Origin: a virus
Lineage: Duplodnaviria; Caudoviricetes
Virus record (IMG/VR): IMGVR_UViG_2884411467_000001
Location: 1-64,000 of that record
Direction: 5' to 3' (one strand)
Length of the DNA: 64,000 bases
Shown: positions 1 through 64,000 of the stretch, piece by piece
Position numbering within the stretch: the first letter of the stretch is position 1
How the letters are laid out: each line of letters begins with the position of its first letter
Made by a program: the position numbers and the translations under genes
The notes under the pieces: generated by a model
Seen by the model: only the letters and a program-made list of their open reading frames with translations
What the model was told of the DNA's origin: nothing
Databases searched by the model: none

Positions 1-576
1 ATGGCACCTGGTGATGCGCTGTTTGCGGTTCGCGTTATTTCCGATGGCCCTGGCTGGATCGCTCAGACGTGGACCGCGCTGTCGCCGCTTTTGTGCGTAG
101 GCGCAGGCAGTGCGCTCACATGGTGGTTCACGGTCGGAGCCGAAGGAAAGAGGAAGCGCGAGGAGGCCTATGTGCTCGCCCGATCACTTGCTGCGGAGCT
201 TCGCGCTGGGCAAGTCGTCGTTCAAATACACAAGGCCTTCTATGAAGCTCCCGACACTGAGCCCGGGACGAGGGCGGACACGATGCGCTTCGGAATGACG
301 TACGACAAGGCGCTCCCTGTCGCACGGGCGGCAGCAGCAAAGGCAGGCCAATTCGTAACGCCGGTCGCGGAAGAGCTAGCCAAATTCCTTTTGCTCTCGC
401 AGAACGTTACCCAACTTCAAGAAATCATCGCGCGCATGCGCGAGGCCGGCGCGCTTTCAGACGAGAAGCTTGTGGCGAGAAGCAAGCTGCAGGCCATCAT
501 CGGCGCAACCATGATCGATTGCGGCAGGCACCTGGCCGATCTGCTCGACCAGCACTATCCGGAGAAGTTAGCCTGA
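1..576 (+). CDS. Hypothetical single-TM moron-like protein, probably the terminal gene of an upstream element
   Basis: 191-aa ORF with hydrophobic segment (LSPLLCVGAGSALTWWFTV) followed by a basic/helical domain; its TGA lies inside the tRNA fragment. Confidence 0.55.
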   Translation: MAPGDALFAVRVISDGPGWIAQTWTALSPLLCVGAGSALTWWFTVGAEGKRKREEAYVLARSLAAELRAGQVVVQIHKAFYEAPDTEPGTRADTMRFGMTYDKALPVARAAAAKAGQFVTPVAEELAKFLLLSQNVTQLQEIIARMREAGALSDEKLVARSKLQAIIGATMIDCGRHLADLLDQHYPEKLA

Positions 577-634
577 CTCGAAATCAGGCGTACGTGTAAG
601 CGTACCGTGGGCTCGAATCCCACCCTCTCCGCCA
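572..634 (+). tRNA. 3' half of tRNA-Ser(CGA), att-like fragment, not an intact tRNA
   Basis: Anticodon arm CCTGA-CTCGAAA-TCAGG (anticodon CGA 579-581), long variable arm GTACG-TGTAAG-CGTAC, T arm GTGGG-CTCGAAT-CCCAC, 3' CCTCTCC-GCCA; no 5' acceptor strand or D arm upstream. Confidence 0.85.
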
Positions 635-640
635 AGAATC

Positions 641-669
641 AAGGCCTTGCATCACTGCAAGGCCTTTTT
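641..669 (+). terminator. Rho-independent terminator after the tRNA fragment
   Basis: AAGGCCTTGCA-TCAC-TGCAAGGCCTT hairpin followed by a T run. Confidence 0.8.
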
Positions 670-680
670 CTTTGGCTGAA

Positions 681-878
681 AAAAATCGTACACGTAAAAA
701 TGCACGTAAAAATAAAGGTCGTTTCTCAGCGAAAATGCATTCGCGAGAAGTTGAGCAGTTGAGGGTGAGTCACCAGCAGCAAGCTTATGCCATGCGGCCT
801 AGAGGGTCATGGATTTTACGGGTTCATGTCCGATAACTGCCTGTTTAGCCTTGATGGACCAGTGCATTTTTACGGGGT
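681..878. repeat. Putative integrase arm-type binding repeats
   Basis: CACGTAAAAA twice (681-690, 693-702); inverted relatives TTTTACGGG (814-822) and GTGCATTTTTACGGGGT (862-878). Confidence 0.5.
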
Positions 879-970
879 AAATGGACCATTCCATCCGCCA
901 CTTTTGCCCTTGAACCTCTCCGACGCGCATAACCTACGCCGTACAGTCCAACGGATCAATCCAACCGATT

Positions 971-1939
971 TCACGCCGCCAACCGATGCTCGTAATACGG
1001 CCGCGCCCGGTCATCGAGGATCGCGTACAGCGCTTCCAGATTGTCCGGATCGGGGGATAGCCAGGCATCGACGTGCTCAGGCTTGATAGGGACGATGCAG
1101 CGGTCGTGGCCAGCTGCGGCTACCTCGGGCGGTGGCTCGTCGGTGATGGCGGCGAAGGAGAACAGGTCGGTGCCGTGGTCGCCGTGCGGCGACATGTTCC
1201 AGAGGCATGCCACCAACATTTCCTGCGGCGGCTGCGGGTCGAATTCGAGGACGACGTTCTCTTCCTTCTCGCCGGGCGCCGGCTCCCTGCCCTCCATCTT
1301 GTGGCGGGAGACGTTCTCATAGAACCGGTTCACGATCATGATGCCGTGGCGGTGGCCGAACAGCTTGCCCCAGGACTCCTCGAGCTTGTCTCGGCGAGCG
1401 TTGTAGGTCCCGGGGTACTTCCGCTCGATGGCCTCGTTCCAGCCCGGCAGGCGGCACTGGTAACGCATCGGCACTACGATCCGTTGGCCGTCTTTCTCGA
1501 TCATCACCGGAGCCCATATGCCCGGGTAGATGCGCGAGTCGCGGTCCTTCGGTTCCTTGCGGGATAGATCGTCCAGGTTGCGCTGCGCGCGGGCGATCTT
1601 GTCGCTGGCGATGCGCTTATCGTTGGATGCGGTCTTGGTGGGTTTGGGGCCGGCCAGAACAGCCTCGGCCTTTTCTAGGCGCGCAGACTGAGCGTCGATC
1701 TCTACCTGGTAGGCGTCGGCCTGCTCCCGGTCGCCCTCGGCCACAATCTTGGCCAGCTCGAATTCGCCCTCGCCCCGCGGCTTTCGAAACGCCTCGCGCA
1801 TCGCCTTGGGGATCTTCACCCACTGGCCGTCCTTGCGCTTCTCCCAGAACAGCTCGGTGAAGCGCTTGATGCTGATGATCGCGCCCCACTCGCGGACGAA
1901 CTTGTCGTAGTCAGCTTCGATCTGGGCGGAGTAGCACAT
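971..1939 (-). CDS. SOS response-associated peptidase (SRAP/YedK family)
   Basis: Starts MCYSA (Cys2), has YNARRDKL and AAITDEPPPEVAAAGHDRC motifs; start revised from the 2173 given in the ORF track. Confidence 0.85.
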   Translation of the reverse strand: MCYSAQIEADYDKFVREWGAIISIKRFTELFWEKRKDGQWVKIPKAMREAFRKPRGEGEFELAKIVAEGDREQADAYQVEIDAQSARLEKAEAVLAGPKPTKTASNDKRIASDKIARAQRNLDDLSRKEPKDRDSRIYPGIWAPVMIEKDGQRIVVPMRYQCRLPGWNEAIERKYPGTYNARRDKLEESWGKLFGHRHGIMIVNRFYENVSRHKMEGREPAPGEKEENVVLEFDPQPPQEMLVACLWNMSPHGDHGTDLFSFAAITDEPPPEVAAAGHDRCIVPIKPEHVDAWLSPDPDNLEALYAILDDRARPYYEHRLAA

Positions 1940-1949
1940 GACCAGCGGC

Positions 1950-2111
1950 TCAGCGTGCGGGGACAAACCCGGAGGCTGCGAGCATAACCCCGACCTTGGT
2001 GAGAGCCCAGTCATAGTCGTCGGGCCTGGCGGTGTCGAGGATCTGATCGGCCAGGCCGGCAAACTCGGGGAAGAAATCGGCGGGATTGGGGTGCTCAGGT
2101 GGCCCATCCAA
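1950..2111 (-). pseudogene. 5'-truncated homolog of the small ORF at 56490-56705
   Basis: Manual translation EHPNPADFFPEFAGLADQILDTARPDDYDWALTKVGVML aligns with EHTDPAELWPAFAGIADEVLDAAGPDLYEWVADKIDGML; in-frame TAG upstream. Confidence 0.6.
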
Positions 2112-2243
2112 CCGCGATTGTGCTGCCAGTCTTCCAAACTTGAATGCGGCCTATCTGCTGATACGCTCGGCATTCTTCAATCTCCAGGGATGACTAACTT
2201 GAAGCAGCCAGCCGACGGTCGGACGGACGGGATTGCGTTAAAA

Positions 2244-3902
2244 ATGCCCCAAATTCTGAAACCGCATTCCCTCGCCCTATTTCTGGTAGCCGCATTGTCA
2301 GCGGCATGGGCCAGATACGTCTTAGGCCCAGCACCTTTGGACGTTCACAACACGCATTGGATCTGGGGCGATCTCGCACAGGTTTATGTGGCCTGGGCTC
2401 AATATCTAAGCGATCCCCACACACACTGGCTGACCACTAATCGGATTAGCTATCCGCTGCCGATGAGCATCTCGTTGTTCGACCCGATGCCATTGTTCCT
2501 GCTGCTCTCAAAGCCGCTGGCCTGGATCCTTCCCGATGGCATCCAGATGATCGGGTATTACTTTTTGGTTTGCCTAGTGCTCCAAGGGACATTCGGCTAC
2601 CTCGCCACGGTGCAAGCGTTGCGTCTTCTGGGCGAAAAACGATCAAACCTACAGACCTACATCGGAGTCGTGGGTGGTCTATTGGTCGCAACCGTTCCCT
2701 TCACGTTCTTCCGCTTCCAATTCCACACCGCCCTTTCGTCGCAATGGGTGCTTGTCCTATCCATTTGGGTGGTCTTGGCGACCCTGCATGCGGAGCGCAA
2801 GCAATGGATGGTGCTCAACTGTGCAACGCTGTTTTTGGCAACGGGGATCAATCCCTACCTGACTCTGATGGGCGCCGCGACTTGCGCAATCGCCGTCGCC
2901 ACCCGGGTGCGAAAACTCGGTCTGCTCGAGGTCTGCCTGCGGTGCTCGACCCTGGCACTAACTGCGGCTGCCGGCCTGTACCTGTTCGGGTTCATGGGGG
3001 CCACGGGCTCTGAGAGCCTCGGCTATGGATTGTTCTCCATGAACGCGCTGGGCCCGATAAGCTCTGCAGGCTTAGGGCGGCTAAACAACCTGAAAATTGC
3101 CGACCCTACCGCCTACCAATCGCTGGAAGGATTCGACTATCTGGGGCTCGGGACCATCATCCTTTGCCTCTTTCCCTTGACCCTTTTCTTCAACGGTCGG
3201 CATCGCAAGTCGGGCTTTCCATTCTTGACCGCGGTGCTGGTGATTGCCACAGGCTACCTGCTCGCGCTTTCCTCGACACCAACCCTGGGATCCCTTCGCT
3301 TCCACATTCCGCTACCCGACTCCGTGGAGTATGTCCTGTCCCGTTTCCGGGCGAGTGGGCGCTTGTTTTGGATATCGGGCTTCTGGCTCATCTTCATGGG
3401 CATCGCAGCCTGTGTTTTGAGACTTGGAGCGCGAGGCGCGGCGGTTATCCTTACGCTGCTGCTCGTCATCCAGTTGATCGACATCCAGCCTGTCGCATTC
3501 AACACAAAGATGCTGATCGCAAGCGGAGCGACGCAGGAGCTCTCAGGCGTGCCCGCCAGAAGCTACGCCGCCATTTCCGTCTTCCCCGCCTGGGAGTGCG
3601 ATCACGATGAGACTCCGTTGGGCATCCGTAATTTTGAATCGATCGGCTTCTATGCGGTGAAGCATAAAATTCCGACCAATAACTTCTATGCCGCCCGCAA
3701 CCTACCTGAGCAGATCGCCTATCACTGTGACTATGGCGCCTTGCCCAAGCGAATCGTCCCGAACGGCGTCTACCTACTCTCCGACAAGATCTACAGAGCC
3801 ATCCAACCGAGGATGGTTTCCGACTTCGAGTGCAACAATAAGACCAATGGCGACGGGTCATGGCTTTGCGTTCCGCGAAGTCGCAGTTCGACCGCCATGT
3901 GA
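2244..3902 (+). CDS. Polytopic GT-C-type glycosyltransferase (DUF6311 / Gtr-type serotype-conversion-like)
   Basis: Many TM segments, N-terminal loop GDLAQVYVAW...YPLPMSISLFDPMPL, RFRASGRLFW motif, periplasmic C-terminal domain; antisense to the tail genes. Confidence 0.65.
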   Translation: MPQILKPHSLALFLVAALSAAWARYVLGPAPLDVHNTHWIWGDLAQVYVAWAQYLSDPHTHWLTTNRISYPLPMSISLFDPMPLFLLLSKPLAWILPDGIQMIGYYFLVCLVLQGTFGYLATVQALRLLGEKRSNLQTYIGVVGGLLVATVPFTFFRFQFHTALSSQWVLVLSIWVVLATLHAERKQWMVLNCATLFLATGINPYLTLMGAATCAIAVATRVRKLGLLEVCLRCSTLALTAAAGLYLFGFMGATGSESLGYGLFSMNALGPISSAGLGRLNNLKIADPTAYQSLEGFDYLGLGTIILCLFPLTLFFNGRHRKSGFPFLTAVLVIATGYLLALSSTPTLGSLRFHIPLPDSVEYVLSRFRASGRLFWISGFWLIFMGIAACVLRLGARGAAVILTLLLVIQLIDIQPVAFNTKMLIASGATQELSGVPARSYAAISVFPAWECDHDETPLGIRNFESIGFYAVKHKIPTNNFYAARNLPEQIAYHCDYGALPKRIVPNGVYLLSDKIYRAIQPRMVSDFECNNKTNGDGSWLCVPRSRSSTAM

Positions 3903-3919
3903 CCCGATATGGAAGGCGC

Positions 3920-4300
3920 CTAGCTCCCGCTAGGATACGCAGGCATTGAAGGCAATGACGTCGAATTCCCGCCGGAAACAATAGCCCGTAGCGCGTCTCG
4001 GTAGGCCACCCAGTCTGCCGGGACCGATATTGCCTTCTCATAGCAGCGCAAGACCGTCAGATCAGACTCAGCCAACGCTTGGCGAGCCGCTGGCACCAAC
4101 GTAACCACCGCCGGAGGAGGCGCCACCGATATTGGATTTCCATTTGAATCGGCACCCACGGTGTATCCGAGAGCCTGCTTTTGGAGCATTTGGGTATAGA
4201 CGGCAGGGTCGACTTCAACGATGTCCGAAGGCATCTCGGCGACGGCATGAATCGCATCGTCGTAAAACCCATTCGTGCTCTTGCTGAAAAAGATAGTCAT
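3920..4300 (-). CDS. Tail fibre assembly/chaperone-like protein
   Basis: IFFSKSTNGFYDDAIH start and WVAYRDALRAI C-terminus; directly downstream of the fibre gene. Confidence 0.7.
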   Translation of the reverse strand: MTIFFSKSTNGFYDDAIHAVAEMPSDIVEVDPAVYTQMLQKQALGYTVGADSNGNPISVAPPPAVVTLVPAARQALAESDLTVLRCYEKAISVPADWVAYRDALRAIVSGGNSTSLPSMPAYPSGS

Positions 4301-4309
4301 ACAAGCTCC

Positions 4310-5197
4310 TTAGTTACCAACGGCAAACCACGACAGATTCCATGCCTGGCCGACGGTGGCACTGTGCATGAACTGCGTGAAACCCGTCTTTGTCTGCGAT
4401 GACCACGATGAGCCATATGGGACAGCGCCAACGGCGTCCTGTGGAACCGCCACGATGGCCTGAATGCTATTCGGGAAGGCGATTGGGAAGGTGACTGCCG
4501 TTGACCCGTAATAGCCCGGGGAGGTGGCCGTACTGGTCGTTACCGACACGATGCCCCATTGCAGGATTTGGCCGTTAGGAAGCTTGCAGTATCCAGGTCC
4601 CATCCCTGTGCCCGAGGTGTTTGAGCCAGTGAACTGTCCAAGGTTCACAGCCTGGTTCGACTGTGAGCCGGCAGGTACCTGTAAGGCACCTCCAGTTTGC
4701 TCGGCCAGCACCCAGGAAGAGATCGTGGCATTCCAGATCACCTCGACTCGGCCATTCGCGATGATCTCGGCACCCTGCAAGGCCACGTGCGCAGCGCCGA
4801 CAATTGGCTTCGCGCCGAGCCCATTGAGGTTCAGTGTGGAGGCGCCGGTATTGGCAGTCTTCGCTTTGAACCAAAGAGACATGCCGTCGACCAGCGCGGT
4901 CGGCGCCGGTGTAAGAGCCACAGCGTAGGCATTGGCGGTACCGGTATCGGCCGCATAATTCATCTGCCCCGACTGGATCGCCAGGCCGAGCTGGTTGAAC
5001 AGGTTTTTGGTGGGCGTCAGGCCGGCGGCCTCGACGATATTGATCAGCTCCTGCTGGACAGCATTGAGCCATTCCGCGGGAACGATCGTGGCCGGCACAC
5101 CACCCGTGGGACTTCCGTCCGTGAAGAAACCAGGCGTACCCGCACCGGTACTCGCCGGCTGCGTCGCCGCAGCCGTGGAATTATCAATCTGATACAT
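4310..5197 (-). CDS. Short tail fibre protein
   Basis: Mu-type N-terminus (PATIVPAEWLNAVQQEL), ANTGASTLNLNGLG motif, gp53-like C-terminus (KLPNGQILQWG...TFPIAFPN). Confidence 0.8.
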   Translation of the reverse strand: MYQIDNSTAAATQPASTGAGTPGFFTDGSPTGGVPATIVPAEWLNAVQQELINIVEAAGLTPTKNLFNQLGLAIQSGQMNYAADTGTANAYAVALTPAPTALVDGMSLWFKAKTANTGASTLNLNGLGAKPIVGAAHVALQGAEIIANGRVEVIWNATISSWVLAEQTGGALQVPAGSQSNQAVNLGQFTGSNTSGTGMGPGYCKLPNGQILQWGIVSVTTSTATSPGYYGSTAVTFPIAFPNSIQAIVAVPQDAVGAVPYGSSWSSQTKTGFTQFMHSATVGQAWNLSWFAVGN

Positions 5198-5203
5198 AAC
5201 GCC

Positions 5204-5800
5204 TCAGGAGTAGTGGAATTGAAGGACCGTGTGCGCGGGTGCAGCGGCCTGCAGTTCGCACTGCAAAACGGCGTTGCCCCACGAGCCGAGTGCTTCACCG
5301 GCCGTGGCTTGGCCAGCTAGGAATTTCGTGATGGTGTTCAGGGGCGCATTGATCGCCCAGGTGAAGAACCAGTCCGTGCCACCGAGCTGCTGTCCCGCTC
5401 TGCTTTGGCCACACCGGAATGGCGCATACTGGGTGATTGTCACCTGGTAACCAAGCGCCGCGGCAAAGCCGATGAAATACGGTACCGACTGACCACCCGT
5501 GGCGGTCAGCCGCGCGACGATTTGCAGTCGCTGCTGTATGAGTGTCGGAGCCGGACCAGCACACGGATCCGGAAGACCGAGCGTCTCCTGCCATTCCGGA
5601 ATCAGGTCCAGCGCAGTCGAGGGGAATGCGTCTGCCAGCAGGTTAATCGCAGCTTGCGTGTTGCGCGCATACGATGGGGCAAAGCAGGCGATCGTCTGGT
5701 CTTGTACGGACCCTGGTTCCCGACTCCAAGCGCGACCCCGGGGCATAAGCGCCCACATCGCGCCCTGGAAGTCGGATGGTGAGTAAACGGTCGCGGTCAT
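5204..5800 (-). CDS. Baseplate protein, DUF2313/YmfQ (Mu gp48-like)
   Basis: [24 protein letters not shown] and LQCEL..AAPAHT motifs; position after J. Confidence 0.8.
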
Positions 5801-6966
5801 GGGTTGTAGGTAACCGTTCCGCGCACCGGAAGCTGCCCGGTGGCATTGGGAATATTGCCGCTGGGCGAATTGACCACGAAGCCAGGCGTACCAGCGATCG
5901 CCGCGATCGCCGACTCAATCGACGACAGCTCGACTGACGTGCCCGCCTTGGGGCTTCCCTGCTCAAGAAAGACGCTGTCGATTGCCGCATTGATCGCCGT
6001 CTGAACGGAGCTGGAGGGCGTTCCGATGCCACTGAAGACGAAATTGATCGTATTGGGCGTGGGTGCACACACGTACACGAGCGCCGTGGCCGGCTGTTCG
6101 TTGATGAGACCGTTGGCGACATTGAGCTGATCACCGGTCGCCACCGTTCCCCTGGGGACACCGCCAGGGCCAGGGTCATATTGGGACACACCATTCGTGC
6201 CCACGGGGAAGCCGTTGTTTCCGACCTCAGCACTATCCAGCATCGCATAGACCACGACGGTCCCGGTACCGAAGCCGTTCGGCGCGCACCAGGCGCGAGT
6301 GACACCAGGGACCGCGAGAGACCACTGGACGTAGTCCGTCGCGGCGCCACCTTGAGGTGTCTGCTGATACGCCAGCAGCATGCGGGTGCGTAGCGAATCG
6401 TCCAGCTCGACATCCGCGCCGCCGGTGAATGCTGTGGCGGCCGTGCCACTGGATTGAACACCGGCGATAGGCGCTTGAAGGGAGACAATGGTGCTCGCTG
6501 CCGCGTTGCCTGCCGCGCCCTGCCCGGTCGGATTATTCACCGGGTCGATCGGAGGAAGCACTGCAATTGCAGGGATAGTTACCTGGCCACCCGAGCCGAC
6601 TGTTCCCGCGGCGGTCGTCTCGTAGACGTAACCGTCGCCGCGCGCCAGCAGCGTGCCGGACGGAATGGACGTGCCCGGCTGGCCAAGGAACGTAACTGTG
6701 CCGGAGGCCGCCGTCGCTGGTTCCCGGAAGATGTTCCGAAGAGCCGCCCACGCCTCCAGCCATTCATCAGTTGCCGTGTATGGCGTCGCCTGCTTGGCGA
6801 TGTAGTCCAGGTACCCATAATGCTCATGGGACATGCCCGCCTGCACGGTTCCCAAGATATTGAGGTTTGCGAATCGGAGCAGACCGTCGGCGCCCTTGAT
6901 CCCCGAAGAGATGTCGGCCGCAACCTGGCTGCGAAGCACCGAAAGCGTAGGACGCTGATACGGCAT
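5797..6966 (-). CDS. Baseplate J-like wedge protein (Mu gp47-like)
   Basis: MPYQRPTLS start; [14 protein letters not shown] and [15 protein letters not shown] motifs. Confidence 0.85.
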
Positions 6967-7038
6967 CGAGGGGTCCCTGAAAAGCAAAGAGCCGCCAAAA
7001 GGCGGCTCATGTCACTCGAGGTGTGCGTGGTGATCAGA

Positions 7039-7485
7039 TCAGTCGATCTGAGCCCATGCCCAATTGAAGGCAACCGACAGCTGCGTGCCATCGGGCCTCT
7101 GAAGAACAAGTTGGGTGGCGAGCATGTTTGGCTGAACGATGCTCGCCGTCACCGTGATCGAGCTGACAACTCCGTCATCCAGCATCCACTGCAAGGCCTC
7201 AGTGATGAAGCCCTTAGCCTTGGCCGGTATCTGGGCCGTGAGCTTTTCCCGGCCAAGTAGCCACAGGCGCGAGCCGATCGGGTAGTCAGCATCCAGGTCG
7301 CCCCACCATCCCCGGCGATCATCCGATCCATCCGGAATCGGGTCCGAAGCGTTCGCGAGGCGATCCGTAAAGAGGCTGACGTAGATGGCAGTGGTGAGAT
7401 CATCGCCACTTTGGAGATCAGCGCCAGCGACAACCCAATCGCCGCGAGAGAGCGAGGTGTTCCATACGGTAGTGATATCGCTCAT
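7039..7485 (-). CDS. Baseplate wedge protein (Mu gp46-like)
   Basis: SLFTDRLA...RRGWWGD...GSRLWLL..EK motif. Confidence 0.85.
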
Positions 7486-8057
7486 TGCTGCGGACTCGGT
7501 GGGCTCGTGGCGTTAGGCGAATGTCCGTGCTCGTCATAGAGCGCACGATCGGCAGCCATGCTGCGCGTCTTGTCCGTGATGTCGCCGGTCGCGACGATAT
7601 TTCCGTTCACCTGCAGCGTCGGCGTATTGATAACGACCTCTGTCGAGGCGTTCACCGTCACCGTGCTGGCATCGTTTACGGTCACCGGCGTGCCCTTGGC
7701 CTCAACGACAATCCCGCCCTCTGAAAGGTAGATCCGCTTGCCCCACAGGTCGTAAAGCATCGACTCGCCCTCGACCAGGTTGGTCGGTCGGCTGGCCTGG
7801 TGCCCTGTCGCAATGGCTACACCGCTGGACCGGTCACCGCCGACGAACACAACAACGACGTCTGACCCTACTGGCGGCCGAGAGGCATGCCCAAACTCGC
7901 CGAGGCGAGGCGTCGTGTCGCGCGTCTCAAGTGCGCCCATGACCAATTGCAGGAGCTGGGCAGTCTTACTGTCGTTGCTGGTCGTTACGCGGCCACGACC
8001 CACCGTCAGCTGGACCCGGCGCCACAACCGCATGATGGCGTTCTGATCAGCGCTCAT
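7482..8057 (-). CDS. Baseplate spike (Mu gp45/gpV-like)
   Basis: [14 protein letters not shown]-fold motif; C-terminal HGH metal-binding motif. Confidence 0.85.
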
Positions 8058-9121
8058 TGGAATGGGCCATTGAATTCCGCAAAGGTTGGCTGCAGCAAGA
8101 TGGGCTCTGGCTTGAATGCATCAGGCGGCATCAACACAATCGTCGCCGTCGTGCCGTTGTCTTCCGTGCGCGCGTAGGTCACCTGACCAATGGCCAACTC
8201 GGTCGCTCCGAGCTTCAACGCTGGAAGATCCACAGGCGCCAACGTGTTCGGCGCCCATAGTGTCCCCGCAGAGTCGCGCCAGCTATCGCAGACGACTGTC
8301 ACGACCTGCGAATGGCCGGCGCGCCGAGCCATTTCCCATAGTGCTCGCTGTTGCGCGATCTGGTTTCCACCGCCGCCGGCCTCAGCAATGAGGACCAGGC
8401 AGCGGTGCCGCGATACATTAGGGTCGCTTACGTTCGCAAGGAGGTTCCCGCCCTCACCGAGGTCAGTGAAGACGTCGACTGCTTGGAGGAATGCCTGGTA
8501 GTTGCTGTACCGCTGGTCGGCCGAGTATTCGACCGACGCCGAGATGACATTCTGTCCCTGGACAAACCCGCTTGCCGCCTTGACCGTCGCCAGCTGCGCC
8601 AGCAGCAGGCTGCCGTTCGGCTGGTCATAAGCGAGCAGCGCTGAATATCGGCATATCCGCTCGATCACCTCGAAAGCCGACTCGCCGAGCATCAGGTTGA
8701 ACTGAGGGATAACCGGCAACCCGCTCACTGTGCAATCGACGCCGATTCCATACACCGCCGCCAGCTTCTGGGCGATGCCGAGCGCGGTTGACCCGCTGAT
8801 CTGGCCACCCGGCCACTCGGCGGCGCAATCAACCAGGTCGCAGCATTTCGACCGGCCCATGACACGGATGCTGTGCTCCTCCGCGCTGATGCTCGGAATG
8901 AACCGATCAACATAGCCGGTTATGACCACGTCCTGGCCGATGCTGACCACCACCGGCGCACCAGGCTGCGTGATGACGGCATCGAGCTCGCCCGGATAGA
9001 GCTCCGTCATCCCGATACTGAAATCGGACGGAAGGCGCTCTATGCCGCGAGTAACCCGGATGTCCGTCCAGCCGGAAATGGCCTGACCGTTGATGGTCAG
9101 GGTGAGATCGTCTTGTTCCAT
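8054..9121 (-). CDS. Baseplate hub (Mu gp44/P-like)
   Basis: [23 protein letters not shown] and W..NTL motifs. Confidence 0.85.
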
Positions 9122-9123
9122 GC

Positions 9124-10512
9124 TCAGGTGGCCAGGGCGCGAAAACTGGTCGGCATGAAGCCTGGATGCACTGGGTTTGCCTCCGACACCAGCTCATCCG
9201 AACGGCTCGCGTCCTGGTAGAGGCGTTGCGCCAGCACCAGCGACGGTAGCGGAGACCGAAATTGGAATGCCTTCAGCGGCGCCAGCGTCGCACCATTGCG
9301 CGTAAGCGTCTGAACGACGCACTGCCGAAGGGTGCGGAGGGCGGAATAGCTTGAGTCGTCGCCTGCGTCGCCAGCAATCAGGATCTCGTCGTCGATATAC
9401 CCAGTGACGATGTCCATGAGGTTTGCGGCATCGTCGTACGAGCTTGGCGCGTATGCGGCCACTGCCTGCGCAATGGCCGCGATCGCCGCGCGCCGAACAA
9501 TGGCGCTTGTAGCTTGTTGGGCGACCAACATCGCAGCCGCAACCTGCCCGCCACCGACAATGGGCGTGGGTGAATAGGTGGCCAGCTTGCCCAGGCGATT
9601 GATCGCGTCACCAGGGTTGCCGATTGCCCCTGCAAGGGTCGCTACGGATGCTTGCGCTGTCGCCGAGAACGTCGACACCGACGCAGCATCAATGCCAGCA
9701 GCCGCCTGATTGAAGGCTGCTGATGCGCTATCAACCGCGGCGCGCTGCTCAGCGCCCCACGCGGTCAGCGATGCGATCGTCCAGGGACTCACGCCGGAGG
9801 TCGACTGTCCGTTGGCGAAGGCAGAGCTGACGTTCGCGTTCGAGTAGCGGCCAAAGTTTCCAGTCAGCAGACTGCCCAAGTTGGCCAAGCTCGTCGCGTC
9901 GCGGGAAATCTGCCCCGCGATGACGGCAAAGTCGGCAGCCACGCCAACTACCGCGCCTACGACCGACTTGCCGACGCTGATCACGCCGTTGACGATGCCA
10001 AGGCCAAGATTGATCGACGCCGTCATGTCGTTGACGAAGTCGAGTGCGGCTGACACGCCGAGCGCATTGGCCAGATCGCTCAGCAGGCTTCCCGAAGCCT
10101 GCGCGATCGACGGAAATACGCGGTCGCCCGACTCGATGAACGTGAAGTTCAACTCGAAGTAGCGTCCGGCATCCGATCGCTCGGAAACGGCCAGGCCCCC
10201 GTCGGGAATGCTCACAGTGAGCTGGCCAAGGGTTGGGTGCACCAAGATGCCCGGCCCGGCCGTCTCAGCTGCAGCGATCATCGCTTCGCGCTGCGCGATT
10301 ACGCTGCCGCCGCCGTATACCACGCTGTTCTCGACCAGGAATCCGACAAGCCGGATGCGCCGAGTCGCTCGACCAAGATCTTCGACATAGGGCTTGTCTC
10401 GCCCCGGATACTCATGGGGCACGACGCGACGGCCAAAACGGCCCTCGCCGCCGTGCACACCGAATGGCAGCCCGCGGAACGATGCCTGCTGAAGTTCATC
10501 GCTCCAACTCAT
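9124..10512 (-). CDS. DNA circularization protein (Mu gpN-like)
   Basis: [11 protein letters not shown]...[16 protein letters not shown]; C-terminal [17 protein letters not shown]...NP.HPGF. Confidence 0.85.
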
Positions 10513-12389
10513 GCAATCGCTCCTACACCCGAGTATCCAATCCGCGTGCTCGCCGTCACACTGCCGTCAGTCGATTTCACTTTCGCCTGCGTACCTGGCG
10601 GGGCATTCGGAAGTGTCACTTCCACGTGGACGCGGCCGTTGACCTGCGATGCGCCAGCGGAATCAGCATTGGGAGAACCCGCCGCATATGGACCTGCGGG
10701 GGCCGATGCCTGCGTCGCGCCATCACCGCCATTCATCCACGAGGCTGCGAGATAACCCCGCCGGCTCGCTTCGCCAGCGGCATCCGCCGGTCGCTCGTAG
10801 AGGCTGGACACGATAGCGCCAGCCTGATCAGCGGAGGTCGCACCACGCAAGGCCGAGCCAGCGTTTTGCTCATTGCCCTTCGTCAATTCGTATTGAACGA
10901 AGCCGAGCTGATCGAGCAACGACGATCCGCGGATGCTATGCCCAGACCACTGCTCGAATGCCTTCTGCCGATCCGCGTGCCATTGGCCGACACCAAAGGC
11001 TGCCCCGTTGTCTCCACTCGCATTCGGGTTGAGGGAGCTTTCGGTGGCAAGGTTGGCCGCAATGCCCGCCGCTTGGGCCTGACTCCACCCCTGCCCCTGG
11101 AAATAATCCATGACCCGCTTGCGCAGACCTGTGTCGATCTTGGAGGACGCAACGCCCGCCTGATATTTCCCGTAGAGAGCCTTCTGCTCCGAGTCGCTTT
11201 GCCAGAAGTGTCCGTTTGCCGCCTTCCATGCGTCGAAACTCATGCCGCCGCCGGAAGGGTCGCCATATGGCTTGGCCTGGGCGAATGGATGGGCGAACTG
11301 GTCTTTCAGGTAGTCCAAGCCGCTCGAAAAGTGCTGCTTGGTGTCCCTGATATGGTCGAAAACGGAGGCGATGTCTTTGGCCGCTTCGCCGATGTCCTTG
11401 AGGCTGTCTTTGACACCTACCAGGAACTGCGACGCATTGTTCCCGATCTCTTTCCAGTCAATACCCTGGATGTATTCTGCAACTCGCTTCACTACTCCAG
11501 CCACGTCCTGGCTGATCAGCTCGCGGTTGTTGGCTACCCAAGTGGCCAGCCCATCAACGAACGGCTGAAGGGCCGGCATGGCCTTGTCCATAACCGATTG
11601 CCCGAGCCCTTCCACCGCCATCTTCATGCCGGAGATGCTCAGCGCGAAGGCATCGGCATTGCGGATGTCTTCGGGAGAAGACACGTAGCCCAGCCGCTTC
11701 TGCAGGGCAGCATAGCGCGCGATACCCGCCTCGCCTTGGCGCAGGACTGGCAGCATCGCACTGACGCCCAACTGATTCGCGAGCAGCGCCTGTGCGTAGG
11801 GGTTGTTGCGCAACTGCGGGCTCGTCATCACCTTGGCGATCGCCGTCATTTCCCCGACGACATCCCACGCTCCATCCTTGGTGCGCTTGAGACCGACGCC
11901 AACACGATTCAAGAGCATGAGGGCGCCCTGGTTGCGCCCCCATCGAGCGTCCTGCATCACCGTGCCCAACGACTCCAGACTCGAAGTCACCGAGTCGGCC
12001 GATATGCCGGCCAGGGCACCAATCCCCTGCATCTGCTGCAGCTTCGTGGTCGTGATGCCGATGCCCTGGGCGGCGTACGTCGTGGCCCGGCCAAAGTTGG
12101 CCCAACGGTCCACCAGTACAGTCATGCCGGCCAGCGTAGCCACGCCCGTGATCGCGGCCAACGGAGTGGCCATTGAGGTCAGCGATCGAGCGGTCTTGAT
12201 GCTGACGCCACCGATCGCCGATATGCCGCGACCGATGGCAGGGAGATGAAGCTCCTTGCCGAGCGATCGGAAGGACTTGCCCACGTCCTTGAACGGGCGC
12301 GCCATCCGGTCAAAAGCGTCGTTGACCTTTCGTACGGTCGCCGTCGCCTTGTCGGTCGCGGAGATGACAATGTTGAATGTATTAGCCAT
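10509..12389 (-). CDS. Tape measure protein with phage tail lysozyme domain
   Basis: Ala-rich helical body; GWSQAQAAGIAANL..ES.LNP...GVGQW lysozyme-like motif. Confidence 0.8.
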   Translation of the reverse strand: MANTFNIVISATDKATATVRKVNDAFDRMARPFKDVGKSFRSLGKELHLPAIGRGISAIGGVSIKTARSLTSMATPLAAITGVATLAGMTVLVDRWANFGRATTYAAQGIGITTTKLQQMQGIGALAGISADSVTSSLESLGTVMQDARWGRNQGALMLLNRVGVGLKRTKDGAWDVVGEMTAIAKVMTSPQLRNNPYAQALLANQLGVSAMLPVLRQGEAGIARYAALQKRLGYVSSPEDIRNADAFALSISGMKMAVEGLGQSVMDKAMPALQPFVDGLATWVANNRELISQDVAGVVKRVAEYIQGIDWKEIGNNASQFLVGVKDSLKDIGEAAKDIASVFDHIRDTKQHFSSGLDYLKDQFAHPFAQAKPYGDPSGGGMSFDAWKAANGHFWQSDSEQKALYGKYQAGVASSKIDTGLRKRVMDYFQGQGWSQAQAAGIAANLATESSLNPNASGDNGAAFGVGQWHADRQKAFEQWSGHSIRGSSLLDQLGFVQYELTKGNEQNAGSALRGATSADQAGAIVSSLYERPADAAGEASRRGYLAASWMNGGDGATQASAPAGPYAAGSPNADSAGASQVNGRVHVEVTLPNAPPGTQAKVKSTDGSVTASTRIGYSGVGAIA

Positions 12390-12552
12390 CGCCCTTCATC
12401 CTCGATGCTTGCTCGTTCCACCAGCTCAGCTCACGTAACGTCAAGGACCAGGCTTCGCGCGGTCCCCAGCGGTAAAACCGGGTGAGCTGAGCGATTAGCC
12501 CTGGCCAGCCTCTGCCGTCACTTCCCCACTGGCGTAGAAAGCGCCGAAAAAA
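12382..12552 (-). other. Programmed -1 frameshift site and extension (gpE+E'-like)
   Basis: Slippery T-TTT-TTC at 12552-12546; the -1 frame is open to TAA 12384-12382 and encodes ...IAQLTRFYRWGPREAWSLTLRELSWW... Confidence 0.75.
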
Positions 12553-12788
12553 TCGCTTGCTTCCATGAGGTCGCGCTGCGAGAACTTCTCCACGACAGAT
12601 CGCGGGATCTTGGCGATCAGGCTCACCAGAGTGATGTTCTGGCCAACGGTCGTTCCGGCGGCTTGGGCCTTCTCAAGCTCGCCGGCATCCGGTTCGCGGA
12701 GCTGAATCTCCGAATACGTGATAGCGGCCTGGTCCTTGCCGATGGTGATCGGCTTGCGCAGGGTGATGGTCTTTTCTTCCACGAGCAT
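12495..12788 (-). CDS. Tail assembly chaperone (Mu gp41/P2 gpE-like)
   Basis: ITLRKPITI...LREPDAGEL motif; lies between tube and TMP; start revised. Confidence 0.8.
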   Translation of the reverse strand: MLVEEKTITLRKPITIGKDQAAITYSEIQLREPDAGELEKAQAAGTTVGQNITLVSLIAKIPRSVVEKFSQRDLMEASDFFGAFYASGEVTAEAGQG

Positions 12789-12790
12789 GA

Positions 12791-13165
12791 TCAGTTCTCC
12801 GAGACGGCCCCCTGAGGGCCTTCCCATTTGACTTCGATGGTGGCGTCGGTGGACTTGGAGGTCTGTGCTTCGACCGTCCACATGTTTCGCCCGATGATGG
12901 TTTTTCCGTTGGCCAGCTCAGCCACGACGGTGACGCCGGTCATGGCGTTGAGGGAGGCCACGCTCAGGCCGCCCGAGTCGCGCAACGTGCAAGAGATGTG
13001 CGGCGCAATCGGCTTCTCGCTGTAGCCATGCACCGTGTCCTGGCCCGTCAACGTCTCACGCGTGACCAGTGACGGGTTGTATTCGAAGTCGCCAGCGAGC
13101 ATGTACGTCTGTCCGTCGACGGACAGGTACGCGGTGCCGGCAAGGCGATTGGTATTGCTGCCCAT
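12791..13165 (-). CDS. Tail tube protein (Mu gpM-like)
   Basis: RLAGTAYLSVDG...RETLTGQDTVHGYSE motif; follows the sheath gene. Confidence 0.85.
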   Translation of the reverse strand: MGSNTNRLAGTAYLSVDGQTYMLAGDFEYNPSLVTRETLTGQDTVHGYSEKPIAPHISCTLRDSGGLSVASLNAMTGVTVVAELANGKTIIGRNMWTVEAQTSKSTDATIEVKWEGPQGAVSEN

Positions 13166-13182
13166 GTGCGGTCTCCAGGCAA

Positions 13183-13207
13183 TAAAAAAGCCGCCCGAAG
13201 GCGGCTT
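13183..13207 (-). terminator. Intrinsic terminator-like hairpin between sheath and tube
   Basis: AAGCCGCC-CGAA-GGCGGCTT with a T run on the minus strand. Confidence 0.65.
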
Positions 13208-13238
13208 GGCTTAGGTCGATGGCGATTGCCCGAAGGGC

Positions 13239-14723
13239 TTAGAGGCGGAACTGCGCCAGCAGCGCGAACACGCGGAGCTGGTTGATCAGGGTTCCCGGCC
13301 ACAGCACGTCGACGCGATTCGGATTGGTCGCGTTCTGCTGCACGATGAGCGCCTGGGCGAATGCATCGCTGTTCTGCACATAGCCCTGGTATTCCAGGCT
13401 CCGGTATTCAGCGATCAGGTCAGCTTTGATGATCGACGGAGTGACGATGGCCGCTCCGGGAGCAAAGCGCGTGCCGTCGGCGGCCAATTTCATGCGGGCG
13501 TACTTGCTTGTGACGATGCCGGCAAGATCGCGCAGCACGAACGTCAGCAGGAACATGGTCTCGATCTCCAGATAGCTTGAGTCGGCCTGGCCGAATCCGT
13601 TCTTCTGGTACGTCGTGATGACGTTTTCCAGCGCCACCGTGCCGTCCTGGCCAACGGTGAATGTGGAAATGCCGTCGAACAGCAACGTATTGCGTTCGCC
13701 GAGAGTGAAGCGCGACTGCACGGGCGGGGCTAGCACCGTGCTCAGCTTCAGCGTCTGCGCGGGCCGACCCGGGTCAGCGCGGCAGGCAACGGCAAATGCG
13801 CCGGTATAGTCAGCCGCCCAGACCCAGTTCGGACTCGGGGAGTCATTGAAGCCCAGGACCGATTCATGCTGGTTGTTACGCGCCAGGCCAAAGGTGGTCT
13901 GGCTGGCCAGCGTGCCTCGATTGGCCGCGAACACGTGGCCATAGACCTGCTCTGCCCAGCTCCAGCGACCGGTCTGGTCGTTGAGGAGCGCCTGCAGGGA
14001 GTTGAGAGAGGCCGTGTCGTTGTATGGGCAAACGATGAAGTCGAACGGCATATCGGCGAGATTGCCGAGAGCAGTCGTCAGCGTCGGGTTGGTCGCGCCA
14101 CTGGCCATCGCCGTGATCGTCGCCGTGATACCTGCGGGGGTCACTTGGCCGCCTGCCGATCCCAGGTAGTTCAGGCGCAGATCAATGTCATTGCCTGCCA
14201 GACCCTTGTTGATCGCGGTGACCGTGACCGTACCGGTGGCTGCAGCGGCAGTGACCGGCAGGGTCGGATTGGCTGCGTTGATTGCAGCGGCCAGCGCGGT
14301 CGCAAGCGTGGTGGGCGTATCGGTCAGGGCGACCGGAATGCTCACCAGCTGACCGGCGACATATAGGCTGACGGTACCGGTCGCCGTCGGCGTGCCGGTG
14401 AAAACGACCGTTCCGCTGGCAGCCGTTGCGCCAGCAGCATCCGATAGCGGCAAGTACCAAACCTCGCCGAAGCTGTCAGAGTTCTTGTAGGCGGCCGTCA
14501 TGAGCGCCAGCATCGAGCCTTGACCGCCCTGCACGACTGCGTCGGCTGCGCCCTGGCTGATGATCGGGACGTTGGGAACCGCCTGACCGGCCGAGGTGAT
14601 CTGGCCAATGATCAGCGCGCGCTGCGTCTGCTGATTCGTATTCGCCTGCGAGTTGTCGACTTCCGCGAAGAAGAGCGGGACACGCAGGCCCTGGGGAATG
14701 TTGTTGAACGGAACGGTGCTCAT
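13239..14723 (-). CDS. Tail sheath protein (Mu gpL-like)
   Basis: LRVPLFFAEVDNSQAN start; ERNTLLFDGIST and NQLRVFA motifs. Confidence 0.9.
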   Translation of the reverse strand: MSTVPFNNIPQGLRVPLFFAEVDNSQANTNQQTQRALIIGQITSAGQAVPNVPIISQGAADAVVQGGQGSMLALMTAAYKNSDSFGEVWYLPLSDAAGATAASGTVVFTGTPTATGTVSLYVAGQLVSIPVALTDTPTTLATALAAAINAANPTLPVTAAAATGTVTVTAINKGLAGNDIDLRLNYLGSAGGQVTPAGITATITAMASGATNPTLTTALGNLADMPFDFIVCPYNDTASLNSLQALLNDQTGRWSWAEQVYGHVFAANRGTLASQTTFGLARNNQHESVLGFNDSPSPNWVWAADYTGAFAVACRADPGRPAQTLKLSTVLAPPVQSRFTLGERNTLLFDGISTFTVGQDGTVALENVITTYQKNGFGQADSSYLEIETMFLLTFVLRDLAGIVTSKYARMKLAADGTRFAPGAAIVTPSIIKADLIAEYRSLEYQGYVQNSDAFAQALIVQQNATNPNRVDVLWPGTLINQLRVFALLAQFRL

Positions 14724-14914
14724 TCGTCACTGCTCCCATTGTTCGCACCTGGAACGGTGCGGACGGCAGTCGGAGGCTGGGTCACCACGTCGCCATCGGC
14801 GATACGGCGGTTCCAGTACTGATCGTGTTCGCTGACCTCTCGCCCGGCATCGGGCAACAGGTCCTTCTTCACCGGGTCTCTGACGCTCAGACCGGGCGCG
14901 GGATAAACCACCAT
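14720..14914 (-). CDS. DUF2635 (Mu gp38-like) protein
   Basis: PAPGLSVRDP....LP..G.EV....YWNRRIADGDV motif. Confidence 0.8.
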   Translation of the reverse strand: MVVYPAPGLSVRDPVKKDLLPDAGREVSEHDQYWNRRIADGDVVTQPPTAVRTVPGANNGSSDE

Positions 14915-14924
14915 GGGGGCGCTC

Positions 14925-15554
14925 CTACTGCGGGAGTTGAATATCGAGCCCGCCCTCGGCACGACCATCCGGCCCGCTGGTTCGCGGAGCCGGCGTGACT
15001 GATGCCGGGAACGGTGGATTGGGATATGTGCCGCTTGGATCGGTCACGTTGGTCAGATCGGCATCGAGGGTGAGTTCCTCGATCGGCGTTCCGACGATGG
15101 GGTAGAAGTCTTCGGGGCCCTGGTAGAACTCCATGCCGATGTCGAGCGCCAGCTCGCCGAAGGCCTGGCTACCCTCGCTGTTGATTCCCATCTCGCTACG
15201 CGTGAAGGGAAACTGCTGCAGAAGAACCATGATCGATGGGTTGTTGATAACCGCCACTTCGATCTGTGCCTTCAGCGATTCAAGGGCTGCCTCGGCAACT
15301 GCGGTGCCTGCGTCGTTTGCCTGCGGCGGGACTTGCACACGGGCGATGATGCGGATCGTGGAGGTGACCTTGTATTGAGGCGCTCCATTTGGACCGAGAG
15401 ACTCCCGGTCCTCGATAGGCGTCTTCACGTAAATGACCGGATAGCTCATCGCGGTCGTCGGCCACGAACGCACCGAGTAAACGTTGCCGCCAGCGATATT
15501 TGATGCCTTCAACGCCGCGACGGTCAGGTCGCGGAGCTCTGCGGTCTGCGTCAT
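14925..15554 (-). CDS. Tail terminator / head-tail connector-like protein
   Basis: Position upstream of DUF2635 and sheath; GNVYSVRSWP motif. Confidence 0.55.
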   Translation of the reverse strand: MTQTAELRDLTVAALKASNIAGGNVYSVRSWPTTAMSYPVIYVKTPIEDRESLGPNGAPQYKVTSTIRIIARVQVPPQANDAGTAVAEAALESLKAQIEVAVINNPSIMVLLQQFPFTRSEMGINSEGSQAFGELALDIGMEFYQGPEDFYPIVGTPIEELTLDADLTNVTDPSGTYPNPPFPASVTPAPRTSGPDGRAEGGLDIQLPQ

Positions 15555-15877
15555 GGGTTGCCGGTGTCCTGGAGCATCAATTTGACCCAGCCGTGCCCGT
15601 CGGGGCGCACGTCATAGATCAGGTACAGCTTCCCAATGGATGGAATGCGGACCTGATCGTTTTGGACTGGTGGCGTGGTGAACTGAGCCAGGCGAACCCC
15701 GAGCACGGGCATGATCGCGTTGGCCGACAACGGATCGATCTGGTCGACCTCCTTGTAGGCCGCATCGAACACGCCCGTGATCGCAAAGCCGGTGCCGACG
15801 GCCGGCAGGTACGTCGCCGGTTCGCCGAACACCGCTTCCGTCGGCCCGAGCACGACCTGGTCCCAGTCAATCGGCAT
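15551..15877 (-). CDS. Head-tail joining protein (gpFII-like)
   Basis: FGEPATYLP...ITGVFD...DVRPDGHG motif; synteny. Confidence 0.7.
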   Translation of the reverse strand: MPIDWDQVVLGPTEAVFGEPATYLPAVGTGFAITGVFDAAYKEVDQIDPLSANAIMPVLGVRLAQFTTPPVQNDQVRIPSIGKLYLIYDVRPDGHGWVKLMLQDTGNP

Positions 15878-16116
15878 TACGCGACCGTTACGCGCGGACC
15901 TTCGTCCGCGCTCACCGACGGGCCCGGTCGAGGCAAGCTCACTTCCTCGCCCTTCTGGGCGAGGAAGCCAAGAGCGCGCAGGTGCTTGACCTCGGACGGG
16001 TCAATCAGCGCCTTCTCACCTTGCCGGCGCGTCTTGCCAGACGCATCGACCACGCTGCGACCGGCAGCAACGGTGACCTCAACGGTTTTCGCGGCGGCCA
16101 GAGCAGGCGCGGTCAT
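15877..16116 (-). CDS. Small virion-associated hypothetical protein
   Basis: MTAPALAAAK..., start overlaps the capsid stop codon; ORF-track start revised. Confidence 0.6.
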   Translation of the reverse strand: MTAPALAAAKTVEVTVAAGRSVVDASGKTRRQGEKALIDPSEVKHLRALGFLAQKGEEVSLPRPGPSVSADEGPRVTVA

Positions 16117-17195
16117 TACGACACCTGCGCGGCGCAGACGTTGGCCGATAACGATGCATTGACGCGGCTCGGGATCACGAGCGGCGAACTTTGCATAAGC
16201 AGGATGCGCTGGGCCGGATCGTTCTCCACCCAGGTCTTCGGCGCATACGGCAGGGCCGCATAGTTGAAGTTGGGATCGAGGATCTGGCCGAAGGCTCGCG
16301 TGCCCATCAGGTCCGGACCGGACATCAGCACGGTGCCGTCGACCAGCATCGGCTGCTCGACGTTGTTGTCGTCGATGTACCAGTCGTTGTAGAGCCACAG
16401 GTTGTACTGACCCCAGCGGCCTTTGTATTGCGCGCCGCGAGCGATCTGCGGGCCATTGTTGATGTTGTTGCCGCTCTCACCCAGCTTCGGGTAATAGATC
16501 GCGCCCTGGACGCCCTTGGCGTTGAGGAAGGCGAGCCATGCCGACGTGGTGAAGACAATATCGGTCGCAATTCCGCCCGACAGCTTCATGATCTGGTGCT
16601 GCCAGAACTCAATGCTCTGCGTCGGCACCGGATCACGGCCGTCAGCATCGAAGTTGGCCGAAATGCCCCAACGGCCGTTACCGGTCAGGGCGACGGTAAG
16701 GGATGAATCGCGGCCAAAGTCGATAATCTCGGTCGGAAAGCCCTCACCCTGGACGACCACCTTGCCGGTGGTCAGCGCCTGGGCGGCCATCCACTCGAGT
16801 CGGCGGTCGAGCATGTCGATCTGGTCAGCCATCTCGAAGTTGATATTGGCCATCTCGCGCTCGGCACCGGACAGGTCGCCACCGCCAATGCGCTCGCCGA
16901 TCTGACGCATCACGGGCTTGCGCAGGTCCGGGGCACGCTTGTCCTTGATGTACGCCGGCTTGTAGGTGTTGGTCTGGTAGCTGCGCTGCTGCACCAGCTT
17001 GCCCTGCACGAGGGGGCTAACGAACGGCGACATGCGGCGCAGGCCGATGTCGATATCGATGGCGACGTACTCGGTGTCGCTCATCTTGATGTTGGGGAAG
17101 AAGGTGTCCAGCAGAAACTTCTGCGAACGCTTCAGGGTCGGCACTACCTGGATCAGGTCGGTGGTGCTGAAGGGAAAAGTACTGGCGGCAGTCAT
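16116..17195 (-). CDS. Major capsid protein (lambda gpE family)
   Basis: FLLDTFFP...MSPFVSP...KPAYIKDK...RRLEWMAAQAL motifs. Confidence 0.9.
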   Translation of the reverse strand: MTAASTFPFSTTDLIQVVPTLKRSQKFLLDTFFPNIKMSDTEYVAIDIDIGLRRMSPFVSPLVQGKLVQQRSYQTNTYKPAYIKDKRAPDLRKPVMRQIGERIGGGDLSGAEREMANINFEMADQIDMLDRRLEWMAAQALTTGKVVVQGEGFPTEIIDFGRDSSLTVALTGNGRWGISANFDADGRDPVPTQSIEFWQHQIMKLSGGIATDIVFTTSAWLAFLNAKGVQGAIYYPKLGESGNNINNGPQIARGAQYKGRWGQYNLWLYNDWYIDDNNVEQPMLVDGTVLMSGPDLMGTRAFGQILDPNFNYAALPYAPKTWVENDPAQRILLMQSSPLVIPSRVNASLSANVCAAQVS

Positions 17196-17233
17196 CTAGC
17201 CTCTCCGAAGGGGGTCGTCTAACGCCGGCGCAT

Positions 17234-17261
17234 AAAAAAAAGCCCCGCATATGCGGGGCTT
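17234..17261 (-). terminator. Intrinsic terminator-like palindrome between decoration and capsid genes
   Basis: AGCCCCGCAT-ATGCGGGGCT with a T7-8 run on the minus strand. Confidence 0.7.
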
Positions 17262-17285
17262 CTCTTGGCCGGAGGACTCAGGTGG

Positions 17286-17981
17286 TTAGGGGGCGCTGTT
17301 GTTCGACGGCTGCGCGGCGGATACGGAGCTCTTGGCGAAGATGCCGTAGGGGCGCAGGCCCGCGACAAGAGCCGGCAGCGTCCAGGAAACGTCGAAGGTG
17401 AGCGCGGAGGCGTTGAACTCGCCTGCAAGGTAAGCGCCGGTGTTGACAGGGCCACCCGACGCATCCGCGTCGTCAGCGAGGATCGCAACCGGGGTCTGGC
17501 TACCGTCGCTGGCCGTCTTCACACACTCGATGTAGATGCCGACGGCATCCGAGACGGTAATGTTGAAGCCATCGCCGGCGACGAAGGCCGTGCCACCCGC
17601 GGTGATCGTGAAGTTCACGCCGGTGCTGGTAAATGGCGTACCGACCGTCGCGTTGCCAAGCGAAGTGCCTTCCGGATCGGTGACGGCGAAGACGGTCGCG
17701 CTCGTTGCGATAGCGGTATACACGCCAGTCTTCGGCGACGCGCCAACGCTGAGAGTGCCGATCGTGCCGTTGCCGGTATTGCCTGCTGCTGCGGCGGCCT
17801 CGATCGGGTTGACGGACTGCTGGCCGAGAACGGTCCCGCGCTTGAGCGTTCCAGCGCCAAGGATGATGGGCTGTGAGACGAGGTTTCGCGCGTCGGCAAC
17901 GAGCTGATCGGGGGTATAGACCTGCGCGAAGATACCCGGCTGTTGCGGGTTATCGCCGATGAAAGACGGAGTGAGGGCCAT
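17286..17981 (-). CDS. Head decoration protein (gpD-like)
   Basis: LKRGTVLG...ASDGSQTPVAILADD..AS...YLAGEFN motif. Confidence 0.8.
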   Translation of the reverse strand: MALTPSFIGDNPQQPGIFAQVYTPDQLVADARNLVSQPIILGAGTLKRGTVLGQQSVNPIEAAAAAGNTGNGTIGTLSVGASPKTGVYTAIATSATVFAVTDPEGTSLGNATVGTPFTSTGVNFTITAGGTAFVAGDGFNITVSDAVGIYIECVKTASDGSQTPVAILADDADASGGPVNTGAYLAGEFNASALTFDVSWTLPALVAGLRPYGIFAKSSVSAAQPSNNSAP

Positions 17982-18018
17982 GATGGTCTCCTGAAGTGGA
18001 ATGGGGTGTCAGGCGCGC

Positions 18019-18693
18019 TTACTTGCCGCGCGCCTTTTCGCCAGCGGCAACGATCGCGGCTGCAATTTTGCTCATGCCGGCGGGCGCGGCCGGGGCGTCA
18101 TCCGCGCCAGCCTGGGCGACACGAACGGAATCCATCCGCTGATCGAGGCGACCGGAACGCGAACTGGAACCAGCTGCCGTGGTCGTGAGAACCGCGACGG
18201 CTTCACGACGCGACATGTTCGTGTCGAAGGCGAGCGAAGCGGCTACGTCAGGGCGGACGCCTGCAGCGGCACACGCGAAGATGGCCTTGCAGCGAGCGCG
18301 CTCGCGGCGACGGGCCTTGGCCGAGGCGCTCTTTCCGCGCATTTCCTCATCGTCGTCATCTTCCTCAGCGTCGGCGTCGTCGCCCTCTTCGTCGTCCTCT
18401 TCAGCGCGACGAGCTCGCTTGGCCTTCCGGCCCTTTTTGCCGTCCTTATCTTCCTTCTCTTCCTTGTCGTTGTCCTCTTCGCCGTCATCTTCCTCGGCAC
18501 GGCGACCATCTTCGTGATCGTCCTTGTCTTCTTCCGCGCGACGCACGTCCTTCTTGTCGTCGTCCTCTTCATCCTCGGCACGACGTGCACGCTTGCCCTT
18601 ACGGGCACCGTCGTCATCCTCGGCGCGGACCAGGCCAAGCAGATGCGCAAAGGGCGCCGCAGCGGCACCCAGGCGGGTCAGGGTCTTGCTCAT
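18019..18693 (-). CDS. Scaffold-like protein with acidic/basic repeats
   Basis: Repeated RARRAE(E/D) units and D/E runs; ERARCKAIF motif; between protease and decoration genes. Confidence 0.65.
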   Translation of the reverse strand: MSKTLTRLGAAAAPFAHLLGLVRAEDDDGARKGKRARRAEDEEDDDKKDVRRAEEDKDDHEDGRRAEEDDGEEDNDKEEKEDKDGKKGRKAKRARRAEEDDEEGDDADAEEDDDDEEMRGKSASAKARRRERARCKAIFACAAAGVRPDVAASLAFDTNMSRREAVAVLTTTAAGSSSRSGRLDQRMDSVRVAQAGADDAPAAPAGMSKIAAAIVAAGEKARGK

Positions 18694-18713
18694 GTGTTTG
18701 ACTCCAGAGTGGA

Positions 18714-19586
18714 TTAGGCCAGCTCGGCAACGAGCGCCCGAAATGCGGCATCAGGCGCCGCCACAGCATCCGCGAGCCCCTTGGCTACGCCATCGGCGCC
18801 CAGGTAGGTCACGGCTTGGGTATCGCGCACCTTGCTGGCCGCGATATTCCGGTTACGGGCGACTGTCTCAACGAACAGTTCGCCCATGGTGTCGATGTCC
18901 GCCTGGAAGCGCTCAAGCGCCTCCTTCGACAGAGGAATTTCGGGGTGACCATCGGCCTTGCGGTCACCGTAAGTGATGAAGGTGACCTGCACGCCAGCAC
19001 TAGTCAGCGCTTTGGACATGTCGACGTGCATGCAGATCACGCCGATCGAGCCGACCCCACCAGTGCGTGGTACCAAGATCTTGTCGGCGGCGCTTGCCAG
19101 GGCGTATGCGGCTGAATACGCGCTCTCGGTGAGGATGCTATGGATCGGCTTGTCGCCGCGAGCGCGGTAGATCTCGTCTACCAGGTCAAAACAGCCTGCC
19201 ACCTCGCCGCCCGGTGAATCGATATCCAGCACAATCCCTTCGACAGCATCGTCCGACATCGCTGCTGTGAAGGCCTGACGAATCCCGTCGTAACCCGTCA
19301 TTCCCGACCACGGACGAAGGGTTCCGCACTTCTGCACCAGCGTGCCCTGTATCGGAATCACCGCGACCGGGCCGACCATGTCGTAACCACGATCGCGGCG
19401 GTCGTAGTCGAAGCTATCGTCATCGTCGAAAGCGAACGCCTGCGGCTGGAGCGTTCGGCCATCAGCGCCAAACATCTGCGTCACGCCGAGGCGTTCAGCG
19501 AGCGCCGCCATGATCACCTCGGCCTTATCGCGATGGATCGCGAGCGGGCGATTGAAAAGGCGCTGCGCCAAGTGCGCGAACTGCAT
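18714..19586 (-). CDS. S49-family capsid maturation protease (lambda gpC-like)
   Basis: LDIDSPGGEVAG, SAAYALASAA and TGGVGSIGV motifs. Confidence 0.9.
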   Translation of the reverse strand: MQFAHLAQRLFNRPLAIHRDKAEVIMAALAERLGVTQMFGADGRTLQPQAFAFDDDDSFDYDRRDRGYDMVGPVAVIPIQGTLVQKCGTLRPWSGMTGYDGIRQAFTAAMSDDAVEGIVLDIDSPGGEVAGCFDLVDEIYRARGDKPIHSILTESAYSAAYALASAADKILVPRTGGVGSIGVICMHVDMSKALTSAGVQVTFITYGDRKADGHPEIPLSKEALERFQADIDTMGELFVETVARNRNIAASKVRDTQAVTYLGADGVAKGLADAVAAPDAAFRALVAELA

Positions 19587-21241
19587 CAGGTAGCCTCCGG
19601 TTTCTTCGCTACTTCGCTTGCCGGCGTATAGCCAGGAACCTGCATGCCGGCCCAGGTTGGTACCGGGATGCCGAGTTCAGTGAACTTCTCGATCTCGCGC
19701 TGCCGCTGATCCAATACCTCTTCCCAGTCGAGACCTTGCTCCATGCATTCGATCTGGAGCGTGGAGAGGCCTGCGTCCATTCCCAGCACGGATCCCTGCT
19801 TCTCAGCCACCGGATCGATCCACCCGCGCGCCGGCCCCATCCACTCCGCGCGGCTATACATGCCGCGACATTCAGCGAACGACGGCGCGCCAGATGGCAT
19901 CGGGTAGTCGTCGATATCCATGGACTCCTCGAGCCAGCAGCCGACAACGGGCTGGGCGAAGCCATGGCTGAAGTCGAACTGCCGACGCTTCAGCGTCTTG
20001 AATGCCTCCAGCAACGCGCCGCGCGCGGAGCTGTAGTTCGTATCCGACCAGTCATGACTCATCTGCTGGGCAGATAGGCCCGTCGCAGCAGCGAAATTGC
20101 GCAGGAACGTCTTTTCGAACTGCGCGAAATTCGTGTTCGGTCGCTCCGCCTTGACCGTATTGATCTTTTCACCCGGGAACAGGATCGGGACCTTTACCTC
20201 GCCAAGCATCGTCCGGCGATCATTGTGATAAGCGCTGCGCTCGTCCTGGTACTTGGAGAAGTCCGTGCTATCCCCCACGGCTTGCTCAAGGAGCTGCGGG
20301 TCAAACGGGCTTTCGAGGTATGCGCCAAACATCGAGTTGATGACCGCGGCATCGAGCTCGACAGAATCCATCTTCGCCAGCATCTTCATGCGCTGAAGAA
20401 TGGGCGTGAATATGCCGGCGCCGCCGCGATGCTGAGACGCACGGTCGTGATCAAAGTCGTGGACGATGATCGGCCGGCCCCAATCGGTCTCGCGCGGGAT
20501 CAGGTCCCAGCGGACGCTATCGGCAGCCGCCCACCAGTCACCCTGGTGCGCGCGTCGAATCCAGTAGCCGGTCGCCGCACCGTAGCGGTCAACTTCCACA
20601 CCGCCGCGCGACGACTCCTGGTCAAAGCGCTGCTGCGGATTGGAGAGGCGATCTGGGTCGATCAGCTGAATGCCAGTCGCATAGCGAGCGCGGCCAAGGC
20701 CAATCCGGTCCGGTAGCCAAACCATCTGAGCGAGCGCATCACCATCGATCAACTTGTGCCGGAACGCCAACCGCATGATCTGCGGGATCGTCAGTGACCG
20801 TTGTGCGTCGCAATACTTGTTCGAATCGAAAGCCCAACTGCGGTAGTTTGCTTCAGCAACCCGACCGAATTCGTGGGCCCACGATGCATCGAAAGCCTTG
20901 TTGCCGGTGTACGCGGCCAGCGCGCGGTAGTCCGGCCGAAATAAGGGCCGAAAGTGCCCGCCGATGGCGTTGTCGAGAATGCGGGTGACAGCGCCCGATG
21001 CCCAACCATCATTTCGGACCAGGTCGCGCACGCGCGCGACGATCCGGTCCCGGTACATGTTGAGCTCGCCGTCCGGCGAGTACAGATACGGACGCCAGGC
21101 CGCAACGTGTTGACCGGAGATGTCCGCTGCGTCATAGGGTGCATTTCCGCCCGGCGCGAGCATCCGCGCGCGATTGGGCAGTAATGGATTCCCTCGGGCA
21201 TCGAGGATCGTCGGCCCGTTGTCTGAGCGGCCTGCGCTCAT
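19586..21241 (-). CDS. Portal protein (lambda family)
   Basis: RVRDLVRNDGWA, NYSSAR and GPARGWIDP..E motifs. Confidence 0.9.
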   Translation of the reverse strand: MSAGRSDNGPTILDARGNPLLPNRARMLAPGGNAPYDAADISGQHVAAWRPYLYSPDGELNMYRDRIVARVRDLVRNDGWASGAVTRILDNAIGGHFRPLFRPDYRALAAYTGNKAFDASWAHEFGRVAEANYRSWAFDSNKYCDAQRSLTIPQIMRLAFRHKLIDGDALAQMVWLPDRIGLGRARYATGIQLIDPDRLSNPQQRFDQESSRGGVEVDRYGAATGYWIRRAHQGDWWAAADSVRWDLIPRETDWGRPIIVHDFDHDRASQHRGGAGIFTPILQRMKMLAKMDSVELDAAVINSMFGAYLESPFDPQLLEQAVGDSTDFSKYQDERSAYHNDRRTMLGEVKVPILFPGEKINTVKAERPNTNFAQFEKTFLRNFAAATGLSAQQMSHDWSDTNYSSARGALLEAFKTLKRRQFDFSHGFAQPVVGCWLEESMDIDDYPMPSGAPSFAECRGMYSRAEWMGPARGWIDPVAEKQGSVLGMDAGLSTLQIECMEQGLDWEEVLDQRQREIEKFTELGIPVPTWAGMQVPGYTPASEVAKKPEAT

Positions 21242-21513
21242 CGGAATACAGGACGCATCGGGTTACGAGGACGCGCCACAATCCCAAGCTGGGCCTGAAG
21301 CAGCTGGATTACTGCCGCCAGCTGGGCCAGGTTCGCGCGGGTATAGGTGACAGACTTCGTGCCGTCGCCCTGGGTATAGCTATAGCTCTCGCCCTTCGCA
21401 CCGGTGGAAAGGTCGATGTATGCCTGCTGCGCGGCAGCCAGAGATGCCTGAAGCTGCGCAGTCGGCATTCCAGCCAGCAAGCTGGTTGCCGGGTTGAACG
21501 GGATACAGCGCAT
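21238..21513 (-). CDS. Head completion protein (gpW-like)
   Basis: AYIDLSTG...SVTYTRANL..L...I..LQAQLG; lies between terL and portal. Confidence 0.75.
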   Translation of the reverse strand: MRCIPFNPATSLLAGMPTAQLQASLAAAQQAYIDLSTGAKGESYSYTQGDGTKSVTYTRANLAQLAAVIQLLQAQLGIVARPRNPMRPVFR

Positions 21514-21528
21514 GCAATGGCCTCCGGC

Positions 21529-23658
21529 TCAGGCGAGCCTGGATGTGATCGATTTCTTGCCGGGTTCGGCCCGGGTGACGCTTGGCCCCTTGGCCGGTTT
21601 GGCTGCGGGAGGCGCTGTTGAGGCGGGTGAATCGGCCTCTTGAGTTGCTTGCTCGGCCACGATCGAGAGCGCTGCCGCAATGTCTTCCGCACGGCGGTTG
21701 AGCTTCAGCCCAAAGTGCAACAAGCCGCACAGAGCCGCATATCCGTAGACGCGGCAATCGAGCGCTTCATTGGCCCGGCCAGGTCGCAACTCCCATACGC
21801 GGTAGCGCTGTCCGGCCTTCACCACCAACACAGATCGCTCAGCCGTGAGCTGCCCGAAGTAATTCAGATCGCGATCCGTCGGGAAGTGCATGTATCCCGG
21901 ACCGACGGCGTCCTTCGCCAACCGGCTGGTGATGGTGTCTTTGGCTGCATTCACGCCAATGATCACCGGCCGATAGGCCTTCTTGTTCCTGTTCGATGGC
22001 CTCGCGGTCGGCCATACCGGCGAGCGGCGACCGCTCCGTGCCGATTCGCCTTTCACCGCCCAGATACGTCGGCCGATCCGGGCCTTACAGAAGTCGTATA
22101 CGGATTGCGTGTGGTGGCCGCCAGAGTCAACGCAAGCAGCCATTACCTCGAACCCCCGCCCGTCACCGCGCATCCACCGGCGCTGCAGATACATGTCGAG
22201 CTGAACTTGAACCTTAGGGTCAGAGAACTCACCGTCGATCACGTGATAGGCGATCGACCACGACTCTTCGTTGCGGCCCCAGCCGATTACCTCGAGCTCG
22301 ACGCGGTAGTCCTGGACATCGACGCCGACCGTTATGACCGCAACGCCATCGGGTACGTCTGCGCCCCACACCTCGCAGCGTCCGGCCAACGCTTCGAGCT
22401 GGATTTCTTTCCCGGAGTGTCGGCGATAAGGCAAGCCAAGCTGCGTATTCCAGAAGGCCTGCTTTTTGTCCTCGTCGTCCTTCGCCGCGAGCCACTTGCG
22501 CGCGATGTCTGCCGGCTTGTCCTTCGACCAGGGGCTGTACAGCTTGCTGACCTGGAAGCCAGCGTGATCGTTTTCGACCGCCATGCGCCCGCAATCGGGA
22601 CATAGGGCTCGATAGACTTCGAAGCGGTCACTGGCCCACCAGGCCCAGACTCGATCTATCGCCCCCTCATAGCTTGCCTTCCACGCTTCCTCGTAGGCCT
22701 CCAGAGGCACGTGCCGCTGGCCACAGCAGGTGAATGGCCGCGTCTGGTGAAACCGAACTGTGGCGAGTGACCGTAATCTCTCGCCCTCCGACCACATGCA
22801 TGCGCAGTGCTCGCAGAAGATGCGCGCACTTTTGGTTTGATGCTGGCCGCCGTCTTTGTCCCATTCGACGTGCTTGAAGAAGTCGAGAAACTGCCGGTGT
22901 CCACAGTGCGGACAGCAGACCGAGGCCCGGCGCTGGTCGGACTCTGCATAGCTGTCAGCGATACGGCTCTCGTCTTCGACGGTCGGTGAGCACGCGCGTA
23001 CCGAAAGCCAGTTCGCACCGAAGCTTGCGGTGCGCTCTTCGGCGAGAGCGATCGGATCGCCCTCGCGAGTGATTGGGTACTTGTCGACCTCGTCCGCCAG
23101 CAACACGCGGATCGGACGGCGTGCCAAGTTGTCGGGGCTGCCTGCGCCAGCAAGGGCGAGGAAGCCACCAGGGAACGCCTTGTACAGCAGCGTCTCATCC
23201 GAGGACCGCGTTCGGCCGGAGCCGATCAACTCGCGGAGCACTGGGGTGACACGCAGAAGCGGCGTTATCCGCTCCTTTGAAAACTGCTCTGCCGCATCCT
23301 CTTTGGGCTGAAGCAATAACATCGGGCACGGGTCCAGGTGCGCGAAGTACCCGAACACGTTCTCCAGCAGCGCCGTCTTCAGCAGCTGCGTGCTCACCAT
23401 CACGGTGATGACGTGCACGCCAGGCTCAGTGACCGCGAGCATAGGCCCGCGCGCGACCTCCACTGTCGAGGTAGACCACTGCCCGGATGTGCTACCAGCC
23501 TCTTTAGCTAGCTTGCGGTACCGGTCTGCCCAGGCAGGAACGCTGATGCGAGGCGGCGGCGTCCAACCGCGTCGCCAGGCCAGCCCAAGCCGATACTCAC
23601 TGGTCGGCGTCGAAATGGACGTCGGGCTCGCCGAGCTGGCCGATGTGCTTATGGACAT
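21529..23658 (-). CDS. Terminase large subunit (lambda gpA family); start uncertain
   Basis: STQLLKT Walker-A variant, VLLADEVDKYP, CPHCG, GVDVQ..RVE and NEALDC motifs. Confidence 0.9.
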   Translation of the reverse strand: MSISTSASSASPTSISTPTSEYRLGLAWRRGWTPPPRISVPAWADRYRKLAKEAGSTSGQWSTSTVEVARGPMLAVTEPGVHVITVMVSTQLLKTALLENVFGYFAHLDPCPMLLLQPKEDAAEQFSKERITPLLRVTPVLRELIGSGRTRSSDETLLYKAFPGGFLALAGAGSPDNLARRPIRVLLADEVDKYPITREGDPIALAEERTASFGANWLSVRACSPTVEDESRIADSYAESDQRRASVCCPHCGHRQFLDFFKHVEWDKDGGQHQTKSARIFCEHCACMWSEGERLRSLATVRFHQTRPFTCCGQRHVPLEAYEEAWKASYEGAIDRVWAWWASDRFEVYRALCPDCGRMAVENDHAGFQVSKLYSPWSKDKPADIARKWLAAKDDEDKKQAFWNTQLGLPYRRHSGKEIQLEALAGRCEVWGADVPDGVAVITVGVDVQDYRVELEVIGWGRNEESWSIAYHVIDGEFSDPKVQVQLDMYLQRRWMRGDGRGFEVMAACVDSGGHHTQSVYDFCKARIGRRIWAVKGESARSGRRSPVWPTARPSNRNKKAYRPVIIGVNAAKDTITSRLAKDAVGPGYMHFPTDRDLNYFGQLTAERSVLVVKAGQRYRVWELRPGRANEALDCRVYGYAALCGLLHFGLKLNRRAEDIAAALSIVAEQATQEADSPASTAPPAAKPAKGPSVTRAEPGKKSITSRLA

Positions 23659-24211
23659 GCTGAGTGAGCGCCTCGGTTACCAAGTCGGCTTCCAGCCCGA
23701 GGTCTGCCGCAATCAGGGGGCCGACGCGCGCCGGCCAGTTGAGCCATGCATCCCGCGCGGCTCGTGCGCCCTCAAACAGAGCGCGCTCAGCCAGCTCGAG
23801 CGAAACCAGGGCTCCCGACTTCTCCTCGTATTCAAGTTTCCGGAGCAACGCGAGGTAGTTCTCTTTGCGCTCCAGCGCCTGCCCGTACGGCAGCATGTCG
23901 ACCACACCCGAATCGAGTAGTCGGTCGGCCCTCTCTTCCAATGACTCCTCATTGGCACGCGAGGCTGAGTCACTCGGAGCGGCGGCAGGTGCGAACACCT
24001 GTTCGCGCCTGTTCGCAGTGGTGTTCGCACCCGGTGCAGAGGGTTTTGCGCCGACCGCGTTGCCTTCGCGCCAGGCCGATCCGACGAGCGATGGATCGAT
24101 GCTCTTGTCTTCGGAAAGCCTTAACCGGCCTTGCTTTACAGCCCGTCGGACAAGCGTGTCCGACACACCTTCTCGGCGCGCGAACTCGCGAATGGAAATG
24201 CCATTGTTCAT
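23597..24211 (-). CDS. Terminase small subunit (Nu1-like)
   Basis: N-terminal wHTH (ISIREFARREGVSDTLVRRAV) and ARAARDAWLNWP motif. Confidence 0.8.
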   Translation of the reverse strand: MNNGISIREFARREGVSDTLVRRAVKQGRLRLSEDKSIDPSLVGSAWREGNAVGAKPSAPGANTTANRREQVFAPAAAPSDSASRANEESLEERADRLLDSGVVDMLPYGQALERKENYLALLRKLEYEEKSGALVSLELAERALFEGARAARDAWLNWPARVGPLIAADLGLEADLVTEALTQHVHKHIGQLGEPDVHFDADQ

Positions 24212-24369
24212 TTTATGGAACGATCACTGCGAACATGGTGCGAACACCTTTCGGACCCCATAGCTGGTGAATCATCGCGGCGCGCAATGCCCACGTTGCA
24301 GGAAGGCTCAGGAGGGACCCAAGAGGGGTGGGGGGGTGTCACCATGCAGGCCATGATGGTGACCCCTTC
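24212..24369. other. Putative cos / packaging initiation region
   Basis: Intergenic region upstream of terS; TGCGAACA repeats here (about 24228-24249) and inside terS (about 23990-24030); G-rich tract 24325-24337. Confidence 0.4.
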
Positions 24370-24996
24370 CTACTCGCGCGCAGTCGCCATCGCCTTTGCC
24401 ATGGCTGCACCGAAGACCGCGTTGAACCTGCGGTCAATGATCATCTGCGCATGGCTTCGATAGTTCAGCCGCTTCGGTACCGGCAACGCGTCACCGAATC
24501 GAATGAGAAGCTTGAGCGAGGCCTTCTTGCCACGCTTCGCAGGTATGCGTTGCCACACACCGTTGACGTCGCCGTGCGCAGTCTTCACAGGACCAATGAA
24601 CACGTCGCTGCGCGCCTTTAGGCGCTGCAGCGTGGAGCGAGTCAGCTGGCCGTACTGATCGAGCCTGATGTTCTTGGGGTTGAGCAACGCCCTGCCCGGC
24701 AGCTCGTGCTGGCCACCCGTTTCATAGGGAAGCAGATACTTCTGGGCGATCGGCTTGACATAGACCTTGGCGACCAAGCTGTCCTTGCGGGCACCGTGAA
24801 CGCCAATCGATTTCACAGTGAAGGGCTTGGGCTTCTTGAAGGTAGCGGCAATGTTGGCCGACTCAGTGATCGCGACTTCCTTCGCCAGCATGGTCAGAGC
24901 CGTCGCCGTAGCGAAGCCGATCTGCTTATAGGCCAGCGCAGACAGGCTCTTAGTAACGGCCTTGACGTTTGCCTTTACGGAAATCTCGATAGGCAA
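24370..24996 (-). CDS. Phage morphogenesis protein (HK97 gp10-like) / hypothetical
   Basis: QIGFATATALTMLAK...F.KP.PFT motif; conserved-type position upstream of terS. Confidence 0.55.
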   Translation of the reverse strand: MPIEISVKANVKAVTKSLSALAYKQIGFATATALTMLAKEVAITESANIAATFKKPKPFTVKSIGVHGARKDSLVAKVYVKPIAQKYLLPYETGGQHELPGRALLNPKNIRLDQYGQLTRSTLQRLKARSDVFIGPVKTAHGDVNGVWQRIPAKRGKKASLKLLIRFGDALPVPKRLNYRSHAQMIIDRRFNAVFGAAMAKAMATARE

Positions 24997-25005
24997 TGGG
25001 ACAGC

Positions 25006-25128
25006 CTATCGCCGCTTTGACCGCCGCCATCGCTTGATGTCGGCGATACCATCGGCCGCGAGCATGGCGACCACGCCCGTGGCCGCCAATGCAGACAACA
25101 CGGCGAAGAAAGTCTGCACCGCGTCCAC
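25006..25128 (-). CDS. 40-aa single-TM peptide (not in the ORF track)
   Basis: GTG start; MDAVQTFFAVLSALAATGVVAMLAADGIADIKRWRRSKRR; fills the gap in the operon. Confidence 0.4.
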   Translation of the reverse strand: MDAVQTFFAVLSALAATGVVAMLAADGIADIKRWRRSKRR

Positions 25129-25130
25129 GG

Positions 25131-25430
25131 TTACGCAGTAGGTGCAGCGGCCGGGGCTGCCTTCTTGAACAGTCCCGAAGTGTTGAAGATTGCGACCGCG
25201 GCATTGATGAGCGGAGTCAGGACACCACTCAGATTGGTCAGGGTTGCCACGTCCGCGCCAGCGGCAGTCAGAAAGGCATTCACCTTCTGCTCGGCTGCCT
25301 GCAGCTTGGCGCTACCAGTGATACCAGGCGCATTGGCCAGCGAGGATTCGACACTCTGCACCGCCTGATCGATCAGCGTGAACAGGTTGGGCACAAGCGA
25401 CAGCAGGGTGATGACGGACGAGAGGCTCAT
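25131..25430 (-). CDS. Hypothetical protein in the lysis region
   Basis: MSLSSVITLL... preceded by GGAG; ORF-track start revised. Confidence 0.6.
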   Translation of the reverse strand: MSLSSVITLLSLVPNLFTLIDQAVQSVESSLANAPGITGSAKLQAAEQKVNAFLTAAGADVATLTNLSGVLTPLINAAVAIFNTSGLFKKAAPAAAPTA

Positions 25431-25449
25431 GGATTGCTCCGGTTGACGT

Positions 25450-25800
25450 TCAAAGGATGGCGCCTCGGCGACGCAGGTCGTCGAGGCAGGCAGCGGTTCC
25501 GCGATGCTTGATGGCGTTGCGCTGGAAGACACCAGCGGCACCGATAGCCCAGATTCGCTGGTCGCTGATGTATTGCTTGGCGATGCGGAGCTCGGCGATG
25601 GCAGCTCCGTAGTCAGGGGGATCGAGGTCGAAACCGAGCCCGACAGGCGCGTTCGGATAGAGTCCCAAAGGCTCGAAAGGCTCATGTTCACCGCAACTCA
25701 CTATTGGCTTGGGCAATGGCGGCGTTGACGTCGTCGGATTGCTTGCGCAGCCCGGAAGGGCCAACAGCATCAGCGCGAGCGGTATCAGTGGCCTTTTCAT
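25450..25800 (-). CDS. o-spanin-like lipoprotein
   Basis: Signal peptide with lipobox LPGC; Pro-rich; overlaps the 3' end of the i-spanin-like ORF. Confidence 0.65.
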   Translation of the reverse strand: MKRPLIPLALMLLALPGCASNPTTSTPPLPKPIVSCGEHEPFEPLGLYPNAPVGLGFDLDPPDYGAAIAELRIAKQYISDQRIWAIGAAGVFQRNAIKHRGTAACLDDLRRRGAIL

Positions 25801-25981
25801 TTGCTTCCCTCGCCTGCTCCACCTGCTGGGAAACGGTGTCGCGAATGACTCCGCTCGCCGCTTCGGCAGTCGCTTGGTTGTTGGATGCCTTTACCGCGTC
25901 AGCAGCTTGTTTCCGCTTGAAGAGGAAGCCGGTCAGCGCGCTAAGCAACCCGCCTAACAGATCCGCGAGAAGTTCCAACAT
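25688..25981 (-). CDS. i-spanin-like protein
   Basis: N-terminal TM followed by a helical Ala/Gln-rich periplasmic segment. Confidence 0.6.
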   Translation of the reverse strand: MLELLADLLGGLLSALTGFLFKRKQAADAVKASNNQATAEAASGVIRDTVSQQVEQAREANEKATDTARADAVGPSGLRKQSDDVNAAIAQANSELR

Positions 25982-26240
25982 GTCGAAGCCCCAGTGGATT
26001 ACGGCCTACGAAGAGCAAAAGCGCATAGATGGCGAAACCGGCGTGCAGCAGCAGTGCCCACCACTGGACCGGGAAGCCCTCAGCGTTGTGGCCGATCCAC
26101 CCAAAGGAACCTGTGGTCACCAACCCGAAGGCTACGGACCTGATCGGGTGATGGAATGGGTTGAGCTGACGCAGAGCATCGCCAGCGCATAGCAGGATCA
26201 CCGCCAGCAATACGATGTCCAGCACGCTCAGGTAATTCAT
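25941..26240 (-). CDS. Small polytopic membrane protein (holin-associated)
   Basis: Three hydrophobic segments; ATGA-coupled to the upstream holin-like gene. Confidence 0.6.
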   Translation of the reverse strand: MNYLSVLDIVLLAVILLCAGDALRQLNPFHHPIRSVAFGLVTTGSFGWIGHNAEGFPVQWWALLLHAGFAIYALLLFVGRNPLGLRHVGTSRGSVRRVA

Positions 26241-26575
26241 TTCGCACTCCCATCCCCCTGTGTGGGTTGGGTGGATGCGTCGCCGAGCTGTTCATCGGCA
26301 CGACGGCTCACGGCCTTCTTTATGGCCGGGATGATGGACATGGCGCAGAGACCGATAACAAAGGCCGCGCCATTGTTGAGTTCGGGTCCAAGATTGAAAT
26401 GCTCCAGAATCGCCGGCGTGAGATAGGCCGCTGTGAGCGTGCCCACTACCACTGCGCCGATAGCCTGGGTGCGATTCAAGTTCTGGATGAAAGCCAGCGA
26501 GACGACGCCGCCAGCAAACCCTGCAATCGTGGTGCTGAGCTTGATACCCAGGGTGGCGCTCACCGGCTCAGTCAT
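26237..26575 (-). CDS. Putative holin
   Basis: TM segments IAGFAGGVVSLAF, AVVVGTLTAAYLTP and GAAFVIGLCAMS. Confidence 0.65.
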   Translation of the reverse strand: MTEPVSATLGIKLSTTIAGFAGGVVSLAFIQNLNRTQAIGAVVVGTLTAAYLTPAILEHFNLGPELNNGAAFVIGLCAMSIIPAIKKAVSRRADEQLGDASTQPTQGDGSAK

Positions 26576-27213
26576 GCGGCGGCTCCGAGTGCGCCAGCGT
26601 TATAAGTCTTCACGGTCGCGACCACGTTCGCGGGAACGGCGATCGCGGTACCTGCAGCCATGTCGTAAGCGCGGTCAATGACGCCACTATCGCCAGCCTG
26701 ATGGCCTGGCTGGGCGCCCATGACGCGTCGCGTCCAGCCCTGGCCGAATGTTGCGAACGTTGGCAGTCCCCGCAGGAAAGCCATACGTGCGTTGCAGATG
26801 GCATCCGTTAGCGCACTGATGCCATACGTCGAGCCATAGCTGACGATGGCCTGGATGGTTACCGGGCCGATCTGACCATCCTGCACGGTGTGAACGATTG
26901 CTTGCAGCGCGCGTGCGGCACGAGCGACGCCTGAATTCACGGCGAAATCGAAGGCGGCATAGTCCACGCCCAGCGGCAGGGCGTCGCCATTGATCATGTT
27001 CCAGTAGCGCCAGCGGTAAATCGCCCGAAGCTCCGCATCTGTCATCAGGCGAACCGACTGACGCGGCACCTTCCGACGGTCACGGTCATCGTCATAGACG
27101 GCCTGCGTCACTCCCTTGTAGGTAGCTCCGCCCGGGTCTTTCGGGTTGTTGACCCACCCGCCCTCATAGACCAGCGTCAGACTAAGGCTGGTGTCGAAAT
27201 TCGTCTGGCTCAT
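26572..27213 (-). CDS. Endolysin, glycoside hydrolase family 108
   Basis: EGGWVNNPKDPGGAT.KGVT catalytic motif, FDFAVNSG and F..GW.RR. Confidence 0.9.
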   Translation of the reverse strand: MSQTNFDTSLSLTLVYEGGWVNNPKDPGGATYKGVTQAVYDDDRDRRKVPRQSVRLMTDAELRAIYRWRYWNMINGDALPLGVDYAAFDFAVNSGVARAARALQAIVHTVQDGQIGPVTIQAIVSYGSTYGISALTDAICNARMAFLRGLPTFATFGQGWTRRVMGAQPGHQAGDSGVIDRAYDMAAGTAIAVPANVVATVKTYNAGALGAAA

Positions 27214-27451
27214 CGCGCTCGTGCCGCAAGAACGGCGATACATAGGTGGTCAGGCTTGGCGGGCGGTGCTTTTTACACTGCGAACCACGTGGGGAATCTC
27301 GTTGTCCACCGCAGCACGGCATCGGCTCACGCCGAGGCGCTGGTCGTGCATTCAGCGAGCCTGACCTTGAAACGACGCCGCGACGGGCCGTCTCCCGAAG
27401 GACTTACCCCGCATATCCACCTAGGGGCGCGCAGCGATTCGGAACGACGGC

Positions 27452-27676
27452 TTACTCCGCCGGCGTGAAGTCGATGAAATATTCCTTGTTCAGCTCAAGC
27501 AACCCGCACGCGTCCGGGTTGCTGATGAGCATCGTGAGCTGACCACCCGGGGTTGCCTGGGACCAGCTGTAGTTCGCGCTGGAAGGGTCCGACGAGTAAA
27601 CCGGGGAAAGCGATACTTGCTCGCCACCCTGATAGGGCTGCACAGAGTGAACTCGAAACTTGGCGCGGATAGACAT
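27452..27676 (-). CDS. Conserved-type small phage hypothetical protein
   Basis: MSIRAKFRV...WSQATPGGQLTMLISNP...YFIDFTPAE; GGAG RBS. Confidence 0.7.
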   Translation of the reverse strand: MSIRAKFRVHSVQPYQGGEQVSLSPVYSSDPSSANYSWSQATPGGQLTMLISNPDACGLLELNKEYFIDFTPAE

Positions 27677-27686
27677 GAGATGCTCC

Positions 27687-27715
27687 AAAAGAAAAGCCCC
27701 GAACTGGGCGGGGCT
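27687..27715 (-). terminator. Terminator downstream of Q (tR'-like position)
   Basis: AGCCCCG-7 nt-CGGGGCT followed by TTTCTTTT on the minus strand. Confidence 0.65.
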
Positions 27716-27789
27716 GTATCAAAATGAGTGGTCGCACGAAGCGGCAGAATCATTGTAGTGACCAAAACCGGAAGCGCCTATTCCGGAAA

Positions 27790-28467
27790 TTAGGCAGCTG
27801 CGCGTTCGAGCGCACGACTCGCAGCCGCCAAGCCATCAGCACAGTGATCCATCAGCCACGTGTACACGTAATGCCACGTCTTGCGGTAGGCATCCTCTTT
27901 GATGCCAAGCGCGCCTGCCCGGTCGACGTTCTTCGACGGGATGACGCCCTGCTCCTGGCACCGGCCACACGGCTTGGGGCCTGTTCTCGACGCGACCTCT
28001 TTCCTTCCCTCGCAATCGGGGCACTGCCGTGGCGAAAGGATCTCCGCCAGCACCGCCGGGGCAAGACGCGCATATGCAGGATTCGGCAGCCGGATCTCGT
28101 TCTGCACCTCGTCAACGCTCGGCCAGCGATTCTCGTGCGCTGAGGCGTACATGCCCTGGGCCCGGCGCAACGCGAAGCGGTCGGAGCTGATGGCAATGGC
28201 CAGCGTCGCGTCCAGCATGGCGTTCTCCCGTCGGCGGTACTCGGCCATCAGCTCGGCGTTCATGGCATTGAGCGCGTGGTGCTGGAGCGACCAGCGACTG
28301 TCCGGCCACCAGTAGAGGCACAGCAGGTCTCGGCCGAGGCCACGCGGCACCATGCCCAGGGCGCCAGCGATATCCGACGATGTCAGCTCAGGTAGTCCGC
28401 CACTGCCGATATCGAATCGGACGTTCTTCGGGTGCAGGCGCGCCAGCAGATAGGCGGGGTGCGTCAT
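27790..28467 (-). CDS. Late antiterminator Q-like protein
   Basis: ELTSSDIAGALGMV N-terminus and CPDCEG...CGRCQEQG zinc motif; immediately upstream of the lysis/late operon. Confidence 0.75.
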   Translation of the reverse strand: MTHPAYLLARLHPKNVRFDIGSGGLPELTSSDIAGALGMVPRGLGRDLLCLYWWPDSRWSLQHHALNAMNAELMAEYRRRENAMLDATLAIAISSDRFALRRAQGMYASAHENRWPSVDEVQNEIRLPNPAYARLAPAVLAEILSPRQCPDCEGRKEVASRTGPKPCGRCQEQGVIPSKNVDRAGALGIKEDAYRKTWHYVYTWLMDHCADGLAAASRALERAAA

Positions 28468-29111
28468 GCGGAGGCCTCACGCAGCTCAACCGTCACCGCA
28501 ATTGGCACCACGCGCAGCGGGCCGCGGTGAGGCTGCCTGACCTTCTGGGCCTTGAGCAGTCTTCCGGCCTCATCCTCGCTCGCCGTCACCTCGGCCAGGT
28601 TGATGCGGTCGTCCTGGTCCGCCAGCCCCCACAGTTCTGCGTGGCCCGCATTGAGCGTCGTCTGCATGTCGATCACCTTCAGTGCAATGAGTTGGTCTTG
28701 CAGCGCCAGCAGCGAGTCATCGCTGCCATAGCGCGTCCGGAACTTGCGGGCGTGGCGGGCATAGCTCGGCCCCAGCACGGCGGTGCACTGAGTGACGGTC
28801 ATCCCCTCGAGCGGCTCGCCGCGGTGATGCCAGCAACACAGGCCGATGCTGTAGCGGTGGCCGCGCCGGGTATGCCCATGGCGCCCTGTCTTGGTCAGGT
28901 GGTGCACCTCGGGCGTGGTGAGCCTTCCGCTCATCAGGCAGGCGAGGCAACCGATCATCCGAATGACCTCGAAGCGGAGGTCTTCGCCGACGGTCGGGGT
29001 TCCGGTGCTACGGCCCTGCCTGAGAGTGCTACCGCGCTTCTTCGCCTTGGGGGCGCGCTTGTCGCTCACCTGCTTGAGCGCTGTCCGGCTCAGCAATGCT
29101 GTCCGTTTCAT
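28464..29111 (-). CDS. Ref-family recombination enhancement HNH nuclease with C-terminal extension
   Basis: IGCLAC...EVHHL...GH..SIGLCCWHHRG...GPS.A motifs. Confidence 0.75.
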   Translation of the reverse strand: MKRTALLSRTALKQVSDKRAPKAKKRGSTLRQGRSTGTPTVGEDLRFEVIRMIGCLACLMSGRLTTPEVHHLTKTGRHGHTRRGHRYSIGLCCWHHRGEPLEGMTVTQCTAVLGPSYARHARKFRTRYGSDDSLLALQDQLIALKVIDMQTTLNAGHAELWGLADQDDRINLAEVTASEDEAGRLLKAQKVRQPHRGPLRVVPIAVTVELREASA

Positions 29112-29281
29112 GCCATCACCTGAACTGGTGCGGCCAACACGTCGTTCACCTTCTCGACCAGGCGCCGCGCCTCTTCCTCGGTCAGCCGGTACACCCCTGC
29201 CCCGACCAGCACCTCTATGCTGCCGTCAGGCAAGCGCTCCGCCAGAGGGCGATGCTTCATGGTTGGCTTGCGTGGATCCAT
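29108..29281 (-). CDS. Hypothetical protein
   Basis: MDPRKPT... coupled to its neighbours. Confidence 0.45.
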   Translation of the reverse strand: MDPRKPTMKHRPLAERLPDGSIEVLVGAGVYRLTEEEARRLVEKVNDVLAAPVQVMA

Positions 29282-29592
29282 CACGCGGCCCCCGCGCGGC
29301 CGGCCGGCACACCATTGGGCCACCCGCAGGCGCGGGCATCATTCAAGCGAGCGGCCTGCTTCTCTCGAATCGCTTTGGCGCGTATCGGATCGTCGTCATA
29401 GGGGACTGCGAGCACGTCGAGCGCGGTTCGCATGTGCCGAGAGGCCGTTGCACGAGAGATCCGCAGTTCGTCGCAGACGGCGTCGGCAATATCCCCCATG
29501 AGGAAGTGCTTATCGCGCCGGTAGGCATCTTGAACTGCCACCAGCACGCGCATGGCCAATGCCGTCGGCAACAAATCTCCTTTCCGTCTCAT
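29281..29592 (-). CDS. Hypothetical HTH-like protein
   Basis: IADAVCDELRISRATASRHM helix-turn-helix pattern. Confidence 0.5.
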   Translation of the reverse strand: MRRKGDLLPTALAMRVLVAVQDAYRRDKHFLMGDIADAVCDELRISRATASRHMRTALDVLAVPYDDDPIRAKAIREKQAARLNDARACGWPNGVPAGRAGAA

Positions 29593-30101
29593 CGCCACAC
29601 CTCGCGCAGGTTGCCGTCCACATATGCTTTCCAAACGTCGAACGCCGCTTGTGCGCCTTTGCACACGAACGCCGCGTAGCCCTCATCGATCGACTCAGTG
29701 AGCCACTCGATCTGGTTTTCACTCGGCCGACCGTCCAGCGCCTTCATCTCGATGTACAGCCCGTGGAAGCCGCTGCGCGCCACGCTGCAGAACAGGTCAT
29801 GCACGCCCGAGCGAACGCCTTCGGCCTTCAGGCGCCCCGCCTCAGCCTTCGAGCGGCGTCCACCATTGGGAATCGCGAAGGTGCGCTTAGCGGCGCGCGC
29901 ATAGCGCGGGTCTCGCAGCGCCAGCGAATCAACGCGCTGGATGAAGTCGACCTGCTCGCGGTGTTCTGGGTCGTCGCGCTTCACCTTCGGCGCCGACGGC
30001 AGCACGGGGAGCGTCGGCGTCTTCGGTACCGAGGGCAGGCGCGCACGCATGCCAGCGGGCATGTCGTCGACGCTGCGATAGCGGAGCGCGCCCTTAGGCA
30101 T
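29589..30101 (-). CDS. VRR-NUC domain nuclease
   Basis: FAIPNGG.RSK.EA..LKAEGV..GV.DL...GLYIEMK...S..Q..W motif. Confidence 0.85.
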   Translation of the reverse strand: MPKGALRYRSVDDMPAGMRARLPSVPKTPTLPVLPSAPKVKRDDPEHREQVDFIQRVDSLALRDPRYARAAKRTFAIPNGGRRSKAEAGRLKAEGVRSGVHDLFCSVARSGFHGLYIEMKALDGRPSENQIEWLTESIDEGYAAFVCKGAQAAFDVWKAYVDGNLREVWR

Positions 30102-30378
30102 CGATGTCCACCTGCATCAGGTCGCGCTCGAGGTATTGGCTCACGCGCAAGCGGGACTCTTGGTTGCCCGCATCTTGCGGACCGATGCCCAGCTCCTTGC
30201 ACGCCTGCCAGTAATCCCGCTTCTCCCGGCGACAGACGTAGCAATACCCACGCACGCGCTGCGAGCGCCACCTGATCCACTCAGGAAAATGCACGCCATG
30301 GCGCGCACAGCAGATCAGCACCTTCGTCCCTCGGAAAGGGAGCGTCGAATGCCGACGGGGGCGATCCTCACCCAACAT
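30094..30378 (-). CDS. Hypothetical Zn-binding protein
   Basis: CCARH...CYVC motif; in operon. Confidence 0.5.
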   Translation of the reverse strand: MLGEDRPRRHSTLPFRGTKVLICCARHGVHFPEWIRWRSQRVRGYCYVCRREKRDYWQACKELGIGPQDAGNQESRLRVSQYLERDLMQVDIDA

Positions 30379-30880
30379 AGCCGCCCCTCATGATCTCGCC
30401 GAGGCGACTGCGCATATCCACCGCCAGCCGATCCACCGAAAACTTGGTGCCATTGGCCGGCGAGGAGCGATAGGTACCGACAAGACTATCGATGTGCCGG
30501 TCCATGGCGGTGCCGTACTCGGCGTGGTGGTGGAGCGCCACTGCGCCCTCGCCATTGCAGCCGATGAACACTGCGACCTCACCGTGATCACGGAGGATCT
30601 CTGCGACTCGGCGCGATGCCGAGCCAACCGAGGCAAGCGTTACTTCACCGAGCTCGACCATGCCGGCCGTGGCAATGGAGAATAACTGCGTCGGACGGCC
30701 GTTCTGGTACTTGACCCGGTTTCGGACAGACTTCACCAGGCCCTCCGACTTCAGGAGGTTCAGCGCACGGCGCACCACGCTGTCACCCAGCGCCAGTTCT
30801 TTCATCATCGCCTCGACGGTCATGGACTCACGCTGGAGCGCGGCGTAAATGCGCGAGGCGGCTGGGCTCATGCTGATCAC
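30368..30880 (-). CDS. Hypothetical wHTH protein
   Basis: MTVEAMMKELALGDSVVRRALNLLKSEGLV wHTH pattern. Confidence 0.55.
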   Translation of the reverse strand: MISMSPAASRIYAALQRESMTVEAMMKELALGDSVVRRALNLLKSEGLVKSVRNRVKYQNGRPTQLFSIATAGMVELGEVTLASVGSASRRVAEILRDHGEVAVFIGCNGEGAVALHHHAEYGTAMDRHIDSLVGTYRSSPANGTKFSVDRLAVDMRSRLGEIMRGGYVG

Positions 30881-31554
30881 GCAACCTGCTCCTGAGCCTG
30901 AGCGCCCGAGCCAAGGATCTCGGCCATGCGCGCCAGTTCGCGACGCACCGTTTCGTCGTTCGCTGGCACCGGCTTCGCTGGCTTCTCGTGCTTGATCACC
31001 CCGGCGACCGGCGGAGGCAGTGGCCATCCCCGCATCACGTGCTCGCACGTCAGTTCGTAGGCCTCACTGACGGCACGCTCGCAGCGGAACTGATCGCCCG
31101 AGTTGTATTCGCCCGTGTTGAGGTACGTCCAGAACTGGCGAACGAACGGAGTGATGAACTCACCCAGGTGGCCCATGTCATGGCGCACAGAGGCGATGCT
31201 CGGAATGCCCATGCACATCGCACGGAAGCGTGGAGCCGATGGGGGCCATTCCAGTCCGCGCGCCAGCGCAGCCTGTAGCCCCAAGGCGATCTGCGCAGGC
31301 GTGACGCCAGCGAGCGCCGCAGACCACGTGTCGGCAGCGTTGCCGGCTGGGTCTACCCCGTACTGCTTCGTCCACGTGTTGCCGAACATGTGCGCCATCT
31401 TCAACCAGAACTTATCCAGCAGGTCCTGCGGTGCACGTGCCTTCAACGACCTCACTCGATCGTCGGCCGTCTTGCTCACGGGCTTGTCGCTCGTCGATGG
31501 CGCGCTGGACATCGTCGCCAACGCCTCCTGCGCTGCCGCTGCTACGGGTTGCAT
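30877..31554 (-). CDS. Replication protein P-like helicase loader
   Basis: FWLKMAHMFGNTW..QYG...W...L..........GL......EWPPSAP.FRAMC motif. Confidence 0.7.
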   Translation of the reverse strand: MQPVAAAAQEALATMSSAPSTSDKPVSKTADDRVRSLKARAPQDLLDKFWLKMAHMFGNTWTKQYGVDPAGNAADTWSAALAGVTPAQIALGLQAALARGLEWPPSAPRFRAMCMGIPSIASVRHDMGHLGEFITPFVRQFWTYLNTGEYNSGDQFRCERAVSEAYELTCEHVMRGWPLPPPVAGVIKHEKPAKPVPANDETVRRELARMAEILGSGAQAQEQVA

Positions 31555-32236
31555 GGGTGCCTCCGTTGGAGTTCTGCTTCGGCGCGAATAGGCCGCGCCA
31601 GCCGAGTTCGATCGCGTTGTCGATAACCTTCTTGGGCGGCCAGCCTTCGGCGCGCAGCCTGCCGAGGGCTTCGATGGCCAGCTCGGCGGCGCGTTGGGTC
31701 AGCGGCTGCTTGCGCTCCTTCCGGTCACTCACCCAGGCATCCCAGACGTCGGGCGGCAGCCAGGGGGGCAATGTGACTTCGATCGGAGGTGTAGCTGAAC
31801 GCGTGCGCTGACGTTTGCTCTTATTGACGGTTAATGACGGTTCTTGACGGTTAGTGTCCGCCTGGCGGACTTCGTCGTCCGTCTCCCGGACTTCGTTGTC
31901 CGGCAGGCGGACTAGTCCGCCGTCATCCGAACTAGTACGCCTGCCGGACTGGTTGCCCTCGTGGACTAGTTCACCTGCCGCGAAAGCTGCCGGCGTGACG
32001 TTGTAAGTCGTCTTGTAACGGTCGGTCCGATCCGCCTTCACCGCCTTGTACTTTTCCAGCCACTTGATTGCGTCGATCACCGCCGTGCGACCGAAGCACG
32101 TCCGCTCGCAGATCGTCGTCAAGGAGGGCCAGCAATAGCCTTGGTCGTTGGCGTTGTCCGCCAGCGAGATCAGCACTGCCTTCGGCGTCGGAGGCATCTG
32201 CAGGGGCCAGCACTGCGCCATGATCATCGTGCTCAT
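31412..32236 (-). CDS. Replication initiator (O-like, N-terminal HTH)
   Basis: KAVLISLADNANDQGYCWPS..TI.ERT motif; internal iterons. Confidence 0.8.
   Translation of the reverse strand: MSTMIMAQCWPLQMPPTPKAVLISLADNANDQGYCWPSLTTICERTCFGRTAVIDAIKWLEKYKAVKADRTDRYKTTYNVTPAAFAAGELVHEGNQSGRRTSSDDGGLVRLPDNEVRETDDEVRQADTNRQEPSLTVNKSKRQRTRSATPPIEVTLPPWLPPDVWDAWVSDRKERKQPLTQRAAELAIEALGRLRAEGWPPKKVIDNAIELGWRGLFAPKQNSNGGTHATRSSGSAGGVGDDVQRAIDERQAREQDGRRSSEVVEGTCTAGPAG
31825..31975. repeat. Iterons / putative replication origin inside the initiator gene
   Basis: TGACGGTT x3 with 10-bp period (31825-31852); CGGACTTCGT(C/T)GTCC x2 (31866, 31887); palindrome GCGGACTAGTCCGC (31907-31920). Confidence 0.65.
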
Positions 32237-32314
32237 GGCGCACGCTCCAGGGCGGACCCCTCACGGTGATAGGCTGGCTGTGCGACCAGAACAACCACAC
32301 ACCGAAGGGAATCC

Positions 32315-32563
32315 ATGAACGAGGAGCAGCTGGAAAACGCCTTCTCCCATATGATGGGACGAGTCGTCGCGATGGAGTTTGCGCTGAAGGTACTCATCAG
32401 CACTCACCCCGATCCAGAGAAGTTAGCCGCCGTTTGGCGCGCACGTGTACCGGATTTGGTCGACGCCGGTAGCGAATCGCCGGAGACCGTGCACGACCCT
32501 GAGTTCCGCGAAGGACTGACGCGCCAGCTTCAACTGCTCGGTTCCCACCTGTCTCAGAAGTAG
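32315..32563 (+). CDS. Antisense moron, hypothetical
   Basis: AAGGGA RBS; 82-aa helical ORF opposite the early-right operon. Confidence 0.55.
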   Translation: MNEEQLENAFSHMMGRVVAMEFALKVLISTHPDPEKLAAVWRARVPDLVDAGSESPETVHDPEFREGLTRQLQLLGSHLSQK

Positions 32564-32731
32564 GCCACCAGATCCATGGACGCCATCGGATGTCGCGATT
32601 GCGGTACCGCACGAACGCCCAGCCAACATGCACCCACCAACCACGACCATTCGCGCGATATACAGGGCGCATACCCATTACGAGCGCCAGCGCGTTCATC
32701 TTGATTGGGTCGAGGTTGGGAGTGATGTCAG

Positions 32732-32971
32732 TCATGTCTGTGGCGTGAGATGCGCGCGATCGAGCTCCCGTAGAGCAATCGCTGCGTCGCTGGTGGTCAT
32801 ACCTGAGCGCGCCGCCAGCTCTTTGCAGGCGGCTTCGAAGGCAAGTTCTTCAGGCGGTTTTCCGAGAAGCGATGCAGCGCTGATGAGTCGCCCGTAGGCC
32901 TCGTCACCACCAAGCTCCAACGCAGATAGACGGCCGTTAAAACGGTCCTGAACACGGACTTCAGCCTTCAT
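32732..32971 (-). CDS. Hypothetical protein
   Basis: Operonic overlap with its neighbours. Confidence 0.5.
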   Translation of the reverse strand: MKAEVRVQDRFNGRLSALELGGDEAYGRLISAASLLGKPPEELAFEAACKELAARSGMTTSDAAIALRELDRAHLTPQT

Positions 32972-33161
32972 GCGAGCCAGCGCTACGCTGTTCGCCGAAT
33001 TCCTCCAGGATCTTCTGAACGCCCATGTTGATGAGCTCGCGCTTCAGCTCTCCCCACGTACGTCCGGCCAACACGGCAGCTTTCTTGCCGCGCCCGCGCT
33101 CGATGTCATTGAGAGCGACCTTCTCGTCTTGGCGCCGAAGCTGGGGATCGAGGTACGTCAT
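32961..33161 (-). CDS. CII-position regulator (ribbon-helix-helix-like)
   Basis: Follows cro; small basic protein (VALNDIERGRGKKAAVLAG). Confidence 0.55.
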   Translation of the reverse strand: MTYLDPQLRRQDEKVALNDIERGRGKKAAVLAGRTWGELKRELINMGVQKILEEFGEQRSAGSHEG

Positions 33162-33201
33162 AGTCAGGTCCTTTGAACTGCGAGTTGGTCTGTGGTCACG
33201 G

Positions 33202-33411
33202 TCAAGCGGCCTGATTGGGCTGCTTGTCGTTGTTGGCGGGCGGCTGGCGACCTACAAGCTGCAAGATGCGAAACCCGGTGTCGTAGCTCACGGAAAGAAC
33301 CCCGTTCCGGATGCGATTGATCGTCGAGCGGTTAACGCCAACGGCCTGGGCGATTTGATGCTCGTTCCAGTGGGCATCGATGAGGGCTTGCACAGCGGCT
33401 TTAGGAGTCAT
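33202..33411 (-). CDS. cro: Cro-like repressor
   Basis: HTH WNEHQIAQAVGVNRSTINRIRNG; divergent from cI. Confidence 0.8.
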   Translation of the reverse strand: MTPKAAVQALIDAHWNEHQIAQAVGVNRSTINRIRNGVLSVSYDTGFRILQLVGRQPPANNDKQPNQAA

Positions 33412-33419
33412 GGGCCATG

Positions 33420-33448
33420 AGCATTGTGCGTTTACGCACAAATGTCAA
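33420..33448 (-). promoter_or_regulatory. pR with OR-like operator
   Basis: Minus-strand TTGACA (33448-33443); palindrome TTGTGCGT-TT-ACGCACAA (33424-33441) in the spacer. Confidence 0.7.
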
Positions 33449-33497
33449 TGCTTTTGCGCAATCAACTGCGCAGACGCAATGTCCGAACATGGAGGGC

Positions 33498-34181
33498 ATG
33501 AGCTACCTCCAGCAGAACCTCAAATGGCTGTTTGAAACGAAGAAGACCAACGGCTACCAAGTGGCCCAGAAGACGGGCGTGGTCGCGAGCACGATCAATC
33601 GCATCGTGAATAGCAAGTTCAACGACGCGCGAGACAGCACGATTCGGCCAATCGCGGAACACTTCGGCCTTTCAGTCAATGACTTGAAGAATGTGGACCT
33701 GCAGGCCCAGGAGAAGCTTCTGGCCGTGGGTGAGGCCGTGGGTAAGCTGTCAGTGGACGCGTGCCTGATCACGGCGGTTCCCGAATTTTTCCCGGAGGAT
33801 GCTCCGCTCATGAACCTGCTGGCACCTCAGGACACGATCGCCCTATCGAAACCTGCGCTCGCGGCTATCACGACCGCCCCGCCATCTGATGTGCGTTTCG
33901 CGATTGCCCTGGACGATGCCATGCGCGGCGAGATTGAAAAAGGTGAGCTGGTTCTCATTGATACCCGTGTTCGGACCGTTACGGTCGACGGCATCTATGC
34001 TTTTACTTACTTCAAGCGACCGCACATTAAGCGAGGCGGTCACGAGGGAGCATCAGGTGGTTTGATGTTCACCGGAACCAATCCAAGGGTGAACAATATC
34101 CCCGTGGAGACCGAGGAAGAGATGAAAGGACTCAACATCATCGGCCAAGTCATTGCCTCCTTCACCAGGCGGCGTTACTGA
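33498..34181 (+). CDS. cI: CI-like repressor (HTH + S24-like domain, catalytic Ser replaced by Ala)
   Basis: GGAGG RBS; HTH NGYQVAQKTGVVASTINRIVN; S24-like DDAM...GELVLID...DGIYAF...IKR...IIGQVI. Confidence 0.85.
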   Translation: MSYLQQNLKWLFETKKTNGYQVAQKTGVVASTINRIVNSKFNDARDSTIRPIAEHFGLSVNDLKNVDLQAQEKLLAVGEAVGKLSVDACLITAVPEFFPEDAPLMNLLAPQDTIALSKPALAAITTAPPSDVRFAIALDDAMRGEIEKGELVLIDTRVRTVTVDGIYAFTYFKRPHIKRGGHEGASGGLMFTGTNPRVNNIPVETEEEMKGLNIIGQVIASFTRRRY

Positions 34182-34216
34182 GTCGATTGCCTGCGGCCTT
34201 CAGGGGGAGGGACAAG

Positions 34217-35875
34217 GTGGTATATCTAGCAAAGTGGGCCAGGAACTATTGGGTCCAAGGGACTGCCTTTGCCGTCCTGTATGGATTGACCTTCTACCAT
34301 TTGAAGGATGCCTCGCCAGCTACTCTTAACTTGCCTGTCGGCATGCGACTAGCGCTTTTCCTTGCCCTTCCACCGCGTTGGTGGCCTTGGCTTGTCGCCG
34401 GAGACATCGGAGCAAACGGGTACTGGAACATCACCGTTGCCGTGAAGCATCACTTTCCTGCCCTTTGGGCGGCGGTGGGTACGTCAATGCCGGTGCTCGC
34501 AGGCCTGATCCCTGCACACTTCAACAGGAAGTTTGGCGGCCCATACGATTTTGATAAGCCCCGCGACGCGATGCGCTTCCTTACCACCGCAGCCGGCAGC
34601 TCGCTCCTCACCGCGCTGGTATGCATCCTTGGCATTCTGGCCGCATCCATCGGCCGCCCCACGGGCATGACCTATGCCGACCCGGCCTTGGCGTCCCAGT
34701 TCACGATTTATCTCACTGGAGCATTAGCTTCCACTGTGCTCCTGCCGCCACTGGTGCATGTCGTTCGGGAGTTCTTTCCTAAAGGCAAGCGTGCTCTCAC
34801 GGACAAGGACCTGATCCTTATCGGCGGGTTTGCCGCCTATGTGCTGGTGGGAACGCTCTTCCTACAATCGGTCCCAATCGGCATGCTCACGCTTGTCCGA
34901 TGTGCTCTCTATGCGCCCCTGATCCTCATGACGCGCATCATGGGTTGGCGTGGCGCCACCATCATGGGGCTCGTTTGTGCAATAGCTCTTCAGGCGACGC
35001 AACGCGTTGACGTGGAAGGGCCATTTATCTCGGTGCAGGATATCGCCACTGCCTGCGCGGTCACCATGTTCATCTTCGGGTCCGTTATCTCCGAACAACG
35101 CAAGCAGGTGATAGCTGCCAAGGCGCAAAGCGAGCAGTCGCAGAGCGACGTGCGTCAGATGCGTGGCCTTGTTAAGCGCCACGCAACTCGTTCCGAAGCG
35201 CTCTTTCGGCACAGCGCGGGAATCATGGAAGATCTCGTGCGCGGCGCTCAGCAGGCGGAACGACAGATGCAGGACACGCCCGATCGTGGGGAGCGCGCCC
35301 TCATCCAGTGGGAGGCGATGAAGGGAATTCGCGAACGAATGCGCTCACTGAGTGAGATCTTCCATCCAGAATTGCTCGAGCAGGCAGGGCTCAGAGCAAC
35401 TATCTCGTCCGGGCCGCTGTACCAGATACTCAGCGCCTGCGGGATTGCGTTTGACGACGATCTACGTGCGCGTCCGGGCCTACTCTCGCAAGAAGTCCAA
35501 ATGTCGCTGTACCGCCTTTCTTACGAAGGGGCGTGCGTCATGCTTCGCGATAAGACACCGGAGAGGATGGTGGTGTCACTTCGGATCGGCAGAATTGCTA
35601 GGGGGCCGCGCTACGCGATCCTGCGCTTGAAAGGCGTTGTTTCGAGCCCTGAGGGATGGCGTGCCCCGACCAGTGTTGTGACCACAGGTTTCAGCCTGGA
35701 TGGTATGGGCTTGGTGGCGGAAAGCTTCCAGGGTCGCGTCAAATACAGCAGGGACGCGCACCGCATGACCATCCTCTTGTTCGACGGTGCAACTCAGGCG
35801 ATCACTGAGACCGTAAAGGCCCTACCGTTCTCAATGAACCAAGGCCACCCCTCGGTTACCGACGCCGCGGGCTAA
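34217..35875 (+). CDS. MASE1-domain membrane sensor with degenerate HisKA_3/HATPase-like tail
   Basis: GGGGAGG RBS, GTG start; LPVGMRLALFL.LPPRWWPWLVAGD and about 9 TMs; HPELLEQAGL and LYRLSYEG resemble UhpB-type kinase segments. Confidence 0.7.
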   Translation: MVYLAKWARNYWVQGTAFAVLYGLTFYHLKDASPATLNLPVGMRLALFLALPPRWWPWLVAGDIGANGYWNITVAVKHHFPALWAAVGTSMPVLAGLIPAHFNRKFGGPYDFDKPRDAMRFLTTAAGSSLLTALVCILGILAASIGRPTGMTYADPALASQFTIYLTGALASTVLLPPLVHVVREFFPKGKRALTDKDLILIGGFAAYVLVGTLFLQSVPIGMLTLVRCALYAPLILMTRIMGWRGATIMGLVCAIALQATQRVDVEGPFISVQDIATACAVTMFIFGSVISEQRKQVIAAKAQSEQSQSDVRQMRGLVKRHATRSEALFRHSAGIMEDLVRGAQQAERQMQDTPDRGERALIQWEAMKGIRERMRSLSEIFHPELLEQAGLRATISSGPLYQILSACGIAFDDDLRARPGLLSQEVQMSLYRLSYEGACVMLRDKTPERMVVSLRIGRIARGPRYAILRLKGVVSSPEGWRAPTSVVTTGFSLDGMGLVAESFQGRVKYSRDAHRMTILLFDGATQAITETVKALPFSMNQGHPSVTDAAG

Positions 35876-35888
35876 ACCCGCGGCGTCG
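35860..35888. terminator. 12-bp hairpin at the convergent gene junction
   Basis: CGACGCCGCGGG-CTAAA-CCCGCGGCGTCG; the MASE1 stop codon lies in the loop. Confidence 0.6.
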
Positions 35889-35897
35889 TGGGACGCT

Positions 35898-36356
35898 TTA
35901 ATTGATCTTCGTGCAGTCGGTGACACTGGTGCAGTCCGCCGCCGCGACAGGTCTCGCGCTGGGCGATGCCACAAGCCCTCTTGTTGGCGATGCAGTAACC
36001 GTGGTGCCGCTGTCTGAGTACACGGTCACGCCGTCAGCCGGTGCCGAATCAGTGACCGCCTGCAATTGACCGGCGCCCAGCGGCAGCGCGAGCGAACTCG
36101 TCCCATCAGGCGACGCCGCCACGCCGCCGCGCACAGTTCCGTTCACGTCGTTCACCTGGATGAATTTCAGGCCATTGACGGCGAACACGTAGACATGGAA
36201 CTGCGGATTCGCGCTTACGTCCTGGGCGTTTGGCCACGATTGGCCCAAGCCGCTGGCCGGCGCAGTCTGGGCTACTGCAACGCCCAAACCACCCATCAGC
36301 AAGCACAGCCCCATCGCCAAGGCCACAACGGCCCACTTTAATCTGCTCCGGTCCAT
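35898..36356 (-). CDS. Secreted protein of unknown function (GLGQSWPNAQDVS type)
   Basis: Sec signal peptide ending VAVA-Q; FHVYVF..NG..FIQVND.NG.VRG beta-rich core; C-terminal DCTSVTDCTKIN. Confidence 0.7.
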   Translation of the reverse strand: MDRSRLKWAVVALAMGLCLLMGGLGVAVAQTAPASGLGQSWPNAQDVSANPQFHVYVFAVNGLKFIQVNDVNGTVRGGVAASPDGTSSLALPLGAGQLQAVTDSAPADGVTVYSDSGTTVTASPTRGLVASPSARPVAAADCTSVTDCTKIN

Positions 36357-36474
36357 CCCCTGCTCTCCTTCAGTCTGTTGGCCTTTCGGCGATTCTTGCG
36401 CCGCCAACTCAAGCACTGAACCTGATCAAAAACATGAACGCCCACTGAATGCCGCGCACATTTCAGTGCGGATG

Positions 36475-36528
36475 TGTGCGTTTTCGCACGCACCCCTATT
36501 GCAAATAGTATGTGCGTTTACGCACAAT
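36475..36528 (+). promoter_or_regulatory. OL/pL-like operators and promoter
   Basis: TGTGCGTTTACGCACAA (36511-36527) identical to the OR site; variant TGTGCGTTTTCGCACG (36475-36490); TTGCAA at 36499. Confidence 0.7.
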
Positions 36529-36556
36529 TGATTGCACTTCACGAGGGGCCTATGCG

Positions 36557-36796
36557 ATGAGCGCCGTCTACCCAGCCGAACTATTCGTCCTGCGCCGTCA
36601 GGTCCGAAACGTCTCACTCGCTCCAGCCAGCGTCACCAGGACAGCCGAACGCATCGCCCTTCGCGCCCGCGCCATCGGCATCTCCACCTTCCGTGCCCGC
36701 GAGGGCGCCCTGAACTACCTAGCCTCCCTGTCGTATCTGGGCGGTATGTACGTCCTCGGCGCCAGCGGCACTGACAAGCCGAAGGGTACGGCATGA
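36557..36796 (+). CDS. Hypothetical, first gene of the pL operon
   Basis: GAGGGG RBS; ATGA-coupled to the next gene. Confidence 0.5.
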   Translation: MSAVYPAELFVLRRQVRNVSLAPASVTRTAERIALRARAIGISTFRAREGALNYLASLSYLGGMYVLGASGTDKPKGTA

Positions 36797-37059
36797 CCAC
36801 CGAGCCGAGTTTCCGCGCCCGGTGGGTCAATGAGGCGAGCTCCACCACCAAAATCCCGTCAGACGTCGCTCCCATCACCGTCCACGGATCAGGTGTTGAA
36901 GACGCGATCACCAAGATCTCAATCAACATCGGGTCCGCTTGCATAGGCATCGATGACGCAACGGCCGAGCTCATTGCCGAAGCACTCGTTTATGCAGTGA
37001 AAAAGCGGCGCGACGCGTTCGCCCAGAGAGCCGCGGCGCAGCGGGAGCAGTCCGCATGA
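36793..37059 (+). CDS. Hypothetical early protein
   Basis: Operonic coupling. Confidence 0.5.
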   Translation: MTTEPSFRARWVNEASSTTKIPSDVAPITVHGSGVEDAITKISINIGSACIGIDDATAELIAEALVYAVKKRRDAFAQRAAAQREQSA

Positions 37060-37247
37060 ATCCGATGCCCGCCCCGCTCACCGATGCAGAACTCGACGCG
37101 CTCGGCGCACTCGCAGGCCTGCGCATCAATCGCTGCATCGACGAAATCCTTTCCAGTTTGCCGGCCTCGCCGGGGACGTCCGCCCCCTCTCCCCCCTCCG
37201 GTGTTTCCGGCGGGGCTGGCACCTTCTCTTCGGAGGATCGCACGTGA
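37056..37247 (+). CDS. Hypothetical early protein
   Basis: Operonic coupling. Confidence 0.45.
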   Translation: MNPMPAPLTDAELDALGALAGLRINRCIDEILSSLPASPGTSAPSPPSGVSGGAGTFSSEDRT

Positions 37248-37492
37248 AGCGCATCGCTCTGCTTGCATTCGCTTGCCTGGCTCTCGCCGCCTGTACCGAT
37301 GAGGCCACCACGCGCGCCGCTCTCGACGCCGAGGGCTTCACGGACGTCCACATCACCGGATATGCGCCGTTCTCGTGCGCTGACAGTGACGACTATGCCA
37401 CCAGCTTTGTTGCGACCAACGCGAAAGGTAAGCGCGTCCAGGGTGTCGTCTGCAGCAGCTTGATGGGCAAGAACGCAACGGTGCGCTGGTGA
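37244..37492 (+). CDS. Phage lipoprotein
   Basis: Lipobox LAAC; GYAPFSC...YATSF.A.N.KG..V.GVVC motif. Confidence 0.75.
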   Translation: MKRIALLAFACLALAACTDEATTRAALDAEGFTDVHITGYAPFSCADSDDYATSFVATNAKGKRVQGVVCSSLMGKNATVRW

Positions 37493-37737
37493 TGGCCGTG
37501 GCCGCGCTCTTCTCGATCTTCCGCACTCGTCGCGGCGAATGGACGGGATGCACTCCGCCCTCAGCAGCTGAGCGCATGGCGCTCTACAGCCCGCGGCATG
37601 CCGCTGAGATCCAAGCGCGAGAGAACGCCGGCACTGCCGCACCTCGCTTCACCCTCCACAACGGTCGGCCTGTTCTGGTCGCCTTCCCCACTCGCCTCAA
37701 CCCCGTGCCCAAGGAGAAGACGAATGTTCGGACGTAA
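37489..37737 (+). CDS. Hypothetical early protein
   Basis: Operonic coupling. Confidence 0.4.
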   Translation: MMAVAALFSIFRTRRGEWTGCTPPSAAERMALYSPRHAAEIQARENAGTAAPRFTLHNGRPVLVAFPTRLNPVPKEKTNVRT

Positions 37738-38086
37738 GCACCAGCTTGCCATGGCCCTGCAGGCCCTTCGCTACTACGGCAACGAAGAGACCTATCGGCG
37801 TCGCGGACGGAAGGATGACTACCAGCCCGCGCCCTTCACCACCGACCACGGTAAGCGCGCTCGCGCTGCCTTGGAGGCGATCCGTGACGATCAGGCGCGT
37901 TCGGTCCTCTCGCGCGTGGGTGCCCTCTTTCGTCGCCGCCCTACGTCGCTCGGTGTGTTTGAGCCGCCCAGGGTCCCCAAGGCGCTGTCTTCCAGCGAAC
38001 GACGTGCGCGCAAGGCCTTTGAGCAGTCGCAGCGCGATGTGGCTGCACTCAATGCCCGTCGCGATCGCGAGGAAGCGGCTGCGTGA
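37724..38086 (+). CDS. Hypothetical early protein
   Basis: AAGGAG RBS before MFGRKH. Confidence 0.5.
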   Translation: MFGRKHQLAMALQALRYYGNEETYRRRGRKDDYQPAPFTTDHGKRARAALEAIRDDQARSVLSRVGALFRRRPTSLGVFEPPRVPKALSSSERRARKAFEQSQRDVAALNARRDREEAAA

Positions 38087-38280
38087 ACCGCACGCCCGAT
38101 CTCTTCGACGGGATCTTCGACAACCAGTCCACCGGTCGTCGTGAGGTCTGGCTCGATGGGAACGTGACACGACATGCGCGCCGCAATGCCGTCGGCGACG
38201 CGCAATCCAACTGGCGCGAGATGCGGGCTCCGTGGGGTTCCTACCCCGACCTCCCGGCAAACGCATCCGCGCCAATCTGA
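38083..38280 (+). CDS. Hypothetical early protein
   Basis: GTGA coupling; IFDNQSTGRREVWLDG. Confidence 0.5.
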   Translation: MNRTPDLFDGIFDNQSTGRREVWLDGNVTRHARRNAVGDAQSNWREMRAPWGSYPDLPANASAPI

Positions 38281-38424
38281 CGGGCAGCCGATGCCGGCGG
38301 CATATCCGGCGATCCGAACACTGAGGCGAAGAAACGGCTGCTCTGGGTTCCTGTGGTGACGACCCATGCATCGATCAGCGCCGGAGAACGTAACCGGCAA
38401 CTCACCAACCAACTGGAGCCAACC

Positions 38425-38616
38425 ATGGCGTTCAAGTTCCGAATGAAGGCGAAAGTGAAGATCAAGGTCAGCGGCGAGACCGGCACGATCATTGGCCGCG
38501 CCGATTACGAGGCAGCGGAGAACAACTACCGCGTGCGCTACGTCGCCAAGACCGGCACCGCCGCAGAGCGCTGGTGGACGGAGTCCGCACTGGTCGCAGC
38601 AACCACCTCGAAGTGA
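38425..38616 (+). CDS. Small SH3/KOW-like beta protein
   Basis: GGAG RBS; VKIKVSGETGTIIGRADY....NYRVRY....G...ERWW.E motif. Confidence 0.65.
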   Translation: MAFKFRMKAKVKIKVSGETGTIIGRADYEAAENNYRVRYVAKTGTAAERWWTESALVAATTSK

Positions 38617-38911
38617 TCTCCCCGCCCTGTGGAGTGACACAGGGCACATGAAGCGGGCCTGGCGTTCTTGGGCAACCACACCGGAATGGGTTCGGCGGGG
38701 TTTGAAGGTCCAGGCTCGCTTCATGTACTGGCAGTACGGCGCGCAGCGCGCGACGCAAAGTCCGTAGGTAATCAGACCTCGTATCCACTGAGCCGGTTCA
38801 AGCACGACGGCCAAGACCAAAAGGCACTCGGGGCCACGGCCGGACGATCCGGCTACTGCCACCTAACACATCACATCACATCACGTCGGCGTCGCCGGCA
38901 AGGGAATCGAA

Positions 38912-39475
38912 GTGACTGCACCGACGATTATCTTCCAGAAGGCCTTCATCAAAATCAACAAGGCCCCTGACATCAATGGCATTGCCAGCCTGCTGGAGCC
39001 GCTGACGCTGTCATCTATCACCAGCCAGGTGGATGGCTTTCTCAACCCAGATCCGAATCGCTTCGAGCTCGATGCATCCAGCGGAATCATCTACGACCCG
39101 CTCACTGGGTTGATGTGGGGTGACGAGACGGACGAGCTGACGCCGGACGAAGCTATGGAAGCATGCAAGGCATCGCGCCAGGGTGGCCATTCCGACTGGA
39201 CGAAAGCGGGCCTACGCCCGTGGCTCACCATTGTGGATTACACGCGCAACAACCCCGTGTTGCCACCGCCGTTCAAGACCCATGGCGACTCCGTTTGGAC
39301 GGCTGACGAAACTCCTTGGAGCAAGAAGGAGAAGCGTACGGGTTCTTCCCGCTCCTTCTTCTACGTCGGCATGTGCTACGGCAACGTCAACTACTACCTC
39401 GCCGGCTACCGGCGGCGTGCGCGGCCGGTGCGGCGCGCGGCGCCGGCCAGTCAGTGCTTGGTCATTGGCCAGTAA
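38912..39475 (+). CDS. DGR target protein, DUF1566 (Lcl / CLec-fold) domain
   Basis: IYDPLTGLMW...A...C.....GGHSDW...IVDY...VWT...; VR at the C-terminus; no signal peptide or TM. Confidence 0.85.
   Translation: MTAPTIIFQKAFIKINKAPDINGIASLLEPLTLSSITSQVDGFLNPDPNRFELDASSGIIYDPLTGLMWGDETDELTPDEAMEACKASRQGGHSDWTKAGLRPWLTIVDYTRNNPVLPPPFKTHGDSVWTADETPWSKKEKRTGSSRSFFYVGMCYGNVNYYLAGYRRRARPVRRAAPASQCLVIGQ
39339..39456 (+). repeat. DGR variable repeat (VR) with IMH-like GC-rich 3' end
   Basis: 118-nt match to 39974-40091 (offset 635) with 14 mismatches. Confidence 0.95.
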
Positions 39476-39484
39476 CAGCCTGAC

Positions 39485-39919
39485 ATGACCTTCCACCTTC
39501 CTCCCGCCGTGCGGCTCGCAGAAACCCTTGCTCGCGACATCGAGCAAGCGGTCTCGAAGTTTCACCGCGCGCACCGCTACACGTTCGGCGCTGATCTTCG
39601 CGCCGATATGTGGGCCGTGCTCACGACCGCGAACCGTGCGGCGAGGAAGCCTTCGGAGCGGGCCGCGTTGCTCACCAGGCTGGTTGATCAGGTGGATGAC
39701 CTCAAGCAGCGCCTGCGCCTCGGCCAGTCGCTGCGTCAGTTCAACAGCTTCGGTCAGTTCGAAGCGCTCATGCGCTCGGCGATAAACCTCGGCCAGCAGA
39801 TAGGCGGCTGGCACCGTCAGCACCACCCCAAAGGCCAGGATGGCCGGTCGCACGCGGCCGGACAGCGTGCCATGACACTGAGTACCCGTGACACCTCGAT
39901 GGTTGAGGTCAATCAATGA
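39485..39919 (+). CDS. avd: Accessory variability determinant (Avd-like four-helix bundle)
   Basis: F.RAHRY.FG.DLR...LGQQIGGW motif; lies between VR and TR. Confidence 0.85.
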   Translation: MTFHLPPAVRLAETLARDIEQAVSKFHRAHRYTFGADLRADMWAVLTTANRAARKPSERAALLTRLVDQVDDLKQRLRLGQSLRQFNSFGQFEALMRSAINLGQQIGGWHRQHHPKGQDGRSHAAGQRAMTLSTRDTSMVEVNQ

Positions 39920-41268
39920 CGAAGCTTCGCTACCCACAGGGATGTGCAGCCAGGTCGCAAGTGCACGGGGACGCGGGTTCTTCCCGCTCCTTCTTCTACG
40001 TCAACATGAACAACGGCAACGTCAACAACAACAACGCCAACAACCGGCTGCGTGCGCGGCCGGTGCGGCGCGCGGCGCCGGCCAGTGAGTGTCAGGGTGG
40101 GGTTACTGTTCGCCAATTGCACGATGCGATGTGCGCGGCTCGACGCCGGAAGAAACCCAGTGCGAACCAGCTCGCGTTCGAACTGGCCTGGATGGATCGC
40201 CTCATCGCCATTGAGGCGGACATCAATGCTGGCCGATGGTCTCCAGCACCCGCAACATGCTTCGTCGCAACGCGCCCGAAGGCCCGTGAGATCCATGCGC
40301 CTGATTTCGGCGACCGCGTGGTTCACCACTGGCTCGTGCCTCAGCTGGAAGCCATCTACGAGCCGACGTTCATCCACGACAGCTATGCCAATCGAAAGCG
40401 CAAAGGCTCTCACGCGGCCGTTCTTCGGCTCAGGCAGTTCGTTCGCCAGACCGTCAGCGGTGAAGGCGGCGGCTGGTACCTGCAGCTCGACGTGCATAAC
40501 TTTTTCAACAGCATCCACCGACCCACCCTGTGGCTGATGTTGAAGGACCGCCTCACGCGCGCCAACCTCGATGCTGCAGCTTTGCGCGTGGTTCATGCAC
40601 TCCTTCGTCATCCTGTTGAGCGCCAAGGCGTGCACCACCGAGCCACGGCCGCACAGCGCGCCATGGTTCCGGCTCACAAGCGGTTGGAGAATGCGGCGCC
40701 TGGATGCGGTTTACCAATCGGCAACCTCTCGTCTCAGTTCTTCGCCAATGTCTATCTAGACGCGCTCGATCAGTTCGTGAAGCACACGCTGAAGGCGAGG
40801 CGCTATGCCCGATATGTCGATGACTTCGTGCTAGTCCACCGTGATCGCGCCGTCCTGGAACAGTGGCAGCACGACATCGAGACTTTTCTTGGCCGGGAAC
40901 TGGGCCTGAAGCTGAAGGCTGACATTCGGCTACGCCCTCTGTCAGCCGGCATCGATTTCCTGGGTTATGTCGTCTATCCAACCCACACGCGAGTTCGGGC
41001 TCGTGTGCTCCAGCACATGACGCAGAACCTCGCTGCTTGGGCCCAAGCACACAGCGTGAGGCACGGGTTCGCTGCGACACCCGCCGATATCCGCTCTGCC
41101 GGTTCGATTCTCGCGAGCTTTGACGGCCATCTGCGCCACGCGAATGCGGCGCGTGTGCGGCTCCAAATCTTGAGCCGCTTTCCCTGGGCCAGTCGAATTC
41201 CGACGAAGGCCTCCTTTGCCCCAGCGCTAGAGGGAACGACCGTTCTCCTCCGGCATTCACACTCCTAA
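39916..41268 (+). CDS. DGR reverse transcriptase (ORF includes TR in frame)
   Basis: REIHAPDFGDRVVHH, YLQLDVHNFFNSI, GLPIGNLSSQFFANVYL, RYVDDFV and GIDFLGY motifs. Confidence 0.95.
   Translation: MTKLRYPQGCAARSQVHGDAGSSRSFFYVNMNNGNVNNNNANNRLRARPVRRAAPASECQGGVTVRQLHDAMCAARRRKKPSANQLAFELAWMDRLIAIEADINAGRWSPAPATCFVATRPKAREIHAPDFGDRVVHHWLVPQLEAIYEPTFIHDSYANRKRKGSHAAVLRLRQFVRQTVSGEGGGWYLQLDVHNFFNSIHRPTLWLMLKDRLTRANLDAAALRVVHALLRHPVERQGVHHRATAAQRAMVPAHKRLENAAPGCGLPIGNLSSQFFANVYLDALDQFVKHTLKARRYARYVDDFVLVHRDRAVLEQWQHDIETFLGRELGLKLKADIRLRPLSAGIDFLGYVVYPTHTRVRARVLQHMTQNLAAWAQAHSVRHGFAATPADIRSAGSILASFDGHLRHANAARVRLQILSRFPWASRIPTKASFAPALEGTTVLLRHSHS
39974..40091 (+). repeat. DGR template repeat (TR)
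   Basis: Ten AAC codons; 12 of the 14 differences from VR are at TR adenines. Confidence 0.95.
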
Positions 41269-41280
41269 GAGGATTTCTAA

Positions 41281-41673
41281 ATGGCTCAGGCCAAACGCAA
41301 GACCGCTCCGAAGCGCACCACCAGCCGTCCCCGCGCGCGTCGCACCGCCAGCAGCAAGATCAAGCTCCGCGCGATCAAGCCGGCTGATGAAGCCGTGCTC
41401 ATGAAGGAAGTCGAGGTCGAGTTCGAAAAGCTGTCGCCTTACGATTTCGCGCACAGCGAACTGCTGAAGACCCTGGATCTGCTCACCGATCTCTCCGCTG
41501 AGTTGGAGCGCCGCCTGACGCCGGTGCTGAAGCCGAGCGACCTGGTCAAGGGCGAGAAGCTCATCCGACAGGAGAACGTCGCTCCGGTCATCGAGGCCTT
41601 TCAGTCGGTCGAGGCCCGCGTGGACACGGTCGCCCAGCGCGTCCAGTACCTCCTCGCCCACCTCGCCATCTGA
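41281..41673 (+). CDS. Hypothetical protein, basic N-terminal tail plus coiled coil
   Basis: GAGG RBS right after the RT stop; K/R-rich first 30 aa. Confidence 0.65.
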   Translation: MAQAKRKTAPKRTTSRPRARRTASSKIKLRAIKPADEAVLMKEVEVEFEKLSPYDFAHSELLKTLDLLTDLSAELERRLTPVLKPSDLVKGEKLIRQENVAPVIEAFQSVEARVDTVAQRVQYLLAHLAI

Positions 41674-41686
41674 TCGGAACGCCTGC

Positions 41687-41881
41687 ATGCCTCGTTACGG
41701 TCGCAATGGTCGCTTCTTCCACTCGCTGAGCCCTCTGGCTCACAAGCTCGATGCGATCGCCATCTCCGCGCCGCACGTCAGTTCGGCACCCAAGGACCAT
41801 GACGAGGCCGTGGCCAAGCAACAGGCGAAGCTTGCGCGGCGTGCGGCGCGTGCTCGCATCGTTGAGGGTGGCCAGAAATGA
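41687..41881 (+). CDS. Hypothetical protein
   Basis: ATGA-coupled to the J-domain gene. Confidence 0.45.
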   Translation: MPRYGRNGRFFHSLSPLAHKLDAIAISAPHVSSAPKDHDEAVAKQQAKLARRAARARIVEGGQK

Positions 41882-42468
41882 TGATTGCCGCCTTCCCTCT
41901 CTCGTGGCCAAAGAATTTCGGCCGCTTCGCTGATCGCGAAAAGGGTTCGTTCCGCGCCACGCTCGCCGGTGCGCTGAAGAACGTCCAGGACAGTATTCGC
42001 CTGTTCGCCAAAGACAGCGAGGTCGAGCTGGCCGGCTTGGTCATCTCGTCGAACTGCACCCTTGGCGTAACCCGCCCCGCTGACCCTGGCGTCGCTGTGT
42101 GGTTCACGTGGGGAGGCATGCAGGTCTGCATCCCCGTCGACCGCTACGCGACCGTGGAAGCGAACCTGCAGGCAATCCACCACATCATTGAGGCGCGCCG
42201 TGTGGAACTACGCCACGGAACACTTGAGCTCGTGCGCGCGTCGTTCTCTGGCTTCCTCGCATTGCCGGCACCCGGCCCAGACGACGCGAACCACTGGAGC
42301 GCGGTGCTCGCTGTGGATCGTGGCGCCTCTACGTCCGAGATCCGCGCAGCTATGCAGATTGCGCGGCTGCGCGCCCACCCGGATAAGTCGACCGGATCAC
42401 CCGAAGCGTTCAAACGCGTCATGGAGGCCTGGCAGCAGGTCTGCATCGAGCACGGTATCCCCGAATGA
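41878..42468 (+). CDS. Phage J-domain (DnaJ-like) protein
   Basis: FPLSWP N-terminus, DPGVAVWF...CIPVDRY..VE.NL, C-terminal HPD motif (AHPDK). Confidence 0.85.
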   Translation: MMIAAFPLSWPKNFGRFADREKGSFRATLAGALKNVQDSIRLFAKDSEVELAGLVISSNCTLGVTRPADPGVAVWFTWGGMQVCIPVDRYATVEANLQAIHHIIEARRVELRHGTLELVRASFSGFLALPAPGPDDANHWSAVLAVDRGASTSEIRAAMQIARLRAHPDKSTGSPEAFKRVMEAWQQVCIEHGIPE

Positions 42469-42707
42469 CCGACATCCTCTTCCTATGTCGACGGGCACGC
42501 GCCAGCACGCGCTGTGGCGCCAGCCTCGACGCAGCCCTACGCCACGCGCGCCAGGCGCAGCTGGAAGGCACTGAGGCAGGCCTGCGCCCGCAGGACAGCG
42601 CCGCCATTGATCGCGCGCTCCGTGACTTGGAGTTCGCCCTCAAGAGCACCGAGACCCACCGCCAGCGCCTTCTGCGCAAGGCTGATCGAAAGGAGCAGAA
42701 CCAATGA
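42465..42707 (+). CDS. Hypothetical protein
   Basis: ATGA coupling on both sides. Confidence 0.5.
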   Translation: MTDILFLCRRARASTRCGASLDAALRHARQAQLEGTEAGLRPQDSAAIDRALRDLEFALKSTETHRQRLLRKADRKEQNQ

Positions 42708-43231
42708 ACATCGACGTCCGCGATGAAGTGATCGAGCGTGCGTGCCAAGCCTACTTCGTCGGCAATGTGCGCAAGCCCTGGCCGTGGCGCGACACGCAAG
42801 CCCTGGACGAACCGGACGCTGTGTTCGCGGCGATGCGCCTCGCGCTCGTTGCAGCCCTGGAGAAACTTGCCGGTACCGGCGTTGGACTCATCCTGGCGGA
42901 GCGCCAGCGGCAGATCACTGCCGAAGGCTATACGCCGGAGCGCGATGCCAAGACCTACGCTCAGGTGCCGGATGGCCACTATGCCGCCGAGTTGCCCTGC
43001 GCAGCCGCGGCGTATGCCTGCTTCGCAGGCATGATCGCCGACTTCCGCGATCTACAGCGAACTCAGGAACGCCCCGAACACCAGCCGCCGTCATGCTGGC
43101 CCTGGAGTGCTACCTCGTGGAAGCCTGGCGCAGACAACTCGAACGCGTCGCGCATCCGTGAACTGGAGAAGGCCGGCGCGTTGATCGCAGCTGAGATCGA
43201 TCGCCTCCTCTCTGCCAGTGAGGGCGCCTGA
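42704..43231 (+). CDS. Conserved-type phage hypothetical protein
   Basis: ERQRQITAEGYTPE.D...AAAAYA...WPW....WKP...REL.KAGALI.AEIDRL motif. Confidence 0.7.
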   Translation: MNIDVRDEVIERACQAYFVGNVRKPWPWRDTQALDEPDAVFAAMRLALVAALEKLAGTGVGLILAERQRQITAEGYTPERDAKTYAQVPDGHYAAELPCAAAAYACFAGMIADFRDLQRTQERPEHQPPSCWPWSATSWKPGADNSNASRIRELEKAGALIAAEIDRLLSASEGA

Positions 43232-43232
43232 C

Positions 43233-43337
43233 ATGAAGTGGTTCATGAACCCCGACAACAACCCGACCATCCTGGTGATCGCGCTGGTTATTGCAGCCCT
43301 GTGTGTCTTTGCCAGCTTCGGAGCTGCCAATGGCTGA
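43233..43337 (+). CDS. 34-aa membrane peptide (not in the ORF track)
   Basis: MKWFMNPDNKPTILVIALVIAALCVFASFGAANG; overlaps the MTase start. Confidence 0.4.
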   Translation: MKWFMNPDNNPTILVIALVIAALCVFASFGAANG

Positions 43338-45201
43338 CGGATCACATCAGGACGGCTTCAACTTCCCACGCCGGAAGTTTGCCTCTGCCCTTCGCCCGGG
43401 CGAAATCGTCGTCGATTTCTTCGCCGGTGGTGGCGGCGCCAGCGAGGCCTTGCGCCAGGCGCTTGGTCGTGACCCGGACGTTGCGGTCAACCACGATCAT
43501 CTGGCGATCAGCATGCATGCGGCCAACCATCCGTTTACGCGGCACATGGAGGCCGACGCCTGGACGGTCGATATCCTTCGGGAGGTCAATGGTCGCAAAA
43601 CCGGCTGGTTCCATTCGAGCCCCGACTGCACGCACTTCAGCCAGGCCAAGGGCGGCCAGCCGCGCGATCGCCAAGTGCGAAGCCTCGCCTGGGTGATCGT
43701 CAAGGTCGCCGGCATCCTCAACAAGCGCGGGCTCGCACCGCGCATCATCAGCCTGGAGAACGTCAAACAGATGCTGCTCTGGTCGCAGCTGGTCGCGAAG
43801 CGCGACAAAGCGACTGGGCGCGTCGTCAGGCTCGACGGGTCTATAGCTGCACCCGGTGAGCGCGTACCGCTGCGCGAGCAGTTCCTCGTGCCTGACAAGA
43901 AGCGCGCTGGCAGCATCTGGCGCCAGTTCGTCGGCGCGCTGCGTGCGCTCGGCTATGTCGTCGAGCATCGACTTCTGAAGGCCTGCGACTATGGCGCCGG
44001 CACGAGCCGCGAGCGTCTCTTCCTGATCGCGCGGCGCGACGGTGAGGCCATTCGCTGGCCAGAACCGACGCACGGGCCCGGTCGTGCCAAGCCCTACGTC
44101 ACCGCAGCGGACTGCATCGACTGGTCCATTGAGTGTCCGTCGATCTTCCAGCGGAAGAAGCCGCTCGCCGATGCGACTTGCCGGCGCATCGCCAAGGGCA
44201 TCCAGCGCTACGTCATCACCGCTGCCGAGCCCTTCATCGTCCAGTGTGCCAACGCCTCAGCCAACGGCGTTGCATCATCCGACGACCCGCTTGGCGTCAT
44301 CACAGCATGGCCGAAGGGCGGCTCGCATGCAGTCATTGCTCCGACACTTGTGCAGGCCGCGCATGGTGACGGCAAGCCACGCGGCGTGCAGCGCTGGGGT
44401 TCCGGGCACAGGCATGTCGAGAGTCAGCTTGGTGCGATTACAGCAAGCGGCGGCCATGCCGTCGCAGCGGCCCATCTGATCAAATTCCGCGGCGACAGCG
44501 ATGGCGGCCCGGTGACCACGTCCATGCCGACCATCACGAGCGGCGCCGGGGCTGCCAGGCCTGCCGGCGCAGCCCACGCCATGGGCATCATCACTACGTT
44601 CCTCGAACAGGCCAACGGTGGTGGCGAGAATGGCAACCCTGCCCGGGCACGCGGAGCTACCGAACCCGTCAGCTCGATCACCGGTACCGGCAGCCAGCAG
44701 CGCATTGTGACCGGTCATCTGACCGCCTTCGGTCAGAACGCCAAGGGAACGAGCGCGGGCGAACCGCTGCAGACGGCATTGGGTGGCGCCACGCGATTCG
44801 GAGTCGTTGAGTGCACGCTGAGCCCGGAGCACGAGGCCGGTGCGCTGCGTGTTGCCGCCTTCCTCATCCGCTACTACGGCGAGGGCGGCCAGCACGGAAG
44901 CCTGCGCAATCCCGCGGCAACCATGACCACGAAGGAGAGGCTCGCGCTGGTCACCGTGACGATCCAGGGCACGCCCTACGTGATCGTGGACATCGGTCTA
45001 CGCATGCTGCGCCGTGAAGAACTATTCCGCGCGCAGGGCTTCCCGGCTGACTACATTATCGATCGCACAGCCGACGGCAGGAAGTTAAGCATCAGCGCCA
45101 GCGTGCGCATGGTCGGTAACAGCGTGAGCCCGCCTCCGCTTGCCGCGCTTGCTCGCGCAAACCTCGAACTGAACGTCAAGAACTTCAGGGAGGCGGCGTG
45201 A
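43330..45201 (+). CDS. DNA cytosine-5 methyltransferase (orphan)
   Basis: DFFAGGGG (motif I), SPDCTHFS (IV), ENV (VI), RERLF (VIII), QGFP...GNSV (IX/X). Confidence 0.9.
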   Translation: MADGSHQDGFNFPRRKFASALRPGEIVVDFFAGGGGASEALRQALGRDPDVAVNHDHLAISMHAANHPFTRHMEADAWTVDILREVNGRKTGWFHSSPDCTHFSQAKGGQPRDRQVRSLAWVIVKVAGILNKRGLAPRIISLENVKQMLLWSQLVAKRDKATGRVVRLDGSIAAPGERVPLREQFLVPDKKRAGSIWRQFVGALRALGYVVEHRLLKACDYGAGTSRERLFLIARRDGEAIRWPEPTHGPGRAKPYVTAADCIDWSIECPSIFQRKKPLADATCRRIAKGIQRYVITAAEPFIVQCANASANGVASSDDPLGVITAWPKGGSHAVIAPTLVQAAHGDGKPRGVQRWGSGHRHVESQLGAITASGGHAVAAAHLIKFRGDSDGGPVTTSMPTITSGAGAARPAGAAHAMGIITTFLEQANGGGENGNPARARGATEPVSSITGTGSQQRIVTGHLTAFGQNAKGTSAGEPLQTALGGATRFGVVECTLSPEHEAGALRVAAFLIRYYGEGGQHGSLRNPAATMTTKERLALVTVTIQGTPYVIVDIGLRMLRREELFRAQGFPADYIIDRTADGRKLSISASVRMVGNSVSPPPLAALARANLELNVKNFREAA

Positions 45202-45203
45202 TG

Positions 45204-45860
45204 TCACTGCGGCTTGTTTGGAGGCCTAGCGACCGGGAGGAAGGGCTTCATGTTCTTCATTTGCCGCGGGTTGATCTTCTTATCGAAGTACTGAGTCGCA
45301 GCATTGAACTCAATGGCGCAAGCCGCAAGAAAGTCCTTCACTTCGGCGATCTTCTCCGCGACAAATTCGTCCCGAGGGTCATTAACAAGCGTCGCGAGTG
45401 CGCCAGTCTGCGCCTCGACGGCCGGGAGGGCATGGATACAGGTCGGAAGGTTGATCGTGAGATGCCGTGGCAGGTCAACAAATGCATCAGCTGGGAGGCT
45501 CTCCAGAGGGCTACGGAACTTAGGCCCATTGCGCCGAAACCAGACCGCATGGCCGCCGTCACGCAGGAACTCCCCTTTCATGCACCCGAGGCGAAGATCA
45601 GCCTCCACGAACAGGGCTTTCAGCCGGCTCAGTTCCGGCAACGCCATGGCCAGAACAACATCACCTCGCCCCCGACTCGCGCTCCTCCTCCTAACAGCGT
45701 CCGACAACGCGATGCCAAGAGCCACTACGGCCGCGGCGAATGCGCCTATGCCGGCGAACCAAGTCCCTTGCTCGACAGCGTTGAGGCCAAGCCACCAACG
45801 AACTGTCGGAGCCGAATGAGCCAGCGCTTCGACCCCTGCACACAGCGAATCCATTGCCAT
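45204..45860 (-). CDS. Antisense moron, single-TM hypothetical protein
   Basis: TM GTWFAGIGAFAAAVVALGIAL followed by a basic helix; GGAG RBS. Confidence 0.6.
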   Translation of the reverse strand: MAMDSLCAGVEALAHSAPTVRWWLGLNAVEQGTWFAGIGAFAAAVVALGIALSDAVRRRSASRGRGDVVLAMALPELSRLKALFVEADLRLGCMKGEFLRDGGHAVWFRRNGPKFRSPLESLPADAFVDLPRHLTINLPTCIHALPAVEAQTGALATLVNDPRDEFVAEKIAEVKDFLAACAIEFNAATQYFDKKINPRQMKNMKPFLPVARPPNKPQ

Positions 45861-45930
45861 GCGTGAAATCTCCATCCTGTTGAATGGCCGCATCGTACGC
45901 CTTCCGCTGCTTCAGGGAGGCGGCGGGACG

Positions 45931-46170
45931 TCAGACCTCGCGATCCACTCCAACGCCACCGCCGATCGCCGTCGCCACCGTTTGGCGAACGGACTCCTCG
46001 TTCGACAGCTCAGAGGCATCTCCGAGAACGAGGATCGAGCCACCTGGTGTGCCGGCGATGTCTCCACGGCTGTTGCGCACCTTGGCGTTCCACAGGATGC
46101 GATGGTCCGTGGGCAGATCCCAAATCGCCTCGTAGGTGTACCCGTCAAACTCACCGGTAATCCGCGCCAT
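45931..46170 (-). CDS. Antisense moron, small hypothetical protein
   Basis: MARITGEFDGYTYEAIW...; GGGGA RBS. Confidence 0.5.
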   Translation of the reverse strand: MARITGEFDGYTYEAIWDLPTDHRILWNAKVRNSRGDIAGTPGGSILVLGDASELSNEESVRQTVATAIGGGVGVDREV

Positions 46171-46885
46171 GCGTGAATCCCCCATCCTCTTCAGTGCCCC
46201 CATGGTCCGCGCCATCCTCGATGGGCGCAAGACGGTGACGCGGCGCATCGTGAAGCCGCAGCCGGACTTCGTGGTTCCGCAAGCCGATTCGAGCAAGCTG
46301 CCCGTCGTCGGCAAGTGCACGCCGGACGATGAAAAGCACGGACGCCTGGCCAAGTCGCTTTGGTGCCCGTATGGCCATGTCGGCGACCGCCTGTGGGTGC
46401 GCGAGACTCACATGCGTGTCCCTCATCCGGCAGAGTTCGGCTTTACCAAGGAAATGCTGCCTCACACGTGGGATGCCTGCTGCGAGGTTGCCGGCACGTT
46501 CCTCTATCGCGCGGACCCATGTTCTGACTTGGTCGCAGATGGGCGCCAATGGACGCCCAGCATCCACATGCCACGGGCGGCCAGCCGCATCACCCTGGAG
46601 GTGACCGGCGTGCGCGTCGAGCGGCTGCAGGCCATCACGCATGAGCAGGCCGTGGCCGAGGGCGTGCATCGCATCGACATCGGCTCGGGCTATCGGCCGC
46701 GCTACAGCGCTGCACAGACGACCTGGCAGGAAGTCGTCGAAGGTACGGCCGATGCTTACGAGGACGCACGCCTGGCGTTCCGCGACCTGTGGCAATCCAT
46801 CAACGGCCCCGGCAGCTGGGACGCCAACCCCTGGGTGTGGGCAGTCGAGTTCAAGCGCATCGAGCAAGAGAGGAAGGTGGCCTGA
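46169..46885 (+). CDS. ASCH-like phage protein
   Basis: MRESPILFSAPMVRAILDGRKTVTRR, GDRLWVRET, WTPSIHMPR.ASRI.LE and WDANPWVW motifs. Confidence 0.8.
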   Translation: MRESPILFSAPMVRAILDGRKTVTRRIVKPQPDFVVPQADSSKLPVVGKCTPDDEKHGRLAKSLWCPYGHVGDRLWVRETHMRVPHPAEFGFTKEMLPHTWDACCEVAGTFLYRADPCSDLVADGRQWTPSIHMPRAASRITLEVTGVRVERLQAITHEQAVAEGVHRIDIGSGYRPRYSAAQTTWQEVVEGTADAYEDARLAFRDLWQSINGPGSWDANPWVWAVEFKRIEQERKVA

Positions 46886-47091
46886 TGCTCCGACACGTGA
46901 CCATCAGCAAGTTTGCCAAGGAATCGGGCTACACCGAGAACGCCATCCGCATGAAGATCAAGAACGGCGTATGGTTGGAAGGTGTCGTCTGGATGAGGTC
47001 ACCCGATGGAAGGGTGTTAATCGACACAGAGGGATATGAGACATGGGTAGCCGGTCAGCAGGTGTCCGCGCTGCAACGCAGCGCAGCGTAG
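46885..47091 (+). CDS. xis: Excisionase
   Basis: VTISKFAKESGYTENAIR.KI..GVW.EG motif directly upstream of int. Confidence 0.8.
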   Translation: MLRHVTISKFAKESGYTENAIRMKIKNGVWLEGVVWMRSPDGRVLIDTEGYETWVAGQQVSALQRSAA

Positions 47092-48209
47092 AGATCGATT
47101 TTTATTACCGCGGTGCCAGGTGTCGCGAACGTCTCAAGCTGCCGCCGACTGCCGCCAACCTGAAGTTCGCGGCCAACTTGAAGGCCCAGATCGAGGCTGA
47201 GATCGCTCGGGGCGCTTTCGATTACGCGAGGTTCTTCCCCGACAGCAAGCGCGCCAGGACGCTCAGCAAGCTCCCAGGCGCAGCGCTGACCATCGAGAAG
47301 GGACTGGAGACTTGGCTCAAGGGGATGAAGAGCCAGATCGAGCACACGACCTACCGCGACTATGACCTTGCCATCCAGCGAGTATGGGTTCCGGCGTTCG
47401 GCGCCAAGCGGCTGACAGAGCTGACGCGCGGCGAGCTGAAAGAATGGGTGTCAGAACAGACCTGCGGGCTGAAGCGCATCCGCAACCTGCTGCTCCCCAT
47501 GCGCGGCATGTTCGCCCAAGCGGTGGAGGATGAGCAGATCACGGCCAATCCGTTCGTCGGCTGGACACCGCGAAAGATCGAGCCGCCCAAAGAGTCGGAC
47601 GATGTCGACCCGTTTACGCCGGCCGAGGTGGCGGCAATCCTGGAAGCCAGTGAGGGCCAGGTCCGCAACCTGTTTGAGTTCGGATTCTGGACCGGCCTGC
47701 GCACCAGCGAGCTGATCGCCCTGCGCTGGGAAGATGTCGACCTGGTCAATGGAATGGTCAGCGTGCGGCGGGCAAAGGTGCGCAAGAAGGTCAAGGCGCC
47801 CAAGACCAAGGCGGGACGGAGGACGGTTCAACTCCTGGTTCCGGCATTGAACGCCATTCAGGCGCAGCGCGCGCATTCTCAGCTCCGCGGCGAAGAGGTG
47901 TTCCTGAATCCGCGCACTGGCGAGCCATGGCTTCATGACGGGCCAATCCGCAAAACGGCATGGCACCCAGCCCTCAAACGCGCGGGCGTGCGATACCGAT
48001 ACCCCTACCAGATGCGCCACACCTTTGCCTCGACGCTGCTCAGCGCTGGCGAGAATCCCGTCTGGGTGGCGACCATGATGGGGCACAAGGATTGGGCCAT
48101 GATCATCAAGGTCTATGGACGGTGGATTCCTTCGATCGCTCCTGACGCCGGACAGAAGGTGGCGGCACTTTGGTCAACATCTGGTCAGCCCACCGCCGCT
48201 AAGCGTTGA
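47043..48209 (+). CDS. int: Tyrosine integrase (Arm/DUF3596-type N-terminus)
   Basis: IDFYYRGARCRE, TGLRTSELIAL.W, YQMRHTFAS, MMGH and YG motifs. Confidence 0.9.
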   Translation: MGSRSAGVRAATQRSVEIDFYYRGARCRERLKLPPTAANLKFAANLKAQIEAEIARGAFDYARFFPDSKRARTLSKLPGAALTIEKGLETWLKGMKSQIEHTTYRDYDLAIQRVWVPAFGAKRLTELTRGELKEWVSEQTCGLKRIRNLLLPMRGMFAQAVEDEQITANPFVGWTPRKIEPPKESDDVDPFTPAEVAAILEASEGQVRNLFEFGFWTGLRTSELIALRWEDVDLVNGMVSVRRAKVRKKVKAPKTKAGRRTVQLLVPALNAIQAQRAHSQLRGEEVFLNPRTGEPWLHDGPIRKTAWHPALKRAGVRYRYPYQMRHTFASTLLSAGENPVWVATMMGHKDWAMIIKVYGRWIPSIAPDAGQKVAALWSTSGQPTAAKR

Positions 48210-48222
48210 AAATGCTCAAAGA

Positions 48223-48252
48223 ACGCGGGTTCGACTCCCGCCACCTCCACCA
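48223..48252 (+). ncRNA. ssrA: tmRNA 3'-end fragment (att core)
   Basis: ACGCGGG-TTCGACT-CCCGC T arm followed by CACCTCC-ACCA (G3-U70-compatible acceptor, A discriminator); no 5' part upstream. Confidence 0.8.
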
Positions 48253-48296
48253 ATAGAGCATATGGATCGTGCGATATCGATCCGAATGTGAATCAG

Positions 48297-48342
48297 AAAA
48301 AGGCTCGGAAACCTAGCAATAGCGACGGTTCCGGGCCTTTTT
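48297..48342 (+). terminator. Terminator after the tmRNA fragment
   Basis: AAAAGGCTCGGAAACC...GGTTCCGGGCCTTTTT. Confidence 0.6.
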
Positions 48343-48384
48343 CATGTCCACAGGTACGCGGATGTTGGGGGATCGCGGGGAATC

Positions 48385-48406
48385 TTTAGGGATATTTTAG
48401 GGATAT
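48385..48406. repeat. Arm-type tandem repeat upstream of the P4-like integrase
   Basis: TTTAGGGATAT x2. Confidence 0.55.
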
Positions 48407-48454
48407 GGGATAGGATACCTGCCATATCCCCATCCTCCCCGTATCCCTAACTCT

Positions 48455-49717
48455 ATGCCGCGCATCGCCAAGCCCCTCACGGACTCCCAAGTCAAAGCCG
48501 CCAAGCCAGGCACCGGCAAAACGCCTCGGCGCCTCTTTGACGGTGGTGGCCTCTACTTGGAGATATCGCCGGCCGGCGCGAAATACTGGCGCCTCAAATA
48601 CCTGCTCAACGGCAAAGAGTGCCGCATGGGCCTGGGTACCTATCCGCCGGTGACGCTCGGCGAGGCGCGCACGGCAGCCGCCGATGCCCGCGCGTTGATT
48701 GCCAAAGGCACCAGCCCGGTGCAGCAGCGCAAGGCGGACCAGATCGCCGCTGCCACAGCTGCCGCAGACACCTTTGAGGTTGTCGCCCGCGAATGGCACG
48801 AAAAGATGTCCGCCACGTGGAAGCCGGCACAGGCCAAAACGGTCATGGGTCGACTGGAGCACGACCTCATCCCCTACATCGGCCGCGTGCCGGTGGCGGA
48901 GATCGGCAAGGCGCACGCGCTTGACGTGATCCGCCGGATCGCCGCGCGCGGGAAGTCGGAAACGGAACGCCGAGTGCTGAGTAACCTGCTCCAGATCTTG
49001 GCGCACGCATCCAAAACGCTGCGGATTGAGCGCGTACCCTTCGCGTCTGTCGACATCGCCATATCGCCGGTGAAAAAAACCAGCCATGCCGCGCTCACGT
49101 CGCCGGACGAAGTCGCCGCCCTCCTCCGCTCCATCCACGCCTACCAGGGGTCCGCCATCACGCGCTACGCGCTACAGCTGGCCATGCTTACGGCAGTGCG
49201 TCCTGGTGAATTGCGCCACGCGGAATGGGTGGAAATTGACCTCGACGGCGCGCGCTGGGATATCCCTGGCGCCAAGATGAAAGGCGGCACCGATCACTTG
49301 GTGCCGCTGTCTAGCCAGGCCGTGGCCGTCTTGCGCGCCGCGCGTGAGATTACGGGCGGCGGCCGTTACGTGTTCCCGAGTGCGCGCACGCCGGACGGCT
49401 CGCGCGCCATGTCCGATAACGCCGTGCTGGCAGCGCTCCGCCGCATGGACTACAGCAGCGACCAGATGAGCGGGCACGGTGTCCGTGCCATTTTCCGCAC
49501 GCTCGGCGATGAAGTGCTGGGAATGCGCGTGGAATGGCTGGAGATGCAACTCGCGCACGCGGTGAAGGATGTGCACGGCACAGCCTACAACCGCACCAAG
49601 TTTCTGCAGGAGCGCAGGGCCATGATGCAGACATGGGCGGACTATCTCGACTCGCTGCGCACTGGCACACCGATGCCGGCGGCGGAGAACGCCCACCAGC
49701 TCCGGCACAGCGCGTAG
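48455..49717 (+). CDS. int: P4-family tyrosine integrase
   Basis: LFDGGGLYL.I...G.KYWR..Y, LGTYP..TL.EAR, RPGELR.A.W, HG.RA.F.T.. and AYNR...L..RR.MMQ.WADYL motifs. Confidence 0.9.
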   Translation: MPRIAKPLTDSQVKAAKPGTGKTPRRLFDGGGLYLEISPAGAKYWRLKYLLNGKECRMGLGTYPPVTLGEARTAAADARALIAKGTSPVQQRKADQIAAATAAADTFEVVAREWHEKMSATWKPAQAKTVMGRLEHDLIPYIGRVPVAEIGKAHALDVIRRIAARGKSETERRVLSNLLQILAHASKTLRIERVPFASVDIAISPVKKTSHAALTSPDEVAALLRSIHAYQGSAITRYALQLAMLTAVRPGELRHAEWVEIDLDGARWDIPGAKMKGGTDHLVPLSSQAVAVLRAAREITGGGRYVFPSARTPDGSRAMSDNAVLAALRRMDYSSDQMSGHGVRAIFRTLGDEVLGMRVEWLEMQLAHAVKDVHGTAYNRTKFLQERRAMMQTWADYLDSLRTGTPMPAAENAHQLRHSA

Positions 49718-49891
49718 GCGACACAAGCGCCCGCAAGCAAGAACGATCACGCCTGCATCACGTGGGCTTTTTCGTGTCCGATGTACGGACCTGGTTGCGG
49801 ACGCCCGAAATGAGGCTCAACCTTTCGACTGACGGGCGCCGCCCCCACGTACGAGCCACGCCCCACTCATCACCCAGCCAACGGAGCAGCT

Positions 49892-50785
49892 GTGCAGAGC
49901 ATTGACGACCTGATCAACGCACTCAGCGACACAAGCGTCTCTCTGACTAGCTCATTGCTACGCGCCCAAGTGCTCGCTCATCAGCTGGGTGATCAAGAGC
50001 TTTTAGGCTGGGTCAAGGGCGAGCTGTCCGGGTACCGCGACGACAGCCCGCTACCGGCCTACCGCGCCCGGCGCGGGATTACGCAAGGCACTATCAGCGA
50101 TGGATTTAGAACTCTGTCGGACTGCACCCTGTCGACAGCCAAAATGGACGAACAGCAGAGAGCGTATTTTCTTTCCCCAATTAGGTCGGGTATCGGCGAG
50201 CTCGAACATCAGGCAAGGCGAGAGATAGAGGGGAAGGAATTCGCCGTGCCCGTTGACCCGGTCTGGTTTCCACTGCTGGACTACGGGTTGAACGAGGACT
50301 TTTCCGTCCAGCAGGCCTGGCTTCGTTCGCCGGCTGGATTCTTTGGCCAGATCGTGACGGAAGTGCGTAGCCGCTTGCTCGACTTCGCTCTGCAGCTCCG
50401 AGACAAGGTGCCAGCTGATGCGGCCCCGTCCACGCTGAAAGACGCGATCGCCATGCCCGACCTGCGCAACATGTTCCACAGCGCCATGGGTAACACCATC
50501 ACGTTGGTGATCAATGCCGGCAATGCCGGCGACGTCTCAACCGCCATCTTGCTGAAAAACAACCTGGCGGCCCTCAAGTCCGAGTTGTCAAAGCACGGAA
50601 TCGACAGCGACCAGCTGGAGGATTTGGGGTACGCGATCGAGGAGGACAGCGACGAACCGCAGCACGGCGACAAGAAGCTGGGCCGGTCAGTCCTCGCGTG
50701 GCTGGGGGATGTCACCAAATCGAGTCTCAAGTCCGGCACGGAGGTCGCCATCAAAGCAGCGCTTGAGCACTTCTACGGCCGATAG
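49892..50785 (+). CDS. AbiTii-domain protein (putative abortive infection)
   Basis: SLTSSLLRAQVLA..LG..EL..WV..EL.GY.....LP.YR N-terminal pattern; GTG start with GGAG. Confidence 0.65.
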   Translation: MQSIDDLINALSDTSVSLTSSLLRAQVLAHQLGDQELLGWVKGELSGYRDDSPLPAYRARRGITQGTISDGFRTLSDCTLSTAKMDEQQRAYFLSPIRSGIGELEHQARREIEGKEFAVPVDPVWFPLLDYGLNEDFSVQQAWLRSPAGFFGQIVTEVRSRLLDFALQLRDKVPADAAPSTLKDAIAMPDLRNMFHSAMGNTITLVINAGNAGDVSTAILLKNNLAALKSELSKHGIDSDQLEDLGYAIEEDSDEPQHGDKKLGRSVLAWLGDVTKSSLKSGTEVAIKAALEHFYGR

Positions 50786-50937
50786 GAGCTGGCGACATCA
50801 CAGTGGCGCGCGGCCAGAGTATCGGCCTCGTGATTCAAGCCGCCAGTCGCTCATTCTCGTAGAACGGGTGGCGCTCATCGCGCAAACTGCCACTACCTAG
50901 CGGTGACGTCGGCGGATGAGCGCACAGCTTGAGATGT

Positions 50938-51960
50938 TCAACCCGTGCCATCGGTGGGTAGTGGATCGGGGAAAGGTGGAATTCGCCCATGTGTCGACAT
51001 CGCTTGCGCGATCCTGCGTCGCTCATCGCCGAATGTCGTCTGTATCCTGTTGCCCGTTGCTGCATCGATCGCAAGAAATGGGGCGCCCGACCCATCGATG
51101 CCAATTTCAGGATATCGGCTGAGCTGATGGCTTACAGGTATCGCTACCGCGTAGATATCGAACACTCGCACCGCAACGAACACGGTTTCTGACTCGACCA
51201 ATGCAAAAGCCAGGTGATGTGCCTTGTGCGGAGTCCAGAACTTGAACACGTCACACGACGAAGCCCAGCCCACGTATCCCATCAACGAGTCCGTCGAGGA
51301 CGAATCCTCGGACAAGATCGCCGCTCTCAAATCCGCCGCTAGCGGGTCGTCCAAATAGCTCTCACCGAGCCACAAGAAGGCCAATTCATAAGCGATCTTC
51401 ATCATCGCATGGCGCAGATACTCAAATTTGATAGGGATTTCCACTTTTATAAGCGGATTCTCTACGGATGTGACTTTGAATTCGCCAGCCTTAGTTGCTA
51501 GTTCCTCCGGTGAGAGCGGCGGCAGGCCCTGCCGCTTCCGCGCACGCTGCAGGATCTTTGGAATTTGATCCTTGTCGCGCTCATCGAGCGTTATCTGTCG
51601 CGCCTTCCTACCGTCCGGCAGAACGACGTCAGTGGCGTGATAGAGCTGGCGATGATCAAGCTTGCCGGTTACCTTGTTCAGCGATGTCTTGATGCGCTTT
51701 GCCTCCGGTCCGATCAGCATTTGATCGCCGAGGAATATCTCTAACATCGAGGGCGGCTCGCCGCTATTTCCAGCAAGCATCAGTTCGGCGCGACGCACGC
51801 GCACGGGCAGGAAATCATTCAGCGCGGAATCGACACGGCTCCCGAGAATTGAATTACAGCTGGCGCAAACCCGGTCCGTGGTGACCGTGCCGCCAATGGC
51901 AAGCGGGAAGATGTGTTCCCGACTAGGTGGACGATCCTGAGAGCAAAAGATACACCGCAC
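50938..51960 (-). CDS. HNH endonuclease with large C-terminal domain
   Basis: CIFC...SREHIFP.AIGG......VC..CNS.LG..VD motif. Confidence 0.8.
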   Translation of the reverse strand: MRCIFCSQDRPPSREHIFPLAIGGTVTTDRVCASCNSILGSRVDSALNDFLPVRVRRAELMLAGNSGEPPSMLEIFLGDQMLIGPEAKRIKTSLNKVTGKLDHRQLYHATDVVLPDGRKARQITLDERDKDQIPKILQRARKRQGLPPLSPEELATKAGEFKVTSVENPLIKVEIPIKFEYLRHAMMKIAYELAFLWLGESYLDDPLAADLRAAILSEDSSSTDSLMGYVGWASSCDVFKFWTPHKAHHLAFALVESETVFVAVRVFDIYAVAIPVSHQLSRYPEIGIDGSGAPFLAIDAATGNRIQTTFGDERRRIAQAMSTHGRIPPFPDPLPTDGTG

Positions 51961-52249
51961 AGCGCCTCCCCTCGATGGACTAAACCATAATCACGATTGT
52001 TTACGCCGCTATCTCGTACTCATAGAGCGGCCGCTCTCTATCGTCCAAAATCGCCTGCATCGCGGCAAGGTTTGACGGGTCCGGCGAGTCTTAAACAACC
52101 TACTAACGCTGACCAAGGATGGACGACCTACTGCCATCAGCCATCACTGTGACTATTGCGATGGTCGCCGACGATGCAGGTGCCGCTTGTGCCGTCGCCG
52201 GATTGGTCGTTGTGCTCATGATCTTTCCATCCTTTGATGTCACCCCAGC

Positions 52250-52708
52250 CTATTCCTTCTCATCGTCCTCATCGTCCACGCTGTCATCGTATTCAAAGTG
52301 CGTGAGGTATCGACCAGGCCTCCCTTTTTTGCGCCAGTCCATCGTCAATTTTTCGATTGCCGCCTCAGCTCCTTCAAAACCCACGCCATCGGCGTCAGTG
52401 AGGTACAGCACATCGAAGACATCATGGTTGTCGAGATCGTCGATGGTGTCGTACGTGCAGATGCGCCCCTGGCTGTTGACCACATAGGTCAACAGCAGCA
52501 CATCGCCCTCCTCTTCTTTGCCCCACCGCGCGGGTCGCCGCTTCAACTCTTCGGAAATGGCATTCCTCCGATGCATCTTGGTCGGGCGCGTGCCGATTTC
52601 GACAATCAAGACTTCATGTTCCAGAAGGTCGTCGCAGATTTCGCTGTCCGTCCGTGACGGGTCTGTGTCGATCACGATTGTGCCGATGCGCATGCGTTTC
52701 TTCTCCAT
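52250..52708 (-). CDS. Hypothetical acidic protein
   Basis: Open 152-aa ORF with an acidic tail; family not recognised. Confidence 0.55.
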   Translation of the reverse strand: MEKKRMRIGTIVIDTDPSRTDSEICDDLLEHEVLIVEIGTRPTKMHRRNAISEELKRRPARWGKEEEGDVLLLTYVVNSQGRICTYDTIDDLDNHDVFDVLYLTDADGVGFEGAEAAIEKLTMDWRKKGRPGRYLTHFEYDDSVDDEDDEKE

Positions 52709-52715
52709 TGTTTGC

Positions 52716-53009
52716 TCACGTCACTTCCCGCAGTTCATTCCAGTTCGTGGTGTACCGCGGGCTCAACATGTCCCGCTGCATCGCCCACGCACGCTGCTCT
52801 TTGATGCCGCCCTCTCCAATCCCCATGGTGCCACGGCCCCACTTCTGATTCGCGTGGTCGAGCACACCCATCAGTTTTTCCCGGCGCAAATCCTGCTCGG
52901 GCGGTGCAAATCCGAACAGCGATCCCTGCACCAAGCTATGTGGGCGGGTTTCATCGAGCATCATGCCCACTTTGACGTACCGGTACCCCACCCACCAAGA
53001 CGGCTCCAT
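52716..53009 (-). pseudogene. umuC: C-terminal remnant of a UmuC-type Y-family polymerase (DUF4113 region)
   Basis: GYRYVKVGMML...LMGVLDHANQKWGRGT...WAMQRDMLSPRYTTNWNEL; the catalytic N-terminus is absent. Confidence 0.8.
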
Positions 53010-53106
53010 ACCTAGGTGCTCTGCTCATGCGCCAGGTGCATGTTGGCCGCGTCGAGCGCCGCACAGCGCTGTACGCTCATCCACGCGAACACACCGAGGG
53101 CGAGAC

Positions 53107-53454
53107 ATGAAGCCGCACACCACCAATCCGACCAGCCCAACCATCGGCATCGAGGAAGCCGCCGAGATCCTGCGCTGCGGTGTGGCAGTGGTGCGCGAGA
53201 TCATCGACACCGGCGAACTCCCCGCGCTCCAGCTGACGCAGCGGCACTGGGTGCTGCTGCGTGATGACGTAGTCGACTACATCCGCTCGAAGGCGCGCGA
53301 GCAGGCGAAGGTGCGCCAGGTGGAACACGCCAAGCGCAACGCGCCCCGGCCGCCGGTCCCGGCACCACAGCACAAGCCGGGCGAGGTGCGTCGTCGTAAG
53401 CCTCTCCCCGACCTGGACGCTTGCGACATCGCCAATGGAATCTGCACAAAGTAG
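53107..53454 (+). CDS. Excisionase-like HTH protein
   Basis: IGIEEAAEILRCG...V......GELPA motif. Confidence 0.7.
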   Translation: MKPHTTNPTSPTIGIEEAAEILRCGVAVVREIIDTGELPALQLTQRHWVLLRDDVVDYIRSKAREQAKVRQVEHAKRNAPRPPVPAPQHKPGEVRRRKPLPDLDACDIANGICTK

Positions 53455-53520
53455 AGGCGCGGCCGAAAGCGGCGCCCGTTGCCGGACCTGGACAAGTATG
53501 AGCGCCCCCCCCCCCTGCCC

Positions 53521-53548
53521 TTGACGCATGTAGCCAAATGGCTACAAT
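53521..53548 (+). promoter_or_regulatory. Sigma70 promoter with embedded palindromic operator
   Basis: TTGACG-16 nt-TACAAT overlapping TGTAGCC-AAAT-GGCTACA. Confidence 0.7.
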
Positions 53549-53779
53549 CACCCTATCGAGCAGGACTTGCTGCAGGGAATTCACGATGATCACTACCGCA
53601 CGATCCAGCTGCCGTTCGCCGCTCCCGGCAGGTCCGCACACTGCACTGGGGCGTAACTCGTGCTCAGGACCAAAGCCGCTCGATTGCCTACGTCCGTCCG
53701 TTGAAACCACTCAAGGCGGGCGTCGTCCAAAAGAATGACGAGCGCCGTGTGGTCTGTTACCACCCATGTACGCAGAGGC

Positions 53780-54043
53780 ATGATGAAAACCAACGACAAG
53801 CAAGATCTCGCCGCACAACTGTCGAAGCCGCTCGCCACCGGTGACGTTGAAAAGTTTCTAGACCTTCTCGGCCAGATCGTGAAGGCGGCCGGTGTAGCCG
53901 AGATCGCCGCCACCGCCGGCTTGAGCCGCGAAAGTCTATACAAGGTATTCAGGCCTGGCGCATCTCCCCGACACGAGACCATCGTGGCGATACTCACCGC
54001 GCTCGGCTTGAAGTTCACGGCTGAAACCATCCCCACTAAATAA
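53780..54043 (+). CDS. Addiction-module antidote (HI1420-like HTH antitoxin)
   Basis: GVAEIAATAGLSRESLYK.F.PGASPR.ETI..IL.ALG motif. Confidence 0.8.
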   Translation: MMKTNDKQDLAAQLSKPLATGDVEKFLDLLGQIVKAAGVAEIAATAGLSRESLYKVFRPGASPRHETIVAILTALGLKFTAETIPTK

Positions 54044-54140
54044 CCGCACCACCGCCGCGCGCCAGCGCGGTAAAGCGGCGACCGACCCCGCGCCAACGGG
54101 GGCGGCCGCCTAACCACAACCGACTGAATTGGAGTCAATC

Positions 54141-54413
54141 ATGGCTAACACCGGATTCTATTTGCTTGCGCAAGCCGCTGCACTGGCCGCTGCGGCTTAC
54201 ATTGGCGCGCGGAACACCAGCGCCATAAACCAGTATTTCCGTGCCCAGGACGAAAGCCACTTGTATCCCTTCTGCGGCCGTTTCAATGCAACAGAGCGCG
54301 CTATCCGCAAGGTGCGCCGCGAGTTCGCCGAGTGTGGGATGAGCTGCGAGGGTCTGGAGTACGCGAACGCCATTGAAGCGACGCTCACCCACCTCACCGC
54401 CGAGTATTCGTAA
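54141..54413 (+). CDS. Hypothetical protein
   Basis: GGAG RBS, clean ORF. Confidence 0.55.
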   Translation: MANTGFYLLAQAAALAAAAYIGARNTSAINQYFRAQDESHLYPFCGRFNATERAIRKVRREFAECGMSCEGLEYANAIEATLTHLTAEYS

Positions 54414-54454
54414 CGCCAACCAGTCCATCGGCACTGATGAGGATGCGAGTTCTG

Positions 54455-54646
54455 ATGAACAGGCAGTTCCTTAGTCCAAGGCAGTTGAGCGAGCGGTACG
54501 GAGAGGACTCGCCCTCTGAGCGGACACTGATGCGATGGAGGTCGGAGGGAATCGGGCCGAAGTTCGTAAAGCTGGGGCTAAAAGTCGTCTACCCACTAGA
54601 CCAGTTGCTGGAGTGGGAAAACAACGGCGGCGATAGCTGCCACTAA
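54455..54646 (+). CDS. AlpA/excisionase-like HTH protein
   Basis: LSPRQLSERY...SERTL.RWR..G.GP.F.KLG.KVVY motif. Confidence 0.75.
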   Translation: MNRQFLSPRQLSERYGEDSPSERTLMRWRSEGIGPKFVKLGLKVVYPLDQLLEWENNGGDSCH

Positions 54647-54715
54647 TCCACCTCGCCAGCCTGCCGCTCACCCGGTAGGCTGGCACCCTTTTGACGTCGT
54701 GGACAGGGGCACGAG

Positions 54716-55804
54716 ATGACGGACAACATTGAGACACAGCCAGCGATTCGAGGGCCACTTAGGGTGCTGGGCATCATCGTGGTGGCGACATTCTTGCTCG
54801 CGGCTGGCGCCGCCATGTTTGCGTCGGACGATAACAAGCAACAGCAGGCCGCCCAGCCGACCAACAGCGAGCCCGTCACCCATGCAGCGCCGTTCACCGT
54901 GCGCCGCGTTGTGTTGACCGGCGCTGTCTCCGGCAGCCCAATGATCGAGGTCAGCGTGACGGAAACCACGGGCACTGAAGCTAACCGTGCCGCCACAGTT
55001 AAGGCGATCGCAGAGCGCGTCATGAAGGCGACCCCGCAGGCTGATAGCGTTTTCGTGCGACTGATTCGCTCAGATCTGCCGGCCGGCGGCGATGAGGTGC
55101 TGCACGGCCGGATCGCGCACGCCGACTACACCCCTGGCGGCAAGAATGCGGCGCAGCCGTGGACGGTGGCGCACTCGACAGACACCCAAATCGTCTCCAT
55201 GCACGACTTCGCCATTGGCGACGCGTTCGGTGATCTACAGGAAAAGATGGAACAGGCCGCCGGCCAGAATGCCGACGTCGATGTAGTCGACGAGCAGGTG
55301 CGCCAGGCGATCATTCGCAAGTACAAGCTGCCGGCGACCTGGAAACAGCAGGATGTGCCGCTCGCCAACCCCGACACGAGCGACGGCTCCGGTCCGGCCA
55401 ATATCGACGCATCAGCAGCAGAGGCCAGCCTCAAGGTGATCGATGCGTGCGTAAAGAACGGTGGCTGCGATGGCGCCCAAGCCAAGACCTTCGCCGGCAT
55501 CTCCGCCGCTGGTGGTGAACCACTGGTGGCCGGCTCGCCGATGCAGGCATCAGCGCAAACGGTCGGTTGCCCCAACATCCACTCGCTGGACATCGCCATG
55601 AAGGCGATCAGGTCGAACGATGGGGACTCGGCGATGCAGGCGCTCGCCAGCGAAGTGCAGTCCGGCACGTGCTCGCTCATCCCGGCGGGCGCACGCGTCA
55701 AGTTCCAACACTTCGGTGGACGCAATGACGACCTGGCGCAGATCCGTCTTGCGGATGGAACCGTTGTGTGGACGCTCGGCGCCGTGCTGGTTGGGTCTAA
55801 CTAG
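54716..55804 (+). CDS. Membrane-anchored periplasmic hypothetical protein
   Basis: N-terminal TM (VLGIIVVATFLLAAGAAMFA); two Cys pairs; SH3-like C-terminus. Confidence 0.65.
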   Translation: MTDNIETQPAIRGPLRVLGIIVVATFLLAAGAAMFASDDNKQQQAAQPTNSEPVTHAAPFTVRRVVLTGAVSGSPMIEVSVTETTGTEANRAATVKAIAERVMKATPQADSVFVRLIRSDLPAGGDEVLHGRIAHADYTPGGKNAAQPWTVAHSTDTQIVSMHDFAIGDAFGDLQEKMEQAAGQNADVDVVDEQVRQAIIRKYKLPATWKQQDVPLANPDTSDGSGPANIDASAAEASLKVIDACVKNGGCDGAQAKTFAGISAAGGEPLVAGSPMQASAQTVGCPNIHSLDIAMKAIRSNDGDSAMQALASEVQSGTCSLIPAGARVKFQHFGGRNDDLAQIRLADGTVVWTLGAVLVGSN

Positions 55805-55875
55805 CCTGCACACCAGTACCACTGTGACGAACAAGGCCTGCGCAATGCGGGCCTTCCAGTCTCGATAGACATCGG

Positions 55876-56130
55876 CTAGTCGCTTAGACCAGGTGGTTTC
55901 GTATGGACACTGATGTGGCCCATGCCTTGGAGAAAGTTCTTGTAGCTAGCGATCGCCACGTTCCAGGCCTCCTCTGCCACGGCTTCGCCGGCCTCGATCA
56001 CATTCCCGTGCTCGTCGATGATCGCGATCCGTGCCGGGAGCCCGTCGCGCGTCGTTACGATCAATCCCTCATGGGCGACCGCGCTGATGATGGAATTTTG
56101 TAAAGTACCGACTTCAATGGGGCCGATCAT
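55876..56130 (-). CDS. Hypothetical protein
   Basis: GGAG RBS before MIGPIEV. Confidence 0.55.
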   Translation of the reverse strand: MIGPIEVGTLQNSIISAVAHEGLIVTTRDGLPARIAIIDEHGNVIEAGEAVAEEAWNVAIASYKNFLQGMGHISVHTKPPGLSD

Positions 56131-56186
56131 GGCTCTCCTCTTCGACAGATCGATCAACCAAGCCTAGTTTCAAAGGTGTGATCATC

Positions 56187-56384
56187 ATGACTGACAAACT
56201 CATTCCCTTCGACATTGTCGACTACCTGGACAGCGAGGAGGCGATTGCTGAGTACCTCTCTCAGGTCCAGGCCGAAGGCGACCCCGACGAGCTTCAACGT
56301 GCCTTGATCTATGTCGCCAAAGCTAGAGAGATTTTAAGAGCGAAGTCCGAGCGGTCGTCGCTCGACATCAAACCAGCTGAGTAA
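56187..56384 (+). pseudogene. N-terminal half of an HI1420-like antidote
   Basis: PFDIVDYLDSEEAIAEYL.....EGDP..L..AL..VAKAR; HTH half missing. Confidence 0.65.
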
Positions 56385-56489
56385 GAGCGCCGCGACTACG
56401 GCACCAACCGAATCGGGATTACCAGCCCAGCCCATAGTGGGCTTTCTGCTGTCTCGCTCGGTGAGATTGCAGCGACATACCCTCTGCTC

Positions 56490-56705
56490 ATGACCGACAG
56501 AGCCCGCCTTCACCAGAAGTTGAACGCCATAGAGGCAGAACTGCCCGCCCTTATCCGGGAGCACACTGATCCAGCCGAACTCTGGCCTGCGTTCGCCGGC
56601 ATCGCGGACGAGGTTCTCGACGCCGCCGGCCCCGACTTGTACGAGTGGGTCGCCGATAAAATCGACGGTATGCTGAGCTTCCACGGACTAACAGCCCGCC
56701 ACTGA
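56490..56705 (+). CDS. Small protein preceding SRAP
   Basis: Homologous to the 1950-2111 remnant. Confidence 0.65.
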   Translation: MTDRARLHQKLNAIEAELPALIREHTDPAELWPAFAGIADEVLDAAGPDLYEWVADKIDGMLSFHGLTARH

Positions 56706-56715
56706 GCAGTGGGCC

Positions 56716-57702
56716 ATGTGCTACTCGGCCGAAGTAATGGAGGATTTCCGCCTCTATGAGCGGATGGGCGGCACGCTCGACGTGCATGCGTTCGCGCAGA
56801 TGATGGAAGCGCGCCGATCAACGGGTGACCTGTTCAAGACGGTGCCACGCGCCATGCGCGAGCCGTTCGAGCGCCCGCGCAATGAGGGCGAGAAAGGCGT
56901 TCGGGAAAAGATGCTGGAGGCGTACCGCGCCGCGACGCTGGTGATCGAGGAGGAGATCGCCACGCAGACCGAGCGCCTGGTCAAGGCGGAGGCGGTGCTC
57001 GCCTCACCAAAGCCGACCAAGAAAGCCGAGAACGACAAGCGTGTGGCGACGAACAAGATCGCCGCCGCTCGTGAGCGACTGGAGGAGGTTCAGTCCGAGG
57101 CGAAGTCCGATGGCTATGGCCGCATGTGGCCCGGCCAGTTCGCGCCGGTGCTGATCCGCGACCCCGCCACCGGCGCGCGCATGATCGTGCCGGCGCGATA
57201 CCGCTGCCGCCTGCCTGGCTGGACCAAGGCCGATGAGCTGGAGAAGCCGGGCACCTACAACGCGCGCAAGGACAAGCTATCCACGGTCTGGAAAAAGCTA
57301 TTCGGCTACAACCACGGCGTGATCGTCGCGCGCAGGTTTTACGAGAGCGTTTCGCTCCATCGGCTGCAGCAGCGCGAGCTGGTGCCGGGTGAGCGCGACA
57401 TCCCGGTGGAGATCCGCTTCACGCCGGAGCCGCAGCAGGAGATGTTCCTGGCGTGCTTGTGGCGCTATGTCGAGGCGACCGACACTGAGGAAGGTTTCTA
57501 CAGCTTCGCCGCCATAACGCGCGACCCGCCGCCCGAGGTTGCAGCCGCAGGGCACGACCGCTGCGTGATCGCGCTCAGGCCGGAGAACATCGACGCATGG
57601 CTGGAGCCCGATCCTGGCCACCTATCGGAAATGCTTGCGATCCTGGACGATCCGATCGACGCGTTTTACCAACATGAGCTACCCGAGAGGGCACAGAGGT
57701 GA
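56716..57702 (+). CDS. Second SRAP-family protein
   Basis: MCYSA start; YNARKDKL and AAITRDPPPEVAAAGHDRC motifs. Confidence 0.85.
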   Translation: MCYSAEVMEDFRLYERMGGTLDVHAFAQMMEARRSTGDLFKTVPRAMREPFERPRNEGEKGVREKMLEAYRAATLVIEEEIATQTERLVKAEAVLASPKPTKKAENDKRVATNKIAAARERLEEVQSEAKSDGYGRMWPGQFAPVLIRDPATGARMIVPARYRCRLPGWTKADELEKPGTYNARKDKLSTVWKKLFGYNHGVIVARRFYESVSLHRLQQRELVPGERDIPVEIRFTPEPQQEMFLACLWRYVEATDTEEGFYSFAAITRDPPPEVAAAGHDRCVIALRPENIDAWLEPDPGHLSEMLAILDDPIDAFYQHELPERAQR

Positions 57703-57751
57703 CGCGGCACCCGCGCATCACGCGCTGAACGGAGCGCCGCATCCATCCAGC

Positions 57752-59173
57752 TCAATCGGCGGCCAGTGGTTCGGCTGGGGGCGCATCGTCTTTAGCGGCT
57801 TGGACCTGGCGCCAGGCAGGTTTCTTACCGGCCTCCTTAACCTGCACGATTTGACCGGTGTCTCGGAGTCGATAGAACACGGACTTCATAGTGTTTTCAG
57901 AGGATATGCCGGTGATGTCGCGTCCAATGCTGTTCGTGATGAGGTCGTTCTTCGAGAGGTAGTCCATGACCAGCTGTTCGGGCGAGCCCAAAGATTCATG
58001 ACGTAGAGTCACCGTTACAGATGTATCTGTCTCGACGATTATCGGCTTTTTCAAGAGCAGCTTATTCATTGCGTCGAAAGCAGTATTTAAACCTTCGCCG
58101 ACATCCTTATTGGGTGGATTTTCGAATTTATTAATCAATCGCACTAGCTTCGGGTTGCGGGCGAACTGCGTTTGAATAATGTTGCCCAGGGTGACGTGCC
58201 CCGGAAGTCGCCCGGGGCTTTCGATTTCGACCCGATTGTCGAAGATTCGCACCTGCACGTCGGCAGCGACGTTATAGTCCCTATGCAAGACAGCGTTCGT
58301 GAGGATCTCATGCAAGGCCTCATGAGGATATTGGATCCGCTCCATCCCGTTAGGGCCCAGCTTCTCAATGCCTTCGATGATCTCTTTGACCTTTTCAACG
58401 CAATCGTAGATCAGACTGTAAATCGGACCCTCAATAGTGATCGGATCGAATGCTAGGAAATCTCGCTCGGCGTCAGTCTTGGTTTGATATCGAAGCACCT
58501 TGACCGCGCTTCGTTTGGCGAGCGTAGCTTGCGGCAGATCGGAGAACAGCAGAATGCCAGCCACCGTTGCACGATTATCGATAATGACCTGTTGCTTTTT
58601 TAGCCATTCATCTGGCTCGCCGGTGGGAACGATACTGAGCATGAAATCGATCACGGTGGTCGAATTGGTAATGTCGGCCGTATCGATGTTCAGCAATTCG
58701 TCCTCGTACGACTTGACTCCTTTGTCGTAGCGCAGGCGCTCCAAACCGCCTTCTGAGACCGGCAGGCTCTGTGCACTTCGCCGAATGAAAGCCTTCTTTT
58801 CAGTTGAAAAGACGATTTCCCTGCTCTTGAATATAGTCAGATGCAAGACTAGGCCGGTGAGACCATCGGCTGTCAAGAATTCAGCGCGCACTATGCCCGC
58901 GAGAGCACCATTTTCCGCTATGACTTGGAATATCGGGTTGGCAGCCTCTTGGTCGACAAAGCCATCCCAAATGCGGCGCTTGCCGTCCAGGGTGTCCTCT
59001 TCCTGGATGCCCACATAGATCTCGCCGCCACTGGTATTGGCGAACGCGGAAATCGTTCGGCTGAGCTTGGCCGGCGCGATTGCTGCGGCTTTGAGATCCA
59101 CAAAATGAGACTCCTGGATGCTCAGGAGCATCTCAATCTCAGCCCCGCTTACCTGCTTTACTTCGACTTCCAT
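57752..59173 (-). CDS. Schlafen/AlbA_2 + HATPase_c_4 + wHTH protein
   Basis: ES.FVDLK...ISAFANTSGG.IYVGI; YP.EAL.E.L.NAV.HRDY...ESPG.L...ARNPKL...GEG. Confidence 0.8.
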   Translation of the reverse strand: MEVEVKQVSGAEIEMLLSIQESHFVDLKAAAIAPAKLSRTISAFANTSGGEIYVGIQEEDTLDGKRRIWDGFVDQEAANPIFQVIAENGALAGIVRAEFLTADGLTGLVLHLTIFKSREIVFSTEKKAFIRRSAQSLPVSEGGLERLRYDKGVKSYEDELLNIDTADITNSTTVIDFMLSIVPTGEPDEWLKKQQVIIDNRATVAGILLFSDLPQATLAKRSAVKVLRYQTKTDAERDFLAFDPITIEGPIYSLIYDCVEKVKEIIEGIEKLGPNGMERIQYPHEALHEILTNAVLHRDYNVAADVQVRIFDNRVEIESPGRLPGHVTLGNIIQTQFARNPKLVRLINKFENPPNKDVGEGLNTAFDAMNKLLLKKPIIVETDTSVTVTLRHESLGSPEQLVMDYLSKNDLITNSIGRDITGISSENTMKSVFYRLRDTGQIVQVKEAGKKPAWRQVQAAKDDAPPAEPLAAD

Positions 59174-59386
59174 GTGGCCTCGCTATTGGTTCATTCGTGG
59201 GTCCAAGGGACACCGGTGAGCTTTTGAGCTTTCTTGCGCGCAGGGCTGATCTTAGCTGAGTACCAAGGCGCGACTCCTCGGCGCGCGCCCTGATCGTTTC
59301 GAGTGAGTTGGCGTCCATACCGTGCCCTGGTCGAGTGGTAGCCCATCGTATCCGCCGATGAGACCGCCTGGGCGTAGCGTGGCGGC

Positions 59387-59698
59387 ATGCCTGCCGAACC
59401 TGTCACCGTTGAGTGGTCGCCCGTCACCATCACCGGCATGACGTTCGACCCGCCGCGCTTTGCCGCCTACCTGGTCGAGCCGTTCCACAGCGCCACGTTC
59501 GCCACGCTGAGCTACAAGCCCCAGGCGGGCGTGTGGGCGCTTCGCATGCTTCCCGGAGGTAGTGACGGCCCATGCGCTTTCGTGGACTTCCTGACGCGGG
59601 AGAAAGCCGAGCGGCACGCAATGCGATGGGCGGCGCACCACGGCCGCAAGCTGCCAGAGTTCGCCAATGGGCTGAGACACAAGCCGGCGGTGCGGTGA
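59387..59698 (+). CDS. Hypothetical protein
   Basis: Clean ORF followed by a hairpin at about 59735-59755. Confidence 0.45.
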   Translation: MPAEPVTVEWSPVTITGMTFDPPRFAAYLVEPFHSATFATLSYKPQAGVWALRMLPGGSDGPCAFVDFLTREKAERHAMRWAAHHGRKLPEFANGLRHKPAVR

Positions 59699-59774
59699 CG
59701 CCGTAGTTAACGTGCACCACCAGAACGAACAAGGCCCGCATTGCGGGCCTCGTGGTCTGAGTTGATGGTGTTTC

Positions 59775-60431
59775 TCAGGTCTCGACCTTGAACACCTCGG
59801 CGCCGCGTGGTGCCTTGTCCAGGTAGCTTACGTCCGCCGGTGAGGGTGATGCGTCGCGCGCCGAGTCACGAATCCGCATGATCGTCTGCCGGCTGGTGCC
59901 GAACCTCTTGGACAGTGACGACACCGATTCACCTGCAGCCAGTAGAGACGCAACGTCGCGCTGCCTGTCAGCCGTCAGCGCGGCCGGTCGACCGAACCTC
60001 TTGCCCTGCTCACGCGCGCGCCTGATGCCGGCGTGTGTGCGTTCTTTGAGGAGATCCAGCTCGAACTCGGCGACGGCCGCGATCACAGACATGGTGAGCT
60101 TGCCCGCCGGGCTGGTGAGGTCAGCGCCGCCAAGTGCCATGCAGTGCACCCTGATGCCGAAGCCTGCGAGCATGTCGACGGTGGCGCGCACGTCGACGGC
60201 GTTTCGTCCGAGACGATCGAGCTTAGTCACCACCAAAACATCGCCCTCCTCCATGCGCTTCACCAGATCGCGGAAGGCTGGCCGCTCCATCGCAGGCACT
60301 GACCCGCTGATGCTTTCCATGACGATCCGGCGCGGGTCGACCTGGAAAGGCAGGCCATCGATCTCCAGACGCTGGTTTTCGGTGGTCTGCTCGGTGGTCG
60401 ATACGCGGCAGTAGGCAAATGTGCGGCTCAT
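59775..60431 (-). CDS. Small serine recombinase (resolvase/invertase)
   Basis: FAYCRVST.EQ...NQ, SGS....RP, LVVTKLDRLGR, ERT.AGI and C-terminal HTH. Confidence 0.9.
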   Translation of the reverse strand: MSRTFAYCRVSTTEQTTENQRLEIDGLPFQVDPRRIVMESISGSVPAMERPAFRDLVKRMEEGDVLVVTKLDRLGRNAVDVRATVDMLAGFGIRVHCMALGGADLTSPAGKLTMSVIAAVAEFELDLLKERTHAGIRRAREQGKRFGRPAALTADRQRDVASLLAAGESVSSLSKRFGTSRQTIMRIRDSARDASPSPADVSYLDKAPRGAEVFKVET

Positions 60432-60442
60432 CGGTGACGCCA

Positions 60443-60546
60443 TGTCCAAAAGTGTGCCGGAATATTAGGACATGTCCGATATGCGCACAACGATCACTTT
60501 CGTACATCGATCGTGACCATCGTCCGCATGGGGTCGGTTTTGGACA
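60443..60546. promoter_or_regulatory. Putative res site upstream of the recombinase
   Basis: Inverted TGTCCAAAA (60443) / TTTTGGACA (60538) and palindrome GGACATGTCC (60468-60477). Confidence 0.55.
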
Positions 60547-60800
60547 GCGGAGGCGAGCAGAAGTCATTGACGCCAGAATCGCATCGTGATTTCCGCACAC
60601 ACCCGCGCCATTACGCGCGCCATAAATTGCCTAAGCAGGTTCCCGTCCGGTGAATAACGGTTCCGGGAACCCGCAACGCCTCGCTGATGCTGGCAATGGG
60701 TGTCGATGGGCTGTTACCGCCATACTCTTGTAAGGTCCGCTGTCGCCCCGAAGCGGGCATCCAACGCATCAATGCCGCATCCGGTAGTTAGCCAGACTAA

Positions 60801-61205
60801 CTAACCGCTGGAGGCGCGGAGCTTCGCTATCTGGGTCTCAAGGTCCGCGATCATGAATGGCTTGCTAAGTTTTGCCGTGTCCGGGGGCAAGTGAGCCAGC
60901 GATCCGCTGTCATGACCGGTGACAACGACCATCATCATTTCCGGACGAAGCTGTCTAACTGCGGCGGGCAGTGCAGCTCCGCCCATTGCTCCAGGCATGC
61001 GGACGTCGGTGAGTATCAGGTCAAAGCGTTGATCAGACGACAAGACATTTAGCGCCGCCTCCGCACCGTTAACGGCGAAAGTTGCGAAACCGAGATACTC
61101 CAACATGTCGCAGAAGGCTGTCATTACCTCTTCGTCATCATAGACAACCAACGCTGTAAGTCGCTGTCCAGGCGACCCACCAACTACATCCCCCGGCGTG
61201 TTCAT
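60801..61205 (-). CDS. Single-domain response regulator (receiver)
   Basis: LVVYDD, LILTDVRMPG and KPF motifs; start revised. Confidence 0.85.
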   Translation of the reverse strand: MNTPGDVVGGSPGQRLTALVVYDDEEVMTAFCDMLEYLGFATFAVNGAEAALNVLSSDQRFDLILTDVRMPGAMGGAALPAAVRQLRPEMMMVVVTGHDSGSLAHLPPDTAKLSKPFMIADLETQIAKLRASSG

Positions 61206-61489
61206 TTGCGGACCTCGAAGATCGTTACTACACCCTAGACACCGTTCGTCAGCGCGTAGATAAATTCCCACAGGCATGAAGCCGAAACAGGCACCAGCTA
61301 TCAACTTAGGCACTCAATTTCACGACCAGAACCGTGAGCTGGTGATGAAAAATCATACGGCATTAGTGCCTAAGATGAAGCTTGGTTTAGCTCTGATTTC
61401 TAAATCAATTCATCCTGGCATCGGCACGCACGACTTGGCGTCAAGCGATGTGCTGATGGGTCTTGGCCCTGACGCCGCCAACTTGGCGC

Positions 61490-61786
61490 TCAGGCGGACA
61501 GCTCGTCGAGCTTCGCGCCGATCTTTTCCGGCAGGTGCCCTTGCCTTTCCAGAATGCGCTCGATGCCCTTCACGTCGGCCGCATCGATCCTCCCACGACG
61601 CAGCGCGATGCTGGCCTGCAGCTCTCGGTGAGTGCGCTCCTGCTCAATCGTGCGGGTGCCGGCCTTGCTGGCGCCGCCGTCTTTGAGTGCGCTGGCGCGC
61701 GATACCTCACTGGCGAGCTGGTCAAAGGCTCCTGGCGCCTTGCGCGTGATGATGGCCCCGCGCGTCTTGTGTTGTGTTGCTTTCAT
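61490..61786 (-). CDS. Hypothetical protein
   Basis: AAGGA RBS before MKATQH. Confidence 0.45.
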   Translation of the reverse strand: MKATQHKTRGAIITRKAPGAFDQLASEVSRASALKDGGASKAGTRTIEQERTHRELQASIALRRGRIDAADVKGIERILERQGHLPEKIGAKLDELSA

Positions 61787-61857
61787 CTGATAGTCCTTTA
61801 CGGTTTTCGTTTTTGAGTAGATGGGCCGGACCTCCCGACCCATCCCCTGCCCGCGCG

Positions 61858-63357
61858 TCAGCTCAGCGCGGGCGTCGTCATCTGCTCAGCCAGGTACGGG
61901 CTGTCCACTCCGCCGCCGCGCGTGACGCGCTCGATGAAGCCGGTGCCGCGCTCAAGAGTGAGCGTCGAAAAGACACCCTGGAAAGGCATGAAATCGTTCT
62001 CGACTTTGACGACGTAGTAAGTCGCCACGAACGTGCCGCGATGCAGGCGGACATACATGCCAGCTCGGATGTTCTCGTTACCGCGCACGCGCATGGAGCC
62101 CTGCTCGTACAGGACGTTGTCCTGGTTCATCTGGAGCATGATCTTTCGGCGATTGTTGACCCAGCCAACAATGTCGGTGTCACGCGCGTTCATTGCCGTT
62201 GCCAGATAGCCGCTGCTGTTTGAGATCACCTGGTCGCCGCTCATCTGGGTGTCCGACTGCATCGGGCGAATGCCATAGAGCGACACCAGGTTGTTCGGGT
62301 ACGTCGTCTGCAGGACGGTTTCCTTGTCGGCGCCTTCCATTGCCCAGAGCCTACGATTCGACTCGCCGTTGATGTCGCTTTGCGGCGCGTTGCTCCAGAA
62401 ATAATTTGCGACGTTGGCCTCCGAACGCGACACGTTGAGGCTGATCACGTCAACGTCGCTGATGTCGACATACTGCGGCGACGGCGCATCCGGCTGGATC
62501 AGGTCGCCATTGATGTCCATCGCTGGGATCGGCCGGAAAACGCAGTGCACGCCGTCTTCCTCATCCTCGATAAACAGCTCGTTCCAGGTGCCGACGTCGC
62601 AAGAGGCCTTGAGGATGCCGTAGATGGTGGACTCGAAATTCTGCGTGTTCGTGAAGTTGGTTGTGCCGTGAGCGATGTAGAGGTACTGCCCTGCCTCGAT
62701 CGTGGCGGGCACTGGCGAGTCGGGCGGCGCAAAGGCCGTGATGAACGGATTGACGATCAAGTCAAAGATCTGCTGCACGAACTGCGCCGCCGGCAGCATG
62801 CTCAATGCACCGCCGTAGCGCTCGAACAGCTTGAAATTGGTCAGGAGTGACTCGCCCACTGTGAACTGCGGGTTGTACATGACCTGCATCATCTGCCAGA
62901 TCTTGCCGTAGTCCTGGCCGGTCACCGTCACGGAGCGCTGCGCCTGCCCGTTCGTGCCCATCGCCTCGGATCGGCTCACGTCCGAGACAAAGCCGCGCAT
63001 GATGATCGGAGGCTGCTGGCCGGCGGCCGTGGCCGGGTTGTGCCGGAAGCGGATCTCGATGTAATCCATCGGCTCGATGAGGCCATAGAGCGACTCGAAC
63101 GTCTGCTGTCCCGCGTACTCGCCGATGTAGGGGATGTCCGCGAACGTAAGCGCGAAACCGCCGGCCGGGTCGCGCACGGATTTCGACGTGCGCACGGAGC
63201 CTGACTCACCGAAAAATGGGGTGAGGTCGTAGGATCGCTGCGCACCCTGGTACCGCTGCGACGTCGGGTTGCTGCCGTCCAGCGTCGTGCGGGAGATGGT
63301 CTTGTAGAGCGTGACCTTGAGGTTCGGGTCGTAGATGTTGATGTTGGGGGATGTCAT
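61858..63357 (-). CDS. Putative baseplate hub / tail protein of a second phage
   Basis: Hub-like layout (IIMRGFVSDVSRSE...VTVTGQDYGKIW; GSMRVRGN..IRAG.YV); downstream of a TMP-like gene. Confidence 0.55.
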   Translation of the reverse strand: MTSPNINIYDPNLKVTLYKTISRTTLDGSNPTSQRYQGAQRSYDLTPFFGESGSVRTSKSVRDPAGGFALTFADIPYIGEYAGQQTFESLYGLIEPMDYIEIRFRHNPATAAGQQPPIIMRGFVSDVSRSEAMGTNGQAQRSVTVTGQDYGKIWQMMQVMYNPQFTVGESLLTNFKLFERYGGALSMLPAAQFVQQIFDLIVNPFITAFAPPDSPVPATIEAGQYLYIAHGTTNFTNTQNFESTIYGILKASCDVGTWNELFIEDEEDGVHCVFRPIPAMDINGDLIQPDAPSPQYVDISDVDVISLNVSRSEANVANYFWSNAPQSDINGESNRRLWAMEGADKETVLQTTYPNNLVSLYGIRPMQSDTQMSGDQVISNSSGYLATAMNARDTDIVGWVNNRRKIMLQMNQDNVLYEQGSMRVRGNENIRAGMYVRLHRGTFVATYYVVKVENDFMPFQGVFSTLTLERGTGFIERVTRGGGVDSPYLAEQMTTPALS

Positions 63358-63358
63358 T

Positions 63359-64000
63359 TCAGGTTCCGTAGGGCTTGGCGGCGGGCGAATTGCCGCTGAT
63401 GCTGTATGTGAATGGTGCTGCAGCCGGCTGGCCGTTCGGATGCGTCAGGGTGATGTTGAGGTCGTGCTGGACGTACTGCGTGCCTGATGCGCCGTATGCG
63501 CCGAGGCCGCCAGGTGCACCGCCGGTGTCCGGCATCGGCGTGCCCTGCAGTGCCTTCGCGTTGCCCTCGTGGTTGTAGATCGCCTGCTCAATCTTCTGGC
63601 GCGTCGCCGCATCAGTCAGGTCGATTCTCTGATTGGCGCCGTATCCCGTCCAGGCGACCAAGTCTCGGATGTAGGCCGCAACATCGTTTCCGTCTTCCTT
63701 GGGCGCCCATCTGTTGGCGACACCGGAGAGCGTGTTGATGCCGTGTTGCGCGTAGTTGGCGAGGTTGGCATCCGCCGCCGCCAGTCCTGCCTGCAAGCTA
63801 GGGAATACCGCGAAACCGCCATTCGATCTGGTTGCGCCCAGTCCCCTTGTGTAAGCGTTGAAGCGGAGGTTGCCGGGGTTGTTGTTCCTGATGCCGATCG
63901 GATCTCCACTGCGCGGAGCGCCACCGGTGATCGGGTCGAATTTGTTGCCGCCGCTGCCGGGCGATGCTGCACCTGCGCTGTCTTGCAGGTAGGCCGGCAG
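63359..64000 (-). CDS. C-terminus of a tape-measure-like protein with lytic domain (5'-partial)
   Basis: Manual reading extends the ORF beyond the track: GIRNNNPGNLR...GFAVFPS.QAG.AA...NL..Y...GINT...RWAP..DGND...YI. Confidence 0.7.
   Translation of the reverse strand: MPAYLQDSAGAASPGSGGNKFDPITGGAPRSGDPIGIRNNNPGNLRFNAYTRGLGATRSNGGFAVFPSLQAGLAAADANLANYAQHGINTLSGVANRWAPKEDGNDVAAYIRDLVAWTGYGANQRIDLTDAATRQKIEQAIYNHEGNAKALQGTPMPDTGGAPGGLGAYGASGTQYVQHDLNITLTHPNGQPAAAPFTYSISGNSPAAKPYGT

Follow-up and report, generated by a model that had tools for sequence, protein, structure and literature searches.

Lambda CI, P22 C2 and the 434 repressor combine an HTH DNA-binding domain with a C-domain of the S24 fold. 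The nucleophile Ser of this fold is S149 in lambda CI and S119 in LexA, the general-base Lys is K192 and K156, respectively, and substitution of the nucleophile by Ala (lambda CI S149A, LexA S119A) blocks RecA-stimulated autocleavage. In lambda, the repressor gene lies next to a divergent cro, with the operators OR and OL, and with accessory genes (rexAB) between cI and OL. Master repressors that do without RecA*-stimulated self-cleavage include those of the Gifsy (GfoR/GtgR), N15 (CB) and 186 (CI-Tum) systems (PMC3121763, PMC10432266), and antirepressor-driven induction of such non-cleavable repressors is documented, the Gifsy repressors being an example (PMC3121763). Among 271 cI proteins, 61 were counted as autoproteolytic versus 210 as non-proteolytic, with non-proteolytic repressors without a peptidase domain described in the same study (PMC10432266). 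Database labels such as "LexA family" or "S24 peptidase" are nevertheless usually taken to imply DNA-damage induction.

The window analyzed here, 64,000 nucleotides from an 81-kb IMG/VR provirus record, encodes a repressor (the window CI) that shares the two-domain architecture and fold of lambda CI, P22 C2 and the 434 repressor, and its locus likewise has a divergent cro, OR and OL operators and accessory genes between cI and OL. Its natural substitution is the one that abolishes cleavage in the lambda CI S149A and LexA S119A laboratory mutants, with the Lys present. Unlike lambda CI, P22 C2 and the 434 repressor, it carries this Ala nucleophile in the wild, has no Ala-Gly and has no Gly across the cleavage-site region, and over the C-domain it shares only about 33% identity with a lambdoid cI. 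It would resemble the Gifsy, N15 and 186 repressors in being a master repressor without RecA*-stimulated self-cleavage, but, unlike the prophages of that type, its own showed no known antirepressor family in the 81-kb record and no LexA box above chance; unlike the non-proteolytic repressors of PMC10432266, it retains the full S24 fold and the Lys, without the Ser and the scissile bond. We computed the sequence features and fold of the protein, the operator sequences, the completeness of the prophage and the recurring loss of Ser in the clade, and conclude that the window CI is probably the immunity (master) repressor, naturally unable to autocleave, of an apparently intact prophage for which the classical RecA* route would be closed.

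The repressor gene and its protein

The features of the repressor gene are as follows.

33498..34181, plus strand: cI-type repressor gene, 227 aa (P0001); ORF translation, PHROG_4
33498..33698, plus strand: N-terminal HTH DNA-binding domain, residues 1–67; Pfam HTH_26 and HTH_3 (weak), profile match to the 434 repressor
33759..33848, plus strand: equivalent of the cleavage-site region, residues 88–117, strand-loop-strand; AF2 secondary structure, VIA ranges, MAFFT
33918..33920, plus strand: GCC codon of Ala141, at the S24 nucleophile position; BLASTP and MAFFT alignments
34029..34031, plus strand: AAG codon of Lys178, at the general-base position, kept; BLASTP and MAFFT alignments

P0001 falls into the CI-repressor families phrog_4 (E 9e-16) and phrog_6201 (1.4e-11) of PHROGs. 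Its Peptidase_S24 (PF00717) score of 21.8 bits (E 1.6e-4) is below the gathering cut-off of 23.3 and the HTH_26 match in Pfam is likewise sub-threshold; a six-frame Pfam search returned S24 at 23 bits for the same region, and PF00717 matches are precomputed for relatives of the protein. Single-sequence phmmer of P0001 against the PDB gave weak HTH matches only, and a family profile was required. This profile, made from 40 relatives in the alignment also used for the AlphaFold (AF2) model, matched the 434 repressor N-domain (3e-12), UmuD/UmuD' (2e-9) and LexA (1e-3) among solved structures. The AF2 model has a mean pLDDT of 91, and its C-domain was matched by Foldseek, at a probability of 1.0, to lambda repressor/CI, to LexA C-domains and to UmuD'. 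VIA-align superposed residues 90–227 of the model onto E. coli LexA 75–201 (Z 12.8) and residues 85–222 onto a lambda CI fragment containing the cleavage-site region (Z 10.9). The 186 CI C-domain was matched too (Z 11.1), and the N-domain reached Z values of about 10–11.6 against SinR, 434 Cro and P22 c2 N-domains. The C-domain keeps the LexA/lambda-CI beta-fold, most likely for dimerization and cooperative binding.

In the public gene call the repressor is a 254-aa protein (P0002) starting at 33417, 27 codons before 33498. We prefer the start at 33498 because the N-termini of all homologues align at this Met and because direct reading finds GGAGGG 5 nt upstream of it; the public call is probably 27 codons too long, and would start within the cro-cI operator region. 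The exact P0001 sequence is carried by one assembly only.

Active site and cleavage-site region

The motif around residue 141 reads DDAMRGEIEKGE. In a BLASTP alignment with a lambdoid cI (E 5e-11), Ala141 falls beneath the Ser of GDSM and Lys178 beneath the VKR Lys, and MAFFT with lambda cI and E. coli LexA returns the same register, with Ala141 in the Ser column and Lys178 (HIKRG) aligned with the VKR/FKK Lys. The alignments with lambda cI, lambdoid cI and LexA therefore agree with the sequence-only reading of this locus, which had put an Ala (GCC) in the S24 nucleophile position and found the general-base Lys (HIKR) retained. Ser occupies the nucleophile column in all 11 of the closest relatives (27–47% identity, from Dyella/Rhodanobacteraceae genomes and proviruses), where the motif reads DDS[ML]xG[EQ]I[ED]. 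In the four relative loci that were read its codon is TCC or TCA, one transversion from GCC, which fits the single change from TCC proposed earlier. The same reading had considered that another Ser might stand at the active site; the C-terminal part has its Ser residues at 117, 130, 186 and 221, none of them near it, and no Ser, Thr or Cys is adjacent to residue 141.

A canonical scissile bond is expected about 35–38 residues upstream of the Ser. P0001 has no Ala-Gly or Cys-Gly dipeptide anywhere in its sequence and, on direct reading, no Gly between residues 83 and 143, so that the linker that had been described as lacking an evident Ala-Gly site holds no X-Gly bond at all, whatever the alignment, and would offer no canonical scissile bond even with Ser present. 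Where the equivalent of that bond lies is ambiguous, the linker alignment being uncertain: MAFFT lets lambda A111-G112 and LexA A84-G85 fall on Ala102-Pro103, motif reading (RVAAGEP versus RI.AATE.P) points to Val94-Pro95, and the ungapped structural offset gives about 99/100. As read from the residues, none of 94/95, 99/100 and 102/103 is a canonically cleavable position, and Pro follows each candidate P1 residue. Ser/Lys-bearing relatives (P0003, P0006–P0011, L003, L004) are themselves mostly without Ala-Gly at the lambda/LexA scissile position, the aligned dipeptides being AA, AD, AS, VA, LM and others, with AG in P0004 and P0005 only; to judge from these residues, cleavage in the whole clade may use a non-canonical site or may not occur. 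From the Ser-to-Ala change together with the missing Ala-Gly we infer, by analogy with LexA S119A and lambda CI S149A, that classical RecA*-stimulated autocleavage of the window CI is very unlikely, and the earlier claim that this prophage is not induced by classical SOS autoproteolysis is upheld on the same analogy. PDB titles among the Foldseek matches include Ser-to-Ala LexA used to hold LexA in its uncleaved form.

The loss of Ser recurs among the relatives. Ser is present in 60 of 84 aligned C-domains of remote relatives, the others having A, T, D, G, V, N or further residues at this position, with the Lys often replaced by Arg. A weakly resolved C-domain tree of 92 columns places the window CI in a clade of 25 representatives with the motif M.GEIEKGD (SH-aLRT 92), 13 of which are without Ser, and in this clade the loss is enriched (13/25 versus 8/46 outside; Fisher p 0.006, not corrected for phylogeny). 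Within the clade the window CI nests in a 15-member, mostly Ser/Lys subclade (SH-aLRT 90), where Ala at the nucleophile position is unique to the window sequence; its loss of Ser is therefore independent of that in the all-dead subclades. In members of one of these, L005 1227–2036, L013 5001–5810 and L015 5001–5750, the Ser/Lys positions read A/R, V/R and A/R, and these CIs match the window CI in the C-domain only, their N-terminal regions being different, which indicates domain shuffling in the CI linker. Recombination of the window C-domain from an all-dead subclade was considered and rejected, as this domain is closest to Ser-bearing relatives (63% to P0003) and nests among them. On the suggestion that Ala might be fixed in the clade the alignments thus give a divided answer: all 11 close relatives have Ser, while 13 of the 25 clade representatives are without it. 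Ser-less CI repressors of the S24 fold are common, and the window CI would be a further natural non-proteolytic CI.

At least 10 of the 11 relatives agree in 52 columns; the window CI follows them at 43 and differs at nine (S141A, D150E, S200N, R90L, P107L, V116L, W120A and two in the HTH). Residues 71–125, the strand-loop-strand of the cleavage region, contain only five conserved columns, and four of them are changed (R90L, P107L, V116L, W120A) versus 5/47 elsewhere (Fisher p 0.002, for small numbers and regions chosen post hoc). The cleavage apparatus as a whole has drifted, with the fold core and the DNA-binding domain kept. These four changes, taken with S141A and D150E, argue for an old and real loss and not for an error, and on this comparison neither a sequencing error nor a recent mutation is a likely source of Ala141. 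Lys178 remains conserved, as does most of the neighborhood of the active site; the loss could then be recent, or the pocket could have been put to another use.

Prophage, operators and the cassette downstream of cI

The neighborhood of the repressor gene comprises the following features.

33202..33411, minus strand: divergent cro-like HTH gene, 69 aa; Pfam HTH_23 and HTH_3, PHROG transcriptional regulator/repressor families
33424..33441, no strand: putative OR-type operator, a perfect 18-bp palindrome, TTGTGCGT-TT-ACGCACAA, in the cro-cI spacer
34217..35875, plus strand: MASE1 membrane protein, DesK-type (HisKA_3) pseudo-kinase, 552 aa; Pfam MASE1 1.6e-12
35898..36356, minus strand: convergent small-protein gene, 152 aa; gene call, accompanies the pseudo-kinase
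36510..36527, no strand: putative OL-type operator, a one-mismatch copy of the OR palindrome just ahead of the plus-strand early operon, which starts at 36557

Homologues of the cro-like gene lie upstream of cI in L003, L004, L009 and L016. The cro-cI spacer measures 86 bp and contains, besides the palindrome, a weaker inverted repeat at 33446–33481; on the OL side a 14/16 variant of the palindrome was found by eye at 36475–36490. The 18-bp palindrome has two matches versus 0.25 expected, a number reached in one of 100 shuffles. This OR/OL layout is that of lambda, and the OL-like palindromes at 36475–36527 place the pseudo-kinase and its small partner, referred to below as the sensor cassette, between OR and OL. 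The 434-like HTH of the window CI would most likely bind these 18-bp palindromes at OR (cro-cI) and at OL (early operon). A sigma-70 scan of 33150–36700 found no promoter, such scans being uninformative in GC-rich DNA.

On its right arm the prophage has O-like, P-like, VRR-NUC, Ref-like, Q-like, endolysin and terminase genes. The structural set consists of portal, protease, decoration protein, capsid, sheath, tape measure and baseplate, and the left arm holds a DGR, a methyltransferase and an integrase. CheckV gives a completeness of 100% for the 81-kb record. The prophage is apparently intact, lambda-organized and contractile-tailed, with a Rhodanobacteraceae (Dyella-like) host. Domestication, which the sequence-only reading had offered as one of two outcomes, finds no support, since the modules for regulation, replication, lysis, packaging, head, tail and integration are all complete, with CheckV in agreement; a complete prophage with the palindrome at both OR and OL argues instead for a working, naturally non-autocleavable master repressor. 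A search for att repeats between the two prophage flanks (exact 13-mers) returned none, no tRNA was found in the window, and megablast of 24 kb against GenBank phages gave no match.

The MASE1 gene begins 35 nt downstream of cI with no terminator predicted between them, and the cassette is probably co-transcribed with cI. Residues 305–552 of its product (248 aa; AF2 pLDDT 80) fold like the DHp and ATP-binding core of DesK, the top Foldseek match (E 1.6e-7); DesK is seen by fold search only, a profile of the MASE1 protein having no match among PDB sequences, and a word-index search started from the pseudo-kinase C-domain found nothing but the query. As read from alignments, the protein is without the conserved phospho-acceptor His, the N-box Asn and the G1 box, and is therefore taken as a pseudo-kinase. 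The 152-aa small protein is putatively exported, to judge by eye from its N-terminus, and homologues of roughly 150–176 aa directly follow the pseudo-kinase gene in L003–L005, L008, L009 and L013–L016. The order cI, pseudo-kinase, convergent small-protein gene holds in 11 of 11 clade loci with readable context (window, L003, L004, L005, L008, L009, L013, L014, L015, L016 and the P0129 contig), although these loci vary in CI N-domain, cro type and replication module; the cassette is missing from the control, an enteric lambdoid locus. In the order listed, the nucleophile residues of the 11 repressors are A, S, S, A, S, S, V, D, A, T and T, so that seven are without Ser. Because the cassette is found beside repressors with and without Ser, linkage by itself does not mark the sensor as the trigger: the cassette could be an alternative input to CI or a linked Rex-like exclusion system in the cI-OL slot, and the data are equally compatible with both. 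We found no paper linking MASE1 to prophage repressors. Non-proteolytic cI proteins are already known (PMC10432266, PMC3121763); what is added here is the tie of a pseudo-kinase cassette, whose synteny and fold are confirmed, to a repressor clade with a decaying dyad, and this linkage across the clade is the part worth an experiment.

Routes to induction

With Ala141 at the nucleophile position, no X-Gly bond in the stretch that would lie across the active site and Pro after each candidate P1, autoproteolysis of the window CI would be impossible and RecA* could not inactivate it by the classical route. Induction would then require that the repressor be inactivated without proteolysis (through antirepression or sequestration), cut by a foreign protease or lost stochastically. 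Antirepressors of non-cleavable repressors are usually LexA-controlled and encoded in the same or a co-resident prophage. The early operons contain more than 15 small ORFs without family match, among them the following.

32315–32563, plus strand: 82-aa ORF without family match, opposed to the early-right operon, between the O-like gene and two small ORFs in the cII position

This ORF is possibly a moron or a regulator. Induction by an antirepressor, as in Gifsy, N15, 186 and P22, where a small ORF of the prophage or of a co-resident element would bind CI, possibly under SOS control, is a route documented for non-cleavable repressors (PMC3121763, PMC10432266), for which these ORFs supply candidates. 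Searches for known types speak against it: neither ANT, Bro-N, pRha and AntA domains nor an ImmA-type M78 protease were found in the 81-kb record, about 50 ORFs scanned included no PHROG antirepressor, and LexA boxes of the Xanthomonad-type pattern and of the E. coli type (CTGT-N8-ACAG) gave chance-level matches only. We regard an antirepressor as possible, though not probable. A signal-controlled switch, in which the MASE1 pseudo-kinase and its small partner inactivate the S24-like C-domain of the clade, for instance by sequestering CI at the membrane, is unlikely by comparison. Here an extracytoplasmic cue, and not RecA*, would decide induction, which would explain the repeated decay of the catalytic dyad. 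The switch draws on the position of the cassette between OR and OL, probably in one transcript with cI, on a gene order that persists in all 11 loci despite exchanged CI N-domains, cro types and replication modules and is missing from the enteric control, on the missing Ser in seven of these loci and its enrichment in the clade (13/25 versus 8/46, p 0.006, again not corrected for phylogeny), and on a literature that makes no MASE1-prophage repressor link. Mere adjacency, however, would also hold the C-domain coding part and the cassette together, rexAB in the same slot of lambda is an exclusion system and no CI regulator, and the cassette stands beside Ser-bearing relatives too. That the C-domain of the clade has turned from a RecA*-triggered autoprotease into a target of the pseudo-kinase and a putatively exported partner is a doubtful proposition; if true, the lysis-lysogeny switch would read an envelope or extracellular cue in place of DNA damage, and the repeated independent decay of Ser and Lys, including Ser141Ala, would be the footprint of this changed input.

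Two further explanations concern the substitution itself. In a locked-in or decaying prophage the Ser-to-Ala change would be an ind- type mutation and the first step of domestication, in line with an Ala that is unique within its Ser-bearing subclade and a sequence known from one assembly. This is very unlikely for a prophage whose functional modules are all intact at a CheckV completeness of 100%, whose repressor still matches 43 of 52 family-conserved columns, and in whose clade half of the members lack the Ser in otherwise normal phage contexts. That CI is cleaved normally, either because the G at 33918 is miscalled or because a still-active protease uses another nucleophile, is hardly credible: GCC does differ from the TCC of relatives by a single T-to-G change, and Lys178 is intact, but the Gly-free stretch from 83 to 143 would leave no canonical scissile bond even with Ser, four of five conserved cleavage-region columns have changed as well, and no Ser, Thr or Cys adjoins residue 141. 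A naturally non-autocleavable master repressor is the reading that we prefer.

In the window CI the S24 fold persists while its chemistry would be gone, and the nucleophile is lost in about half of the clade representatives; anyone predicting SOS-inducibility should therefore look at the Ser, the Lys and the scissile bond, a check already applied in PMC10432266. With its strict linkage to this repressor clade, the cassette is a concrete candidate for feeding a signal other than SOS into a lambda-like switch in soil Gammaproteobacteria.

Two other genes or gene groups of the early operons are recorded here.

38912–41268, plus strand: diversity-generating retroelement in the early-left operon; Lcl_C/DUF1566-type target, Avd (phrog_3206), reverse transcriptase (phrog_1423)
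28464–29111, minus strand: Ref-like RecA-dependent nuclease (Pfam RecA_dep_nuc; PHROG Ref-like) in the early-right operon, beside the Q-like antiterminator

The Ref-like nuclease family also occurs on the contig of the relative P0129.

What the first reader, a model, noticed from the sequence alone, without database searches (positions are those of the whole stretch)
34217..36356. Candidate phage signalling/exclusion system: MASE1 sensor + secreted protein in the lambda rexAB slot
Seen: between cI and the OL operators lie a MASE1 polytopic sensor (35 nt after the cI stop, same strand) and a convergent Sec-exported protein whose upstream region contains CI-type operators. A 12-bp hairpin separates the two genes. 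Established: in lambda this slot holds rexAB, which is expressed in lysogens; MASE1 is a membrane sensing domain. Inference: the secreted product could be the ligand of the sensor, forming a population-sensing switch analogous in logic to arbitrium in a Gram-negative phage, or an envelope-sensing superinfection defence. The non-cleavable CI makes an alternative induction input plausible. I know of no characterised system with this architecture.
Basis: partly seen in the sequence, partly recalled or inferred. Interest (0 to 1): 0.85.

Follow-up and report, generated by a model that had tools for sequence, protein, structure and literature searches.

The report
Phage-borne dead-kinase sensor plus periplasmic partner
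Next to its repressor gene, this Dyella-type prophage carries a membrane sensor whose kinase part is catalytically dead and a small exported protein; the two genes travel together in almost every place either is found, so they form an uncharacterised signalling pair, not an arbitrium-like phage communication system.

Summary

New results:
- **Dead kinase.** The MASE1 protein's C-terminal 250 aa are a DesK/UhpB-type DHp-CA kinase module. It lacks the phospho-His column, the N-box Asn and the G1 box.
- **Conserved cassette.** The two genes form a convergent two-gene cassette. 81 of 82 loci holding the exported-protein gene have a MASE1 partner beside it, and no third gene is conserved.
- **Distribution.** 287 loci were found, mostly in Dyella, Luteibacter and Rhodanobacter, with 2-6 copies in each of five Dyella genomes checked.
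- **Phage linkage.** In at least 8 divergent phage lineages the cassette sits directly after a CI-type repressor, with phage-specific operators upstream of the exported gene where I looked.
- **Repressor decay.** The repressor nucleophile is Ala in 4 of 9 such repressors.

Best reading: a periplasmic partner and a MASE1 pseudokinase sensor, made in lysogens and signalling by protein binding. Its target is unknown. An arbitrium-like diffusible signal is unlikely. No paper or defence-system model found covers the pair. I could not run a complex prediction or examine expression data.

The parts
33202..33441 (-). cro-like small HTH gene, divergent from cI. The likely start is the ATG near 33411.
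   Evidence: Pfam HTH_23/HTH_3 and PHROG transcriptional regulator. Promoter-like site TTGACA-17-AATGCT at 33448-33420 overlaps the operator.
33425..33440 (.). OR-type operator, palindrome TGTGCG-N4-CGCACA
   Evidence: Exact 16-mer shared with 36511-36526; chance expectation 0.38.
33417..34181 (+). CI-like repressor with an HTH and an S24-like C-terminal domain whose nucleophile Ser is replaced by Ala (DDAM). The real start is probably the ATG near 33489-33498.
34217..35104 (+). MASE1 polytopic membrane domain of the sensor, residues 1 to about 296 of the 552-aa product
   Evidence: Pfam PF05231 E 1.7e-12. Hydropathy shows 8-10 TM segments with short, poorly conserved outer loops.
35105..35362 (+). 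DHp-like helical hairpin (HisKA_3 type) that lacks the phospho-acceptor His column
   Evidence: AF2 model with pLDDT 87 has helices 2-58 and 62-87. hhalign to a canonical MASE1-PAS-HisKA_3-HATPase_c kinase gives 97% probability, E 1e-10, with a gap at the His.
35369..35875 (+). Degenerate CA (HATPase_c-like) alpha/beta domain plus a disordered tail. The N-box Asn is Val and the G1 DxGxG box is absent.
   Evidence: Top Foldseek hits are DesK DHp-CA (7ssj, 3gig; E about 5e-6).
35860..35888 (.). Perfect 12-bp GC-rich hairpin between the convergent genes; it overlaps the sensor's stop codon. It is a candidate bidirectional terminator without a clear U-tract.
35898..36356 (-). Sec-exported protein of 152 aa. 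The signal peptide covers about residues 1-30. The mature all-beta protein has the invariant motif GLGxxWPNAxDVS...HVYVF...QVND.NG and a C-terminal CxxxxxC.
   Evidence: No Pfam, PHROG, NCBIfam or PADLOC match. Foldseek 'pdb' gave no match at E <= 0.001 and pdb_via_wide gave a best Z of 5.5.
36475..36526 (.). OL-type operator pair (36475-36490 and 36511-36526) bracketing the rightward early promoter-like site 36483-36511. The pair lies 119-170 nt upstream of the exported gene.
   Evidence: The same layout, with other operator sequences, occurs in L001, L002 and L093.
36557..36796 (+). First gene of the early-left operon, same direction as cI; no family match

Best explanation
The two genes are a cognate pair. 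One is an inner-membrane MASE1 sensor whose cytoplasmic DesK/UhpB-type kinase module is catalytically dead. The other is a small Sec-exported, probably periplasmic, all-beta protein that acts as the sensor's partner or co-sensor.

The pair is a self-contained convergent cassette. It is widespread and multi-copy in Rhodanobacteraceae chromosomes. In one group of temperate phages it is fixed directly downstream of cI.

Shown:
- the domain identities;
- the loss of the catalytic motifs;
- the near-obligate linkage of the two genes;
- the linkage to cI in the phage lineages;
- the operator layout.

Inferred:
- The sensor is co-transcribed with cI in lysogens, as rexAB is in lambda.
- The partner binds the MASE1 membrane domain.
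- The signal passes through the DHp-like hairpin and is delivered by protein binding, not phosphotransfer.
- The most likely target is a host HisKA_3-type kinase or NarL-type regulator, in the manner of RetS acting on GacS. Each Dyella genome examined has one canonical MASE1-HisKA_3-HATPase_c kinase.
- The prophage would thereby reprogramme envelope-related host signalling, a form of lysogenic conversion.
For: - **Kinase fold and lost motifs.** MASE1 is above the Pfam threshold. The UhpB NCBIfam model aligns to residues 21-463 of the 562-aa ORF used in that search. hhalign to a canonical kinase gives 97% probability. AF2 plus Foldseek place the C-terminus on DesK DHp-CA. The His column is a gap, and the N-box Asn and G1 box are absent across the whole family.
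- **Linkage of the two genes.** A scan of genome contigs found 287 loci. 81 of 82 loci have a MASE1-family gene convergent to and abutting the exported gene. Clustering all neighbours leaves only these two genes conserved. Every exported-gene copy in 5 Dyella genomes lies beside a pseudokinase copy.
- **Contact is with the membrane domain.** Mantel r is 0.78 against a permutation maximum of 0.18. The partial correlation is 0.42 with the membrane domain and 0.09 with the cytoplasmic domain. About 9 of the 82 loci pair the exported protein with a stand-alone MASE1 domain of about 300 aa.
- **Linkage to cI.** The window, L001, L002/L004/L086, L003 and L093-L096 all show repressor, then MASE1, then the convergent exported gene.
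- **Possible host target.** A canonical MASE1-HisKA_3-HATPase_c kinase lies near a NarL-type regulator in Dyella acidisoli. Five Dyella genomes each give one weaker match of this kind.
- **Precedent.** RetS acts on GacS through DHp contacts (PMC8498467).
Against: - No physical interaction was tested.
- No expression data were available.
- The exported protein has no recognisable fold relative, so 'co-sensor' rests on genomic linkage alone.
- The proposed host target is pure analogy.
- The chromosomal copies lie among unrelated housekeeping genes, which gives no clue to the output.
- The recurrent decay of the CI catalytic dyad next to the cassette points instead to a link with the repressor.
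Confidence: 0.4

Rival explanations
1. The cassette is an input to the immunity switch. The MASE1 pseudokinase binds, sequesters or stabilises CI in response to the state of its periplasmic partner. This would give a RecA-independent route to induction or to the lysogeny decision, much as membrane transporters sequester repressors such as Mlc.
For: - The cassette directly follows a CI-type repressor, on the same strand, in all 9 phage-type lineages. These span the deepest splits of the family and have different operator specificities.
- The CI nucleophile is Ala in 4 of 9 repressors, scattered over both clades. The general-base position reads Arg in L094-L096. This suggests relaxed selection on self-cleavage.
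- A kinase module without catalysis leaves protein binding as its only output.
Against: - Most cassettes (63 of 72 family members in the tree) are chromosomal with no repressor nearby, so the module works without CI.
- Five of the 9 repressors keep Ser, and L001-L004 keep Ser and Lys.
- rexAB-type morons are also inherited together with cI, so adjacency does not discriminate.
- The apparent CI-MASE1 fusion protein P0208 comes from a fungal assembly record and probably reflects a eukaryotic gene model laid over contaminant bacterial DNA.
Confidence: 0.2
2. The cassette is a Rex-like superinfection exclusion or abortive-infection system. The lysogen-expressed membrane sensor would detect envelope perturbation by an incoming phage and trigger exclusion.
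For: - It holds the same position and orientation as rexAB.
- From my own knowledge, the 933W stk kinase also sits between cI and OL.
- The sensor is a membrane protein that is probably co-transcribed with cI.
Against: - No PADLOC model matches.
- There is no homology to RexA/B or any PHROG family.
- The chromosomal paralogues sit at syntenic housekeeping positions beside RecC, an alcohol dehydrogenase, efflux and TonB-receptor genes. They are not in variable defence islands.
- No effector domain such as a nuclease, pore or NADase is present.
Confidence: 0.15
3. The pair is an exported toxin or bacteriocin-like protein with a polytopic membrane immunity protein.
For: - The pairs are multi-copy.
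- The exported protein has a conserved N-terminal part (72% median identity) and a variable C-terminal part (38%) with a disulfide-type CxxxxxC.
- About 9 loci pair it with a stand-alone MASE1 membrane protein.
- Prophages often carry such pairs.
Against: - The variable part is only about 40-50 residues, low-complexity and Ser/Thr/Ala-rich, with no recognisable toxin domain.
- The partner keeps a 250-aa kinase-fold domain in 71 of 82 loci, which is not expected of an immunity protein.
- Sec export alone does not release a protein from a Gram-negative cell.
Confidence: 0.08
4. This is an arbitrium-like population-sensing system, in which the exported protein is a diffusible signal read by the MASE1 receptor of neighbouring lysogens.
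For: - The ligand-like and receptor-like genes are tightly linked and co-diverge.
- They lie in the immunity region, with operators upstream of the exported gene.
Against: - The product is a folded protein of about 12 kDa, not a processed peptide.
- It has a plain Sec signal, so it should stay in the periplasm, and no secretion or uptake genes are linked.
- The family is mainly chromosomal, with 2-6 copies in each of five genomes checked.
- The exported protein is more conserved than its receptor (51% against 32-33% median identity), the reverse of what specificity-coding signals show.
Confidence: 0.04

Closest known systems
UhpB (E. coli MASE1-HisKA_3-HATPase_c sensor kinase, which works with the membrane co-sensor UhpC and the NarL-type regulator UhpA)
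   Same: - Same architecture and size.
- The UhpB NCBIfam model aligns over residues 21-463 of the 562-aa ORF used in that search (E 1e-9).
- From my own knowledge, UhpB's MASE1 domain depends on a separate partner protein for sensing.
   Different: - The score is far below the equivalog cutoff (37.8 against 408 bits).
- The phospho-His, N-box Asn and G1 box are missing.
- No regulator is linked.
- The partner is a soluble exported beta protein, not an MFS transporter homologue.
DesK (HisKA_3-family kinase, DHp-CA structures 7ssj, 3gig, 5iuj)
   Same: It is the best structural match for the C-terminal 250 aa: Foldseek E about 5e-6, probability 1.0.
   Different: - Sequence identity is 13-16%.
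- The catalytic residues are absent.
- TM-scores are only 0.35-0.48, because the relative position of the domains differs.
Non-phosphorylating kinase-fold regulators such as RetS acting on GacS (PMC8498467) and the ChrS pseudokinase variant (PMC9491836)
   Same: A kinase fold used for signalling through DHp-mediated protein contacts rather than phosphotransfer.
   Different: - No sequence relationship was shown.
- The target here is unknown.
- RetS keeps other domains and is not paired with an exported protein.
Lambda rexAB (and, from my own knowledge, 933W stk) in the slot between cI and OL
   Same: - Position between cI and OL.
- The first gene is on the same strand as cI, with a short gap.
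- Expression in lysogens is presumed.
   Different: - No homology.
- The second gene is convergent rather than co-directional.
- The family is mostly chromosomal.
Arbitrium (AimP/AimR/AimX) and Rap-Phr cassettes
   Same: A linked exported product and receptor, carried by temperate phages and multi-copy in genomes.
   Different: - The receptor is a membrane pseudokinase, not a cytoplasmic TPR protein.
- The product is a folded protein, not a short peptide.
- The host is Gram-negative.

Membership tests
MASE1 (PF05231) | Match to the family HMM above the gathering score, over most of the model | tested here: met
   47.5 bits against 29.8, covering model positions 11-299 of 299. The relatives L093-L096 also match.
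HisKA_3/HATPase_c sensor histidine kinase (UhpB/DesK/NarX type) | DHp helical hairpin plus CA alpha/beta fold | tested here: met
   AF2 model with pLDDT 87. DesK chains top the Foldseek list. hhalign to a canonical kinase gives 97% probability, E 1e-10.
HisKA_3/HATPase_c sensor histidine kinase (UhpB/DesK/NarX type) | Phospho-acceptor His in the H-box (ELHDxxGQ) | tested here: not met
   The His column is a one-residue gap in every family member, both phage and chromosomal. The nearby His of FRHSAG occurs in only 6 of 68 members and aligns 6 residues upstream.
HisKA_3/HATPase_c sensor histidine kinase (UhpB/DesK/NarX type) | ATP-binding N-box Asn and G1 DxGxG | tested here: not met
   The N-box position is Val in the window and Y/D/H/E elsewhere. 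The G1 box is absent. Pfam HisKA_3 and HATPase_c do not match even at E 10.
HisKA_3/HATPase_c sensor histidine kinase (UhpB/DesK/NarX type) | Cognate response regulator encoded alongside | tested here: not met
   No regulator cluster is conserved across the 82 loci, and none lies in the window's immunity region.
Lambda RexA/RexB exclusion system | Homology to RexA/RexB or to a defence-system model | tested here: not met
   No PHROG or PADLOC hit for either protein.
Lambda RexA/RexB exclusion system | Location between cI and OL, on the same strand as cI | tested here: met
   This holds for the MASE1 gene. The second gene is convergent.
Lambda RexA/RexB exclusion system | Excludes superinfecting phages | not testable with these tools
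   Needs plating assays.
Arbitrium (AimR-AimP-AimX) | Short pro-peptide processed to a hexapeptide and read by a cytoplasmic TPR receptor | tested here: not met
   The product is 152 aa with a folded eight-strand beta core. The receptor-like gene is a MASE1 membrane protein.
Self-cleaving S24 repressor (LexA / lambda CI type) | Ser nucleophile and Lys general base | tested here: not met
   The window CI has Ala at the Ser column (DDAM against DDSM in L001-L004). Lys appears to be retained. The Pfam S24 score of 21.5 is just under the cutoff of 23.3.

The most novel reading that the evidence does not exclude
The cassette is a transmembrane input to the phage immunity switch. A periplasmic protein reports envelope or periplasmic state to a MASE1 pseudokinase. 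The pseudokinase binds the often non-cleavable CI encoded just upstream and sets induction or lysogeny independently of RecA. The large chromosomal family in Rhodanobacteraceae would then descend from a domesticated phage copy.
Probability: 0.15. Interest if true: 0.85.

Novelty: new variant of a known kind. Interest (0 to 1): 0.6.

Why it matters
- **MASE1.** It is a very common membrane 'sensor' domain with almost no known signals. One review lists it among domains with no discernible physiological purpose (PMC8846402). A family in which MASE1 is near-obligately paired with a specific exported protein offers a tractable handle on what MASE1 senses.
- **Bacterial pseudokinases.** The kinase module has lost every catalytic motif yet is conserved across hundreds of loci. 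That makes it a clean case of a bacterial pseudokinase that must signal by binding.
- **Phage biology.** The cassette is fixed next to cI across deeply diverged, heteroimmune phages, several of which have repressors with a decayed self-cleavage site. It may be either a new lysogenic-conversion or exclusion module, or a new kind of induction input.

Tried and rejected
- **Complex prediction.** I tried to fold the sensor's MASE1 domain with the mature exported protein.
- **Fold of the exported protein.** Foldseek 'pdb' gave nothing at E <= 0.001. pdb_via_wide gave a best Z of 5.5, below the tool's noise level of 7-8. The ESM Atlas returned only unannotated clusters of the same family.
- **Family libraries.** Pfam, PHROGs, NCBIfam and PADLOC gave nothing for the exported protein. 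Pfam also gave nothing for the C-terminal domain alone.
- **PDB sequence search.** The C-terminal domain matched only a coiled-coil at noise level.
- **Cultured phages.** INPHARED holds no homologue of the sensor.
- **The fused CI-MASE1 protein P0208.** It looked like a Rosetta-stone fusion. It is a singleton from a Mycena (fungus) record with no contig on file. I count it as evidence of adjacency only.
- **A conserved third gene, such as a response regulator.** None was found.
- **Promoter of the exported gene.** The best sigma-70-like site matches only 7 of 12 positions, so whether CI regulates the gene is open.
- **Shared operators in other loci.** My chosen intervals in L003 and L094-L096 showed none. 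This may reflect the intervals I chose.
- **Literature.** Searches for MASE1 with prophage, UhpC or pseudokinase found nothing relevant.
Full report
**Observation.** The described anatomy is present.
- ORF 33417-34181 (+) is a CI-type repressor with an HTH and an S24-like domain. It matches PHROG 'transcriptional repressor' at E 5e-17. It diverges from a small cro-like HTH gene at 33202-33441 (-).
- The palindrome TGTGCGTTTACGCACA lies between those two genes at 33425-33440 and recurs exactly at 36511-36526. A copy with 2 mismatches lies at 36475-36490. Chance expectation is 0.38 matches, and no shuffle out of 100 reached the observed count.
- The next gene starts at GTG 34217, 35 nt after the cI stop, behind GGAGG. 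Its first ~300 residues match Pfam MASE1 above threshold.
- A 152-aa ORF runs the other way (35898-36356). It has an AAGGAG site and a classical Sec signal ending AVA/QT.
- The two stop codons are 22 nt apart. A perfect 12-bp hairpin spans them: -29.9 kcal/mol, z -4.2.
- The window belongs to an 81-kb IMG/VR provirus record. Its layout is lambda-like. An HTH_36-domain protein, which I take to be a replication-initiator type, lies beyond cro. An early-left operon lies beyond OL, in the same direction as cI.

**The sensor is a pseudokinase.** Pfam sees nothing in the C-terminal 250 residues. Four other results identify them.
- The NCBIfam UhpB model aligns across residues 21-463 of the 562-aa ORF used in that search (E 1e-9, far below the equivalog cutoff).
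- An exhaustive profile search with that region found 97 cluster representatives. Nearly all are 510-560 aa with the same architecture. One is a canonical MASE1-PAS-HisKA_3-HATPase_c kinase.
- A 64-sequence family profile aligns to that kinase with 97% probability over 201 columns.
- An AF2 model (pLDDT 87) shows a long helical hairpin followed by an alpha/beta domain. Its best PDB matches are DesK DHp-CA structures.

In those alignments the phospho-acceptor His of ELHDxxGQ falls in a one-residue gap in every family member. The N-box Asn is Val here and Y/D/H/E elsewhere. The G1 DxGxG box is missing. The conserved-looking His in FRHSAG is confined to the window's own clade (6 of 68 members) and sits 6 residues upstream of the true position. 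The fold is kept and the chemistry is gone. No response regulator is linked.

**The two genes are a cassette.**
- The sensor has only two close relatives among near-length proteins. The exported protein has over 120, mostly from Dyella, Luteibacter, Frateuria and Rhodanobacter.
- A scan of species-representative genomes found 287 loci encoding the exported family.
- Of the 80 best of those plus 2 metagenomic loci, 81 of 82 have a MASE1-family gene convergent to and abutting the exported gene.
- Clustering all neighbouring ORFs left exactly two conserved families. The next most common neighbour occurs in 13 loci.
- The other neighbours are unrelated housekeeping genes: RecC, an alcohol dehydrogenase, an OmpR-type two-component system, efflux and TonB-receptor genes.
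- Five Dyella genomes hold 2-6 exported-gene copies each. Every one lies beside a pseudokinase copy, and a few pseudokinases are orphans.
- The distance matrices of the two proteins correlate, with Mantel r 0.78 against a permutation maximum of 0.18. Linked genes are expected to do this, but it shows they have duplicated and diverged as a unit.

Two further hints place the contact on the membrane domain.
- The exported protein's distances track the MASE1 domain after controlling for the cytoplasmic domain (partial r 0.42), and not the reverse (0.09). I ran no significance test on this.
- About nine loci, mostly Luteibacter, pair the exported protein with a stand-alone MASE1 domain of about 300 aa.

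The exported protein has an invariant N-terminal motif, an eight-strand beta core (pLDDT above 90), a variable Ser/Thr-rich segment and a C-terminal CxxxxxC. It has no confident structural relative.

**Phage linkage.** Repressor, then MASE1, then the convergent exported gene is found in:
- the window;
- two Logan contigs, L001 and L002;
- Dyella japonica (L004, the same phage as L002 and IMG/VR locus L086);
- Dyella sp. AtDHG13 (L003);
- four metagenomic viral contigs, L093-L096, whose sensors are only about 25% identical to the window's.

L001, L002 and L093 use different palindromic operators from the window. Each repeats its own operator both at the cro/cI junction and upstream of the exported gene. 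The layout is therefore conserved across heteroimmune phages.

The window's clade is monophyletic with 100% support. In a quick tree rooted on canonical kinases, the two phage clades branch first and the 63 chromosomal copies form one clade with support 0.96. This suggests the chromosomal family could derive from a phage copy. Long-branch attraction to the outgroup is not excluded.

The repressor's nucleophile is Ala in the window, P0208, L093 and L095. It is Ser in L001-L004, L094 and L096. The general-base position reads Arg in L094-L096. Decay of self-cleavage chemistry is therefore frequent beside this cassette but not universal.

**Mechanism.**
- Shown: a membrane MASE1 domain fused to a dead DHp-CA module, near-obligate pairing with an exported protein, no third component, and cI linkage in phages.
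- Inferred: the exported protein stays in the periplasm (Sec signal only, Gram-negative host) and binds the MASE1 domain. From my own knowledge, UhpB needs UhpC in a comparable way.
- Inferred: the DHp-like hairpin transmits the signal, and the output is binding rather than phosphorylation.
- The target is open. I favour a host HisKA_3 kinase or NarL-type regulator at 0.4. Each Dyella genome examined has one canonical MASE1-HisKA_3-HATPase_c match, and the one I annotated lies near a NarL-type regulator. Most cassettes work in chromosomes without any CI.
- A direct link to CI (0.2) is favoured by the invariant adjacency and the decaying dyads.
- Rex-like exclusion (0.15) rests on position only. 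No defence model matches, and the chromosomal copies are not in defence islands.
- A toxin-immunity pair (0.08) and arbitrium-like signalling (0.04) fit poorly.

**Comparison and novelty.** The closest known proteins are UhpB and DesK (fold and architecture), RetS-type non-phosphorylating kinases (logic) and rexAB (position). The pair fails the defining tests for a functional histidine kinase, for Rex and for arbitrium. I found no paper or curated model covering the pair. I class it as a new variant of a known kind: a sensor-kinase-like protein with a periplasmic accessory. Its unusual features are that it is phage-anchored and catalytically dead.

**Earlier notes of this scan.** The two notes returned are first-reader notes on this same stretch and add no independent evidence.

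Noticed in passing
window 38912-41268: A diversity-generating retroelement. The target gene at 38912-39475 has an Lcl_C domain. Its variable repeat (39339-39456) and the template repeat (39974-40091) are 88% identical, and nearly all mismatches fall at template adenines. The reverse transcriptase gene lies at 39916-41268. It sits in or beside the early-left region rather than next to tail genes.
   Followed up: partly
L028, L030, L041, L046, L048, L070, L072, L077, L078 (mostly Luteibacter), about 6450-7470 (-): In these loci the exported gene is paired with a stand-alone MASE1 domain of about 300 aa that has no pseudokinase module.
   Followed up: partly
L084 (Dyella acidisoli) 4524-6113 (-), 7515-8270 (+): A canonical MASE1-HisKA_3-HATPase_c kinase of the same size as the pseudokinases. 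A NarL-type regulator lies nearby, separated from it by an IS110-family transposase, and a BamE-domain protein lies downstream. The five Dyella genomes searched each give one comparable weaker match.
   Followed up: partly
P0208 (UniRef, labelled Mycena chlorophos): A 759-aa 'fungal' protein that joins a Ser-less CI-like repressor to a MASE1 pseudokinase. It is most likely bacterial or prophage contamination in a fungal assembly, merged into one product by a eukaryotic gene model.
   Followed up: partly
G001 (Dyella acidisoli) C1:1556250-1557788; G002 C1:4135178-4135906: Two pseudokinase copies carry an in-frame TAG. One locus has a second, truncated exported-gene copy in tandem. Some cassettes appear to be decaying or duplicating.
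   Followed up: no
L016 (Dyella marensis) 6001-6363: The only locus of 82 where no MASE1-family gene was detected beside the exported gene. I did not examine why.
   Followed up: no
window 36454-36471: An everted version of the operator half-sites (CGCACA-TTTCA-GTGCG) lies just left of the OL operators, between them and the exported gene. It may be an extra regulatory site.
   Followed up: no
L035, L058, L082 (labelled Candidatus Eremiobacteraeota) and L081 (labelled Saccharimonadales): Cassettes very close to Dyella ones appear in bins assigned to unrelated phyla. This is probably binning contamination rather than gene transfer.
   Followed up: no

Follow-up and report, generated by a model that had tools for sequence, protein, structure and literature searches.

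A canonical DGR with a small DUF1566-type target lies in the early operon of a temperate myovirus

A canonical DGR occupies positions 38912–41268 of the window, the 64,000-nt stretch of a caudoviricete virus record (IMG/VR IMGVR_UViG_2884411467_000001) that was analysed here, and comprises a target gene, avd, TR and an RT gene, all co-oriented and intact. To our knowledge, DGRs are the only natural machines for targeted protein hypermutation known in prokaryotes and their viruses, and tropism switching through a tail fibre is the one function that has been shown experimentally for those of phages. The original prediction, made from the letters of the window alone, placed a complete cassette here, and this was borne out by the repeats and genes described below. 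Its reading of the parts recognized all four components, but missed both the placement of TR, which falls within the 5′ part of the RT ORF, and the presence of two targets in related loci.

The target gene (38912..39475, plus strand) encodes a 187-aa soluble protein, and repeat comparison with TR (39974..40091, plus strand) placed VR in its C-terminal part (39339..39456, plus strand). The two 118-nt copies are 88% identical and form the sole direct repeat within the 5.5 kb searched around the cassette (37500–43000). TR is in frame with the RT, its reading frame is free of stops and its 24 adenines are kept in AAC-type codons (10 AAC codons). Differences between VR and TR were concentrated at these adenines (12 of the 14 mismatches; 24 A in 118 nt; hypergeometric P = 2.3e-8), and all 12 adenine-site differences fall in codon positions 1–2. 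The mutable core of VR (39362..39409, plus strand; residues 151–166) contains the 12 codons whose TR counterparts have an adenine as first or second base, interspersed with the invariant residues V152, G157, V159 and A164. Across 57 aligned family members, entropy was 1.8–3.1 bits at these 12 codons, against 0–0.55 bits at the interleaved and 5′-flanking scaffold codons without a TR adenine (residues 144–164): the family is diversified exactly at TR-adenine codons, and the scaffold between them is near-invariant.

VR ends in an IMH-like segment (39415..39456, plus strand), in which a 37-nt adenine-free, G+C-rich stretch is identical to TR 40050–40086; the first base that tells the two copies apart is C39452 in VR versus G40087 in TR. 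This G-site difference was found again in related loci and, by analogy with BPP-1 (PMC5758913), the 3′ end would serve as the IMH. A blastn search of VR against the whole 81,097-b record (E<=10) returned VR and TR only, so there is no second VR, in the tail-fibre gene or elsewhere, in agreement with what had been claimed for the window. One further VR change, T to G at a non-adenine site, is unique to the window; a role as a conserved hairpin-forming feature was ruled out because related VRs retain the T.

Downstream of VR, avd (39485..39919, plus strand; 144 aa) matched phrog_3206 (‘Avd protein of DGR’, E 4.5e-13), while its scores against NCBIfam DivGenRetAVD (NF033474; 35 bits) and Pfam bAvd (21.5 bits) were under the curated cut-offs of 80 and 40, respectively. 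Its position and size fit a DGR accessory protein, and its identity to Avd from the compared relatives is 76–95%. The ATG of the RT ORF (39916..41268, plus strand; RVT_1, E 1.9e-13) overlaps the avd stop (ATGA), and the RT domain begins at ~40117, 3′ of TR in the same ORF. Motifs SYANRKRKGSH, LPIGNLSSQ, YVDD and FLGY are intact in the translation; YxDD and [I/L]GxxxSQ are marks of DGR-type RTs. Model searches gave generic RT matches only, and so did the PADLOC defence models, in which the target, Avd and seven neighbour proteins had no match; NCBIfam likewise held nothing for the target or its neighbours.

The prophage is a tmRNA-integrated myovirus with lambdoid regulation, and the cassette lies in its leftward early operon under CI control, the early-left position proposed in the original prediction. 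The immunity region is defined by a cI-type repressor gene (33498..34181, plus strand; HTH and S24-like domain, weak Pfam matches), and an OL-type operator pair (36475..36530, plus strand) flanks the presumed leftward early promoter, with a 16-nt palindrome at 36511, identical to that at 33425 upstream of cI, and a variant at 36475. A consensus promoter scan of 33000–48400 gave no site, so this promoter was placed from the operators only; intrinsic terminators in the same interval were at chance level, not commoner than in shuffled sequence. Plus-strand genes then follow, overlapping or closely packed, up to the integrase (47043..48209, plus strand), the final gene of the same-strand array. 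It runs into a tmRNA 3′-end fragment (48155..48252, plus strand; E 1.1e-7) that marks the attachment site and was the sole Rfam match in 36000–48500, with no family in the cassette. A 295-nt non-coding gap lies 5′ of the target gene and, together with a terminator that the annotation of phage Magia places before its own DGR cassette, makes separate regulation of the cassette possible. The tail fibre (4310..5197, minus strand; tail-fibre PHROGs), beside a tail-fibre assembly protein (3920..4300), lies outside the DGR and served as a negative control without VR; it is 33.7 kb from the cassette and on the opposite strand, matching the separation of over 33 kb noted previously. From this layout, the cassette would be transcribed early. 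The host would be a member of the Rhodanobacteraceae.

Pfam assigned the target to Lcl_C/DUF1566 (PF07603) above the gathering score, with a match at residues 58–174 (38.3 bits versus a cut-off of 34.9) that covers the model over its full length (positions 1–117 of 117). An AF2 model from a 58-sequence alignment had a pLDDT of 85.7 (25 sequences gave an unusable model, pLDDT 48), in which residues ~50–178 form a C-type-lectin-like DUF1566/Lcl_C domain; the VR domain is thus modelled as a CLec fold with VR at its C-terminus. Residues 1–49 (pLDDT 60–70) had no match to a known fold. The top structural match was the Legionella Lcl C-terminal domain (8q4e_A, Z 12.3), with further matches to the Bd2740 fibre tip (Z 10.5) and the DGR protein TvpA (2y3c, Z 7.7), and Foldseek returned CTLDs and phage DUF1566 proteins. 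The protein has no PHROG match, a family-profile search of solved structures gave no meaningful match, and tblastn against 50,697 phage records found nothing at E<=1e-3. Longer fused forms of residues 1–135 (the non-VR part) were not found, which is weak evidence.

The nearest solved folds (Lcl, the Bd2740 fibre tip and invasin) are extracellular adhesins, which weighs against the reading favoured below. One alternative is that the target leaves the cytoplasm despite having no classical signal, through lysis release or other export, and binds cell-surface structures. Receptors might be masked on debris or neighbour cells, for instance, or rival phages excluded; an early-expressed receptor-masking protein has a phage precedent in T5 Llp. 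DUF1566/CLec relatives of known function also bind surface or extracellular ligands (Lcl; LdtA, PMC5758913). Against this, none of the 58 family members has a signal peptide, TM segment, lipobox, Tat motif or hydrophobic 19-residue window (KD >=1.6), which extends to these 58 proteins the lack of a signal peptide and TM segment that had been claimed for the window protein. The family alignment also holds no conserved cysteine pair for disulfides, and the locus no hint of an export partner. We regard an extracellular role as improbable, in this general form as in the examples given.

Eight related Rhodanobacteraceae-type loci, from uncultured viruses or prophages, were compared. In all of them a cassette of targets, Avd, TR and RT occupies the integrase-proximal side of the early genes, and VR/TR differences are adenine-specific. 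RTs of related loci are 65–86% identical to that of the window. Relatives carry two tandem targets against one in the window, where the single target is a chimera that joins a type-1 body to a type-2 tail and probably arose by deletion between VR1 and VR2. Loss of one ancestral target, and the T-to-G change that relatives lack, would suit a cassette that has recently become a fossil, with VR frozen and homing lost, whatever the former role of the target. Decay does happen in this target family, since Dyella 2RAB6 and the complete phage G003 carry orphan homologues without a DGR. Yet all ORFs of the window cassette are intact, as are RT motifs including YVDD and IGNLSSQ, TR keeps its adenines and lacks stops, VR and TR agree at every base of the 37-nt IMH-like stretch, and the chimeric target retains the avd-proximal flank of the type-2 VR; a recent fossil is thus an unlikely description of this locus.

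The same layout recurs in cultured phages. We inspected six: Magia (MT701587; Burkholderia cenocepacia), Burkholderia vB_E192a, Pseudomonas Cruim01, phPA-G and LPPA56, and Shewanella vB_Sb_QDWS. Like the window, they have small CLec/DUF1566-like targets with Avd, TR and RT in the leftward early operon, on that side of the early genes which faces the integrase, and adenine-specific VR/TR differences. In Magia and phPA-G a repressor gene again lies upstream of the cassette, and several of the six have a phrog_874 homologue and methyltransferases downstream. They differ in carrying two or three targets (120–220 aa) rather than one chimera, and in an Avd of 118 aa rather than 144. Their targets are only remotely like that of the window (hhalign probability 44–75%), and homology to those of Magia and Cruim01 was weakly detectable by profile. 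RT identity to Magia, Cruim01 and other cultured phages was 38–41%. With the eight related loci, these phages answer in the affirmative whether homologous DGRs sit in early operons: the same arrangement is kept in phages of two virion types and at least four host genera. Phage DGR RTs that are more distant (<=34% identity: phiWae15, F2, BalMu-1 and ANMV-1) adjoin tail or capsid genes, so that the contrast with early-operon cassettes is real. In the RT tree, two well-supported early-operon groups were recovered, with long-branched tail-linked outgroups attaching between them; for this reason the tree does not settle a single origin of early-operon placement, which is neither shown nor excluded.

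The paradigm phage system, that of Bordetella phage BPP-1 (mtd-avd-TR-brt), was compared through its description (PMC5758913) and general background. BPP-1 has its four components in the same order as the window. It also resembles the window DGR in a CLec-fold target with VR at the C-terminus, in mutagenesis of adenines within AAC codons and in a 3′ boundary that is IMH-like and rich in G+C. Its target Mtd, a 381-aa trimer at the tip of the tail fibre, determines tropism and its gene sits among those of the tail, whereas the window target is a 187-aa protein of the DUF1566 class in the early operon, without tail linkage. Alternatively, the target might be an accessory part of the virion, with a receptor-binding or adaptor role despite a gene outside the tail module, and would then switch tropism as in BPP-1. 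Characterized phage DGR targets are all receptor-binding proteins (PMC5758913, PMC8144416) and the target fold is that of adhesin tips (Lcl, Bd2740). A missing signal peptide is compatible with assembly in the cytoplasm, as virion proteins lack one too, and the N-terminal 49 residues, to which no fold was assigned, could dock on a fibre. Genome context speaks against a virion protein. In every relative examined the gene belongs to the early-left operon and is encoded on the other strand from all structural genes, and no family member sits in a tail module. In G003 the homologue is flanked by the lysis genes and terS, on the opposite strand and outside the tail genes. Searches of G003 and of the Dyella 2RAB6 genome, both with a target homologue, found no homologue of the sheath or terminase of this phage, which points to a different structural module. 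One cassette type occurs in both myoviruses and siphoviruses, and so is independent of virion type: it is carried by the myophage Magia (PMC7883833), the siphovirus Cruim01 (PMC11256456) and the Detrevirus phPA-G. Magia targets, at 120–154 aa, extend barely beyond a lectin domain, leaving scant space for a virion-docking domain. On balance, a virion-associated target is possible but rather doubtful.

With no export signal in the family and no member in a tail module, the reading that we favour, at a probability of roughly 0.6, is that the target is a non-virion, early-expressed soluble binding protein. Anatomy, adenine-specific history, fold and conserved operon position are established here; expression timing, non-virion location, ligand class and current activity of the DGR are inferred. 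Transcription of the early-left operon, once the prophage is induced or a cell infected, would yield the target, Avd, TR RNA and RT together. RT–Avd would copy TR RNA to cDNA with misincorporation opposite adenines, and the cDNA would replace VR as far as the G+C-rich IMH-like end. Twelve codons would thereby be recoded, giving ~1e13 possible proteins that differ on one beta-hairpin face of the C-type-lectin-like domain. The product would be a 21-kDa soluble protein without export signals and with a variable ligand, perhaps a host or rival-phage component; the intracellular action and the anti-defence or regulatory roles put forward in the original prediction are likewise conjectural.

Several published systems bear on this reading. 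The window DGR belongs to the DUF1566/CLec2 target class, and short DUF1566-only targets are a catalogued class that makes up about half of category d (CLec2 VR) targets (Wu et al. 2018, PMC5758913). A DUF1566-type VR domain is also found in LdtA of the Legionella pneumophila DGR (category d; PMC5758913), which comes from a cellular element and is a lipoprotein at the surface, whereas the window protein is phage-borne and has neither lipobox nor signal peptide. Second, non-structural DGR targets near counter-defence genes were described in Quimbyvirus (Benler et al. 2021, PMC8008677), and non-structural targets also occur in gut Bacteroidota prophages (Nature 2025, PMC12629997); both studies propose a role in phage–host conflict. 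These phages and the window share a CLec target away from structural genes, near methyltransferases and counter-defence genes. There, however, tail genes adjoin the cassette and its primary target, and the VR in the non-structural protein belongs to a remote second target, whereas in the window the cassette and its only target lie in the early operon, with no structural target. The novelty attached to this locus in the original prediction was overstated: besides these reports of DUF1566-only and non-structural targets, the layout itself had been published with the genome of Magia (Microbiol Resour Announc 2021, PMC7883833). The window adds no new principle, and an early-operon DGR is not unusual.

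A broader and much more tentative proposal, which we think would probably not hold in full, is that early-operon DGRs of temperate proteobacterial phages give the phage an adaptive set of binders, with which it counters host defence or excludes rivals instead of altering adsorption. Each burst would release progeny with new variants of one or two cytoplasmic lectin-fold proteins, and the next host would select those that neutralize a variable host immunity protein or a protein of a rival phage. What recurs across these genomes is a group of phage DGRs that has no structural target and diversifies only small soluble proteins of the early operon, which suggests that phages put hypermutation to a second use. 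The cultured carriers Magia, Cruim01, LPPA56 and phPA-G make the question of the ligand directly testable at the bench.

The source record, an 81,097-b IMG/VR provirus (61.6% G+C) of which the window covers bases 1–64,000, carries a structurally complete diversity-generating retroelement (DGR). As the original prediction held, its four parts lie together in the early-left array (38912–41268): the target gene (38912–39475; 187 aa; Pfam Lcl_C/DUF1566, above gathering score) with its variable repeat (VR; 39339–39456, 118 nt), avd (39485–39919; phrog_3206), the template repeat (TR; 39974–40091, 118 nt) and a reverse transcriptase (RT) open reading frame (39916–41268; RVT_1) in which SYANRKRKGSH, LPIGNLSSQ, YVDD and FLGY are all intact. 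The predicted lack of a second VR was also borne out, as the repeat has no further copy in the whole 81,097-b record.

VR and TR are 88% identical over 118 nt and reveal an adenine-specific history, with 12 of 14 differences at TR adenines (P = 2.3 × 10⁻⁸), all 12 at codon positions 1–2. The mutable core of TR (ten AAC codons, one TAC and one ATG) allows about 10¹³ protein variants. An adenine-free, G+C-rich stretch of 37 nt, the same in VR and TR, is directly followed by a G/C difference (39452/40087) seen again in related loci; this 3′ end fits the IMH/IMH* boundary defined for BPP-1 (PMC5758913). The DGR is presumably still active; that this copy is already frozen, which we judge separately from function, seems quite unlikely. 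One non-adenine change, T-to-G at 39414 (TR 40049; Leu to Arg), is found in the window's VR only and is probably a simple point change, because related VRs retain T. It extends a G+C-rich hairpin (VR end, −30.2 kcal/mol, z −3.6, versus z 0.0 for the TR end). The RT frame, which in TR is the frame of VR in the target, is open from the avd stop straight through TR, and avd stop and RT start overlap as ATGA in five of six loci (the window and related loci L005, L007, L009, L010 and L011). Translation of TR as an N-terminal RT extension (39916–40116 region) is therefore possible, unless RT starts at TTG 40117 or ATG 40129.

The minus strand forms a lambdoid rightward arm, passing from replication (O-like initiator, 31412–32236) and antitermination (Q-like antiterminator, 27790–28467) to genes for large terminase, portal, major head protein, tail sheath, tape measure, baseplate, tail fibre (4310–5197) and tail-fibre assembly (3920–4300). 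On the plus strand, the immunity region encodes a cI-type repressor (33498–34181) and a MASE1 membrane protein, followed by an operator pair (36475–36530) and tightly packed or overlapping genes that finish with a tyrosine integrase (47043–48209), abutted by a tmRNA 3′-end fragment (48155–48252), the attachment site; the tmRNA 3′ end is where the prophage has integrated. Because one and the same 16-nt operator palindrome occurs at 36511 and, upstream of cI, at 33425, this array is the counterpart of lambda's pL operon. We infer an early promoter here, and the target would be expressed early under CI control; intrinsic terminators were not enriched in the array region. Directly 5′ of the target, 295 nt (38617–38911) contain no convincing ORF and could hold a separate promoter; the length of this gap is not conserved (32–235 nt in relatives). 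A second integrase (48455–49717) straight after the tmRNA fragment suggests that another island has inserted there in tandem. The trio of cI, MASE1 protein and convergent small protein (33498–36416) is kept in several related prophages (L005:2397–5181; L006:3767–6692; L022:2078–4978).

Close target homologues (50–70% identity) occur in Rhodanobacter and Dyella genomes and in soil or tailings metagenomes. An intact cassette is present in eight related loci (L005, L007, L009, L010 (the same as L012, a Rhodanobacter sp. B04 prophage), L011, L020, L021 and L022), each time with a tandem pair of DUF1566 targets, then avd, TR and RT, and always 3′ of the immunity region and 5′ of methyltransferases, a DUF4224 protein and integrase; their VR1 and VR2 depart from TR almost only at adenines. 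In the Dyella prophage L022, a gene matching Pfam PF21825 (‘Sequestin’; 8816–9187) sits just 5′ of the two targets. RTs 38–41% identical to the window's occur in temperate phages that have been cultured (Burkholderia Magia, vB_E192a and vB_PL1; Pseudomonas Cruim01, phPA-G, LPPA56 and SC_8_H2H8_2017; Shewanella vB_Sb_QDWS). vB_Sb_QDWS and ‘Hujiaoplasma phage zrk29-1’ (OK094664.1 and OP650936.1; both 47,902 b, with the same RT matches) appear to be a single genome submitted twice, with hosts that differ greatly. Six of these cultured phages were inspected (Magia, vB_E192a, Cruim01, phPA-G, LPPA56 and vB_Sb_QDWS), and all have two or three small targets (120–220 aa), Avd, TR and RT in the early arm, with adenine-specific VR/TR differences; the cassette lies ahead of integrase or, in phPA-G, after the CI repressor in a stretch that ends before any integrase. 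The proposed survey of homologous DGRs thus placed all eight related loci and all six inspected phages in the early arm. The inspected phages include a myophage (Magia; PMC7883833), a siphovirus (Cruim01; PMC11256456) and a Detrevirus (phPA-G). The RTs of phiWae15, Bacteroides F2, BalMu-1 and ANMV-1 (≤34% identical) lie beside tail or capsid genes, with large targets. An RT tree recovered two well-supported early-operon groups but, because these tail-linked outgroups are long-branched, cannot decide whether they form one clade. The DGR type itself is already known: short DUF1566-only targets are a catalogued class (PMC5758913), the Magia announcement remarked on short targets (PMC7883833), and two reports describe non-structural phage targets near counter-defence genes (PMC8008677, PMC12629997).

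Two tandem targets are kept in 8/8 related loci, versus one in the window. The C-terminus reads PASQ in type-1 targets and PASQCLVIGQ in type-2 targets; the window's target joins a type-1 body to a type-2 end. Its DNA is VR1-type upstream of VR, including a common 6-nt insertion, and matches the avd-proximal VR2 flank downstream; its VR and TR are spaced by 635 nt, just as VR2 and TR are in L007. Judged against related loci (L007:10001–11142; L011:5100–6248), the simplest account is that the single target likely arose by a deletion of ~590 nt, with loss of the type-2 body, through VR1/VR2 recombination.

An AlphaFold2 model of the soluble target from a 58-sequence alignment (pLDDT 85.7 overall, >90 over roughly residues 50–170) shows a CLec fold. 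Exhaustive comparison with solved structures, with Foldseek in agreement, matched it best to the Legionella Lcl C-terminal domain (8q4e_A; Z 12.3, 116 residues aligned), then to the Bdellovibrio Bd2740 C-terminal domain (Z 10.5), dozens of C-type-lectin-like domains (Z 8–9) and the Treponema DGR protein TvpA (Z 7.7); nothing matched residues 1–49, which are low-confidence helices. A β-hairpin carries the twelve adenine-templated codons (residues 151–166), interspersed with invariant V152, G157, V159 and A164. Across 57 family members, entropy is 1.8–3.1 bits at these codons and 0–0.55 bits at scaffold codons without a TR adenine (interleaved and 5′-flanking, residues 144–164), indicating many independent rounds of diversification within the family, precisely at these codons. 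The DUF1566 profile matches 26,550 cluster representatives, including giant proteins of 3,600–5,700 aa with 10–17 domain copies (P0046–P0050). This adhesin-type family is thus very large, and the small phage proteins represent it in a minimal form. TM-like segments, lipoboxes and Tat motifs are absent from every member of the target family, and its alignment has no conserved cysteine pair; action outside the cell after release is very unlikely.

Sheath and terminase of the window are shared by the Rhodanobacter sp. B04 prophage, at 72% and 79% identity, respectively. Dyella sp. 2RAB6 (L006/L008, 10001–11131) has a target orthologue (57% identity) at the same operon position, and its genome lacks homologues of that sheath and terminase, any match to sheath family phrog_165, and RT and TR. 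A complete 42.7-kb DTR phage with another terminase and head set has no RT; its target homologue (IMGVR_UViG_3300005437_000006, 9824–10432) occupies a moron-like site, flanked by the lysis cassette and terS and encoded on the opposite strand. The last two targets are DGR-less orphans. The target family was thus never found in a tail module and travels with different virion types, and the early-arm position of the cassette is conserved independently of tail type. That the target is a virion-associated accessory receptor-binding protein is possible but unlikely. A specific anti-defence role, put forward earlier for other phages (PMC8008677, PMC12629997), is likewise possible but unlikely, its basis being the neighbouring methyltransferases of the window and its relatives. 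We infer both the ligand class and a location outside the virion, and favour (probability roughly 0.6) a non-virion, early-expressed binding protein.
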